64,000 nucleotides of DNA from Eledone cirrhosa (lineage: Eukaryota), in assembly GCA_964016885.1 (NCBI GenBank), contig OZ024744.1, positions 135,904,001 through 135,968,000 of the forward strand, given 5' to 3'. Of the stretch, positions 1-64,000 are shown one piece after another (position 1 is the first letter of the stretch; each line of letters opens with the position of its first letter). The translations under genes and the position numbers were made by a program. Below the pieces are notes generated by a model, which ran no database searches, was not told the origin of the DNA, and saw only the letters and a list, made by a program, of their open reading frames with translations.

Positions 1-1575
1 GGAGAGGTGATTGTGTGTGTATAGACAGGGGATGTGTATAGATGAACTGAGAGAGAAACTAGGTTTAACAGGAATCAGATGTAGTGTGTAGGAGAGGAGA
101 CTGTGTTGGTATAGACATGTGATGTGTATGGATGAACTGAGAGAGAAACTAGGTATAAGAGGAATCAGATGTAGTGTGTAGGAGAGGTGACTGTGTTAGT
201 ATAGACATGTGATGAACTGAGAGAGAAACTAGGTATAAGAGGAATCAGATGTAGTGTGTAGGAGAGGAGACTGTGTTGGTATAGACATGTGATGAACAGA
301 GATGAACAAGGTATAAGAGGAATCAGATGTAGTGTGTAGGAGAGGAGACTGTGTTGGTATAGACATGTGATGTGTAATGATGAACTGAGAGAGAAACTAG
401 GTATAAGAGGAATCAGATGTAGTGTGTAGGAGAGGAGACTGTGTTGGTATAGACATGTGATGTGTATGGATGAACTGAGAGAGAAACTAGGTATAAGAAG
501 AATCAGATGTAGTGTGTAGGAGAGGAGACTGTTTGTATAGACATGTGATGTGTATGGATGAACTGGGAGAGAAACTAGGTATAAGAGGAATCAGATGTAG
601 GAGAGGTGATTGTGTTGGTATAGACATGGGATGTGTATAGATGAACTGAGAGAGAAACTAGGTTTAAGAGGAATCAGATGTAGGAGAGGAGACTGTGTTA
701 GTAGAGACATGGATTGTGTATGGATGAACTGAGAAAGAAACTAGGTATAAGACGAATCAGATGTAGGAGAGGAGACTGTTAGTATAGACATGTGATGTGT
801 ATGGATGAACTGAGAGAGAAACTAGGTATAAGAGGAATCAGATGTAGTGTGTAGGAGAGGAGACTGTGTTGGTATAGACATGTGATGTGTATGGATGAAC
901 TGAGAGAGAAACTAGGTATAAGAGGAATCAGATGTAGTGTGTAGGAGAGGAGACTGTGTTGGTATAGACATGTGATGTGTATGGATGAACTGAGAGAGAA
1001 ACTAGTTATAAGAGGAATCAGATGTAGTGTGTAGGAGAGGAGACTGTGTTGGTATAGACATGTGATGAACAGAGATGAACAAGGTATAAGAGGAATCAGA
1101 TGTAGTGTGTAGGAGAGGGGACTGTGTTGGTATAGACATGTGATGTGTAATGATGAACTGAGAGAGAAACTAGTTATAAGAGGAATCAGATGTAGTGTGT
1201 AGGAGAGGAGACTGTGTTGGTATAGACATGTGATGTGTATGGATGAAGTGAGAGGGAAACTAGGTATAAGAGGAATCAGATGTAGTGTGTAGGAGAGAAG
1301 ACTGTGTTTGTATAGATATGTGATGAACAGAGATAAACAAGGTATAAGAGGAATCAGATGTAGTGTGTAGGATAGGAGACTGTGTTTGTATAGACATGGG
1401 ATGTGTATGGATGAACTGAGAGAGAAACTAGGTATAAGAGGAATCAGATATAGGAGAGGAGACTGTGTTGGTATAGACATGTGATGTGTATGGATGAACT
1501 GAGAGAGAAACTAGGTATAAGAGGAATCAGATGTAGGAGAGGAGACTGTGTTGGTATAGACATGTGATGTGTATG

Positions 1576-4500
1576 GATGAACTGAGAGAGAAACTAGGTA
1601 TAAGAGGAATCAGATGTAGGAGAGGAGACTGTGTTGGTATAGACATGTGATGTGTATGGATAAACTGAGAGAGAAACTAGGTATATATAGGAATCAGATG
1701 TAGTGTGTAGGAGAGGAGACTGTGTTGGTATAGACATGTGATGTGTAATGATGAACTGAGAGAGAAACTAGGTATAAGAGGAATCAGATGTAGTGTGTAG
1801 GAGAGTAGACTGTGTTGGTATAGACATGGGATGTGTATGGATGAAGTGAGAGGGAACCTAGGTATAAGAAGAATCAGATGTAGTGTGTAGGATAGGAGAC
1901 TGTGTTGGTATAGACATGTGATGTGTATGGATGAAATGAGAGAGAAACTAGATATAAGAGGAATCAGATGTAGTGTGTAGGAGAGAAGACTGTGTTTGTA
2001 TAGACATGGGATGTGTATGGATGAAGTGAGAGGGAAACTAGGTATAAGAAGAATCAGATGTAGTGTGTAGGAGAGGAGACTGTTTGTATAGACATGTGAT
2101 GTGTATGGATGAACTGAGAGAGAAACTAGGTATAAGAGGAATCAGATGTAGTGTGTAGGAGAGGAGACTGTGTTGGTATAGGCATGTGATGTGTATGGAT
2201 AAACTGAGAGAGAAACTAGGTATAAGAGGAATCAGATGTAGTGTGTAGGAGAGGAGACTGTGTTGGTATAGACATATGATGTGTATGGATGAAGTGAGAG
2301 AGAAACTAGGTATGAGAAAAATCAGATGTAGTGTGTAGGAGAGGAGACTGTTTGTATAGACATGTGATATGTATGGATGAACTGGGAGAGAAACTAGGTA
2401 TAAGAGGAATCAGATGTAGGAGAGGTGATTGTGTTGGTATAGACATGGGATGCGTATAGATGAACTGAGAGAGAAACTAGGTTTAAGAGGAATCAGATGT
2501 AGGAGAGGAGACTGTGTTTGTATAGACATGTGATGTGTATGGATGAACTGAGAGAGAAACTAGGTTTAAGAGGAATCAGATGTAGGAGAGGAGACTGTGT
2601 TAGTAGAGACATGGAATGTGTATGGATGAACTGAGAAAGAATCTAGGTATATGAGGAATCAGATGTAGGAGAGGAGACTGTTAGTATAGACATGGGATGT
2701 GTATGGATGAACTGAGAGAGAAACTAGGTATAAGAGGAATCAGATGTAGGAGAGGAGACTGTGTTGGTATAGACATGTGATGTGTATGGATGAACTGAGA
2801 GAGAAACTAGGTATAAGAGGAATCAGATATAGTGTGTAGGAGAGGAGACTGTGTTGGTATAGACATGTGATGTGTATAGATGAACTGAGAGAGAAACTAG
2901 TTATAAGAGGAATCAGATGTAGGAGAGGTGATTGTGTGGGTATAGACAGGGGATGTGTATAGATGAACTGAGAGAGAAACTAGGTTTAACAGGAATCAGA
3001 TGTAGTGTGTAGGAGAGGAGACTGTGTTGGTATAGACATGTGATGTGTATGGATGAACTGAGAGAGAAACTAGGTATAAGAGGAATCAGATGTAGTGTGT
3101 AGGAGAGGAGACTGTGTTGGTATAGACATGTGATGTGTATGGATGAAGTGAGAGAGAAACTAGGTATGAGAAGAATCAGATGTAGTGTGTAGGAGAGGAG
3201 ACTGTTTGTATAGACATGTGATGTGTATGTATGAACTGGGAGAGAAACTAGGTATAAGAGGAATCAGATGTAGGAGAGGTGATTGTGTTGGTATAGACAT
3301 GGGATGTGTATAGATGAATTGAGAGAGAAACTAGGTTTAAGAGGAATCAGATGTAGTGTGTAGGAGAGGAGACTGTGTTGGTATAGACATGTGATGTGTA
3401 TGGATGAAGTGAGAGAGAAACTAGGTATGAGAAGAATCAGATGTAGTGTGTAGGAGAGGAGACTGTGTTTGTATAGACATGTGATGTGTATGGATGAACT
3501 GAGTGAGAAACTAGGTTTAAGAGGAATCAGATGTAGTGTGTAGGAGAGGAGACTGTGTTGGTATAGACATGTGATGTGTATGGATGAAGTGAGAGAGAAA
3601 CTAGGTATGAGAAGAATCAGATGTAGTGTGTAGGAGAGGAGACTGTGTTTGTATAGACATGTGATGTGTATGGATGAACTGAGAGAGAAACTAGGTTTAA
3701 GAGGAATCAGATGTAGTGTGTAGGAGAGGAGACTGTGTTGGTATAGACATGTGATGTGTATGGATGAAGTGAGAGAGAAACTAGGTATGAGAAGAATCAG
3801 ATGTAGTGTGTAGGAGAGGAGACTGTGTTTGTATAGACATGTGATGTGTATGGATGAACTGAGAGAGAAACTAGGTTTAAGAGGAATCAGATGTAGTGTG
3901 TAGGAGAGGAGACTGTGTTGGTATAGACATGTGATGTGTATGGATGAAGTGAGAGAGAAACTAGGTATGAGAAGAATCAGATGTAGTGTGTAGGAGAGGA
4001 GACTGTGTTTGTATAGACATGTGATGTGTATGGATGAACTGAGAGAGAAACTAGGTTTAAGAGGAATCAGATGTAGTGTGTAGGAGAGGAGACTGTGTTG
4101 GTATAGACATGTGATGTGTATGGATGAAGTGAGAGAGAAACTGGGTATGAGAAGAATCAGATGTAGTGTGTAGGAGAGGAGACTGTGTTTGTATAGACAT
4201 GTGATGTGTATGGATGAACTGAGAGAGAAACTAGGTTTAAGAGGAATCAGATGTAGGAGAGGAGACTGTGTTAGTAGAGACATGGAATGTGTATGTATGA
4301 ACTGAGAAAGAAACTAGGTATAAGACGAATCAGATGTAGGAGAGGAGACTGTTAGTATAGACATGGGATGTGTATGGATGAACTGAGATGGAAACTAGGT
4401 ATAAGAGGAATCAGATGTAGGAGAGGAGACTGTGTTGGTATAGACATGTGATGTGTATGGATGAACTGAGAGAGAAACTAGGTATAAGAGGAATCAGATA

Positions 4501-7500
4501 TAGTGTGTAGGAGAGGAGACTGTGTTGGTATAGACATGTGATGTGTATAGATGAACTGAGAGAGAAACTAGTTATAAGAGGAATCAGATGTAGGAGAGGT
4601 GATTGTGTGGGTATAGACAGGGGATGTGTATAGATGAACTGAGAGAGAAACTAGGTTTAACAGGAATCAGATGTAGTGTGTAGGAGAGGAGACTGTGTTG
4701 GTATAGACATGTGATGTGTATGGATGAACTGAGAGAGAAACTAGGTATAAGAGGAATCAGATGTAGTGTGTAGGAGAGGAGACTGTGTTGGTATAGACAT
4801 GTGATGTGTATGGATGAAGTGAGAGAGAAACTAGGTATGAGAAGAATCAGATGTAGTGTGTAGGCGAGGAGACTGTTTGTATCGACATGTGATGTGTATG
4901 TATGAACTGGGAGAGAAACTAGGTATAAGAGGAATCAGATGTAGGAGAGGTCATTGTGTTGGTATAGACATGGGATGTGTATAGATGAACTGAGAGAGAA
5001 ACTAGGTTTAAGAGGAATCAGATGTAGGAGAGGAGACTGTGTTTGTATAGACATGTGATGTGAATGGATGAACTGACAGAGAAACTAGGTATAAGAGGAA
5101 TCAGATGTAGGAGAGGAGACTGTTAGTATAGACATGGGATGTGTATGGATGAACTGAGAGAGAAACTAGGTATAAGAGGAATCAGATGTAGGACAGGAGA
5201 CTGTGTTGGTATAGACAGGGGATGTGTATGGATGAACTAAGAAAGAAACTATGAATAACAGGAATCAGATGTAGTGTGTAGGAGAGGAGACTGTGTTTGT
5301 ATAGACATGTGATGTGTATGGATGAACTGAGAGAGAAACTAGTTATAAGAGGAATCAGATGTAGGAGAGGTGATTGTGTGGGTATGGACAGGGGATGTGT
5401 ATGGATGAACTGAGAGAGAAACTAGGTTTAACAGGAATCAGATGTAGTGTGTAGGAGAGGAGACTGTGTTGGTATAGACATGTGATGTGTATGGATGAAC
5501 TGAGAGATAAACAAGGTAAAAGAGGAATCAGATGTAGTGTGTAGGAGAGGAGACTGTGTTGGTATAGATATGTGATGAACAGAGATAAACAAGGTATAAG
5601 AGGAATCAGATGTAGTGTGTAGGATAGGAGACTGTGTTTGTATAGACATGGGATGTGTATGGATGAACTGAGAGAGAAACTAGGTATAAGAGGAATCAGA
5701 TATAGGAGAGGAGACTGTGTTGGTATAGACATGTGATGTGTATGGATGAACTGAGAGAGAAACTAGGTATAAGAGGAATCAGATGTAGGAGAGGAGACTG
5801 TGTTGGTATAGACATGTGATGTGTATGGATGAACTGAGAGAGAAACTAGGTATAAGAGGAATCAGATGTAGGAGAGGAGACTGTGTTGGTATAGACATGT
5901 GATGTGTATGGATAAACTGAGAGAGAAACTAGGTATATATAGGAATCAGATGTAGTGTGTAGGAGAGGAGACTGTGTTGGTATAGACATGTGATGTGTAA
6001 TGATGAACTGAGAGAGAAACTAGGTATAAGAGGAATCAGATGTAGTGTGTAGGAGAGTAGACTGTGTTGGTATAGACATGGGATGTGTATGGATGAAGTG
6101 AGAGGGAACCTAGGTATAAGAAGAATCAGATGTAGTGTGTAGGAGAGGAGACTGTTTGTATAGACATGTGATGTGTATGGATGAACTGAGAGAGAAACTA
6201 GGTATAAGAGGAATCAGATGTAGTGTGTAGGAGAGGAGACTGTGTTGGTATAGGCATGTGATGTGTATGGATAAACTGAGAAAGAAACTAGGTATAAGAG
6301 GAATCAGATGTAGTGTGTAGGAGAGGAGACTGTGTTGGTATAGACATGTGATGTGTATGGATGAAGTGAGAGAGAAACTAGGTATGAGAAGAATCAGATG
6401 TAGTGTGTAGGAGAGGAGACTGTTTGTATAGACATGTGATGTGTATGTATGAACTGGGAGAGAAACTAGGTATAAGAGGAATCAGATGTAGGAGAGGTGA
6501 TTGTGTTGGTATAGACATGGGATGTGTATAGATGAACTGAGAGAGAAACTAGGTTTAAGAGGAATCAGATGTAGGAGAGGAGACTGTGTTTCTATAGACA
6601 CGTGATGTGTATGGATGAACTGAGACAGAAACTAGGTTTAAGAGGAATCAGATGTAGGAGAGGAGAATGTGTTAGTAGAGACATGGAATGTGTATGGATG
6701 AACTGAGAAAGAAACTAGGTATAAGAGGAATCAGATGTAGGAGGGGAGACTGTGTTATTATAGACATGGGATGTGTATGGATGAACTGAGAGAGAAACTA
6801 GGTATAAGAGGAATCAGATGTAGTGTGTAGGAGAGGAGACTGTGTTGGTATAGGCATGGGATGTGTATGGATGAAGTGAGAGGGAAACTAGGTAGGAGAA
6901 GAATCAGATGTAGTGTGTAGGAGAGGGGACTGTTTGTATAGACATGTGATGTGTATGGATGAACTGAGAGAGAAACTAGGTATAAGAGGAATCAGATGTA
7001 GTGTGTAGGAGAGGAGACTGTGTTGGTATAGACATATGATGTGTATGGATGAAGTGAGAGAGAAACTAGGTATGAGAAGAATCAGATGTAGTGTGTAGGA
7101 GAGGAGACTGTTTGTATAGACATGTGATGTGTATGGATGAACTGAGAGAGAAACTAGGTATAAGAAGAATCAGATGTAGTGTGTAGGAGAGGAGACTGTT
7201 TGTATAGACATGTGATGTGTATGGATGAACTGGGAGAGAAACTAGGTATAAGAGGAATCAGATGTAGGAGAGGTGATTGTGTTGGTATAGACATGGGATG
7301 TGTATAGATGAACTGAGAGAGAAACTAGGTTTAAGAGGAATCAGATGTAGGAGAGGAGACTGTGTTTGTATAGACATGTGATGTGTATGGATGAACTGAG
7401 AGAGAAACTAGGTTTAAGTGGAATCAGATGTAGGAGAGGAGACTGTGTTAGTAGAGACATGGAATGTGTATGGATGAACTGAGAAAGAAACTAGGTATAA

Positions 7501-10500
7501 GACGAATCAGATGTAGGAGAGGAGACTGTTAGGATAGACATGGGATGTGTATGGATGAACTGAGAGAGAAACTAGGTATAAGAGGAATCAGATGTAGGAG
7601 AGGAGACTGTGTTGGTATAGACATGTGATGTGTATGGATGAACTGAGAGAGAATCTAGGTATAAGAGGAATCAGATAGAGTGTGTAGGAGAGGAGACTGT
7701 GTTGGTATAGACATGTGATGTGTATAGATGAACTGAGAGAGAAACTAGTTATAAGAGGAATCAGATGTAGGAGAGGTGATTGTGTGGGTATAGACAGGGG
7801 ATGTGTATAGATGAACTGAGAGAGAAACTAGGTTTAACAGGAATCAGATGTAGGAGAGGAGACTGTTTGTATAGACATGTGATGTGTATGGATGAACTGA
7901 GAGAGAAACTAGGTATATATAGGAATCAGATGTAGTGTGTAGGAGAGGAGACTGTGTTGGTATAGACATGTGATGTGTATGGATGAACTGAGAGAGAAAC
8001 TAGGTATAAGAGGAATCAGATGTAGTGTGTAGGAGAGGAGACTGTGTTGGTATAGACATGTGATGTGTATGGATGAAGTGAGAGAGAAACTAGGTATGAG
8101 AAGAATCAGATGTAGTGTGTAGGAGAGGAGACTGTTTGTATAGACATGTGATGTGTATGTATGAACTGGGAGAGAAACTAGGTATAAGAGGAATCAGATG
8201 TAGGAGAGGTGATTGTGTTGGTATAGACATGGGATGTGTATAGATGAACTGACAGAGAAACTAGGTTTAAGAGGAATCAGATGTAGGAGAGGAGAATGTG
8301 TTAGTAGAGACATGGAATGTGTATGGATGAACTGAGAGAGAAACTAGGTATAAGAGGAATCAGATGTAGGAGAGGAGACTGTTAGTATAGACATGGGATG
8401 TGTATGGATGAACTGAGAGAGAAACTAGGTATAAGAGGAATCAGATGTAGGAGAGGAGACTGTTAGTATAGACATGGGATGTGTATGGATGAACTGAGAG
8501 AGAAACTAGGTATAAGAGGAATCAGATGTAGGAGAGCAGACTGTGTTGGTATAGACATGTGATGTGTATGGATGAACTGAGAGAGAAACTAGGTATAAGA
8601 GGAGTCAGATGTAGTGTGTAGGAGAGGAGACTGTGTTGGTATAGACATGTGATGTGTATGGATGAACTGAGAGAGAAACTAATTATAAGAGGGATCAGAT
8701 GTAGGAGAGGTGATTGTTTGGGTATAGACATGGGAGGTGTATAGATGAACTGAGAGAGAAACTAGGTATAAGAGGAATCAGATGTAGTGTGTAGGATAGG
8801 AGACTGTGTTGGTATAGACATGTGATGTGTATGGATGAAATGAGAGAGAAACTAGGTATAAGAGGAATCAGATGTAGTGTGTAGGAGAGAAGACTGTGTT
8901 TGTATAGACATGGGATGTGTATGGATGAAGTGAGAGGGAAACTAGGTATAAGAAGAATCAGATGTAGTGTGTAGGAGAGGAGACTGTTTGTATAGACATG
9001 TGATGTGTATGGATGAACTGAGAGAGAAACTAGGTATAAGAGGAATCAGATGTAGTGTGTAGGAGAGGAGACTGTGTTGGTATAGGCATGTGATGTGTAT
9101 GGATAAACTGAGAGAGAAACTAGGTATAAGAGGAATCAGATGTAGTGTGTAGGAGAGGAGACTGTGTTGGTATAGACTTATGATGTGTATGGATGAAGTG
9201 AGAGAGAAACTAGGTATGAGAAAAATCAGATGTAGTGTGTAGGAGAGGAGACTGTTTGTATAGACATGTGATGTGTATGGATGAACTGAGAGAGAAACTA
9301 GGTATAAGAAGAATCAGATGTAGTGTGTAGGAGAGGAGACTGTTTGTATAGACATGTGATATGTATGGATGAACTGGGAGAGAAACTAGGTATAAGAGGA
9401 ATCAGATGTAGGAGAGGTGATTGTGTTGGTATAGACATGGGATGCGTATAGATGAACTGAGAGAGAAACTAGGTTTAAGAGGAATCAGATGTAGGAGAGG
9501 AGACTGTGTTTGTATAGACATGTGATGTGTATGGATGAACTGAGAGAGAAACTAGGTTTAAGAGGAATCAGATGTAGGAGAGGAGACTGTGTTAGTAGAG
9601 ACATGGAATGTGTATGGATGAACTGAGAAAGAATCTAGGTATATGAGGAATCAGATGTAGGAGAGGAGACTGTTAGTATAGACATGGGATGTGTATGGAT
9701 GAACTGAGAGAGAAACTAGGTATAAGAGGAATCAGATGTAGGAGAGGAGACTGTGTTGGTATAGACATGTGATGTGTATGGATGAACTGAGAGAGAAACT
9801 AGGTATAAGAGGAATCAGATATAGTGTGTAGGAGAGGAGACTGTGTTGGTATAGACATGTGATGTGTATAGATGAACTGAGAGAGAAACTAGTTATAAGA
9901 GGAATCAGATGTAGGAGAGGTGATTGTGTGTGTATAGACAGGGGATGTGTATAGATGAACTGAGAGAGAAACTAGGTTTAACAGGAATCAGATGTAGTGT
10001 GTAGGAGAGGAGACTGTGTTGGTATAGACATGTGATGTGTATGGATGAACTGAGAGAGAAACTAGGTATAAGAGGAATCAGATGTAGTGTGTAGGAGAGG
10101 TGACTGTGTTAGTATAGACATGTGATGAACTGAGAGAGAAACTAGGTATAAGAGGAATCAGATGTAGTGTGTAAGAGAGGAGACTGTGTTGGTATAGACA
10201 TGTGATGAACAGAGATGAACTGAGAGAGAAACTAGGTATAAGAGGAATCAGATGTAGTGTGTAGGAGAGGAGACTGTCTTGCTATAGACATGTGATGTGT
10301 ATAGATGAACTGAGAGAGAAACTAGGTATAAGAGGAATCAGAAGTAGTGTGTAGGAGAGGAGACTGTGTTGGTATAGACATGTGATGTGTAATGATGAAC
10401 TGAGAGAGAAACTAGGTATAAGAGGAATCAGATGTAGTGTGTAGGAGAGGAGACTGTGTTGGTATAGACATGTGATGTGTATGGATGAACTGAGAGAGAA

Positions 10501-13500
10501 ACTAGGTATAAGAGGAATCAGATGTAGTGTGTAGGAGAGGAGACTGTGTTGGTATAGACATGTGATGTGTATGGATGAACTGAGAGAGAAACTAGGTATA
10601 AGAGGAATCAGATGTAGTGTGTAGGAGAGAAGATTGTGTTTGTATAGACATGGGATGTGTATGGATGAAGTGAGAGGGAAACTAGGTATAAGAAGAATCA
10701 GATGTAGTGTGTAGGAGAGGAGACTGTTTGTATAGACATGTGATGTGTATGGATGAACTGAGAGAGAAACTAGGTATAAGAAGAATCAGATGTAGTGTGT
10801 AGGAGAGGAGACTGTGTTGGTATAGACATGTGATGTGTATGGATGGACTGGGAGAGAAACTAGGTATAAGAGGAATCAGATGTAGGAGAGGTGATTGTGT
10901 TGGTATAGACATGGGATGTGTATAGATGAACTGAGAGAGAAACTAGGTATAAGAGGAATCAGATGTAGGAGAGGAGACTGTGTTGGTATAGACATGTGAT
11001 GTGTATGGATAAACTGAGAGAGAAACTAGGTATATATAGGAATCAGATGTAGTGTGTAGGAGAGGAGACTGTGTTGGTATAGACATGTGATGTGTAATGA
11101 TGAACTGAGAGAGAAACTAGGTATAAGAGGAATCAGATGTAGTGTGTAGGAGAGTAGACTGTGTTGGTATAGACATGGGATGTGTATGGATGAAGTGAGA
11201 GGGAACCTAGGTATAAGAAGAATCAGATGTAGTGTGTAGGATAGGAGACTGTGTTGGTATAGACATGTGATGTGTATGGATGAAATGAGAGAGAAACTAG
11301 ATATAAGAGGAATCAGATGTAGTGTGTAGGAGAGAAGACTGTGTTTGTATAGACATGGGATGTGTATGGATGAAGTGAGAGGGAAACTAGGTATAAGAAG
11401 AATCAGATGTAGTGTGTAGGAGAGGAGACTGTTTGTATAGACATGTGATGTGTATGGATGAACTGAGAGAGAAACTAGGTATAAGAGGAATCAGATGTAG
11501 TGTGTAGGAGAGGAGACTGTGTTGGTATAGGCATGTGATGTGTATGGATAAACTGAGAGAGAAACTAGGTATAAGAGGAATCAGATGTAGTGTGTAGGAG
11601 AGGAGACTGTGTTGGTATAGACATATGATGTGTATGGATGAAGTGAGAGAGAAACTAGGTATGAGAAAAATCAGATGTAGTGTGTAGGAGAGGAGACTGT
11701 TTGTATAGACATGTGATATGTATGGATGAACTGGGAGAGAAACTAGGTATAAGAGGAATCAGATGTAGGAGAGGTGATTGTGTTGGTATAGACATGGGAT
11801 GCGTATAGATGAACTGAGAGAGAAACTAGGTTTAAGAGGAATCAGATGTAGGAGAGGAGACTGTGTTTGTATAGACATGTGATGTGTATGGATGAACTGA
11901 GAGAGAAACTAGGTTTAAGAGGAATCAGATGTAGGAGAGGAGACTGTGTTAGTAGAGACATGGAATGTGTATGGATGAACTGAGAAAGAATCTAGGTATA
12001 TGAGGAATCAGATGTAGGAGAGGAGACTGTTAGTATAGACATGGGATGTGTATGGATGAACTGAGAGAGAAACTAGGTATAAGAGGAATCAGATGTAGGA
12101 GAGGAGACTGTGTTGGTATAGACATGTGATGTGTATGGATGAACTGAGAGAGAAACTAGGTATAAGAGGAATCAGATATAGTGTGTAGGAGAGGAGACTG
12201 TGTTGGTATAGACATGTGATGTGTATAGATGAACTGAGAGAGAAACTAGTTATAAGAGGAATCAGATGTAGGAGAGGTGATTGTGTGGGTATAGACAGGG
12301 GATGTGTATAGATGAACTGAGAGAGAAACTAGGTTTAACAGGAATCAGATGTAGTGTGTAGGAGAGGAGACTGTGTTGGTATAGACATGTGATGTGTATG
12401 GATGAACTGAGAGAGAAACTAGGTATAAGAGGAATCAGATGTAGTGTGTAGGAGAGGAGACTGTGTTGGTATAGACATGTGATGTGTATGGATGAAGTGA
12501 GAGAGAAACTAGGTATGAGAAGAATCAGATGTAGTGTGTAGGAGAGGAGACTGTTTGTATAGACATGTGATGTGTATGTATGAACTGGGAGAGAAACTAG
12601 GTATAAGAGGAATCAGATGTAGGAGAGGTGATTGTGTTGGTATAGACATGGGATGTGTATAGATGAATTGAGAGAGAAACTAGGTTTAAGAGGAATCAGA
12701 TGTAGTGTGTAGGAGAGGAGACTGTGTTGGTATAGACATGTGATGTGTATGGATGAAGTGAGAGAGAAACTAGGTATGAGAAGAATCAGATGTAGTGTGT
12801 AGGAGAGGAGACTGTGTTTGTATAGACATGTGATGTGTATGGATGAACTGAGTGAGAAACTAGGTTTAAGAGGAATCAGATGTAGTGTGTAGGAGAGGAG
12901 ACTGTGTTGGTATAGACATGTGATGTGTATGGATGAAGTGAGAGAGAAACTAGGTATGAGAAGAATCAGATGTAGTGTGTAGGAGAGGAGACTGTGTTTG
13001 TATAGACATGTGATGTGTATGGATGAACTGAGAGAGAAACTAGGTTTAAGAGGAATCAGATGTAGTGTGTAGGAGAGGAGACTGTGTTGGTATAGACATG
13101 TGATGTGTATGGATGAAGTGAGAGAGAAACTAGGTATGAGAAGAATCAGATGTAGTGTGTAGGAGAGGAGACTGTGTTTGTATAGACATGTGATGTGTAT
13201 GGATGAACTGAGAGAGAAACTAGGTTTAAGAGGAATCAGATGTAGTGTGTAGGAGAGGAGACTGTGTTGGTATAGACATGTGATGTGTATGGATGAAGTG
13301 AGAGAGAAACTAGGTATGAGAAGAATCAGATGTAGTGTGTAGGAGAGGAGACTGTGTTTGTATAGACATGTGATGTGTATGGATGAACTGAGAGAGAAAC
13401 TAGGTTTAAGAGGAATCAGATGTAGTGTGTAGGAGAGGAGACTGTGTTGGTATAGACATGTGATGTGTATGGATGAAGTGAGAGAGAAACTGGGTATGAG

Positions 13501-16500
13501 AAGAATCAGATGTAGTGTGTAGGAGAGGAGACTGTGTTTGTATAGACATGTGATGTGTATGGATGAACTGAGAGAGAAACTAGGTTTAAGAGGAATCAGA
13601 TGTAGGAGAGGAGACTGTGTTAGTAGAGACATGGAATGTGTATGTATGAACTGAGAAAGAAACTAGGTATAAGACGAATCAGATGTAGGAGAGGAGACTG
13701 TTAGTATAGACATGGGATGTGTATGGATGAACTGAGAGAGAAACTAGGTATAAGAGGAATCAGATGTAGGAGAGGAGACTGTGTTGGTATAGACATGTGA
13801 TGTGTATGGATGAACTGAGAGAGAAACTAGGTATAAGAGGAATCAGATATAGTGTGTAGGAGAGGAGACTGTGTTGGTATAGACATGTGATGTGTATAGA
13901 TGAACTGAGAGAGAAACTAGTTATAAGAGGAATCAGATGTAGGAGAGGTGATTGTGTGGGTATAGACAGGGGATGTGTATAGATGAACTGAGAGAGAAAC
14001 TAGGTTTAACAGGAATCAGATGTAGTGTGTAGGAGAGGAGACTGTGTTGGTATAGACATGTGATGTGTATGGATGAACTGAGAGAGAAACTAGGTATAAG
14101 AGGAATCAGATGTAGTGTGTAGGAGAGGAGACTGTGTTGGTATAGACATGTGATGTGTATGGATGAAGTGAGAGAGAAACTAGGTATGAGAAGAATCAGA
14201 TGTAGTGTGTAGGCGAGGAGACTGTTTGTATCGACATGTGATGTGTATGTATGAACTGGGAGAGAAACTAGGTATAAGAGGAATCAGATGTAGGAGAGTT
14301 CATTGTGTTGGTATAGACATGGGATGTGTATAGATGAACTGAGAGAGAAACTAGGTTTAAGAGGAATCAGATGTAGGAGAGGAGACTGTGTTTGTATAGA
14401 CATGTGATGTGAATGGATGAACTGACAGAGAAACTAGGTATAAGAGGAATCAGATGTAGGAGAGGAGACTGTTAGTATAGACATGGGATGTGTATGGATG
14501 AACTGAGAGAGAAACTAGGTATAAGAGGAATCAGATGTAGGACAGGAGACTGTGTTGGTATAGACAGGGGATGTGTATGGATGAACTAAGAAAGAAACTA
14601 TGAATAACAGGAATCAGATGTAGTGTGTAGGAGAGGAGACTGTGTTTGTATAGACATGTGATGTGTATGGATGAACTGAGAGAGAAACTAGTTATAAGAG
14701 GAATCAGATGTAGGAGAGGTGATTGTGTGGGTATAGACAGGGGATGTGTATGGATGAACTGAGAGAGAAACTAGGTTTAACAGGAATCAGATGTAGTGTG
14801 TAGGAGAGGAGACTGTGTTGGTATAGACATGTGATGTGTATGGATGAACTGAGAGATAAACAAGGTAAAAGAGGAATCAGATGTAGTGTGTAGGAGAGGA
14901 GACTGTGTTGGTATAGATATGTGATGAACAGAGATAAACAAGGTATAAGAGGAATCAGATGTAGTGTGTAGGATAGGAGACTGTGTTTGTATAGACATGG
15001 GATGTGTATGGATGAACTGAGAGAGAAACTAGGTATAAGAGGAATCAGATATAGGAGAGGAGACTGTGTTGGTATAGACATGTGATGTGTATGGATGAAC
15101 TGAGAGAGAAACTAGGTATAAGAGGAATCAGATGTAGGAGAGGAGACTGTGTTGGTATAGACATGTGATGTGTATGGATGAACTGAGAGAGAAACTAGGT
15201 ATAAGAGGAATCAGATGTAGGAGAGGAGACTGTGTTGGTATAGACATGTGATGTGTATGGATAAACTGAGAGAGAAACTAGGTATATATAGGAATCAGAT
15301 GTAGTGTGTAGGAGAGGAGACTGTGTTGGTATAGACATGTGATGTGTAATGATGAACTGAGAGAGAAACTAGGTATAAGAGGAATCAGATGTAGTGTGTA
15401 GGAGAGTAGACTGTGTTGGTATAGACATGGGATGTGTATGGATGAAGTGAGAGGGAACCTAGGTATAAGAAGAATCAGATGTAGTGTGTAGGAGAGGAGA
15501 CTGTTTGTATAGACATGTGATGTGTATGGATGAACTGAGAGAGAAACTAGGTATAAGAGGAATCAGATGTAGTGTGTAGGAGAGGAGACTGTGTTGGTAT
15601 AGGCATGTGATGTGTATGGATAAACTGAGAGAGAAACTAGGTATAAGAGGAATCAGATGTAGTGTGTAGGAGAGGAGACTGTGTTGGTATAGACATGTGA
15701 TGTGTATGGATGAAGTGAGAGAGAAACTAGGTATGAGAAGAATCAGATGTAGTGTGTAGGAGAGGAGACTGTTTGTATAGACATGTGATGTGTATGTATG
15801 AACTGGGAGAGAAACTAGGTATAAGAGGAATCAGATGTAGGAGAGGTGATTGTGTTGGTATAGACATGGGATGTGTATAGATGAACTGAGAGAGAAACTA
15901 GGTTTAAGAGGAATCAGATGTAGGAGAGGAGACTGTGTTTCTATAGACACGTGATGTGTATGGATGAACTGAGACAGAAACTAGGTTTAAGAGGAATCAG
16001 ATGTAGGAGAGGAGAATGTGTTAGTAGAGACATGGAATGTGTATGGATGAACTGAGAAAGAAACTAGGTATAAGAGGAATCAGATGTAGGAGGGGAGACT
16101 GTGTTATTATAGACATGGGATGTGTATGGATGAACTGAGAGAGAAACTAGGTATAAGAGGAATCAGATGTAGTGTGTAGGAGAGGAGACTGTGTTGGTAT
16201 AGACATGGGATGTGTATGGATGAAGTGAGAGGGAAACTAGGTAGGAGAAGAATCAGATGTAGTGTGTAGGAGAGGGGACTGTTTGTATAGACATGTGATG
16301 TGTATGGATGAACTGAGAGAGAAACTAGGTATAAGAGGAATCAGATGTAGTGTGTAGGAGAGGAGACTGTGTTGGTATAGACATATGATGTGTATGGATG
16401 AAGTGAGAGAGAAACTAGGTATGAGAAGAATCAGATGTAGTGTGTAGGAGAGGAGACTGTTTGTATAGACATGTGATGTGTATGGATGAACTGAGAGAGA

Positions 16501-19500
16501 AACTAGGTATAAGAAGAATCAGATGTAGTGTGTAGGAGAGGAGACTGTTTGTATAGACATGTGATGTGTATGGATGAACTGGGAGAGAAACTAGGTATAA
16601 GAGGAATCAGATGTAGGAGAGGTGATTGTGTTGGTATAGACATGGGATGTGTATAGATGAACTGAGAGAGAAACTAGGTTTAAGAGGAATCAGATGTAGG
16701 AGAGGAGACTGTGTTTGTATAGACATGTGATGTGTATGGATGAACTGAGAGAGAAACTAGGTTTAAGTGGAATCAGATGTAGGAGAGGAGACTGTGTTAG
16801 TAGAGACATGGAATGTGTATGGATGAACTGAGAAAGAAACTAGGTATAAGACGAATCAGATGTAGGAGAGGAGACTGTTAGGATAGACATGGGATGTGTA
16901 TGGATGAACTGAGAGAGAAACTAGGTATAAGAGGAATCAGATGTAGGAGAGGAGACTGTGTTGGTATAGACATGTGATGTGTATGGATGAACTGAGAGAG
17001 AATCTAGGTATAAGAGGAATCAGATAGAGTGTGTAGGAGAGGAGACTGTGTTGGTATAGACATGTGATGTGTATAGATGAACTGAGAGAGAAACTAGTTA
17101 TAAGAGGAATCAGATGTAGGAGAGGTGATTGTGTGGGTATAGACAGGGGATGTGTATAGATGAACTGAGAGAGAAACTAGGTTTAACAGGAATCAGATGT
17201 AGGAGAGGAGACTGTTTGTATAGACATGTGATGTGTATGGATGAACTGAGAGAGAAACTAGGTATATATAGGAATCAGATGTAGTGTGTAGGAGAGGAGA
17301 CTGTGTTGGTATAGACATGTGATGTGTATGGATGAACTGAGAGAGAAACTAGGTATAAGAGGAATCAGATGTAGTGTGTAGGAGAGGAGACTGTGTTGGT
17401 ATAGACATGTGATGTGTATGGATGAAGTGAGAGAGAAACTAGGTATGAGAAGAATCAGATGTAGTGTGTAGGAGAGGAGACTGTTTGTATAGACATGTGA
17501 TGTGTATGTATGAACTGGGAGAGAAACTAGGTATAAGAGGAATCAGATGTAGGAGAGGTGATTGTGTTGGTATAGACATGGGATGTGTATAGATGAACTG
17601 ACAGAGAAACTAGGTTTAAGAGGAATCAGATGTAGGAGAGGAGAATGTGTTAGTAGAGACATGGAATGTGTATGGATGAACTGAGAGAGAAACTAGGTAT
17701 AAGAGGAATCAGATGTAGGAGAGGAGACTGTTAGTATAGACATGGGATGTGTATGGATGAACTGAGAGAGAAACTAGGTATAAGAGGAATCAGATGTAGG
17801 AGAGGAGACTGTTAGTATAGACATGGGATGTGTATGGATGAACTGAGAGAGAAACTAGGTATAAGAGGAATCAGATGTAGGAGAGGAGACTGTGTTGGTA
17901 TAGACATGTGATGTGTATGGATGAACTGAGAGAGAAACTAGGTATAAGAGGAGTCAGATGTAGTGTGTAGGAGAGGAGACTGTGTTGGTATAGACATGTG
18001 ATGTGTATGGATGAACTGAGAGAGAAACTAATTATAAGAGGGATCAGATGTAGGAGAGGTGATTGTTTGGGTATAGACATGGGAGGTGTATAGATGAACT
18101 GAGAGAGAAACTAGGTATAAGAGGAATCAGATGTAGTGTGTAGGATAGGAGACTGTGTTGGTATAGACATGTGATGTGTATGGATGAAATGAGAGAGAAA
18201 CTAGGTATAAGAGGAATCAGATGTAGTGTGTAGGAGAGAAGACTGTGTTTGTATAGACATGGGATGTGTATGGATGAAGTGAGAGGGAAACTAGGTATAA
18301 GAAGAATCAGATGTAGTGTGTAGGAGAGGAGACTGTTTGTATAGACATGTGATGTGTATGGATGAACTGAGAGAGAAACTAGGTATAAGAGGAATCAGAT
18401 GTAGTGTGTAGGAGAGGAGACTGTGTTGGTATAGGCATGTGATGTGTATGGATAAACTGAGAGAGAAACTAGGTATAAGAGGAATCAGATGTAGTGTGTA
18501 GGAGAGGAGACTGTGTTGGTATAGACTTATGATGTGTATGGATGAAGTGAGAGAGAAACTAGGTATGAGAAAAATCAGATGTAGTGTGTAGGAGAGGAGA
18601 CTGTTTGTATAGACATGTGATGTGTATCGATGAACTGAGAGAGAAACTAGGTATAAGAAGAATCAGATGTAGTGTGTAGGAGAGGAGACTGTTTGTATAG
18701 ACATGTGATATGTATGGATGAACTGGGAGAGAAACTAGGTATAAGAGGAATCAGATGTAGGAGAGGTGATTGTGTTGGTATAGACATGGGATGCGTATAG
18801 ATGAACTGAGAGAGAAACTAGGTTTAAGAGGAATCAGATGTAGGAGAGGAGACTGTGTTTGTATAGACATGTGATGTGTATGGATGAACTGAGAGAGAAA
18901 CTAGGTTTAAGAGGAATCAGATGTAGGAGAGGAGACTGTGTTAGTAGAGACATGGAATGTGTATGGATGAACTGAGAAAGAATCTAGGTATATGAGGAAT
19001 CAGATGTAGGAGAGGAGACTGTTAGTATAGACATGGGATGTGTATGGATGAACTGAGAGAGAAACTAGGTATAAGAGGAATCAGATGTAGGAGAGGAGAC
19101 TGTGTTGGTATAGACATGTGATGTGTATGGATGAACTGAGAGAGAAACTAGGTATAAGAGGAATCAGATATAGTGTGTAGGAGAGGAGACTGTGTTGGTA
19201 TAGACATGTGATGTGTATAGATGAACTGAGAGAGAAACTAGTTATAAGAGGAATCAGATGTAGGAGAGGTGATTGTGTGTGTATAGACAGGGGATGTGTA
19301 TAGATGAACTGAGAGAGAAACTAGGTTTAACAGGAATCAGATGTAGTGTGTAGGAGAGGAGACTGTGTTGGTATAGACATGTGATGTGTATGGATGAACT
19401 GAGAGAGAAACTAGGTATAAGAGGAATCAGATGTAGTGTGTAGGAGAGGTGACTGTGTTAGTATAGACATGTGATGAACTGAGAGAGAAACTAGGTATAA

Positions 19501-20297
19501 GAGGAATCAGATGTAGTGTGTAGGAGAGGAGACTGTGTTGGTATAGACATGTGATGAACAGAGATGAACTGAGAGAGAAACTAGGTATAAGAGGAATCAG
19601 ATGTAGTGTGTAGGAGAGGAGACTGTCTTGCTATAGACATGTGATGTGTATAGATGAACTGAGAGAGAAACTAGGTATAAGAGGAATCAGATGTAGTGTG
19701 TAGGAGAGGAGACTGTGTTGGTATAGACATGTGATGTGTAATGATGAACTGAGAGAGAAACTAGGTATAAGAGGAATCAGATGTAGTGTGTAGGAGAGGA
19801 GACTGTGTTGGTATAGACATGTGATGTGTATGGATGAACTGAGAGAGAAACTAGGTATAAGAGGAATCAGATGTAGTGTGTAGGAGAGGAGACTGTGTTG
19901 GTATAGACATGTGATGTGTATGGATGAACTGAGAGAGAAACTAGGTATAAGAGGAATCAGATGTAGTGTGTAGGAGAGAAGATTGTGTTTGTATAGACAT
20001 GGGATGTGTATGGATGAAGTGAGAGGGAAACTAGGTATAAGAAGAATCAGATGTAGTGTGTAGGAGAGGAGACTGTTTGTATAGACATGTGATGTGTATG
20101 GATGAACTGAGAGAGAAACTAGGTATAAGAAGAATCAGATGTAGTGTGTAGGAGAGGAGACTGTGTTGGTATAGACATGTGATGTGTATGGATGGACTGG
20201 GAGAGAAACTAGGTATAAGAGGAATCAGATGTAGGAGAGGTGATTGTGTTGGTATAGACATGGGATGTGTATAGATGAACTGAGAGAGAAACTAGGT
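1576..20297 (+). repeat. Higher-order tandem duplication, unit 9,349 bp (about 1,576-10,948 and 10,925-20,297)
   Basis: ORF-track pairs 3264/12613, 5355/14704, 8522/17871 and 10682/20031 share offset 9,349. Rare variant monomers recur in the same order, with only a few differences (e.g. 4389-4390, 5386, 8537, 10174). Confidence 0.93.
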
Positions 20298-23200
20298 TTA
20301 AGAGGAATCAGATGTAGGAGAGGAGACTGTGTTTGTATAGACATGTGATGTGTATGGATGAACTGAGAGAGAAACTGGGTTTAAGAGGAATCAGATGTAG
20401 GAGAGGAGACTGTGTTAGTAGAGACATGGAATGTGTATGGATGAACTGAGAAAGAAACTAGGTATATGAGGAATCAGATGTAGGAGAGGAGACTGTTAGT
20501 ATAGACATGGGATGTGTATGGATGAACTGAGAGAGAAACTAGGTATAAGAGGAATCAGATGTAGGAGAGGAGACTGTGTTGGTATAGACATGTGATGTGT
20601 ATGGATGAACTGAGAGAGAAACTAGGTATAAGAGGAATCAGATATAGTGTGTAGGAGAGGAGACTGTGTTGGTATAGACATGTGATGTGTATAGATGAAC
20701 TGAGAGAGAAACTAGTTGTAAGAGGAATCAGATGTAGGAGAGGAGACTGTGTTGGTATAGACAGGGGATGTGTATAGATGAACTGAGAGAGAAACTAGGT
20801 TTAACAGGAATCAGATGTAGTGTGTAGGAGAGGAGACTGTGTTGGTATAGACATGTGATGTGTATGGATGAACTGAGAGAGAAACTAGGTATAAGAGGAA
20901 TCAGATGTAGTGTGTAGGAGAGGTGACTGTGTTAGTATAGACATGTGATGAACTGAGAGAGAAACTAGGTATAAGAGGAATCAGATGTAGTGTGTAGGAG
21001 AGGAGACTGTGTTGGTATAGACATGTGATGAACAGAGATGAACAAGGTATAAGAGGAATCAGATGTAGTGTGTAGGAGAGGAGACTGTGTTGGTATAGAC
21101 ATGTGATGTGTAATGATGAACTGAGAGAGAAACTAGGTATAAGAGGAATCAGATGTAGTGTGTAGGAGAGGAGACTGTGTTGGTATAGACATGTGATGTG
21201 TATGGATGAACTGAGAGAGAAACTAGGTATAAGAAGAATCAGATGTAGTGTGTAGGAGAGGAGACTGTTTGTATAGACATGTGATGTGTATGGATGAACT
21301 GGGAGAGAAACTAGGTATAAGAGGAATCAGATGTAGGAGAGGTGATTGTGTTGGTATAGACATGGGATGTGTATAGATGAACTGAGAGAGAAACTAGGTT
21401 TAAGAGGAATCAGATGTAGGAGAGGAGACTGTGTTAGTAGAGACATGGATTGTGTATGGATGAACTGAGAAAGAAACTAGGTATAAGAGGAATCAGATGT
21501 AGGAGAGGAGACTGTTAGTATAGACATGGGATGTGTATGGATGAACTGAGAGAGAAACTAGGTATAAGAGGAATCAGATGTAGGAGAGGAGACTGTGTTG
21601 GTATAGACATGTGATGTGTATGGATGAACTGAGAGAGAAACTAGGTATAAGAGGAATCAGATGTAGTGTGTAGGAGAGGAGACTGTGTTGGTATAGACAT
21701 GTGATGTGTATGGATGAACTGAGAGAGAAACTAGTTATAAGAGGAATCAGATGTAGTGTGTAGGAGAGGTGACTGTGTTAGTATAGACATGTGATGAAGT
21801 AAGAGAGGAACTAGGTATAAGAGGAATCAGATGTAGTGTGTAGGAGAGGAGACTGTGTTGGTATAGACATGTGATGAACAGAGATGAACAAGGTATAAGA
21901 GGAATCAGATGTAGTGTGTAGGAGAGGGGACTGTGTTGGTATAGACATGTGATGTGTAATGATGAACTGAGAGAGAAACTAGTTATAAGAGGAATCAGAT
22001 GTAGTGTGTAGGAGAGGAGACTGTGTTGGTATAGACATGTGATGTGTATGGATGAAGTGAGAGGGAAACTAGGTATAAGAGGAATCAGATGTAGTGTGTA
22101 GGAGAGAAGACTGTGTTTGTATAGATATGTGATGAACAGAGATAAACAAGGTATAAGAGGAATCAGATGTAGTGTGTAGGATAGGAGACTGTGTTTGTAT
22201 AGACATGGGATGTGTATGGATGAACTGAGAGAGAAACTAGGTATAAGAGGAATCAGATATAGGAGAGGAGACTGTGTTGGTATAGACATGTGATGTGTAT
22301 GGATGAACTGAGAGAGAAACTAGGTATAAGAGGAATCAGATGTAGGAGAGGAGACTGTGTTGGTATAGACATGTGATGTGTATGGATAAACTGAGAGAGA
22401 AACTAGGTATATATAGGAATCAGATGTAGTGTGTAGGAGAGGAGACTGTGTTGGTATAGACATGTGATGTGTAATGATGAACTGAGAGAGAAACTAGGTA
22501 TAAGAGGAATCAGATGTAGTGTGTAGGAGAGTAGACTGTGTTGGTATAGACATGGGATGTGTATGGATGAAGTGAGAGGGAACCTAGGTATAAGAAGAAT
22601 CAGATGTAGTGTGTAGGATAGGAGACTGTGTTGGTATAGATATGTGATGTGTATGGATGAAATGAGAGAGAAACTAGGTATAAGAGGAATCAGATGTAGT
22701 GTGTAGGAGAGAAGACTGTGTTTGTATAGACATGGGATGTGTATGGATGAAGTGAGAGGGAAACTAGGTATAAGAAGAATCAGATGTAGTGTGTAGGAGA
22801 GGAGACTGTTTGTATAGACATGTGATGTGTATGGATGAACTGAGAGAGAAACTAGGTATAAGAGGAATCAGATGTAGTGTGTAGGAGAGGAGACTGTGTT
22901 GGTATAGGCATGTGATGTGTATGGATAAACTGAGAGAGAAACTAGGTATAAGAGGAATCAGATGTAGTGTGTAGGAGAGGAGACTGTGTTGGTATAGACA
23001 TATGATGTGTATGGATGAAGTGAGAGAGAAACTAGGTATGAGAAAAATCAGATGTAGTGTGTAGGAGAGGAGACTGTTTGTATAGACATGTGATGTGTAT
23101 GGATGAACTGAGAGAGAAACTAGGTATAAGAAGAATCAGATGTAGTGTGTAGGAGAGGAGACTGTTTGTATAGACATGTGATATGTATGGATGAACTGGG

Positions 23201-23880
23201 AGAGTAACTAGGTATAAGAGGAATCAGATGTAGGAGAGGTGATTGTGTTGGTATAGACATGGGATGCGTATAGATGAACTGAGAGAGAAACTAGGTTTAA
23301 GAGGAATCAGATGTAGGAGAGGAGACTGTGTTTGTATAGACATGTGATGTGTATGGATGAACTGAGAGAGAAACTAGGTTTAAGAGGAATCAGATGTAGG
23401 AGAGGAGACTGTGTTAGTAGAGACATGAAATGTGTATGGATGAACTGAGAAAGAATCTAGGTATATGAGGAATCAGATGTAGGAGAGGAGACTGTTAGTA
23501 TAGACATGGGATGTGTATGGATGAACTGAGAGAGAAACTAGGTATAAGAGGAATCAGATGTAGGAGAGGAGACTGTGTTGGTATAGACATGTGATGTGTA
23601 TGGATGAACTGAGAGAGAAACTAGGTATAAGAGGAATCAGATATAGTGTGTAGGAGAGGAGACTGTGTTGGTATAGACATGTGATGTGTATAGATGAACT
23701 GAGAGAGAAACTAGTTATAAGAGGAATCAGATGTAGGAGAGGTGATTGTGTGTGTATAGACAGGGGATGTGTATAGATGAACTGAGAGAGAAACTAGGTT
23801 TAACAGGAATCAGATGTAGTGTGTAGGAGAGGAGACTGTGTTGGTATAGACATGTGATGTGTATGGATGAACTGAGAGAG

Positions 23881-26800
23881 AAACTAGGTATAAGAGGAAT
23901 CAGATGTAGTGTGTAGGAGAGGTGACTGTGTTAGTATAGACATCTGATGAACTGAGAGAGAAACTAGGTATAAGAGGAATCAGATGTAGTGTGTAGGAGA
24001 GGAGACTGTGTTGGTATAGACATGTGATGAACAGAGATGAACTGAGAGAGAAACTAGGTATAAGAGGAATCAGATGTAGTGTGTAGGAGAGGAGACTGTC
24101 TTGCTATAGACATGTGATGTGTATAGATGAACTGAGAGAGAAACTAGGTATAAGAGGAATCAGATGTAGTGTGTAGGAGAGGAGATTGTGTTGGTATAGA
24201 CATGTGATGTGTAATGATGAACTGAGAGAGAAACTAGGTATAAGAGGAATCAGATGTAGTGTGTAGGAGAGGAGACTGTGTTGGTATAGACATGTGATGT
24301 GTATGGATGAACTGAGAGAGAAACTAGGTATAAGAGGAATCAGATGTAGTGTGTAGGAGAGGAGACTGTGTTGGTATAGACATGTGATGTGTATGGATGA
24401 ACTGAGAGAGAAACTAGGTATAAGAGGAATCAGATGTAGTGTGTAGGAGAGAAGATTGTGTTTGTATAGACATGGGATGTGTATGGATGAAGTGAGAGGG
24501 AAACTAGGTATAAGAAGAATCAGATGTAGTGTGTAGGAGAGGAGACTGTTTGTATAGACATGTGATGTGTATGGATGAACTGAGAGAGAAACTAGGTATA
24601 AGAAGAATCAGATGTAGTGTGTAGGAGAGGAGACTGTGTTGGTATAGACATGTGATGTGTATGGATGGACTGGGAGAGAAACTAGGTATAAGAGGAATCA
24701 GATGTAGGAGAGGTGATTGTGTTGGTATAGACATGGGATGTGTATAGATGAACTGAGAGAGAAACAAGGTTTAAGAGGAATCAGATGTAGGAGAGGAGAC
24801 TGTGTTGGTATAGACATGTGATGTGTATGGATGAACTGAGAGAGAAACTAGGTATAAGAGGAATCAGATGTAGTGTGTAGGAGAGGAGACTGTGTTGGTA
24901 TAGACATGTGATGTGTATGGATGAACTGAGAGAGAAACTAGTTATAAGAGGAATCAGATGTAGTGTGTAGGAGAGGTGACTGTGTTAGTATAGACATGTG
25001 ATGAAGTGAGAGAGGAACTAGGTATAAGAGGAATCAGATGTAGTGTGTAGGAGAGGAGACTGTGTTGGTATAGACATGTGATGAACAGAGATGAACAAGG
25101 TATAAGAGGAATCAGATGTAGTGTGTAGGAGAGGGGACTGTGTTGGTATAGACATGTGATGTGTAATGATGAACTGAGAGAGAAACTAGTTATAAGAGGA
25201 ATCAGATGTAGTGTGTAGGAGAGGAGACTGTGTTGGTATAGACATGTGATGTGTATGGATGAAGTGAGAGGGAAACTAGGTATAAGAGGAATCAGATGTA
25301 GTGTGTAGGAGAGAAGACTGTGTTTGTATAGATATGTGATGAACAGAGATAAACAAGGTATAAGAGGAATCAGATGTAGTGTGTAGGATAGGAGACTGTG
25401 TTTGTATAGACATGGGATGTGTATGGATGAACTGAGAGAGAAACTAGGTATAAGAGGAATCAGATATAGGAGAGGAGACTGTGTTGGTATAGACATGTGA
25501 TGTGTATGGATGAACTGAGAGAGAAACTAGGTATAAGAGGAATCAGATGTAGGAGAGGAGACTGTGTTGGTATAGACATGTGATGTGTATGGATGAACTG
25601 AGAGAGAAACTAGGTATAAGAGGAATCAGATGTAGGAGAGGAGACTGTGTTGGTATAGACATGTGATGTGTATGGATAAACTGAGAGAGAAACTAGGTAT
25701 ATATAGGAATCAGATGTAGTGTGTAGGAGAGGAGACTGTGTTGGTATAGACATGTGATGTGTAATGATGAACTGAGAGAGAAACTAGGTATAAGAGGAAT
25801 CAGATGTAGTGTGTAGGAGAGTAGACTTTGTTGGTATAGACATGGGATGTGTATGGATGAAGTGAGAGGGAACCTAGGTATAAGAAGAATCAGATGTAGT
25901 GTGTAGGATAGGAGACTGTGTTGGTATAGACAAGTGATGTGTATGGATGAAATGAGAGAGAAACTAGGTATAAGAGGAATCAGATGTAGTGTGTAGGAGA
26001 GAAGACTGTGTTTGTATAGACATGGGAGGTGTATGGATGAAGTGAGAGGGAAACTAGGTATGAGAAGAATCAGATGTAGTGTGTAGGAGAGGAGACTGTT
26101 TGTATAGACATGTGATGTGTATGGATGAACTGAGAGAGAAACTAGGTATAAGAGGAATCAGATGTAGTGTGTAGGAGAGGAGACTGTGTTGGTATAGGCA
26201 TGTGATGTGTATGGATAAACTGAGAGAGAAACTAGGTATAAGAGGAATCAGATGTAGTGTGTAGGAGAGGAGACTGTGTTGGTATAGACATATGATGTGT
26301 ATGGATGAAGTGAGAGAGAAACTAGGTATGAGAAAAATCAGATGTAGTGTGTAGGAGAGGAGACTGTTTGTATAGACATGTGATGTGTATGGATGAACTG
26401 AGAGAGAAACTAGGTATAAGAAGAATCAGATGTAGTGTGTAGGAGAGGAGACTGTTTGTATAGACATGTGATATGTATGGATGAACTGGGAGAGAAACTA
26501 GGTATAAGAGGAATCAGATGTAGGAGAGGTGATTGTGTTGGTATAGACATGGGATGCGTATAGATGAACTGAGAGAGAAACTAGGTTTAAGAGGAATCAG
26601 ATGTAGGAGAGGAGACTGTGTTTGTATAGACATGTGATGTGTATGGATGAACTGAGAGAGAAACTAGGTTTAAGAGGAATCAGATGTAGGAGAGGAGACT
26701 GTGTTAGTAGAGACATGGAATGTGTATGGATGAACTGAGAAAGAATCTAGGTATATGAGGAATCAGATGTAGGAGAGGAGACTGTTAGTATAGACATGGG

Positions 26801-29800
26801 ATGTGTATGGATGAACTGAGAGAGAAACTAGGTATAAGAGGAATCAGATGTAGGAGAGGAGACTGTGTTGGTATAGACATGTGATGTGTATGGATGAACT
26901 GAGAGAGAAACTAGGTATAAGAGGAATCAGATATAGTGTGTAGGAGAGGAGACTGTGTTGGTATAGACATGTGATGTGTATAGATGAACTGCGAGAGAAA
27001 CTAGTTATAAGAGGAATCAGATGTAGGAGAGGTGATTGTGTGTGTATAGACAGAGGATGTGTATAGATGAACTGAGAGAGAAACTAGGTTTAACAGGAAT
27101 CAGATGTAGTGTGTAGGAGAGGAGACTGTGTTGGTATAGACATGTGATGTGTATGGATGAACTGAGAGAGAAACTAGGTATAAGAGGAATCAGATGTAGT
27201 GTGTAGGAGAGGAGACTGTGTTGGTATAGACATGTGATGAACAGAGATGAACTGAGAGAGAAACTAGGTATAAGAGGAATCAGATGTAGTGTGTAGGAGA
27301 GGAGACTGTCTTGCTATAGACATGTGATGTGTATAGATGAACTGAGAGAGAAACTAGGTATAAGAGGAATCAGATGTAGTGTGTAGGAGAGGAGACTGTG
27401 TTGGTATAGACATGTGATGTGTAATGATGAACTGAGAGAGAAACTAGGTATAAGAGGAATCAGATGTAGTGTGTAGGAGAGGAGACTGTGTTGGTATAGA
27501 CATGTGATGTGTATGGATGAACTGAGAGAGAAACTAGGTATAAGAGGAATCAGATGTAGTGTGTAGGAGAGGAGACTGTGTTGGTATAGACATGTGATGT
27601 GTATGGATGAACTGAGAGAGAAACTAGGTATAAGAGGAATCAGAGGTAGTGTGTAGGAGAGGAGACTGTGTTGGTATAGACATGTGATGTGTATGGATGG
27701 ACTGGGAGAGAAACTAGGTATAAGAGGAATCAGATGTAGGAGAGGTGATTGTGTTGGTATAGACATGGGATGTGTATAGATGAACTGAGAGAGAAACTAG
27801 GTTTAAGAGGAATCAGATGTAGGAGAGGAGACTGTGTTTGTATAGACATGTGATGTGTATGGATGAACTGAGAGAGAAACTAGGTTTAAGAGGAATCAGA
27901 TGTAGGAGAGGAGACTGTGTTAGTAGAGACATGGAATGTGTATGGATGAACTGAGAAAGAAACTAGGTATATGAGGAATCAGATGTAGGAGAGGAGACTG
28001 TTAGTATAGACATGGGATGTGTATGGATGAACTGAGAGAGAAACTAGGTATAAGAGGAATCAGATGTAGGAGAGGAGACTGTGTTGGTATAGACATGTGA
28101 TGTGTATGGATGAACTGAGAGAGAAACTAGGTATAAGAGGAATCAGATATAGTGTGTAGGAGAGGAGACTGTGTTGGTATAGACATGTGATGTGTATAGA
28201 TGAACTGAGAGAGAAACTAGTTGTAAGAGGAATCAGATGTAGGAGAGGAGACTGTGTTGGTATAGACAGGGGATGTGTATAGATGAACTGAGAGAGAAAC
28301 TAGGTTTAACAGGAATCAGATGTAGTGTGTAGGAGAGGAGACTGTGTTGGTATAGACATGTGATGTGTATGGATGAACTGAGAGAGAAACTAGGTATAAG
28401 AGGAATCAGATGTAGTGTGTAGGAGAGGTGACTGTGTTAGTATAGACATGTGATGAACTGAGAGAGAAACTAGGTATAAGAGGAATCAGATGTAGTGTGT
28501 AGGAGAGGAGACTGTGTTGGTATAGACATGTGATGAACAGAGATGAACAAGGTATAAGAGGAATCAGATGTAGTGTGTAGGAGAGGAGACTGTGTTGGTA
28601 TAGACATGTGATGTGTAATGATGAACTGAGAGAGAAACTAGGTATAAGAGGAATCAGATGTAGTGTGTAGGAGAGGAGACTGTGTTGGTATAGACATGTG
28701 ATGTGTATGGATGAACTGAGAGAGAAACTAGGTATAAGAGGAATCAGATGTAGTGTGTAGGAGAGAAGATTGTGTTTGTATAGACATGGGATGTGTATGG
28801 ATGAAGTGAGAGGGAAACTAGGTATAAGAAGAATCAGATGTAGTGTGTAGGAGAGGAGACTGTTTGTATAGACATGTGATGTGTATGGATGAACTGAGAG
28901 AGAAACTAGGTATAAGAAGAATCAGATGTAGTGTGTAGGAGAGGAGACTGTTTGTATAGACATGTGATGTGTATGGATGAACTGGGAGAGAAACTAGGTA
29001 TAAGAGGAATCAGATGTAGGAGAGGTGATTGTGTTGGTATAGACATGGGATGTGTATAGATGAACTGAGAGAGAAACTAGGTTTAAGAGGAATCAGATGT
29101 AGGAGAGGAGACTGTGTTAGTAGAGACATGGATTGTGTATGGATGAACTGAGAAAGAAACTAGGTGTAAGAGGAATCAGATGTAGGAGAGGAGACTGTTA
29201 GTATAGACATGGGATGTGTATGGATGAACTGAGAGAGAAACTAGGTATAAGAGGAATCAGATGTAGGAGAGGAGACTGTGTTGGTATAGACATGTGATGT
29301 GTATGGATGAACTGAGAGAGAAACTAGGTATAAGAGGAATCAGATGTAGTGTGTAGGAGAGGAGACTGTGTTGGTATAGACATGTGATGTGTATGGAGGA
29401 ACTGAGAGAGAAACTAGGTATAAGAGGAATCAGATGTAGGAGAGGTGATTGTGTGGGTATAGACAGGGGATGTGTATAGATGAACTGAGAGAGAAACTAG
29501 GTTTAACAGGAATCAGATGTAGTGTGTAGGAGAGGAGACTGTGTTGGTATAGACATGTGATGTGTATGGATGAACTGAGAGAGAAACTAGGTATAAGAGG
29601 AATCAGATGTAGTGTGTAGGAGAGGAGACTGTGTTGGTATAGACATGTGATGTGTATGGATGAACTGAGAGAGAAACTAGTTATAAGAGGAATCAGATGT
29701 AGTGTGTAGGAGAGGTGACTGTGTTAGTATAGACATGTGATGTGTAATGATGAACTGAGAGAGAAACTAGTTATAAGAGGAATCAGATGTAGTGTGTAGG

Positions 29801-32800
29801 AGAGGAGACTGTGTTGGTATAGACATGTGATGTGTATGGATGAAGTGAGAGGGAAACTAGGTATAAGAGGAATCAGATGTAGTGTGTAGGAGAGAAGACT
29901 GTCTTTGTATAGACATGGGATGTGTATGGATGAAGTGAGAGGGAAACTAGGTATAAGAAGAATCAGATGTAGTGTGTAGGAGAAGAGACTGTTTGTATAG
30001 ACATGTGATGTGTATGGATGAACTGAGAGAGAAACTAGGTATAAGAAGAATCAGATGTAGTGTGTAGGAGAGCAGACTGTTTGTATAGACATGTGATGTG
30101 TATGGATGAACTGGGAGAGAAACTAGGTATAAGAGGAAACAGATGTAGGAGAGGTGATTGTGTTGGTATAGACATGGGATGTGTATAGATGAACTGAGAG
30201 AGAAACTAGGTTTAAGAGGAATCAGATGTAGGAGAGGAGACTGTGTTAGTAGAGACATGGAATGTGTATGGATGAACTGAGACAGAAACTAGGTATAAGA
30301 GGAATCAGATGTAGGAAAGGAGACTGTGTTAGTATAGACATGGGATGTGTATGGATGAACTGAGAGAGAAACTAGGTATAAGAGGAATCAGATGTAGGAG
30401 AGGAGACTGTTAGTATAGACATGGGATGTGTATGGATGAACTGAGAGAGAAACTAGGTATAAGAGGAATCAGATGTAGGACAGGAGACTGTGTTGGTATA
30501 GACAGGGGATGTGTATGGATGAACTAAGAAAGAAACTATGAATAACAGGAATCAGATGTAGTGTGTAGGAGAGGAGACTGTGTTGGTATAGACATGTGAT
30601 GTGTATGGATGAACTGAGAGAGAAACTAGTTATAAGAGGAATCAGATGTAGGAGAGGTGATTGTGTGGGTATAGACAGGGGATGTGTATAGATGAACTGA
30701 GAGAGAAACTAGGTTTAACAGGAATCAGATGTAGTGTGTATGAGAGGAGACTGTGTTGGTATAGATATGTGATGAACAGAGATAAACAAGGTATAAGAGG
30801 AATCAGATGTAGTGTGTAGGATAGGAGACTGTGTTTGTATAGACATGGGATGTGTATGGATGAACTGAGAGAGAAACTAGGTTTAAAAGGAATCAGATGT
30901 AGTGCGTAGGAGAGGAGACTGTGTTGGTATAGACATGTGATGTGTATGGATGAACTGAGAGAGAAACTAGTTATGAGAGGAATCAGATGTAGTGTGTAGG
31001 AGAGGTGACTGTGTTAGTATAGACATGTGATGTGTATAGATGAAGTGAGAGAGAAACTAGGTATAAGAAGAATCAGATGTAGTGTGTAGGAGAGGAGACT
31101 GTTTGTATAGACCTGTGATGTGTATGGATGAACTGAGAGAGAAACTAGGTATAAGAGGAATCAGATGTAGTGTGTAGGAGAGGAGACTATTTGTATAGAC
31201 ATGTGATGTGTATGGATGAACTGAGAGAGAAACTAGGTATAAGAGGAATCAGATGTAGGAGAGGACACTGTGTTGGTATAGACAGGGGATGTGTATGGAT
31301 GAACTAAGAAAGAAACTATGTATGACAGGAATCAGATGTAGTGTGTAGGAGAGGAGACCGTGTTTGTATAGACATGGGATGTGTATGGATGAACTGAGAG
31401 AGAAACTAGGTATAAGAGGAATCAGATGTAGTTTGTAGGGGAGGAGACTGTGTTTGTATAGACATGGGATGTGTATGGATGAACTAAGAAAGAAACTATG
31501 TATAACAGGAATCAGATGTAGTGTGTAGGAGAGGAGACTGTGTTGGTATAGACATGTGATGTGTATGGATGCACTAAGAGTGAAACTAGGTATAAGAGGA
31601 ATCAGATGTAGTGTGTAGGAGAGAAGACTGTGTTTGTATAGACACGGGATGTGTATGGATGAACTGAGAGAGAAACTAGGTATAAGAGGAATCAGATGTA
31701 ATGTGTAGGATAGGAGACTGTGTTTGTATAGACATGGGATGTGTATGGATGAACTGTGAGAGAAACTAGTTATGAGAGGAATCAGATGTAGGAGAGGTGA
31801 TTGTGTTGGTTTAGACATGTGATGTGTATGGATGAACTGAGAGAGAAACTAGGTATAAGAGGAATCAGATGTAGGAGAGGAGACTGTGTTGGTATAGACA
31901 TGTGATGTGTATGGATGAACTAAGAAAGAAACAATGTATAACAGGAATCAGATGTACTGTGTAGGAGAGGAGACTGTGTTGGTATAGACATGTGATGAAC
32001 TGAGAGAAAAACTATGTATAAGAGGAATCAGATGTAGTGTGTAGGAGAGGAGACTGTGTGGGTATAGACATGTGATGTGTATGGATGAGCTGAGAGATAA
32101 ACTAGGTATAAGAGGAATCAGATGTAGTGTGTAGGAGAGGTGACTGTGTTAGTATAGACATCTGATGAACTGAGAGAGAAACTAGGTATAAGAGGAATCA
32201 GATGTAGTGTGTAGGAGAGGAGACTGTGTTGGTATAGACATGTGATGAACAGAGATGAACTGAGAGAGAAACTAGGTATAAGAGGAATCAGATGTAGTGT
32301 GTAGGAGAGGAGACTGTCTTGCTATAGACATGTGATGTGTATAGATGAACTGAGAGAGAAACTAGGTATAAGAGGAATCAGATGTAGTGTGTAGGAGAGG
32401 AGATTGTGTTGGTATAGACATGTGATGTGTAATGATGAACTGAGAGAGAAACTAGGTATAAGAGGAATCAGATGTAGTGTGTAGGAGAGGAGACTGTGTT
32501 GGTATAGACATGTGATGTGTATGGATGAACTGAGAGAGAAACTAGGTATAAGAGGAATCAGATGTAGTGTGTAGGAGAGGAGACTGTGTTGGTATAGACA
32601 TGTGATGTGTATGGATGAACTGAGAGAGAAACTAGGTATAAGAGGAATCAGATGTAGTGTGTAGGAGAGAAGATTGTGTTTGTATAGACATGGGATGTGT
32701 ATGGATGAAGTGAGAGGGAAACTAGGTATAAGAAGAATCAGATGTAGTGTGTAGGAGAGGAGACTGTTTGTATAGACATGTGATGTGTATGGATGAACTG

Positions 32801-35800
32801 AGAGAGAAACTAGGTATAAGAAGAATCAGATGTAGTGTGTAGGAGAGGAGACTGTGTTGGTATAGACATGTGATGTGTATGGATGGACTGGGAGAGAAAC
32901 TAGGTATAAGAGGAATCAGATGTAGGAGAGGTGATTGTGTTGGTATAGACATGGGATGTGTATAGATGAACTGAGAGAGAAACAAGGTTTAAGAGGAATC
33001 AGATGTAGGAGAGGAGACTGTGTTGGTATAGACATGTGATGTGTATGGATGAACTGAGAGAGAAACTAGGTATAAGAGGAATCAGATGTAGTGTGTAGGA
33101 GAGGAGACTGTGTTGGTATAGACATGTGATGTGTATGGATGAACTGAGAGAGAAACTAGTTATAAGAGGAATCAGATGTAGTGTGTAGGAGAGGTGACTG
33201 TGTTAGTATAGACATGTGATGAAGTGAGAGAGGAACTAGGTATAAGAGGAATCAGATGTAGTGTGTAGGAGAGGAGACTGTGTTGGTATAGACATGTGAT
33301 GAACAGAGATGAACAAGGTATAAGAGGAATCAGATGTAGTGTGTAGGAGAGGGGACTGTGTTGGTATAGACATGTGATGTGTAATGATGAACTGAGAGAG
33401 AAACTAGTTATAAGAGGAATCAGATGTAGTGTGTAGGAGAGGAGACTGTGTTGGTATAGACATGTGATGTGTATGGATGAAGTGAGAGGGAAACTAGGTA
33501 TAAGAGGAATCAGATGTAGTGTGTAGGAGAGAAGACTGTGTTTGTATAGATATGTGATGAACAGAGATAAACAAGGTATAAGAGGAATCAGATGTAGTGT
33601 GTAGGATAGGAGACTGTGTTTGTATAGACATGGGATGTGTATGGATGAACTGAGAGAGAAACTAGGTATAAGAGGAATCAGATATAGGAGAGGAGACTGT
33701 GTTGGTATAGACATGTGATGTGTATGGATGAACTGAGAGAGAAACTAGGTATAAGAGGAATCAGATGTAGGAGAGGAGACTGTGTTGGTATAGACATGTG
33801 ATGTGTATGGATGAACTGAGAGAGAAACTAGGTATAAGAGGAATCAGATGTAGGAGAGGAGACTGTGTTGGTATAGACATGTGATGTGTATGGATAAACT
33901 GAGAGAGAAACTAGGTATATATAGGAATCAGATGTAGTGTGTAGGAGAGGAGACTGTGTTGGTATAGACATGTGATGTGTAATGATGAACTGAGAGAGAA
34001 ACTAGGTATAAGAGGAATCAGATGTAGTGTGTAGGAGAGTAGACTTTGTTGGTATAGACATGGGATGTGTATGGATGAAGTGAGAGGGAACCTAGGTATA
34101 AGAAGAATCAGATGTAGTGTGTAGGATAGGAGACTGTGTTGGTATAGACAAGTGATGTGTATGGATGAAATGAGAGAGAAACTAGGTATAAGAGGAATCA
34201 GATGTAGTGTGTAGGAGAGAAGACTGTGTTTGTATAGACATGGGAGGTGTATGGATGAAGTGAGAGGGAAACTAGGTATGAGAAGAATCAGATGTAGTGT
34301 GTAGGAGAGGAGACTGTTTGTATAGACATGTGATGTGTATGGATGAACTGAGAGAGAAACTAGGTATAAGAGGAATCAGATGTAGTGTGTAGGAGAGGAG
34401 ACTGTGTTGGTATAGGCATGTGATGTGTATGGATAAACTGAGAGAGAAACTAGGTATAAGAGGAATCAGATGTAGTGTGTAGGAGAGGAGACTGTGTTGG
34501 TATAGACATATGATGTGTATGGATGAAGTGAGAGAGAAACTAGGTATGAGAAAAATCAGATGTAGTGTGTAGGAGAGGAGACTGTTTGTATAGACATGTG
34601 ATGTGTATGGATGAACTGAGAGAGAAACTAGGTATAAGAAGAATCAGATGTAGTGTGTAGGAGAGGAGACTGTTTGTATAGACATGTGATATGTATGGAT
34701 GAACTGGGAGAGAAACTAGGTATAAGAGGAATCAGTTGTAGGAGAGGTGATTGTGTTGGTATAGACATGGGATGCGTATAGATGAACTGAGAGAGAAACT
34801 AGGTTTAAGAGGAATCAGATGTAGGAGAGGAGACTGTGTTTGTATAGACATGTGATGTGTATGGATGAACTGAGAGAGAAACTAGGTTTAAGAGGAATCA
34901 GATGTAGGAGAGGAGACTGTGTTAGTAGAGACATGGAATGTGTATGGATGAACTGAGAAAGAATCTAGGTATATGAGGAATCAGATGTAGGAGAGGAGAC
35001 TGTTAGTATAGACATGGGATGTGTATGGATGAACTGAGAGAGAAACTAGGTATAAGAGGAATCAGATGTAGGAGAGGAGACTGTGTTGGTATAGACATGT
35101 GATGTGTATGGATGAACTGAGAGAGAAACTAGGTATAAGAGGAATCAGATATAGTGTGTAGGAGAGGAGACTGTGTTGGTATAGACATGTGATGTGTATA
35201 GATGAACTGCGAGAGAAACTAGTTATAAGAGGAATCAGATGTAGGAGAGGTGATTGTGTGTGTATAGACAGAGGATGTGTATAGATGAACTGAGAGAGAA
35301 ACTAGGTTTAACAGGAATCAGATGTAGTGTGTAGGAGAGGAGACTGTGTTGGTATAGACATGTGATGTGTATGGATGAACTGAGAGAGAAACTAGGTATA
35401 AGAGGAATCAGATGTAGTGTGTAGGAGAGGTGACTGTGTTAGTATAGACATGTGATGAACTGAGAGAGAAACTAGGTATAAGAGGAATCAGATGTAGTGT
35501 GTAGGAGAGGAGACTGTGTTGGTATAGACATGTGATGAACAGAGATGAACTGAGAGAGAAACTAGGTATAAGAGGAATCAGATGTAGTGTGTAGGAGAGG
35601 AGACTGTCTTGCTATAGACATGTGATGTGTATAGATGAACTGAGAGAGAAACTAGGTATAAGAGGAATCAGATGTAGTGTGTAGGAGAGGAGACTGTGTT
35701 GGTATAGACATGTGATGTGTAATGATGAACTGAGAGAGAAACTAGGTATAAGAGGAATCAGATGTAGTGTGTAGGAGAGGAGACTGTGTTGGTATAGACA

Positions 35801-38800
35801 TGTGATGTGTATGGATGAACTGAGAGAGAAACTAGGTATAAGAGGAATCAGATGTAGTGTGTAGGAGAGGAGACTGTGTTGGTATAGACATGTGATGTGT
35901 ATGGATGAACTGAGAGAGAAACTAGGTATAAGAGGAATCAGAGGTAGTGTGTAGGAGAGGAGACTGTGTTGGTATAGACATGTGATGTGTATGGATGGAC
36001 TGGGAGAGAAACTAGGTATAAGAGGAATCAGATGTAGGAGAGGTGATTGTGTTGGTATAGACATGGGATGTGTATAGATGAACTGAGAGAGAAACTAGGT
36101 TTAAGAGGAATCAGATGTAGGAGAGGAGACTGTGTTTGTATAGACATGTGATGTGTATGGATGAACTGAGAGAGAAACTAGGTTTAAGAGGAATCAGATG
36201 TAGGAGAGGAGACTGTGTTAGTAGAGACATGGAATGTGTATGGATGAACTGAGAAAGAAACTAGGTATATGAGGAATCAGATGTAGGAGAGGAGACTGTT
36301 AGTATAGACATGGGATGTGTATGGATGAACTGAGAGAGAAACTAGGTATAAGAGGAATCAGATGTAGGAGAGGAGACTGTGTTGGTATAGACATGTGAAG
36401 TGTATGGATGAACTGAGAGAGAAACTAGGTATAAGAGGAATCAGATATAGTGTGTAGGAGAGGAGACTGTGTTGGTATAGACATGTGATGTGTATAGATG
36501 AACTGAGAGAGAAACTAGTTGTAAGAGGAATCAGATGTAGGAGAGGAGACTGTGTTGGTATAGACAGGGGATGTGTATAGATGAACTGAGAGAGAAACTA
36601 GGTTTAACAGGAATCAGATGTAGTGTGTAGGAGAGGAGACTGTGTTGGTATAGACATGTGATGTGTATGGATGAACTGAGAGAGAAACTAGGTATAAGAG
36701 GAATCAGATGTAGTGTGTAGGAGAGGTGACTGTGTTAGTATAGACATGTGATGAACTGAGAGAGAAACTAGGTATAAGAGGAATCAGATGTAGTGTGTAG
36801 GAGAGGAGACTGTGTTGGTATAGACATGTGATGAACAGAGATGAACAAGGTATAAGAGGAATCAGATGTAGTGTGTAGGAGAGGAGACTGTGTTGGTATA
36901 GACATGTGATGTGTAATGATGAACTGAGAGAGAAACTAGGTATAAGAGGAATCAGATGTAGTGTGTAGGAGAGGAGACTGTGTTGGTATAGACATGTGAT
37001 GTGTATGGATGAACTGAGAGAGAAACTAGGTATAAGAGGAATCAGATGTAGTGTGTAGGAGAGAAGATTGTGTTTGTATAGACATGGGATGTGTATGGAT
37101 GAAGTGAGAGGGAAACTAGGTATAAGAAGAATCAGATGTAGTGTGTAGGAGAGGAGACTGTTTGTATAGACATGTGATGTGTATGGATGAACTGAGAGAG
37201 AAACTAGGTATAAGAAGAATCAGATGTAGTGTGTAGGAGAGGAGACTGTTTGTATAGACATGTGATGTGTATGGATGAACTGGGAGAGAAACTAGGTATA
37301 AGAGGAATCAGATGTAGGAGAGGTGATTGTGTTGGTATAGACATGGGATGTGTATAGATGAACTGAGAGAGAAACTAGGTTTAAGAGGAATCAGATGTAG
37401 GAGAGGAGACTGTGTTAGTAGAGACATGGATTGTGTATGGATGAACTGAGAAAGAAACTAGGTGTAAGAGGAATCAGATGTAGGAGAGGAGACTGTTAGT
37501 ATAGACATGGGATGTGTATGGATGAACTGAGAGAGAAACTAGGTATAAGAGGAATCAGATGTAGGAGAGGAGACTGTGTTGGTATAGACATGTGATGTGT
37601 ATGGATGAACTGAGAGAGAAACTAGGTATAAGAGGAATCAGATGTAGTGTGTAGGAGAGGAGACTGTGTTGGTATAGACATGTGATGTGTATGGAGGAAC
37701 TGAGAGAGAAACTAGGTATAAGAGGAATCAGATGTAGGAGAGGTGATTGTGTGGGTATAGACAGGGGATGTGTATAGATGAACTGAGAGAGAAACTAGGT
37801 TTAACAGGAATCAGATGTAGTGTGTAGGAGAGGAGACTGTGTTGGTATAGACATGTGATGTGTATGGATGAACTGAGAGAGAAACTAGGTATAAGAGGAA
37901 TCAGATGTAGTGTGTAGGAGAGGAGACTGTGTTGGTATAGACATGTGATGTGTATGGATGAACTGAGAGAGAAACTAGTTATAAGAGGAATCAGATGTAG
38001 TGTGTAGGAGAGGTGACTGTGTTAGTATAGACATGTGATGTGTAATGATGAACTGAGAGAGAAACTAGTTATAAGAGGAATCAGATGTAGTGTGTAGGAG
38101 AGGAGACTGTGTTGGTATAGACATGTGATGTGTATGGATGAAGTGAGAGGGAAACTAGGTATAAGAGGAATCAGATGTAGTGTGTAGGAGAGAAGACTGT
38201 CTTTGTATAGACATGGGATGTGTATGGATGAAGTGAGAGGGAAACTAGGTATAAGAAGAATCAGATGTAGTGTGTAGGAGAAGAGACTGTTTGTATAGAC
38301 ATGTGATGTGTATGGATGAACTGAGAGAGAAACTAGGTATAAGAAGAATCAGATGTAGTGTGTAGGAGAGCAGACTGTTTGTATAGACATGTGATGTGTA
38401 TGGATGAACTGGGAGAGAAACTAGGTATAAGAGGAAACAGATGTAGGAGAGGTGATTGTGTTGGTATAGACATGGGATGTGTATAGATGAACTGAGAGAG
38501 AAACTAGGTTTAAGAGGAATCAGATGTAGGAGAGGAGACTGTGTTAGTAGAGACATGGAATGTGTATGGATGAACTGAGACAGAAACTAGGTATAAGAGG
38601 AATCAGATGTAGGAAAGGAGACTGTGTTAGTATAGACATGGGATGTGTATGGATGAACTGAGAGAGAAACTAGGTATAAGAGGAATCAGATGTAGGAGAG
38701 GAGACTGTTAGTATAGACATGGGATGTGTATGGATGAACTGAGAGAGAAACTAGGTATAAGAGGAATCAGATGTAGGACAGGAGACTGTGTTGGTATAGA

Positions 38801-40227
38801 CAGGGGATGTGTATGGATGAACTAAGAAAGAAACTATGAATAACAGGAATCAGATGTAGTGTGTAGGAGAGGAGACTGTGTTGGTATAGACATGTGATGT
38901 GTATGGATGAACTGAGAGAGAAACTAGTTATAAGAGGAATCAGATGTAGGAGAGGTGATTGTGTGGGTATAGACAGGGGATGTGTATAGATGAACTGAGA
39001 GAGAAACTAGGTTTAACAGGAATCAGATGTAGTGTGTAGGAGAGGAGACTGTGTTGGTATAGATATGTGATGAACAGAGATAAACAAGGTATAAGAGGAA
39101 TCAGATGTAGTGTGTAGGATAGGAGACTGTGTTTGTATAGACATGGGATGTGTATGGATGAACTGAGAGAGAAACTAGGTTTAAAAGGAATCAGATGTAG
39201 TGCGTAGGAGAGGAGACTGTGTTGGTATAGACATGTGATGTGTATGGATGAACTGAGAGAGAAACTAGTTATGAGAGGAATCAGATGTAGTGTGTAGGAG
39301 AGGTGACTGTGTTAGTATAGACATGTGATGTGTATAGATGAAGTGAGAGAGAAACTAGGTATAAGAAGAATCAGATGTAGTGTGTAGGAGAGGAGACTGT
39401 TTGTATAGACCTGTGATGTGTATGGATGAACTGAGAGAGAAACTAGGTATAAGAGGAATCAGATGTAGTGTGTAGGAGAGGAGACTATTTGTATAGACAT
39501 GTGATGTGTATGGATGAACTGAGAGAGAAACTAGGTATAAGAGGAATCAGATGTAGTTTGTAGGGGAGGAGACTGTGTTTGTATAGACATGGGATGTGTA
39601 TGGATGAACTAAGAAAGAAACTATGTATAACAGGAATCAGATGTAGTGTGTAGGAGAGGAGACTGTGTTGGTATAGACATGTGATGTGTATGGATGCACT
39701 AAGAGTGAAACTAGGTATAAGAGGAATCAGATGTAGTGTGTAGGAGAGAAGACTGTGTTTGTATAGACACGGGATGTGTATGGATGAACTGAGAGAGAAA
39801 CTAGGTATAAGAGGAATCAGATGTAATGTGTAGGATAGGAGACTGTGTTTGTATAGACATGGGATGTGTATGGATGAACTGTGAGAGAAACTAGTTATGA
39901 GAGGAATCAGATGTAGGAGAGGTGATTGTGTTGGTTTAGACATGTGATGTGTATGGATGAACTGAGAGAGAAACTAGGTATAAGAGGAATCAGATGTAGG
40001 AGAGGAGACTGTGTTGGTATAGACATGTGATGTGTATGGATGAACTAAGAAAGAAACAATGTATAACAGGAATCAGATGTACTGTGTAGGAGAGGAGACT
40101 GTGTTGGTATAGACATGTGATGAACTGAGAGAAAAACTATGTATAAGAGGAATCAGATGTAGTGTGTAGGAGAGGAGACTGTGTGGGTATAGACATGTGA
40201 TGTGTATGGATGAGCTGAGAGATAAAC
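23881..40227 (+). repeat. Higher-order tandem duplication, unit ~8.2 kb (about 23,881-32,100 and 32,099-40,227)
   Basis: Offsets are 8,218 (24504/32722, 24954/33172), then 8,298 (27314/35612, 29947/38245), then 8,125 (31818/39943). The shifts equal whole monomers (+80, -173). The marker CATCTGATGAAC occurs near 23,941 and 32,159. Confidence 0.92.
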
Positions 40228-43200
40228 AAGGTATAAGTGGAATCAGATGTAGTGTGTAGGAGAGGAGACTGTGCTGGTATAGATATGTGATGAACAGAGA
40301 TAAACAAGGTATAAGAGGAATCAGATGTAGTGTGTAGGAGAAGAGACTGTGTTGGTATAGACATGTGATGTGTAATGATGAACTGAGAGAGAAACTAGGT
40401 ATAAGAGGAATCAGATGTAGTGTGTAGGAGAGGAGACTGTGTTGGTAATGATGAACTGAGAGAGAAACTAGGTATAAGAGGAATCAGATGTAGTGTGTAG
40501 GAGAGGAGATTGTGCTGGTATAGACATGTGATGAACAGAGATAAACAAGGTATAAGAGGAATGAGATGTAGTGTGTAGGAGAGGAGACTGTGTTGGTAAT
40601 GATGAACTGAGAGAGAAACTAGGTATAAGAGGAATCAGGTGTAGTGTGTAGGAGAGGAGACTGTGTTGGTATAGACATGTGATGTGTAATGCTGGTATAG
40701 ACATGTGATGTGTATGAATGAACTGGGAGAGAAACTAGGTATAAGAGGAATCAGATGTAGGAGAGGAGACTGTGTTGGTATAGACATGGGATGTGTATAG
40801 ATGAACTGAGAGAGAAACTAGGTATAAGAGGAATCAGATGTGGTTTGTAGGGGAGGAGACTGTGTTTGTATAGACATGGGATGTGTATGGATGAACTAAG
40901 AAAGAAACTATGTATAACAGGAATCAGATGTAGTGTGTAGGAGAGAAGACTGTGTTTGTATAGACACGGGATGTGTATGGATGAACTGAGAGAGAAACTA
41001 GGTATAAGAAGAATCAGATGTAGTTTGTAGGGGAGGAGACTGTGTTTGTATAGACATGTGATGTGTATGGATGAACTGGGAGAGAAACTAGGTATAAGAG
41101 GAATCAGATGTAGGAGAGGAGACTCTGTTGGTATAGACATGGGATGTGTATAGATGAACTGAGAGAGAAACTAGGTTTAAGAGGAATCAGATGTAGGAGA
41201 GGAGACTGTGTTAGTAGAGACATGGAATGTGTATGGATGAACTGAGAGACAAACTAGTTATAAGAGGAATCAGATGTAGGAGAGGAGACTGTTAGTATAG
41301 ACATGGGATGTGTATGGATGAACTGAGAGAGAAACTAGGTATAAGAGGAATCATATGTAGGAGAGGAGACTGTGTTGGTATAGACATGGGATGTGTATAG
41401 ATGAACTGAGAGAGAAAATAGGTTTAACAGGAATCAGATGTAGTGTGTAGGAGAGGAGACTGTGTTGGTATAGACATGTGATGTGTATGGATGAACTGAG
41501 AGAGAAACTAGGTATAAGAGGAATCAGATGTAGTGTGTAGGAGAGGAGACTGTGTTGGTATAGACATGTGATATGTATGGATGCTCTAAGAGTGAAACTA
41601 GGTATAAGAGAAATCAGATGTAGTGTGTAGGAGAGAAGACTGTGTTTGTATAGACACGGGATGTGTATGGATGAACTGAGAGAGAAACTAGGTATTAGAA
41701 GAATCAGATGTAGTTTGTAGGGGAGGAGACTGTGTTTGTATAGACATGGGATGTGTATGGATGAACTGAGAGAGAAACTAGGTATAAGAGGAATCAGATG
41801 TAGGAGAGGTGATTGTGTGGGTATAGACATGGGATGAACTGAGAGAGAAACTAGGTATAAGAGGAATCAGATGTAGGAGAGGGGACTGTGTTAGTATAGA
41901 CATGGGATGTGTATGGATGAACTGAAAGAGAAACTAGGTATAAGAGGAATCAGATGTAGGAGAGGAGACTGTTAGTATAGACATGGGATGTGTATGGATG
42001 AACTGAGAGAGAAACTAGGTATAAGAGGAATCAGATGTAGGAGAGGAGACTGTGTTGGTTTAGACATGTGATGTGTATGGATGAACTAAGAAAGAAACTA
42101 TGTATAACAGGAATCAGATGTAGTGTGTAGGAGAGGAGACTGTGTTGGTATAGACATGTGATGTGTATGGATGAACTGAGAGAGAAACTAGGTATAAGAG
42201 GAATCAGATGTAGTGTGTAGGAGAGGAGACTGTGTTGGTATAGACATGTGATGAACTGAGAGAAAAACTAGGTATAAGAGGAATCAGATGTAGTGTGTAG
42301 GAGAGGAGACTGTGTGGGTATAGACATGTGATGTGTATGGATGAACTGAGAGATAAACAAGGTATAAGAGGAATCAGATGTAGTGTGTAGGAGAGGTGAC
42401 TGCGCTGGTATAGACATGTGATGAACAGAGATAAACAAGGTATAAGAGGAATCAGATGTAGTGTGTAGGAGAAGAGACTGTGTTGGTATAGACATGTGAC
42501 GTGTAATGATGAACTGAGAGAGAAACTAGGTATAAGAGGAATCAGATGTAGTGTGTAGGAGAGGAGACTGTGCTGGTATAGACATGTGATGAACAGAGAT
42601 AAACAAGGTATAAGAGGAATCAGATGTAGTGTGTAGAAGAGGAGACTGTGTTGGTATAGACATGTGATGTGTAATGCTGAACTGAGAGAGAAACTGGGTA
42701 TAAGAGGAATCAGATGTAGTGTGTAGGAGAGGAGACTGTGTTGGTATAGACATGTGATGTGTATGGATAAACTGAGAGAGAAACTAGGTATAAGAGGAAT
42801 CAGATGTAGTGTGTAGGAGAGGAGACTGTGTTGGTATAGACATGTGATGTGTAATGCTGAACTGAGAGAGAAACTGGGTATAAGAGGAATCAGATGTAGT
42901 GTGTAGGAGAGGAGACTGTGTTGGTATAGACATGTGATGTGTATGGATGAACTGAGAGAGAAACTAGGTATAAGAGGAATCAGATGTAGTGTGTAGTAGA
43001 GGAGACTGTTAGTATAGACATAGGATGTGTATGGATGAACTGAGAGAGAAACTATGTATGACAGGAATCAGATGTATTGTGTAGGAGAGGAGACTGTGTT
43101 GGTATAGACATGGGATGTGTATGGATGAACTGAGAGAGAAACTAGGTATAAGAGGAATCAGATGTAGGAGAGGAGACTGTGTTGATATAGATATGTGATG

Positions 43201-46200
43201 AACTGAGAGAGAAAGTAGGTATAAGAGGTGACTGTGTTAGTATAGACATGTGATGAACTGAGAGAGAAACTAGTTATGAGAGGAATCAGATGTAGGAGAG
43301 GTGATTGTGTTGGTATAGACATGGGATGTGTATAGATGAACTGAGAGAGAAACTAGGTATAACAGGAATCAGATGTGGAGTGTAGGAGAGGAGACACTGT
43401 TTGTATAGACATGTGATGTGTATGGATGAACTGAGAGAGAAACTAGGTATAACAGGAATCAGATGTGGAGTGTAGGAGAGGAGACTGTGTTGGTATAGAC
43501 ATGTGATGTGTATGGATGAACTGAGACAGAAATTAGGTATAAGAGGAATCAGATGTAGGAGAGGAGACTGTGTTAGTAGAGACATGGAATGTGTATGGAT
43601 GAACTGAGAGAGAAACTAGGTATAAGAGGAATCAGATGTAGTGTGTAGGAGAGGAGACTGTTAGTATAGACATAGGATGTGTATGGATGAACTGAGAGAG
43701 AAACTAGGTATAAAAGGAATCAGATGTAGGAGAGGAGACTGTGTTGGTATAGACAGGGGATGTGTATGGATGAACTAAGAAAGAAACTATGTATGACAGG
43801 AATCAGATGTAGTGTGTAGGAGAGGAGACTGTGTTGGTATAGACATGGGATGTGTATGGATAAAGTGAGAGAGAAACTAGGTATAAGAAGAATCAGATGT
43901 AGTGTGTAGGAGAGGAGACTGTGTTGGTATAGACATGTGATGTGTATGGATGAAGTGAGAGAGAAACTAGGTATAAGAAGAATCAGATGTAGTGTGTAGG
44001 AGAGGAGACTGTTTGTATAGACATGTGATTTGTATGGATGAACTGAGAGAGAAACTAGGTATAAGAGGAATCAGATGTAGGAGAGGAGACTGTGTTGGTA
44101 TAGACATGTGATGTGTATGGATGAACTGGGAGAGAAACTAGGTATAAGAGGAATCAGATGTAGGAGAGGAGACTGTGTTGGTATAGACATGTGATATGTA
44201 TGGATGAACTGGGAGAGAAACTAGGTATAAGAGGAATCAGATGTAGGAGAGGAGACTGTATTGGTATAGACATGGGATGTGTATAGATGAACTGAGAGAG
44301 AAACTAGGTTTAAGAGGAATCAGATGTAGGAGAGGAGACTGTGTTAGTAGAGACATGGAATGTGTATGGATGAACTGAGTGACAAACTAGTTATAAGAGG
44401 AATCAGATGTAGGAGAGGAGACTGTTAGTATAGACATGGGATGTGTATGGATGAACTGAGAGAGAAACTAGGTATAAGAGGAATCAGATGTAGGAGAGGA
44501 GACTGTGTTGGTATAGACATGTGATGTGTATGGATGAACTGAGAGAGAAACTAGGTATAAGAGGAATCAGATGTAGGAGAGGAGACTGTGTTGGTATAGA
44601 CATGGAATGTGTATGGATGAACTAAGAAATAAACTATGTATAACAGGAATCAGATGTAGTGTGTAGGAGAGGAGACTCTGTTGGTATAGACATGTGATGT
44701 GTATGGATGTACTGAGAGAGAAACTAGGTATGAGAGGAATCAGATGTAGTGTGTAGGAGAGGAGACTGTGTTGGTATAGACATGTGATGTGTATGGATGA
44801 ACTGAGAGAGAAACTAGTTATAAGAGGAATCAGATGTAGGAGAGGTGATTGTGTGGGTATAGACATGGGATGTGTATAGATGAACTGAGAGAGAAACTAG
44901 GTTTAACAGGAATCAGATGTAGTGTGTAGGAGAGGAGACTGTGTTGGTATAGACATGTGATGTGTATGGATGAACTGAGAGAGAATCTAGGTATAAGAGG
45001 AATCAGATGTAGTGTGTAGGAGAGGAGACTGTGTAGGTATAGACATGTGATGTGTATGGATGAACTGAGAGATAAACAAGGTATAAGAGGAATTAGATGT
45101 AGTGTGTAGGAGAGGAGACTGTGTTGGTATAGACATGTGATGTGTATGGATGAAGAGAAACTAGGTATAAGAGGAATCAGACGTAGTGTGTAGGATAGGA
45201 GACTGTTTGTATAGACATGGGATGTTTTTTTTACATGAACTGAGAGAGAAACTAGGTTTAAGAGGAATCAGATGTAGGAGAGGAGACTGTGTTGGTATAG
45301 ACATGTGATGTGTATGGATGGAGTGAGAGAGGAAGTAGGTATAACAGGAATCAGGTGTAGTGTGTAGGAGAGGAGACTGTGTTGGTATAGGCATGTGATG
45401 TGTATGGATAAACTGGGAGAGAAACTAGGTATAAGAGGAATCAGATGTAGGAGAGGAGACTGTGTTTGTATAGACATGTGATGTGTATGGATGGAGTGAG
45501 AGAGAAACTAGGTATAAGAGGAATCAGATGTAGTGTGTAGGAGAGGAGACTGTGTTGGTATAGACATGTGATGTGTATGGATGAACTGGGAGAGAAACTA
45601 GGTATAAGAGGAATCAGATGTAGGAGAGGAGACTGTGTTGGTATAGACATGTGATGTGTATGGATGAACTGAGAGAGAAACTAGGTATAAGCAGAATCAG
45701 ATGTAGTGTGTAGGAGAGGAGACTGTGTTGGTATAGACATGTGATGTGTATGGATGAACTGGGAGAGAAACTAGGTATAAGCAGAATCAGATGTAGTGTG
45801 TAGGAGAGGAGACTGTGTTGGTATAGACATGTGATGTGTATGGATGAACTGGGAGAGAAACTAGGTATAAGAGGAATCAGATGTAGGAGAGGAGACTGTG
45901 TTGGTATAGACATGTGATGTGTATGGATGAACTGAGAGAGAAACTAGGTATAAGCAGAATCAGATGTAGTGTGTAGGAGAGGAGACTGTGTTGGTATAGA
46001 CATGTGATGTGTATGGATGAACTGGGAGAGAAACTAGGTATAAGAGGAATCAGATGTAGGAGAGGAGACTGTGTTTGTATAGACATGTGATGTGTATGGA
46101 TGAACTGAGAGAGAAACTAGGTATAAGCAGAATCAGATGTAGTGTGTAGGAGAGGAGACTGTGTTGGTATAGACATGTGATGTGTATGGATGAACTGGGA

Positions 46201-47560
46201 GAGAAACTAGGTATAAGAGGAATCAGATGTAGGAGAGGAGACTGTGTTGGTATAGACATGTGATGTGTATGGATGAACTGAGAGAAAAACTAGGTATAAG
46301 AGGAATCAGATGTAGGAGAGGTGATTGTGTGGGTATAGACATGACATGTGTATAGAGGAACTAAGAGAGAAACTAGGTTTAAGAGGAATCAGATGTAGGA
46401 GAGGGGACTGTGTTAGTATAGACATGGGATGTGTATGGATGAACTGAGACAGAAACTAGGTTTAAGAGGAATCAGACGTAGGAGAGGAGACTGTGTTGGT
46501 ATAGACATGTGATGTGTATGGATGAACTGAGAGAGAAACTAGGTATAAGAGGAATCAGATGTAGTGTGTAGGAGAGGAGACTGTGTTGGTACAGACATGT
46601 GATGAACTGAGAGAAAAACTAGGTATAAGAGGAATCAGATGTAGTGTGTAGGAGAGGAGACTGTGTGGGTATAGACATGTGATGTGTATGGATGAACTGA
46701 GAGATAAAAAAGGTATAAGAGGAATCAGATGTAGTGTGTAGGAGAGGAGACTGTCTTGCTATAGACATGTGATGTGTAATGATGAACTGAGAGAGAAACT
46801 AGGTATAAGAGGAATCAGATGTAGTGTGTAGGAGAGGAGACTGTGTTGGTATAGGCATGTCATGTGTATGGATGAACTGAGAGAGAAACTAGGTATAAGA
46901 GGAATCAGATGTAGTGTGTAGGAGAGGAGACTGTGTTGGTATAGACATGTGATGTGTATGGATGAACTGAGAGAGAAACTAGGTTTAAGAGGAATCAGAT
47001 GTAGTGTGTAGGAGAGGAGACTGTGTTGGTATAGGCATGTGATGTGTATGGATGAACTGAGAGAGAAATTAGGTATAAGAGGAATCAGATGTAGTAAGAA
47101 CACTGAGTTGAAATAGACATGTGATGTGTATGGATGAAGTGAGAGAGGAAGTAGGTATAACAGGAATCAGGTGTAGTGTGTAGGAGAGGAGACTGTGTTG
47201 GTATAGACATGTGATGTGTATGGATGAACTGAGAAAGAAACTAGGTTTAAGAGGAATCAGATGTAGGAGAGGAGACTGTGTTGGTATAGGCATGTGATGT
47301 GTATGGATGAACTGGGAGAGAAACTAGGTTTAAGAGGAATCAGATGTAGGAGAGGAGACTGTTAGTATAGACATGGGATGTGTATGGATGAACTGAGCGA
47401 GAAACAAGGTATAAGAGGAATCAGATGTAGGAGAGGAGACTGTGTTGGTATAGACATGGAATGCGGTATGGATGAACTGAGAGAGAAACTAGGTATAAGA
47501 GGAATCAGATGTAGTGTGTAGGAGAGAAGACTGTGTTTGTGTAGACATGGGATGTGTATG

Positions 47561-47850
47561 GATGAACTGAGAGAGAAACTAGGTATAAGAGGAATCAGAC
47601 GTAGTGTGCAAGAGAGAAGACTGTTCTGGTATAGACATGGGATGTGTATGGATGATGATTGTCGGGTGAAGAAGTGTCAGGAGTACCCAGTGGAAGGTAG
47701 CTAGAGTAGAGGTAGACCAAGAAGTTCTGAGCAGAGGTTGTGAAAGCTGATCTCAAACTGCTGAGACTGGCAGAAGAGATGCTGTGCAGAGAAAGACATG
47801 TCCAACCCATACAAGCATGGAAAAAAACGGACATATAAATGAGGATGGTG
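47561..47850 (+). mobile_element. 3' end of the RTE-clade LINE that seeded the satellite (decayed)
   Basis: Reads DELREKLGIRGIRRSVQERRLFWYRHGMCMDDDCRVKKCQEYPVEGS*SRGRPR, then after a frameshift AEVVKADLKLLRLAEEM and AVQRKTCP. This is collinear with the RTE fragment at 52,278-52,691. It ends in ACCCATACAAGCATGGAAAAAAACGGACATATAAATGAGGATGGTG, the same tail type as the other RTE/SINE copies. Confidence 0.9.
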
Positions 47851-48015
47851 TGGGGGGGGGGGGGTGATGGTGAAGGTGGTGTTGGTGGTGTTGATTCCTC
47901 TGCTCATATTCAAGAATACAGCCATAACACAGTCATTATACAAACTATCACTGTTCATAAGTAAATAAAATGTTCAATAAAGTATATAAACAACATTGAA
48001 GTATCGAGTTGAGTT

Positions 48016-48133
48016 GAAAGGGAGAAACTGTTGACCCTGCGGGAAGAGCTGGAACACCTCCTGTTGACTGCTGTGAAAGGGAGAAACTATTGACACCAGG
48101 GGAAGAACTGGAACCTCTCCTGTTGACTCTGCT
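48016..48133 (+). repeat. Two-copy 59-bp tandem duplication
   Basis: GAAAGGGAGAAACT(G/A)TTGAC...GGGAAGA(G/A)CTGGAAC..CTCCTGTTGACT starts at 48,016 and 48,075. Confidence 0.8.
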
Positions 48134-48227
48134 ATTATACTTTCATTGGTTTATTACTCAGAATATTTAAACAGTTGAGAAAGTTATAGAGAGAAATGTT
48201 GATTAAAAACAGAAAGATTCTTCTTAC

Positions 48228-48323
48228 CATTAAAGGAAGCAGTCGGTCAAGAATTATTTCTGCTGTGACATGTTGAGATATTTCCAGGAGTAATTCAAGA
48301 GCAGTCGACTTTGAACTGGCAAA
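48228..48323 (-). CDS. PIK3R4: PIK3R4/Vps15 coding exon (start of HEAT-repeat region), 96 bp, phase 0/0
   Basis: Translates FASSKSTALELLLEISQHVTAEIILDRLLPLM, matching the Vps15 segment [29 protein letters not shown] as recalled. Acceptor TCTTTTACAG, donor GTAAG, in frame with the upstream exon. Confidence 0.9.
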
Positions 48324-48494
48324 CTGTAAAAGACATTAATAATAAAAACTAAATTAATCAAAGAGAGAAAACTTGTTATATTCTGGAATTTTGGTCTACT
48401 ATATTTGTGGTATTCAATATGACTTCATTTATGTCATGGAATCCTTTCAATTAAGACATCCATGAATTGGCAGGCATCTGTATATGAGAAATAT

Positions 48495-48690
48495 ATCTTC
48501 TTCATCGACGCCCACTTATTCCTGAGAGAGTTGTTGGAAGCAGAGTCCTCAAACACTCCTTCCAGCAGGTCCTGTCAGAAGCAACCGTCTCCAACTGATC
48601 CAGCTGGATCCCCAAGTGAACCAGCCAAGTTCATGGATGTTATCTGGATCAGAGTCTACACCTGGGTCTTTCCTGAGACATTCTAACCAC
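48495..48690 (-). mobile_element. Decayed 3' end of a second RTE family (Expander/Rex3-like C-terminus)
   Basis: Minus strand reads RPRCR, then DNIHELGW, then LGIQLDQLETVASDRTCWKECLRTLLP (with frameshifts). This resembles the RTE C-terminal pattern RPRGRP..W.D.I..L.W..LGI....L..VA.DR..W...LR.LPP. Confidence 0.7.
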
Positions 48691-49024
48691 ATGTCATAGT
48701 ATCAGTGCTGTGATCTCCCAATTCAGAGATTCTTTCCTGAGACATTCTAACCACATGTCATAGTATCAGAGCTGTGATCTCTTAATTCAGAGATTCTTTC
48801 CTGAGACATTCTAACCACATGTCTGTAGTATCAGAGCTGTGATCTCTCAATTCAGAGATTCTTTCCTGAGACATTCTAACCACATGTCATAGTATCAGAG
48901 CTGTGATCTCTCAATTCAGAGATTCTTTCCTGAGACATTCTAACCACATGTCCATAGTATCAGAGCTGTGATCTCTCAATTTAGAGATTCTTTCCTGAGA
49001 TATTCTAACCACATGTCTGTAGTA
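48667..49024 (-). repeat. Minisatellite, 64-65-bp unit x ~5.5, derived from RTE coding sequence
   Basis: Units start at 48,667, 48,731, 48,795, 48,860, 48,924 and 48,989. The minus strand of the 48,924 unit reads IERSQL*YYGHVVRMSQER (TGA probably from CGA). Confidence 0.93.
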
Positions 49025-49039
49025 AGTCGTGGCTCTACT

Positions 49040-49545
49040 TAGGAGGAGAGGGGGAGATGGAGAGAGTATATTTAGTTATTCAAGAGAGAGAGCGAGTGAG
49101 AGAGAGAATATTTAGTTATTGTAGAGGGAGAGAGAGAGAGAACTTATTTGTCCAGATACGAGAGGTTGATGTACTGAGATATTGGTTGACTGTGATTACT
49201 ACACTTAAGTAATTTACTGTTTGATTATCCAGGGACCTAGATGCTTGAATACAGCACAGTAAAGTTAACTGAGCATTTGTGTTCCTTATACAATGCTCCA
49301 TTAGAAGATTAGAACAATGTACTTAACCATGGTACCTATCAATAGAAAAGTAAGACAACAGATTATGAACTGTTGACAAACTGACATTTTATTGATTACC
49401 AACAAATTTAATGAGAGAGAAAGAGAGAGAGATAGGAGAGAGGAATAGAGAGAACAAAGAGAGAGTAAGAAGTGTATATATATAGAGAGAGAGAGTGAGA
49501 GTTGGATTCAGAGAGAGATAGAGTAAGAGAACAACTGAGAGGGGG
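49040..49545. repeat. (GA)n-rich low-complexity tracts
   Basis: Imperfect GA runs at about 49,040-49,141 and 49,412-49,545. Confidence 0.75.
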
Positions 49546-49573
49546 ACACTTCTTTCAAAGAGACATTATTCTC

Positions 49574-49767
49574 AGGGCGGTGGATTGGCAGCATCAGTAG
49601 AGGGTCTGACGTCATGCTTTGTAGCATAGAGTTACGGCCTTTTATGATCTGAGTTCAAATCCCGCCGAGCTTAACTTTGCCTTTCATCCTTACGGGGTCG
49701 ATAAATAAAGTACCAGTAATGCACTAGGATAATTGCTGGCCTTATGCTAAAAGTAGAAATAATTATT
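49574..49767 (+). mobile_element. tRNA-derived SINE (family A)
   Basis: Head GGCGGTGGATTGGCAG, B box GAGTTCAAATCC, central GCCTTTCATCCTTACGGGGTCGATAAATAAAGTACCAG, ATT-type tail. Related inverted copies at 54,190-54,378 and 53,050-54,175. Confidence 0.8.
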
Positions 49768-50486
49768 CTGTATAGGAATTCCTGTAAGGTATGCTAAGGA
49801 TAACTGACCCCTCAGCCTGTCGGGGAGATTAGTAGCCCTGCTTCAGTACTGACTTGGTCTATGTAGATCTGTCAAACCCTTGCTAACAGGGAAAGTGAAC
49901 ATTAAATGATGATGAGCTGTTTGAACACATATGTGTAAATGTCTGTGTTCGTTTTTCTTTTTTATTCAGTTATAATATATGGCTCAGAAAAGCTTTTTTC
50001 TTAGAGCTAATTTACTGTAATGAGACTATTTTGAGTTTCTAACTGAATACATGCCTTGATATATTCGGCTCCGTTAATTCGTCGAGCTAATTCAATTGTC
50101 GAGTCAACTCGGCTGCTATTTTTAGTGGCAAGAGTGTGCAAGACACGCTAAGTTTGGGAACAATGTGCGTCACATATACACACATTATCCAGTTTCTAAT
50201 TAGATTTAGAAGTGATAAGGTTACTAATTTCTTCACCGGCCTATGAGCTTAGGACTTTGGTAATCCTTTTCACAAATAATATTGTGAAACAGTTTTTATC
50301 AAAACTGTCCGGGTGTTCGGTTGTTACCACAATTATGGTTTGTATTTATTTTTCTTGATTTATTCTTAAATTGAGTCTGGCAAACCATATTGTCTGTAGT
50401 TAGTATTTTTTTCACCTTAGCGATTCTGGTACATTATGATTTGAACACATATATGTAAATGTCTGTGTTTGTTTTTCTTTTTTGTT

Positions 50487-51012
50487 CATCATCATCATCA
50501 TCACCGTTTTACATCCGTTCTTCCACGCTAGCATGGGTTAGACGGGTTGTCCTGTTGTGGGCAGTGTCCGGTCGGCTGACCTTGTCTTGCTCATACGGGA
50601 ACTGATTCTGGCTTGATTTCTACAGCTGGATGTCCTTCCTAACACCAACCTCATTTACAGTGAGTGCTGAGTGTTTTTTTCCGTGGGGCCTACACATCCA
50701 CTTTACAGTGTGGGCTGGGTGCTTTTTTGCCGTGGCACCTCCACGACCACTTTGCAGTGGGAGGGGTGGGGGCATATTGTCTATATGCTTCAGCTTCGGC
50801 TTGTACCCGTGGGGGTTCAGGTCTTCTGTATTACTGCGTAACGCCAGAGGTCACAGTCCTGTGTCATCGCCTTTGAGAGGTGTAATTGGGTAAGGTCGGC
50901 TTTTATCATCTCATCTCAGGTCTTCTTGGGTCTCCCCACTCTGCAGTTTCCATCGACTTCTAGTGATCTGCACCTTTTTATGCAGCTGTCATCCTTCATA
51001 CGCAACATGTCC
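50487..51012 (-). mobile_element. 5'-truncated RTE LINE 3' fragment with (GAT)n tail
   Basis: (CAT)n at 50,487-50,503 on +. Highly similar to 52,172-52,625. Homology begins at the GHV codons of the ORF. Confidence 0.85.
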
Positions 51013-51173
51013 AGTTATAATTATGATGATGGTATATATATACATTTAGTAGATGAAAACTAAGTGGTAGCCTGATGAGATTATGTAATTATATATATTG
51101 TTATACTTTGGGAGGGCCATGCTGCCAATAAACACACACACACCTGTTGGTTTTCACTTCAATTTATTATATA

Positions 51174-51859
51174 CTAGCTGAGGTACCCGGCTTCGCCTGG
51201 GAGAATAGTTAAGAGATGGATAAAAGAGAAAACGACTGTAGTGGGTGTGTTGTCTGGTATGAGGTGAGACCGTAATGTGTGGGTGTGTGTATGAGAGAGA
51301 TATAAAAACAATCATAAAACTTCCTTATTAGTCTGGGGGAGTAAACTGCTGATTAAATGGTAGCATTGGCTTTGGATTTAAAATGTGAAATAACCGCAGT
51401 CAGTATGATCTTTTTCAGTTCCAAAGGACCTCATCTGAAACACAGCAATATACCACATAACATTGCTTCTGAAGTGTTGCTTCGTTAGTATGGACTGTAA
51501 GTAGTATCTGGATAAAAGCTGGAGGGTAGATTAATTTCAAATAGTATCAGTTTTTCTTTGTTCTGTAAAATCAAAGACTTTATAAAAACTAACGTAATAT
51601 TGTTAAACTTTCCTATAGATCAAAGGGTCTATAGTTTAAGCCATTTCTAAACTTTTGTGGGACGTTACTCTATCTGAATATCTAACACTTTAATTGTATC
51701 TCTCTCTGTATAACAGCCTATCTCTCTCTTTCTGCCGCTCCCTCTCAGTCTCTCTCTCTTTAGATGTGTGTGTATGTATTTCTGTGTGTGTGTATGTGTA
51801 TGTAGTTTTCGTGTGATCCAACCAACCAATAAACATCTCTCTTTTATATTACATATAGA
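51174..51859 (-). mobile_element. Non-autonomous Helitron
   Basis: On the minus strand it starts A|TCTATATG and ends in hairpin CCCAGGCGAAGCCGGG then TACCTCAGCTAG|T. This gives 5' TC, 3' CTAG and an A|T target. Internal microsatellites are present. Confidence 0.75.
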
Positions 51860-52068
51860 TTTCCAGTTGGTTGGTTTAATAACTGGATGGTTGTTTATTT
51901 GTTGTCAAAGCTCTTTTGTCACACATTCTGTGACCTCTTCAGTGCCTAATTTATTTTATGTCTCTCTTTTGTTCTGTCCTATACCATCTGGTTTTTGTGA
52001 GCTCACCCACCTATCACTCTAACCTTCTCACACTACTCTTATGTCTATCTGTTCTCTTCTTATCTGAA

Positions 52069-52106
52069 CTTTCCTGAAGAAGGACTTCTGTCCGAAACAT
52101 AGAAAA
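52069..52106 (+). ncRNA. Minimal type-I hammerhead ribozyme-like motif (Penelope-like element remnant, probably mutated)
   Basis: TTTC-CTGAAGA-A-GGAC-TTCT-GTCC-GAAACATA-GAAA: CUGANGA and GAAA cores, 4-bp stem II, stem I TTTC/GAAA. Stem III reads ACAT rather than palindromic ACGT. Confidence 0.55.
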
Positions 52107-52171
52107 CTCTTCCACTTCCTCCAAGCGTGAACCTGTGTAAAATTACCTCCTGTGTTTTGTTTGTTACATTA

Positions 52172-52712
52172 TTCATCATCATCACCGTTTTACGTCCATT
52201 CTTCCACGTTAGCATGAGTTAGACGGGTTGTCCTGTTGTGGCAGTGTCCGGTCGGCTGACCTTGTCTTGCTTGATTTCTACAGCTGGATGCCCTTCCTAA
52301 CACCAACCTCATTTACAGTGAGTGCTGGGTGCTTTTTTGCCGTGGGACCTCCACAACCACTTTGCAGTGGGAGGGGTGGGGGAATATTGTCTATATGCTT
52401 CAGCTTCGGCTTGTACCCGTGGAGGGGTCGGGTCTTCTGTATTACTGTGTGACGCCAGAGGTCACAGTCCTGTGTCATTGCCTTTGAGAGGTGTAATTGG
52501 GTAAGGTCGGCTTTTATCACCTCATCCCAGGTCATCTTGGGTCTCCCCACTCCGCGGTTTCCATCGACTTCCAGTGCTCTGCACCTTTTTATGCAGCTGT
52601 CATCCTTCATACGCATCACATGTCCATACCAACGCAACCGCCTCTCCTGCACACAGCACTTGATTCCTCTTATGCTTAGTCTCTCTCTCAATTTGTTTAT
52701 GCTTTGATTATA
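52172..52712 (-). mobile_element. 5'-truncated RTE LINE 3' fragment (ORF C-terminus, 3' UTR, (GAT)n tail)
   Basis: ORF 52,278-52,691 contains LRERLSIRGIKCCVQERRLRWYGHVMRM...GNRGVGRPKMTWDEVIKADL...DCDLWR, the typical RTE C-terminal RLRWxGHVxRM / RGRPxxxW motifs. Confidence 0.9.
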
Positions 52713-52923
52713 TCATCATCATCATCCCCATATAACATCCATTTTCCCATGCTGGCATGAGTTAGATGAGTTATCCTGTAAATGAACTGACTTCAGACCC
52801 CTACCTCTCAACCTTCACCCCCACCCACCCAGGAGCCACTAACATTTGGACATAACACACACACAAGTTTACCACTGTTTCTATGGTGACAGCAGTTGTG
52901 GATATATTGATACCAGTTCCTAC

Positions 52924-53044
52924 CTGTAGACTCCGAAGATTGGAACCAATCAGACTGATGATCAAAACCAAACCAGTATTTTCTTCAGGTGTCGACTTCA
53001 ACACATTTAATTGGCCAAATATCATTGGAAGTTCTTTCTTTATT
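52924..53044 (-). CDS. PIK3R4: PIK3R4/Vps15 coding exon, 121 bp, phase 2/0
   Basis: Translates (K)IKKELPMIFGQLNVLKSTPEENTGLVLIISLIGSNLRSLQ, matching Vps15 IRKDL...ENGLVILVSVITSCLQTLK as recalled. Acceptor TATTTTCAG, donor GTAGG, phases fit both neighbouring exons. Confidence 0.9.
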
Positions 53045-53049
53045 CTGAA

Positions 53050-54175
53050 AATAATAATAATAATGGTTTTTGATTTAGGCACAAATCCAACAATTTTGGG
53101 GGAGAGGAAAGTCGATTAAATTGACTCCAGTACATTACTGGTACTTTATTTTATCAACCCTGAAAGAATGCCGGACGTGATTGGTGGAAACGTGCTCTTA
53201 TTTGCAGATGATGTGAAAATGGTAGCTCGTAGGAGCTAGATCGACAATCTCAAGTCCAGCCTCCAGTGCACCTGGAGTTGATCCATTGACTGGGATTTAT
53301 ACCTCAATGTTGATAAGTGTTGCCATATGGCAGTGGGTACACCTTATAACTCAGCTCTTACCTTCAACGGTGGCACTGCTCCTTTGAAGGAGGTTGAGGA
53401 GACTAAAGATCTTGGTCTGTTGGTCAACTCATCCTTCAAACCATCAAAACATTCCATTCAAGCCGCAAACAAGGCAAGGAGCTCTCTATTTCTTATTCGA
53501 TGCTCCTTTGCCAAACCCACTCCAGAAATTTTCAGGCCTCTCTATGTCGCCCTCGTGAGACCGCACCTAGAATATGGCATCCAAGCATCAAACCCATATC
53601 TCATCCGGGATATCCATCACTTGGAGAGTTCAATGACTCGAATGGTACAGGGTCTTCATGAGCTGCCCTACGAAAGCCGGCTGCAGAAGCTGAACCTCTT
53701 CTCCTTGGAGCGTCGACGGCTACGAGGCAATCTCATTTTGGCTTACAATCTCTTCAATGGCCATTACGATCTCCCTCAAGATCTCCTATTCACTCCGGCA
53801 TGTGAAAGGGGTCTACGTGGACATGACAAAAAGCTGTTTCACCGCCGCTTTCGCCTGAATAGATGGAAAGCTGCTTTCTCGATCCGCATCTCTGGACTCT
53901 GGAATCGGCTTCCAGAAGAAGAAGCCAACGTGTCAACCACGCAACAATTCAAGGCGAAATTGGACCTGTGTTGGATCACTGTGTTTCCGACTGTGTAAAT
54001 TTTGCCCCTCTCCCCTCCTTACATGGCATCTGAAGCATCTATGTTTTATTATCTGCCAAATATATTGAATTGAATGAAATTTTAAACTCAAAGGGATTTG
54101 AACTCAGAACGTAAAGGGCCATAACTCTATACTGCAAAGAATGATGTCCTACACTCTAACAATACTGCCAATTCA
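53050..54175 (-). mobile_element. Family A SINE split in two (53,050-53,170 and 54,072-54,175) by a CR1 insertion
   Basis: The left piece carries the tail and CTGGTACTTTATTTTATCAACCC. The right piece carries GGGATTTGAACTCAG (B box complement). Joined, they are collinear with the intact copy at 54,190-54,378. Confidence 0.75.
53171..54075 (+). mobile_element. 5'-truncated CR1-clade LINE, reverse transcriptase C-terminus (stops present)
   Basis: PDVIGGNVLLFADDVKM... has two stops, then ORF 53,327-53,998 with KDLG, LYVALVRPHLEY, YESRLQKLNLFSLERRRLRG, LRGH, WNRLP. Short 3' UTR ends in ATTGA repeats. Confidence 0.92.
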
Positions 54176-54189
54176 TAATAATAATAATA

Positions 54190-54378
54190 ATAATTGTTTC
54201 TACTTTTGGCACAAGGCCAGCAATTATCCCAGTACATTACTGGTACTTTATTTTATCGACCCCGTAAGGATGAAAGGCAAAGTTAACCTCGGTGGGATTT
54301 GAACTCAGATCGTAAAGGGACGTAACTATGCTGGAAAGCATGTCCGACCCTCTACCGATGCTGCCAATTCACCGCCTT
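54190..54378 (-). mobile_element. tRNA-derived SINE (family A), intact copy
   Basis: Reverse complement of the 49,574-49,767 element, flanked by TAA repeats. Confidence 0.8.
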
Positions 54379-54587
54379 AACAATAATAATAATGTTTCTG
54401 GTTTAGGCATAAAGTCTGGGGAAGGGAAAGTCTATCAAATCAACCCTAGGCCTCAGTACAGCAGAGAGGAAGTTTTGACCCCAGTACTTGAACAATTTTG
54501 ATGCTGGCATGGGTTGGATAGATCATCAAATTCTGAGGCTAGACTAGTCAGGTGATTACATCTTGTTCTTATGCTTCACATTTGGTT

Positions 54588-55210
54588 AGGTTTCTACAGC
54601 TGGGTACCCTTCCTAACACCAACCACTTTACAGAGTGTACTGGGCATATGGTCTCTATAGCTGGGTGTCCTTCCTAACACCACTTCCTAACCACATTACA
54701 GAGTGTACTGGGCGTATGGTCTCTATAGCTGGGTACCCTTCCTAACACCAACCACTTTACAGAGTGTACTGGGCATATGGTCTCTATAGCTGGGTGTCCT
54801 TCCTAACACCACTTCCTAACCACATTACAGAGTGTACTGGGCGTATGGTCTCTATAGCTGGATGTCCTTCCTAACACCACTTCCTAACCACATTACAGAG
54901 TGTACTGGGCGTATGGTCTCTATAGCTGGGTACCCTTCCTAACACCAACCACTTTACAGTGTACTGGGCGTATGGTCTCTATAGCTGGATGTCCTTCCTA
55001 ACACCACTTCCTAACCACATTACAGAGTGTACTGGGCGTATGGTCTCTATAGCTGGGTACCCTTCCTAACACCAACCACTTTACAGAGTGTACTGGGCGT
55101 ATGGTTTCTATAGCTGGATGTCCTTCCTAACACCAACCACATTACAGAGTGTACCGGGCGTATGGTTTCTACAGCTATATGTCCTTCCTAACCACATTAC
55201 AGAGTGGACC
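54588..55210 (-). repeat. Minisatellite, 59-68-bp unit x ~10, derived from the RTE/SINE 3' UTR
   Basis: Unit GTTTCTACAGCTGG..CCTTCCTAACACCAACCACTTTACAGAGTGTACTGGGC.TATG with successive periods 61, 68, 61, 68, 68, 59, 68, 61, 61. The same motif is single-copy at about 50,618, 52,274, 56,590 (inverted) and 57,781. Confidence 0.92.
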
Positions 55211-55446
55211 AAATGTGTTTTATTGTTGCACTAACACTTAGTAATGAAATAATTAATAATTTTAGTAAATCCTTCCAAATTAATTAATTGATTGAAATAC
55301 AGAAAATATGTAAATAAAAATATGGTTAAAAAGAAAAAAAAACACAGTTAAACAAATAAGTGCCCATTTTTTCTTGAATGAGAATAAAAGAGAGCCATAT
55401 CTTTGTTTGAGAGAAGGGAAAGAGATGAATCTGAGTTAGAACTTAC

Positions 55447-55619
55447 TTTACAATCCGTTCATCTGGAGAGAGAATTGGTGCTACTGCAAAACGTTGGATG
55501 TAAAGTTTGAGATAAGTATAGAAATAGTTAGGAAAAGCTTTGCCCCGCTGTTGGATGAGATATTCTTCAGCTGAAAGACGATGGGTTGGTTCTTTCTGCA
55601 TCATATGACGCACCAGTTC
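55447..55619 (-). CDS. PIK3R4: PIK3R4/Vps15 coding exon (end of kinase-like domain and linker), 173 bp, phase 0/2
   Basis: Translates ELVRHMMQKEPTHRLSAEEYLIQQRGKAFPNYFYTYLKLYIQRFAVAPILSPDERIV(K), matching Vps15 [43 protein letters not shown] as recalled. Acceptor TTTTTTTTTAG, donor GTAAGT. Confidence 0.95.
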
Positions 55620-55844
55620 CTAAAAAAAAACATTACACATTATATATCTGTTTAATGTCTGTTTCCCTGCTAACTTCATAAATATATATATATATATCAT
55701 CATCATCCTTTCCATTTAGTGTCAATTCTTGCACGCTTGACAGGTCATCCATGCCGGGAGGTAAGTCTGGCCATGGTCAGCCATGTCACACCTTGCTCCA
55801 GTGATGGGGGGGTTAACGTGCTCTGATGTTGGGTTTGAATAGTT

Positions 55845-57087
55845 TTTAGGATTCCCCAGTTCAGCAGCCAGTACGTTAAAAAAAATTGATAGTTACAACA
55901 ATAAAGGCTGAACAGAGAACACATTTTTTAACAAATTTTACAATAATTTGTACAACCATAGAATTCCAAGTAACAGAAAATACATAAATTACATTGTTAG
56001 AGCCTCGGAGTATACAATATGTTTTGTTCGGCCCTCGGGAGCAAAGATGAAGAGATTGTTTGGCGAGCTCACCCTAAAGCATCCTACATACAATTGACCA
56101 TGGTTTTCCCAGATGAAGGCCAACCACTTTTAGGGTTTGACCCTGAGCTTTGTTGATGAAGCTTAGTCTCTCTCTTGCTCTAGCAACATTTTTTCTTCTG
56201 GAAAATCTGATCTTGCGGCCAGGCTAGGACTTTTTGGGTGCCATATCGGCAGTAACAATGACGATAAGCCATCTGTGCTTTCGTGAAATAAATACGTTTC
56301 TTTATATTTTGTTTTTGTGTATGCAAAAATATCTGTACACGAATATATAATTATAATTATATATGGAGGCACATGGCTTAGTGGTTAGAGCATTGGCCTT
56401 TCAATCAAAAGGTTGTGAGTTCAATTCTCAGACCGGGTGATGCGTTGTTTCCTTGAGCAAGACACTTTATTTCATGTTGCTCCAGTTTACTCAGCTGTAG
56501 AAATGAGATTATAGGGACTGGGATCGCTATCATTCCACTGTAAAGTGGTCGTGGAGGTGCCACAGCAAACAAGCACCCAGCACTCACTGTAAATGAGGTT
56601 GGTGTTAGGAAGGGCATCCAGCTGTAGAAATCAAGCCAGAATCAGTTCCCGTCCCACCCTTGCAAGCAGGGAAATGTGGACGTAAAATGAAATGATGATG
56701 AAATGATATATATATTAAAATAACAGACTAAAGTTTAAGCAAAGAATCGCTGCTTTCACCCTTAACGGGATCTTCTGAAACTATAAAAAAATCAACCTGT
56801 TAACGCAGAAGTAAATATTTTGAAAAACGTTGCAACCGAAAGAAAGCAGGAAGATGTTAGGAATGTCGTATAACCGGAAGTGTTGACATTTGAAAAATTG
56901 AAAGAAGTGAATATTTAAATAAACGATAAAATATCTTGAATCTTTTAACAAAATTCAGTAGACAAAAATACCCTCAATTTCTTACTTGGAAAAAGTTACA
57001 TCTATGGTGCAAATTTGGTGCCGTTTGGTCCAGCCGTTTGGCGGAAAGTTTGTTACCTACATACGGCCGTCAGCTTTATAGTATAGA
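55845..57087 (-). mobile_element. Internally deleted Helitron retaining a PIF1-like helicase C-terminus (55,989-56,160), interrupted by a SINE
   Basis: Minus strand reads INKAQGQTLKVVGLHLGK, then after a frameshift HGQLYVGCFRVSSPNNLFIFAPEGRTKHIVYSEALTM* (helicase motifs V/VI). 5' A|TC at 57,087. The 3' end is degraded and approximate. Confidence 0.75.
56365..56706 (+). mobile_element. tRNA-derived CORE-like SINE (family B) with RTE-derived 3' half
   Basis: A box TGGCTTAGTGG, B box GAGTTCAATTC, CORE-like TCCTTGAGCAAGACACTTTATTTCA. The 3' half matches the RTE 3' UTR at 50,596-50,760. Tail GGACGTAAAATGAAATGATGATG. Confidence 0.85.
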
Positions 57088-57089
57088 TA

Positions 57090-57658
57090 CTATCAGAATG
57101 GCCCGGCGTTGCTTGGGATTTGCTCTAGGGTTCTTATATATTTGATATCTATTTATCCTTATCGAGCCTTGTGAAATAAATATGTTTGTTTATATTTTGT
57201 TGTAGTGTATGCAAAAATATCTGTACACGAATATATAATTATATATATATATATTAAAATAACAGATTAAAGTTTAAGCAAAGAATCGCTGCTTTCACCC
57301 TTAATGGGATCTTCTGAAACTAAAAAAATATATCTGAACGCTGAAGTAAATATTTCGAAAAACGTTACACACTATATATACATATAGACACACATAGCGT
57401 CATAATGTCATAATGCAGATATTATAAGGCCGCAACGTTATTTGTATGTATTTATCTAAAGAGAAAGACTAAGAATTATAGAGAGAGATCGCTAAATCGC
57501 CTAATGCGGTCCCTAGGGCATTGAAAATTTGAAATATTTTTTGCTCAAAACACTCACAGGACCATAAGTATTACATGTGTAAAGTTTGAAAACAATCGGT
57601 TGGGTGGTTCTAGAGTTTTAGGGAGTCAGGCAGACAGACAGACCTTCTCTGTTGTAGA
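57090..57658 (-). mobile_element. Non-autonomous Helitron, head-to-tail with the previous one
   Basis: 3' hairpin CCCAAGCAACGCCGGG then CCATTCTGATAG|T; 5' A|TCTAC. Internal 57,171-57,365 matches 56,283-56,360 plus 56,707-56,830. Confidence 0.65.
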
Positions 57659-58101
57659 TCATCATCATCATCATCATCATCGTTTAACGTCTATCTTCCA
57701 CACTAGCATGGGTTTAGACGGGAATTGTCCCACATGAGGCAAGATTGGTTGTCTTACTTGTATAAGACTATCTGGCAGGTTTTCTACGGCTGGATGCCCT
57801 TCCTAACACCAACCACGTTTACAGTGTGGACTGGGAGGTTTTTTACAGTGTTACCTACACCACGACATTACAGCGTGGACTATTTTTTGTCATGACACCT
57901 ACACGACCTCATTTATTTAGGACTGGATGTTGTGGTACCAACATAACTTTACAGAGAAAGGGGTGGTGTTGATGGGGGGGGGGGGCAGTCGGGTAGTGGG
58001 AGGGGGGTATATTTGATTAAGAGGTGCCTACTGACTGTAGGTTTCGCTTTGTACTTAGGCAAGGCGGGTTTTCTGTATTACTGCATAGCGCCAAAGATCT
58101 C
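57659..58101 (-). mobile_element. RTE LINE 3' fragment, diverged subfamily
   Basis: (CAT)n tail, CGTTTAACGTC..TTCCACACTAGCATGGGTT and TTTCTACGGCTGGATGCCCTTCCTAAC motifs. The 5' end reads DLWRYAVIQKTRL. Confidence 0.75.
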
Positions 58102-58187
58102 AATATATATAATTGGTGTTGGATGCTTAAAGCGTCCGTATGTGGTAGGCCGTATGAGCACTCGATACTCTCATAGAGCAGAGTATG

Positions 58188-58508
58188 ATATCACAGCAAA
58201 AAAGAGAATCAGTGTTGCGACGAATGGAATTTATTGGAGATATTACAATCGTTTCTCTGGCAACCAGCTCGAGGCACGATCGATGTGATGATCGAACCTG
58301 ACTCTGAAAATAGGATGGTCCTCAGATACGTCTTGATTCTAGGAAAATCTGCTTCGGAATCAAGACGTATCTGAGGACCTTGCAATTTTCAGAGTCTGGT
58401 TCGATCATCACATCGATCGTTTCTCGAGCTGGTCGCCAGAGAAACGATTGTAATATGTCCAATAAATTCCATTCATCGCAACACTGATTCTCTTTTTTGC
58501 TGTGATAT
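58188..58508. repeat. ~320-bp near-perfect palindrome (foldback/MITE-like or inverted Penelope terminus)
   Basis: ATATCACAGCAAAAAAGAGAATCAGTGTTGCGA... pairs with ...TCGCAACACTGATTCTCTTTTTTGCTGTGATAT. Pairing continues inward to GGTCCTCAGATACGTCTTGATTC / GAATCAAGACGTATCTGAGGACC around a ~17-nt loop. Confidence 0.92.
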
Positions 58509-58726
58509 ATATATATATATAGATTCATCATACATTTAAGCTGCTTAGCACATAGCTTTATATATTTACTTGTTTATAAATCAAACACTTTACCATGAAA
58601 ATATGACATGTAAACACAGCAACTTATTTACTGGACTACAAAACCTCAGTTTAATATATATGGTACATTGCTGTATGTAAAATTGAGAAGTAACTTATAC
58701 AGAATTGAAAAGAGGATTCTGTTTAC

Positions 58727-58853
58727 CCGAATACTTGAATCTTCAATTTTCTCCAAGACTTTCCATGGGCTGTATTCACCATTCCGATATGCCAACAGTT
58801 GTGAAAGATCAAAGGGCACAGTTCCTTCTGTAAACAGTTCAGCTATCACACAT
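58727..58853 (-). CDS. PIK3R4: PIK3R4/Vps15 coding exon (kinase-like domain C-lobe), 127 bp, phase 2/0
   Basis: Translates (G)[42 protein letters not shown], matching Vps15 [26 protein letters not shown]...VLNKIEDHSIR as recalled. Acceptor GATTTAG, donor GTAAAC. Confidence 0.95.
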
Positions 58854-58873
58854 CTAAATCACCAAAATAACAG

Positions 58874-58876
<3 letters not shown>

Positions 58877-58911
<35 letters not shown>

Positions 58912-61900
58912 TTGTAAGAAAAAAGTTACTAACTGATATAGAAATTGATCAGATCAAGCTAGTAGCACAAAGTCAGCGAAGGGAAAATGAAGCATGTGTC
59001 AGTGAAAACGAGGTAAACTGTAACACTTCGAATCCCAGGGTTGGGGCGGAATCACTGGCAACAGAACAAATTAAAGAAAGGAGCGAAAAAGTGGAGGGAG
59101 TGCATGCTCAGGATGAAACTCCAAATGAAAATAATGAGATCGTAAATGATAAAGAAATGAATGAGAATGAACTTGCCAACTTGAAGGATGAAATTATGAT
59201 CGAATGGATGAAAATGAAAGAATCTGACATGGGGCAACGAGACACCCTCCCTAAGATCCAGAACTCCAAACAGAACCAAAAGATAATACACAAGACTAAC
59301 ATAATTCTCAAAAACATTATCATCACAAACAAACTAAACATTACTGACTTAAATCATCTCTATTATGCATCGGCTAAAGTCACCACTCACTTATGTGGAG
59401 TGAAGATGAAAAAACAAAGGAATTCCCACAAGAAATCTACTTGGCAAGAGAACATCAATCGCCAAATAAACCTTCTCCGATCTGACATAGAAATTTTAAC
59501 AAACTATAAAGTAGGTGAACATGTTAAACAAACTAAACTTAGAAAATTGAAAAAAAAGTACAGTATAAGATCAACATGTGACATAGACATGCTGATAGAA
59601 ACAATCAAGCAAAAAGTGTCGGCCAAAGCTGCTCGTATAAGGCGCTTTGAAAAACGATCTAGATTCTATAAGGACAATAATATGTTCAAAAACAACCAAA
59701 GAAACTTCTACAGAAAAATTGGTAAGTCAACAATAACTGCTAAATCAATACCACCCAAGGAGGAAGTGCAAGAATTCTGGGAAAAGATCTGGGCCGAAGA
59801 AAAAGTTCATAATATACATGCCCCATGGATAGACAGACAAATGAAAGATACAGCTCACCTTGAGGAACAAACATGGGAAAATATAACAGTTGAACAGTTG
59901 CGCTTGGCTCTAAGAAAAACCAGCAAATGGAAATCCCCAGGAAAAGACAAAATACAAAACTTTTGGATAAATGACTTCACAGAGTCTCATGAGCTGTTAG
60001 CCCAACTTTACAATGAAATAGTTAAGGAGCCAGAAAAGATACCTTCATGGCTAGTTAACGGCATTACATTCCTGCTTCCGAAGAATGATGAGACAAACAA
60101 TCCCCAAAACTACAGACCGATAACTTGCTTGACCACAATGTATAAAATTTTAACATCAGTCCTAACTGAATACACATATGACCACCTGATAACAAATGAC
60201 CTATTTCCCATTGAGCAGAAAGGGTGTAAACGAGGCTCATATGGCTGTAAGGATCAGCTTCTGGTTAACAAAATGATACTGGAAGATTGTCATAATAGAC
60301 ACAAAAATCTATCGATTGCTTGGATAGATTATAAAAAAGCATTCGATAGTTTGCCACACAGTTGGATTGAAAAATGTTTAGAGATTTTCAAAATATCCCC
60401 CGTTGTCAGGAGGTTTTTGTCATTCAGTATGAAGACATGGAAAACGACACTCCTTTTGAATAGTGAAACAAAATCACTGGAAGCTGGAGAAGTTAATATT
60501 AATTGTGGAATTTTTCAGGGTGACTCTTTATCACCGCTTTTATTCTGCATCGCACTTATACCATTAAGTAAAATGCTCAATGAAACAAAACATGGATATA
60601 AAGTCTATGACAAAACCATTAATCACCTGTTCTACATGGATGACCTGAAACTATTTGCAAAAAATGATGAACAATTGCAAGGGCTATTATCCACTGTGAA
60701 GCAGTTCAGTGATGACATTAAAATGGAGTTTGGACTAGATAAATGCGCCAAAGCAACGTTCACCAGAGGAAAGCTGCTGAAGAGTTCAGACATTAATCTT
60801 GATCGGGGGAACGTGATAAGAGAACTTGATCAAGAAAAAACTTACAAATATCTAGGTGTTTGTGAAGGAGATGGAATCAAGCACTCGACAATGAGGGAAA
60901 GGATAAGGAAGGAATGTTACCGCAGAGTAAGAGCAATCTTAAGAACGTAATTGAATGCAAGGAATAGGATCGATGCCATAAACACGCTTGCCATACCAGT
61001 AGTAACCTACAGTTACAATGTCATCAACTGGTCAAGCACAGAGATCCGTAGGCTCGATACAAAAATTCGAAAATTCTTAACCATGCCCAGAATGCATCAC
61101 CCTAAGGCAGATATAGATAGAATATATCTCCCTAGGAAAGAAGGAGGACGTGGGTTAATCCAGTTAGACATTGCGTTGAAAACTGCAACAATTGGATTAT
61201 CTACATATCTAAGGGAATCACATGATTGGATGATCAAACTCGTTTTGAAACACGAAAGCATCAAAAGATCATACTCCATTACAAAAGATGCACAAAGATA
61301 CAGTAATGGACTACAAATTTCAGAAGTCCCATTTACTGCTGAAATGGAAAACACAGAAAAAGCAAAGCAGGTAAAAGTAACTGCAAAGAAAGAACTGCTA
61401 CAGAAACTGGCTAAGAAATGGCAAGAAAAGCCTCTGTATAGAAAATACCCAGAAAGAGCTAACAATCCTGATGTTGACAAAACTTTAACCCATCAGTGGT
61501 TGGCATCCTCTGGACTGAAATCGGAGACTGAAGGACTGATTATATCGGCACAAGATCAGTGTCTGCCAACAAAAAATTACCAAGCCAACATAATAAAAAA
61601 TGGGTGCAGCCCATTATGCCGTGTATGCAAAAAACAACCAGAGACCATTGACTATATAATTTCAATGTGCAGTCCTATAGCTCCAACCGAATACCTAAAC
61701 AGGCATGACAGAGCTGCACAATACATACATTGGATAATGTGTAAGCATTTTGACCTGCCCCATCAAAAGAATTGGTGGGAGCATCAACCACCTCCCATAC
61801 TTGAAAAAGGTTACATCTCAATCTTGTGGAACTTTAGCATCCAAACAGACCGAAAAATAGATGCAAATAGACCTGATATAATATTGAAAGACTTTCAAAA

Positions 61901-62327
61901 GAGGGTATGCCTGCTAATTGATATGTCTGTTCCAATAGACAAGAATGTATCTATCAAAACATTTGAAAAGTTGAGCAAGTATAAGGACCTGGAGATAGAA
62001 ATTGGAAAAATGTGGAAATTGAGAACTAAAACAATACCAGTGGTTGTAGGTGCTCTGGGAATGATACCTAAGGGGTCTAATGATTACTTATCGCAAATCC
62101 CAGGAAACCCGCGTATAGGAGAAATACAAAAGATAGTACTAATGGGAACTGCCCATATACTAAAGAAGATTCTGTCAATATAAGTACTTCACAAGTCTAA
62201 ACACCTAAAGATGCATGTGTGAGTATGTATGTTCTTTCTTGAACATGGCGGACCTTGTTGTCTCTTGAGGTCACTGGTTGTGACTTGGTGATAACTCGTA
62301 TGAACATAAAGCAAGATAAATGCAACT

Positions 62328-62370
<43 letters not shown>
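58877..62370 (+). mobile_element. 5'-truncated Dong/R4-clade non-LTR retrotransposon flanked by (TAA)n
   Basis: (TAA)n at 58,877-58,910 and 62,329-62,370. One long frame encodes RT, a zinc knuckle and a restriction-like endonuclease, followed by a ~145-bp 3' UTR. Confidence 0.92.
58911..62183 (+). pseudogene. Dong/R4 polyprotein (RT + CCHC-like + RLE endonuclease) with one in-frame stop at 60,948-60,950
   Basis: Motifs YRPITCL, WIDYKKAFDSLPH, GIFQGDSLSPLLF, YMDDLK, YKYLG, CRVC...ETIDYIISMC (H to Y), RHD, RPDII..LIDMS..KLSKY. The two track ORFs abut in the same frame across LRT*LNA. Confidence 0.92.
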
Positions 62371-62373
<3 letters not shown>

Positions 62374-62609
62374 TCGTTATGGAATCGCTCCCGTAAGTTT
62401 TTGATTTTTACTTATTTAAAACAACTGTGATAGAATAATTCTTATTACAAATGATGTATAAGATTACAGTTTTTACGCTCAGCAAGCCACAACACATCAC
62501 TTTATAGCATAGGGCCCCAATATTTAATATTTAATTTTGGATCAGAAATGTTATAGTCGAAAAAAGGAAAATGGCAAAATGGCTAAGTGGACAGACAGGC
62601 AAATAATTT

Positions 62610-62810
62610 CACCACCAACACCACCACCACCATCACCACTACTACCACGCCAAAAACTCTAGTCAAGTTACCTTAACTTCTATTTCAACTTCAACACCAT
62701 CACTACAGTACTACGATCACATCACCACAACCACTGTCTCATTATCGCTACCGCCGTTATTCTCTCCCACTACCTCCTGCTAAGAAATGCATCGTAGTAC
62801 CACCACTAAA
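62610..62810. repeat. Degenerate (CAC/CAT/TAC)n low-complexity region
   Basis: Imperfect ACC/ACT triplet runs. Confidence 0.65.
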
Positions 62811-63209
62811 AGAGGAAGGCATCAAAAGAGATAAATAGACTGATTTGATGACCCGGTCAAAAAATCAAAAATCAAAATCAAAACAGCACAGCAACAACGA
62901 AAAACGTAAAGAAAAGAAAAATGAAAATCAAAACAAACAGACAGACAGAGAAGGAGAAAAAAAAAAACTAAGTCAGACATTCAAACATTACATTACAATG
63001 AAACTTATGCTTATTCTTTTTGGGTGGTTTTTTTTTTTACCTATTTGTTTGTTTATTTATGTTCGTCTACAGCGTGATAGTGCCACACTAAAATCACCGG
63101 AGGTGATGAAATCACCAGTGGTTATGTAACCATACATTCACCAATCCTCGATAAGAGTGTTTAAATGTCGAACCTAAACAGTTCGAATAACGGTGAAGTG
63201 GAGACTTGA

Positions 63210-64000
63210 ATGTCATGTGACAGACTCTCACCCAGCAGGTGCTCCCTGGCTCAGCAGCAGGGACCTGGCTGTCAACCAAGTACTGCTGGTGTCGGAGGAA
63301 GAAGAAAGAAAGGGACCAGAACCAACTGGACGAAAGAATTGAATAGAACTGTTATGCAATGTTACCTGAAGAGTAACCCCAAGGAGAAAGGCTATAGGAA
63401 ACGGATGCATAAGATCTGGAACGAGATTGGTCTATTTAAATTAGATGAACAAAAATTGGCCGGGCAGGCTCGGGTAATAAGAACTAATGGGTGGATAAGC
63501 GAGCTGGAACTGGAGGAACTGAGCAGAGAGATTAGGTTGGAAATGGAGAGTGGAGTATGCCAGGCAAATAAGCCAGTGGGAAATGAAGGTGAGGAGGTTG
63601 AGAGAACGGAGGAACCATCCGAAGCAGACAATGATCTGAATGCTGAAATAAATAATACCTGGAACAAAGATACGGCCATTGAGGAAATGAATGCTGACGG
63701 GCTAGGACAAGATTTGGTTGATATCCTGAACTTAGTGGTAGATGAAATGAACAATGATAGTGGAAAACCTATGAACCTAAGATTTGTAGACAGGAAAAAG
63801 TTAAAAGAAACAACAGCTAAGGTAAACAAAGTCATCCCATACCTTGAGGCGAGGAGCTTTCACCAGTGCAACAATATCCTCAAAGCAACAGCAAATGCAG
63901 TGAGGAAATTACTTGGCATAAAAGCAAGAGGAAACAACAAACAAGAAAGATCAGAACCTTGGTGGAAGAAACGACTGAATGGTCAAATCAGGGAAATGAG
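63210..64000 (+). mobile_element. N-terminal part of a second, divergent Dong/R4-type ORF, open at the window edge (not in the ORF track)
   Basis: ATG at 63,210 opens 263 stop-free codons, including WTKELNRTVMQCYLKSNPKEKGYRKRMHKIW..EQKLAGQARVIRTNGWISELELEEL and EPWWKKRLNGQIREM. These align with IVRKKLLTDIEIDQI and STWQENINRQI of the first element. Confidence 0.85.

What the first reader, a model, noticed from the sequence alone, without database searches (positions are those of the whole stretch)
48495..49024. A second, independent tandem repeat from the same RLRW-GHV-RM motif of a different RTE family
Seen: the 64-bp minisatellite reads IERSQL*YYGHVVRMSQER on the minus strand and leads directly into an RTE 3' end (DNIHELGW..LGIQLDQLETVASDRTCWKECLRTLLP). 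Its nucleotide sequence, unit length and strand differ from the large satellite, yet it covers the homologous protein motif. It also has the same layout, with repeats on the 5' side and unique LINE 3' end after them. Inference: this part of the RTE template may be a hotspot for repeat birth, for example by the RT pausing and recopying a short window during target-primed reverse transcription, with later expansion by unequal exchange. I know of no description of such a recurrent mechanism, but two cases cannot establish it.
Basis: partly seen in the sequence, partly recalled or inferred. Interest (0 to 1): 0.8.

Follow-up and report, generated by a model that had tools for sequence, protein, structure and literature searches.

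The report
Tandem arrays spreading between dead retrotransposons
A short coding stretch of dead jumping-gene copies is duplicated into tandem repeats at hundreds of places in this genome, far more often over one conserved motif than elsewhere in the gene, and these repeats likely spread from copy to copy by DNA recombination rather than being made anew by the element's own reverse transcriptase.

Summary
The 64/65-bp array (5.5 units, minus strand) is real and comes from the RLRWxGHV-type codons of an RTE-like LINE. It is not a lone event. Its junction occurs 31,707 times genome-wide, at many separate insertions. A 123-bp duplication over the same codons marks at least 248 loci, and the window's 90-bp satellite junction is dispersed too. 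In 800 kb of small chromosomes taken at fixed coordinates, 12 of 51 motif-covering RTE copies, from four families, carry a duplication over the motif, against 1.4% for average DNA; 8 of 9 distinct coding-region junctions span it. So the hotspot holds. The proposed mechanism (reverse-transcriptase stutter) fits poorly: only 12 of 248 junction loci lie on the four giant chromosomes (54% of the genome), array units are about half as diverged as their own flanks, near-identical 90-bp units sit inside two different RTE families, and the motif shows no special RNA fold. Best reading: microhomology-born duplications spread between dead copies by ectopic recombination, then expand. Why births cluster here is unresolved. 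The scan earlier noted single LINE-derived satellites in other genomes, not this pattern.

The parts
48667..49017 (-). 64/65-bp tandem array, 5.5 units, covering the RSQLRYYGHVVRMSQER codons of RTE family B (about -34 to +36 nt from the Gly codon of GHV)
48496..48669 (-). 3' end of the RTE-B copy with a short GAA tail; joined to the last unit across a deletion of about 40 bp, with one further 8-bp deletion
49024..49038 (-). 5' stub of the same RTE-B copy (upstream element sequence, followed by a deletion into the first partial unit); marks the 5' truncation point
   Evidence: read by eye against the family alignment
1..47655 (+). 90/83-bp satellite over the homologous RLRWYGHVM codons of RTE family A'; still satellite at probes up to 126 kb upstream of the window; same junction at 10 or more other loci
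47656..47845 (+). 3' end of the RTE-A' copy that terminates the 90-bp satellite

Best explanation
Tandem duplications over the conserved RLRWxGHV-type codons of dead RTE LINE copies recur with identical junctions at hundreds of loci, and they likely spread from copy to copy by ectopic homologous recombination (gene conversion or re-inserted DNA circles), then expand locally. Steps: (1) shown: 5'-truncated RTE copies are scattered genome-wide, each with its own tail and flanks. (2) Inferred: now and then a copy gains a 65-200 bp duplication, usually at a 4-8 bp microhomology. (3) Shown: two-unit seeds grow or shrink after insertion (5.5 against 15.5 units in a 98-99% identical duplicate; internal units are chimeras of first and last unit). 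(4) Inferred: arrays act as repair templates for other RTE copies, with the most conserved codons as landing site, even across families. (5) Inferred: the 98- and 65-bp units are microhomology deletions inside 123-bp arrays; some grew to 50-170 kb satellites. (6) Inferred: all this runs fastest on small chromosomes and chromosome ends, presumably because recombination is highest there.
For: Same junction at 248 exact-match loci, control 0. The 30 inspected have their own flanks apart from two duplicate pairs, and three show target-site duplications. 0 of 248 on C1 and 12 on C1-C4, while no-junction copies occur at 0.65/Mb on C1 against 0.78/Mb overall (binomial P about 1e-45). The 90-bp junction has the same bias: no exact match on C1-C8. 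Terminal units of 29 multi-unit arrays are 4.3% diverged against 8.7% for their own 3' parts; solitary copies show 8.0% against 9.1% (Wilcoxon P 4e-6). 90-bp units on C9, C12, C20 and C28 differ by as few as 1-5 of 70 nt, yet the C9 array starts and ends in family C sequence while the window's ends in family A'. On C24 one unit type is closer to a C22 array (3-4 differences) than to the other unit types of its own array (6-12). 65-, 98- and 123-bp junctions co-occur within single elements (L068, L074, L075, L235). No clear master-specific variant in unique parts of 69 junction against 72 normal copies, and equal age.
Against: In 15 two-unit loci the sequence near the junction is not less diverged than the far parts (7.0% against 6.3%, P 0.49). 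The four alleles enriched in arrays show no linkage, and rare variants are not shared in excess. The 123-bp junction has no exact microhomology and keeps the reading frame (41 codons), as a master-element event might. One variant in the unique part (c396) is rarer in junction copies, 2 of 69 against 16 of 69, uncorrected P 0.0006. Low unit divergence could also come from within-array bias against new variants. The model does not explain why four families each gave birth to a duplication over the same motif. The C22 array could be a native duplication of its own copy.
Confidence: 0.6

Rival explanations
1. A master RTE copy carried the in-frame 123-nt duplication and retrotransposed it (as SVA carries its VNTR); arrays then expanded or collapsed locally.
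For: Identical non-homologous, in-frame junction. In 14 two-unit loci the two units carry mostly independent changes (56 and 70 private, 26 shared, of 1,193 sites), so the duplication is about as old as the insertions. A few copies are truncated only 14-19 nt upstream of the junction (L163, L164).
Against: It does not explain 0 of 248 on C1: copies truncated just upstream of the junction should resist collapse and should be there too. No convincing diagnostic variants. It cannot put one 90-bp unit into two families. The 65-bp unit is out of frame and carries a CGA-to-TGA stop.
Confidence: 0.2
2. One reading: the reverse transcriptase stalls and jumps back at fixed points on the RNA during each insertion, writing the duplication anew.
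For: Units are as old as the insertion in two-unit loci. Several single-locus duplications start at the element's 5' end (L173, L262, L302). In families with short 3' UTRs the motif lies 200-300 nt from the 3' end, where many copies are truncated.
Against: Strong chromosome bias. No folding signal over the motif in four families (z between about -2 and +1.3 in 100-nt windows). The two units of the family D duplication are 94% alike, closer to each other than to the family reference, which points to a post-insertion event. Units are shared across families.
Confidence: 0.1
3. Each array arises independently by local microhomology slippage in a genome full of minisatellites, and the motif only looks special because of 3' coverage and local repetitiveness.
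For: 119 arrays in 800 kb of small chromosomes, 48 of them in 10 unit families shared between loci and mostly not from RTE coding sequence. Microhomology pairs are dense around the motif in families A and D. Off-motif duplications exist (L173, L177, L085, L092, L263), and the best-supported back-joints in another organism's contigs lie 3' of the motif.
Against: Coverage-normalised enrichment remains (P 1e-6 for 8 junctions, 0.002-0.011 with one event per family). Family B has few microhomologies there, and the 123-bp junction has none that is exact yet recurs 248 times.
Confidence: 0.1

Closest known systems
Rsp-like satellite spreading into 1.688 clusters in Drosophila (Sproul et al. 2020, PMC7403614; passages read)
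   Same: A microhomology-born junction is reused at many loci and is proposed to spread by interlocus gene conversion or extrachromosomal circles, seeded by an abundant repeat already present there.
   Different: There the landing sites are another satellite on one chromosome; here they are dispersed dead LINE copies on many chromosomes, the unit is the LINE's own coding sequence, and several families do it at the homologous motif.
Satellites from Ogre LTR-retrotransposon internal arrays in Lathyrus (Vondrak et al., PMC7004042; abstract read)
   Same: Short arrays inside dispersed retrotransposons that expand only in certain chromosome regions.
   Different: By the abstract, those arrays lie within LTR elements and expand at primary constrictions; here most copies lack the array, it lies in the ORF of a non-LTR element, and it is concentrated on small chromosomes and chromosome ends.
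LINE-derived satellites: chicken HinfI from CR1, PROsat and the cetacean common satellite from L1 (as listed in review PMC9659126; section 2.2 and passages read)
   Same: The satellite monomer is a piece of a LINE, partly ORF2.
   Different: Single satellite families per case; the review finds no conclusive evidence that specific TE portions are preferred, whereas here one motif is preferred in four families.
RTE elements as sources of microsatellite families (PMC2887409; passages read)
   Same: Abundant 3' RTE fragments seed dispersed tandem repeats.
   Different: Those repeats are the 3-6 bp tails, attributed to slippage at retrotransposition; here the units are 65-200 bp of coding sequence.
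SVA/LAVA VNTR composite retrotransposons (search listing only; mechanism recalled)
   Same: A variable tandem array inside a retrotransposed element.
   Different: In SVA the VNTR is carried by the source elements; here array-bearing copies show no clade or insertion pattern of their own.

Membership tests
RTE-clade non-LTR retrotransposon (family B) | Single ORF with AP endonuclease and reverse transcriptase domains | tested here: inconclusive
   The window copy is only a 3' fragment. Its relatives of about 950-1,130 aa carry PF00078 plus PF14529/PF03372 (P0010, 67% identity over the aligned part). No full-length copy was recovered from this genome.
RTE-clade non-LTR retrotransposon (family B) | Short 3' UTR ending in a short tandem-repeat tail (feature as stated in PMC1291365) | tested here: met
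   Stop codon followed within a few codons by a (GAA)n tail in many copies.
RTE-clade non-LTR retrotransposon (family B) | 5'-truncated copies with target-site duplications | tested here: met
   Variable 5' ends in 30 of 30 C1 copies; duplications flanking L151, L156, L168 read by eye; none seen at the window's own copy.
RTE-clade non-LTR retrotransposon (family B) | RT phylogeny groups with RTE-1, BovB or Rex3 | not tested
   No reference RTE set was available; the clade label rests on structure and on recalled motifs.
Transposon-derived satellite DNA | Monomer homologous to part of a transposable element | tested here: met
   65-bp unit 84-97% identical to single-copy family members.
Transposon-derived satellite DNA | Long head-to-tail arrays | tested here: met
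   65-bp matches span more than 50 kb at C2:369.28-369.33 Mb and about 70 kb at C2:413.54-413.61 Mb; 90-bp array satellite at all probes over 174 kb.
VNTR-carrying composite retrotransposon (SVA-like) | Array-bearing copies descend from array-bearing source elements (diagnostic variants, distribution like the parent family) | tested here: not met
   One weak candidate variant outside the unit; 12 of 248 on C1-C4 against about 45% expected.
Satellite spread by interlocus exchange (Sproul et al. model) | One junction reused at many unlinked loci | tested here: met
Satellite spread by interlocus exchange (Sproul et al. model) | Units more alike between loci than their flanks | tested here: met
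   but no linkage among the enriched alleles
Satellite spread by interlocus exchange (Sproul et al. model) | Extrachromosomal circles or 3D contacts linking donor and recipient loci | not testable with these tools
   No circle-sequencing or Hi-C data were available.

The most novel reading that the evidence does not exclude
The conserved RLRWxGHV codons of RTE LINEs are a genome-wide recombination landing pad and break hotspot. Tandem arrays born there behave as selfish, contagious elements nested inside dead retrotransposons: they convert further copies, cross family boundaries, and seed new satellites wherever recombination is high, with no transposase or reverse transcriptase of their own.
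Probability: 0.35. Interest if true: 0.85.

Novelty: new variant of a known kind. Interest (0 to 1): 0.65.

Why it matters
How satellites are born and how they reach new chromosomes is an old question with few replicated cases. Here hundreds of dated, individually flanked LINE insertions show every stage from two units to arrays of more than 100 kb, in several families at once, so birth site, spread and expansion can be tested statistically. A 2022 review (PMC9659126, section 2.2) found no conclusive evidence that particular parts of transposons are preferred; this genome offers a counter-example. It also warns that these arrays distort LINE consensus building and age estimates.

Tried and rejected
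Segmental duplication as the source of the many loci: rejected; 22 elements in the C19/C20/C12 stretches have distinct 3' flanks except the pair L245/L246. Assembly artefact: rejected; the 80-bp family A junction stands in raw reads of another sample (461 reads, 14 start places) and 65- and 99-bp joints or loose ends appear in contigs of other coded organisms. Back-splicing or lariat origin of the 123-bp junction: no fitting splice signals by eye. Hairpin-driven expansion: the alleles enriched in arrays do not consistently strengthen DNA folding, and sliding-window folding shows nothing special at the motif. Master element plus collapse on giant chromosomes: disfavoured (see rivals). Pure distance from the 3' end instead of the motif: considered because family C (400-nt UTR) had 0 of 14 motif duplications in the blind sample and many UTR arrays, but three family C copies do carry motif arrays; the two variables stay partly confounded. 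Contig depth is not a copy number and was used only to show presence. Pfam found nothing meaningful on the C-terminal fragments and RVT_1 only on the family C ORF. A direct count of the least-diverged no-junction copies per chromosome was not obtained, so their density on C2-C4 is extrapolated from the first 154 Mb of C1.

Full report
Observation. The window is G000:C28:135,904,001-135,968,000, about 0.5 Mb from the contig end. It holds a 90-bp satellite at 1-47655 and a period-64 array of 5.5 copies at 48667-49017. On the minus strand the small array reads IERSQL*YYGHVVRMSQER and is followed by the quoted C-terminal peptide. Against its family the last unit is joined to the 3' end across a deletion of about 40 bp. 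The whole locus is duplicated at C28:123.6 Mb, 98-99% identical outside the arrays, with 15.5 units instead of 5.5, so copy number changed after insertion. The host looks like a cephalopod; that is a guess from recalled repeats and comes from no call.

The element. Family B has at least 5,544 3' ends, ends in (GAA)n and is usually 5'-truncated. Its closest proteins are endonuclease plus reverse transcriptase ORFs of about 1,000 aa. The family behind the 90-bp satellite (A') aligns to these over the same motif at 24% identity. The label RTE rests on this structure; I built no tree with named RTE members.

Not two cases but hundreds. The 65-bp junction matches 31,707 times with one mismatch, control 0. 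It ends in an RTE 3' end with its own tail at separate loci (L201, L202, L226, L227; L320), and some arrays span 50-70 kb. Among 18 other top hits to the window's 3' end, 2 carried a 123-bp array over the same codons. A pattern for that junction plus the terminal unit matches 248 loci, control 0, against 2,342 for the no-junction form. Of 30 inspected, many have exactly one duplication and others up to 13 or more units; two pairs are duplicates, and three show target-site duplications by eye. The 90-bp junction matches 5,991 times, with exact hits at 10 loci among the first 100 listed, and the window's array is satellite at every probe up to 126 kb upstream.

Hotspot test. I took 80 stretches of 10 kb at fixed coordinates on C19-C27 and 20 on C1-C4 and mapped RTE fragments on references for five families. 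52 rows cover the GHV codons; two are one repeated block, leaving 51. Twelve carry a tandem duplication over the motif: family B 7 of 15, A 2 of 12, D 1 of 8, F 2 of 2, C 0 of 14. Only 1.4% of collapsed DNA lies inside a 45-250 bp repeated unit. Counting distinct junctions, 8 of 9 span the motif; the ninth is a 33-bp duplication just upstream in family C. Given coverage, the chance that those 8 all span it is 1e-6, or 0.002-0.011 with one event per family. These figures were computed before the ninth was found and are somewhat too small; long arrays are also more likely to be hit by a stretch. In the giant-chromosome stretches 0 of 4 motif-covering copies had a duplication, and 0 of 30 family B copies picked by their 3' end on C1 had an array. 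Off-motif cases exist: 85- and 32-bp units in 2 of 30 other C1 copies, a 47-bp duplication in two family A' copies, two off-motif back-joints of similar depth to the 80-bp one in family A contigs, and 38-44 bp back-joints 3' of the motif in another organism. The motif is preferred, not exclusive.

Timing. In 14 two-unit loci (one a partial duplicate of another locus) the units carry mostly private changes, 56 and 70 against 26 shared in 1,193 sites, so they are either as old as the insertion or come from different loci. In longer arrays the internal units are homogeneous chimeras of first and last unit, the mark of later unequal exchange. Junction and normal copies are the same age in their unique parts, about 9% diverged, with no clear diagnostic variant in 69 against 72 copies. 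The 65-, 98- and 123-bp junctions occur together in single elements, and the 65-bp junction sits on a short imperfect homology, so I infer that the shorter units are deletions within 123-bp arrays.

Location. The list is complete through C20: 0 loci on C1 and 12 on C1-C4, which make up 54% of the genome. No-junction copies occur at 0.65 per Mb on the first 154 Mb of C1 and 0.78 per Mb overall; extrapolating gives about 45% expected and P near 1e-45. C1 is not free of arrays: a 123-bp array lies at 211.5 Mb and 65-bp arrays at 30.5 Mb and in the last 40 Mb. The 90-bp junction has no exact match on C1-C8. An event fixed at insertion should not care about the landing chromosome.

Exchange between loci. 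Terminal units of 29 multi-unit arrays are 4.3% from the family yardstick while their own 3' parts are 8.7%; solitary copies give 8.0% and 9.1% (paired P 4e-6). Four alleles are commoner in 28 arrays than in 35 solitary copies (0.68, 0.50, 0.61, 0.61 against 0.31, 0.43, 0.34, 0.26), without linkage; the stronger counts pooled in 65-bp loci and a few misclassed rows. The clearest case is the 90-bp unit: on C9 it starts and ends in family C sequence, in the window it ends in family A' sequence, yet units on C9, C12, C20 and C28 differ by as few as 1-5 of 70 nt. A C24 array alternates unit types, one closer to a C22 array than to the other types beside it. Against this reading: no drop in divergence near the junction in 15 two-unit loci, no excess sharing of rare variants, and a 123-bp junction that is in frame and lacks exact microhomology.

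Why this motif. RNA and DNA folding over it is unremarkable in four families. Microhomologies are dense there in families A and D but not B or C. In families with short 3' UTRs the motif is confounded with a distance of 200-300 nt from the 3' end. As a landing site it makes sense, being the stretch most alike between families A' and C in the copies compared; as a birthplace in four families it remains unexplained.

Beyond this assembly. Reads of another sample under the same species label show the 80-bp family A junction (461 reads, 14 starts). Contigs of coded organisms B, C and E show 99-bp joints or loose ends that fit the 65- and 80-bp junctions, so the pattern is not private to this individual.

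Literature. Transposon-derived satellites are well known. Review PMC9659126 (section 2.2 and passages read) lists LINE cases and finds no conclusive evidence for preferred portions. PMC7403614 (passages) proposes spread of a microhomology-born junction by interlocus conversion or DNA circles, the closest mechanism. PMC7004042 (abstract) shows region-dependent expansion of arrays inside LTR elements. PMC2887409 and PMC1291365 (passages) give RTE features. PMC13282606 (first third and term passages), on octopus repeats, mentions tandem repeats only in its methods and references. Ten searches (listings seen) showed no paper on arrays recurring at this RTE motif; the library lacks most subscription papers and I opened no supplements, where repeat libraries could hold these units unremarked. 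The scan's earlier notes gave two single LINE-derived satellites in other genomes and nothing for this place or sequence.

Verdict. The best-supported mechanism is post-insertion: microhomology birth, ectopic spread, local expansion (0.6). A master-borne duplication (0.2), reverse-transcriptase stutter (0.1) and independent local slippage (0.1) remain. This is a new variant of a known kind, interest 0.65.

Noticed in passing
window 54589-55192: 61/68-bp tandem array whose unit resembles the long 3' UTR of RTE family C; similar 58-63 and 112-bp UTR arrays occur at L258, L261, L271.
   Followed up: partly
window 50488-51010 and about 52140-52700 (minus strand): Two 5'-truncated family C RTE copies with ATG-repeat tails; one is cut right at the GHV codons. 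The family has a built-in 48/49-bp repeat in its 3' UTR that is often expanded (16 arrays in the blind sample).
   Followed up: partly
window about 58900-62370 (+): A long, nearly open reading frame that looks like a reverse transcriptase element with a TAA-repeat tail; a related one seems to begin near 63200 (by eye).
   Followed up: no
window about 53170-54070 (+): 3' fragment of another LINE-like element (by eye).
   Followed up: no
L264, L265, L267, L293, L305, L309, L323, L334, L349: A 72-bp unit forms separate arrays at 9 of 80 blind stretches; other shared units of 48, 60, 77-81, 105 and 136 bp also recur. 48 of 119 arrays fall in 10 shared unit families, so dispersed arrays with a common unit are general in this genome.
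   Followed up: no
G000 C1-C4 and C28: Four contigs of 379-443 Mb against most others of 22-61 Mb, and two of about 135 Mb; complex tandem arrays were in 54 of 80 small-chromosome stretches and 5 of 20 giant-chromosome stretches.
   Followed up: partly
L053 3' end; L303:869-1328 (-): Chimeric elements: family B fused to family F at a shared short sequence, and family A' fused to a family C UTR just after the motif.
   Followed up: no
L089:2143-3201 (-): Family C ORF carries a PHD-like finger between the RT domain and the C-terminal motif (PF00628, E 2e-6).
   Followed up: no
L274: GC-rich 196/227-bp satellite with higher-order structure at C1:280 Mb, possibly centromeric.
   Followed up: no
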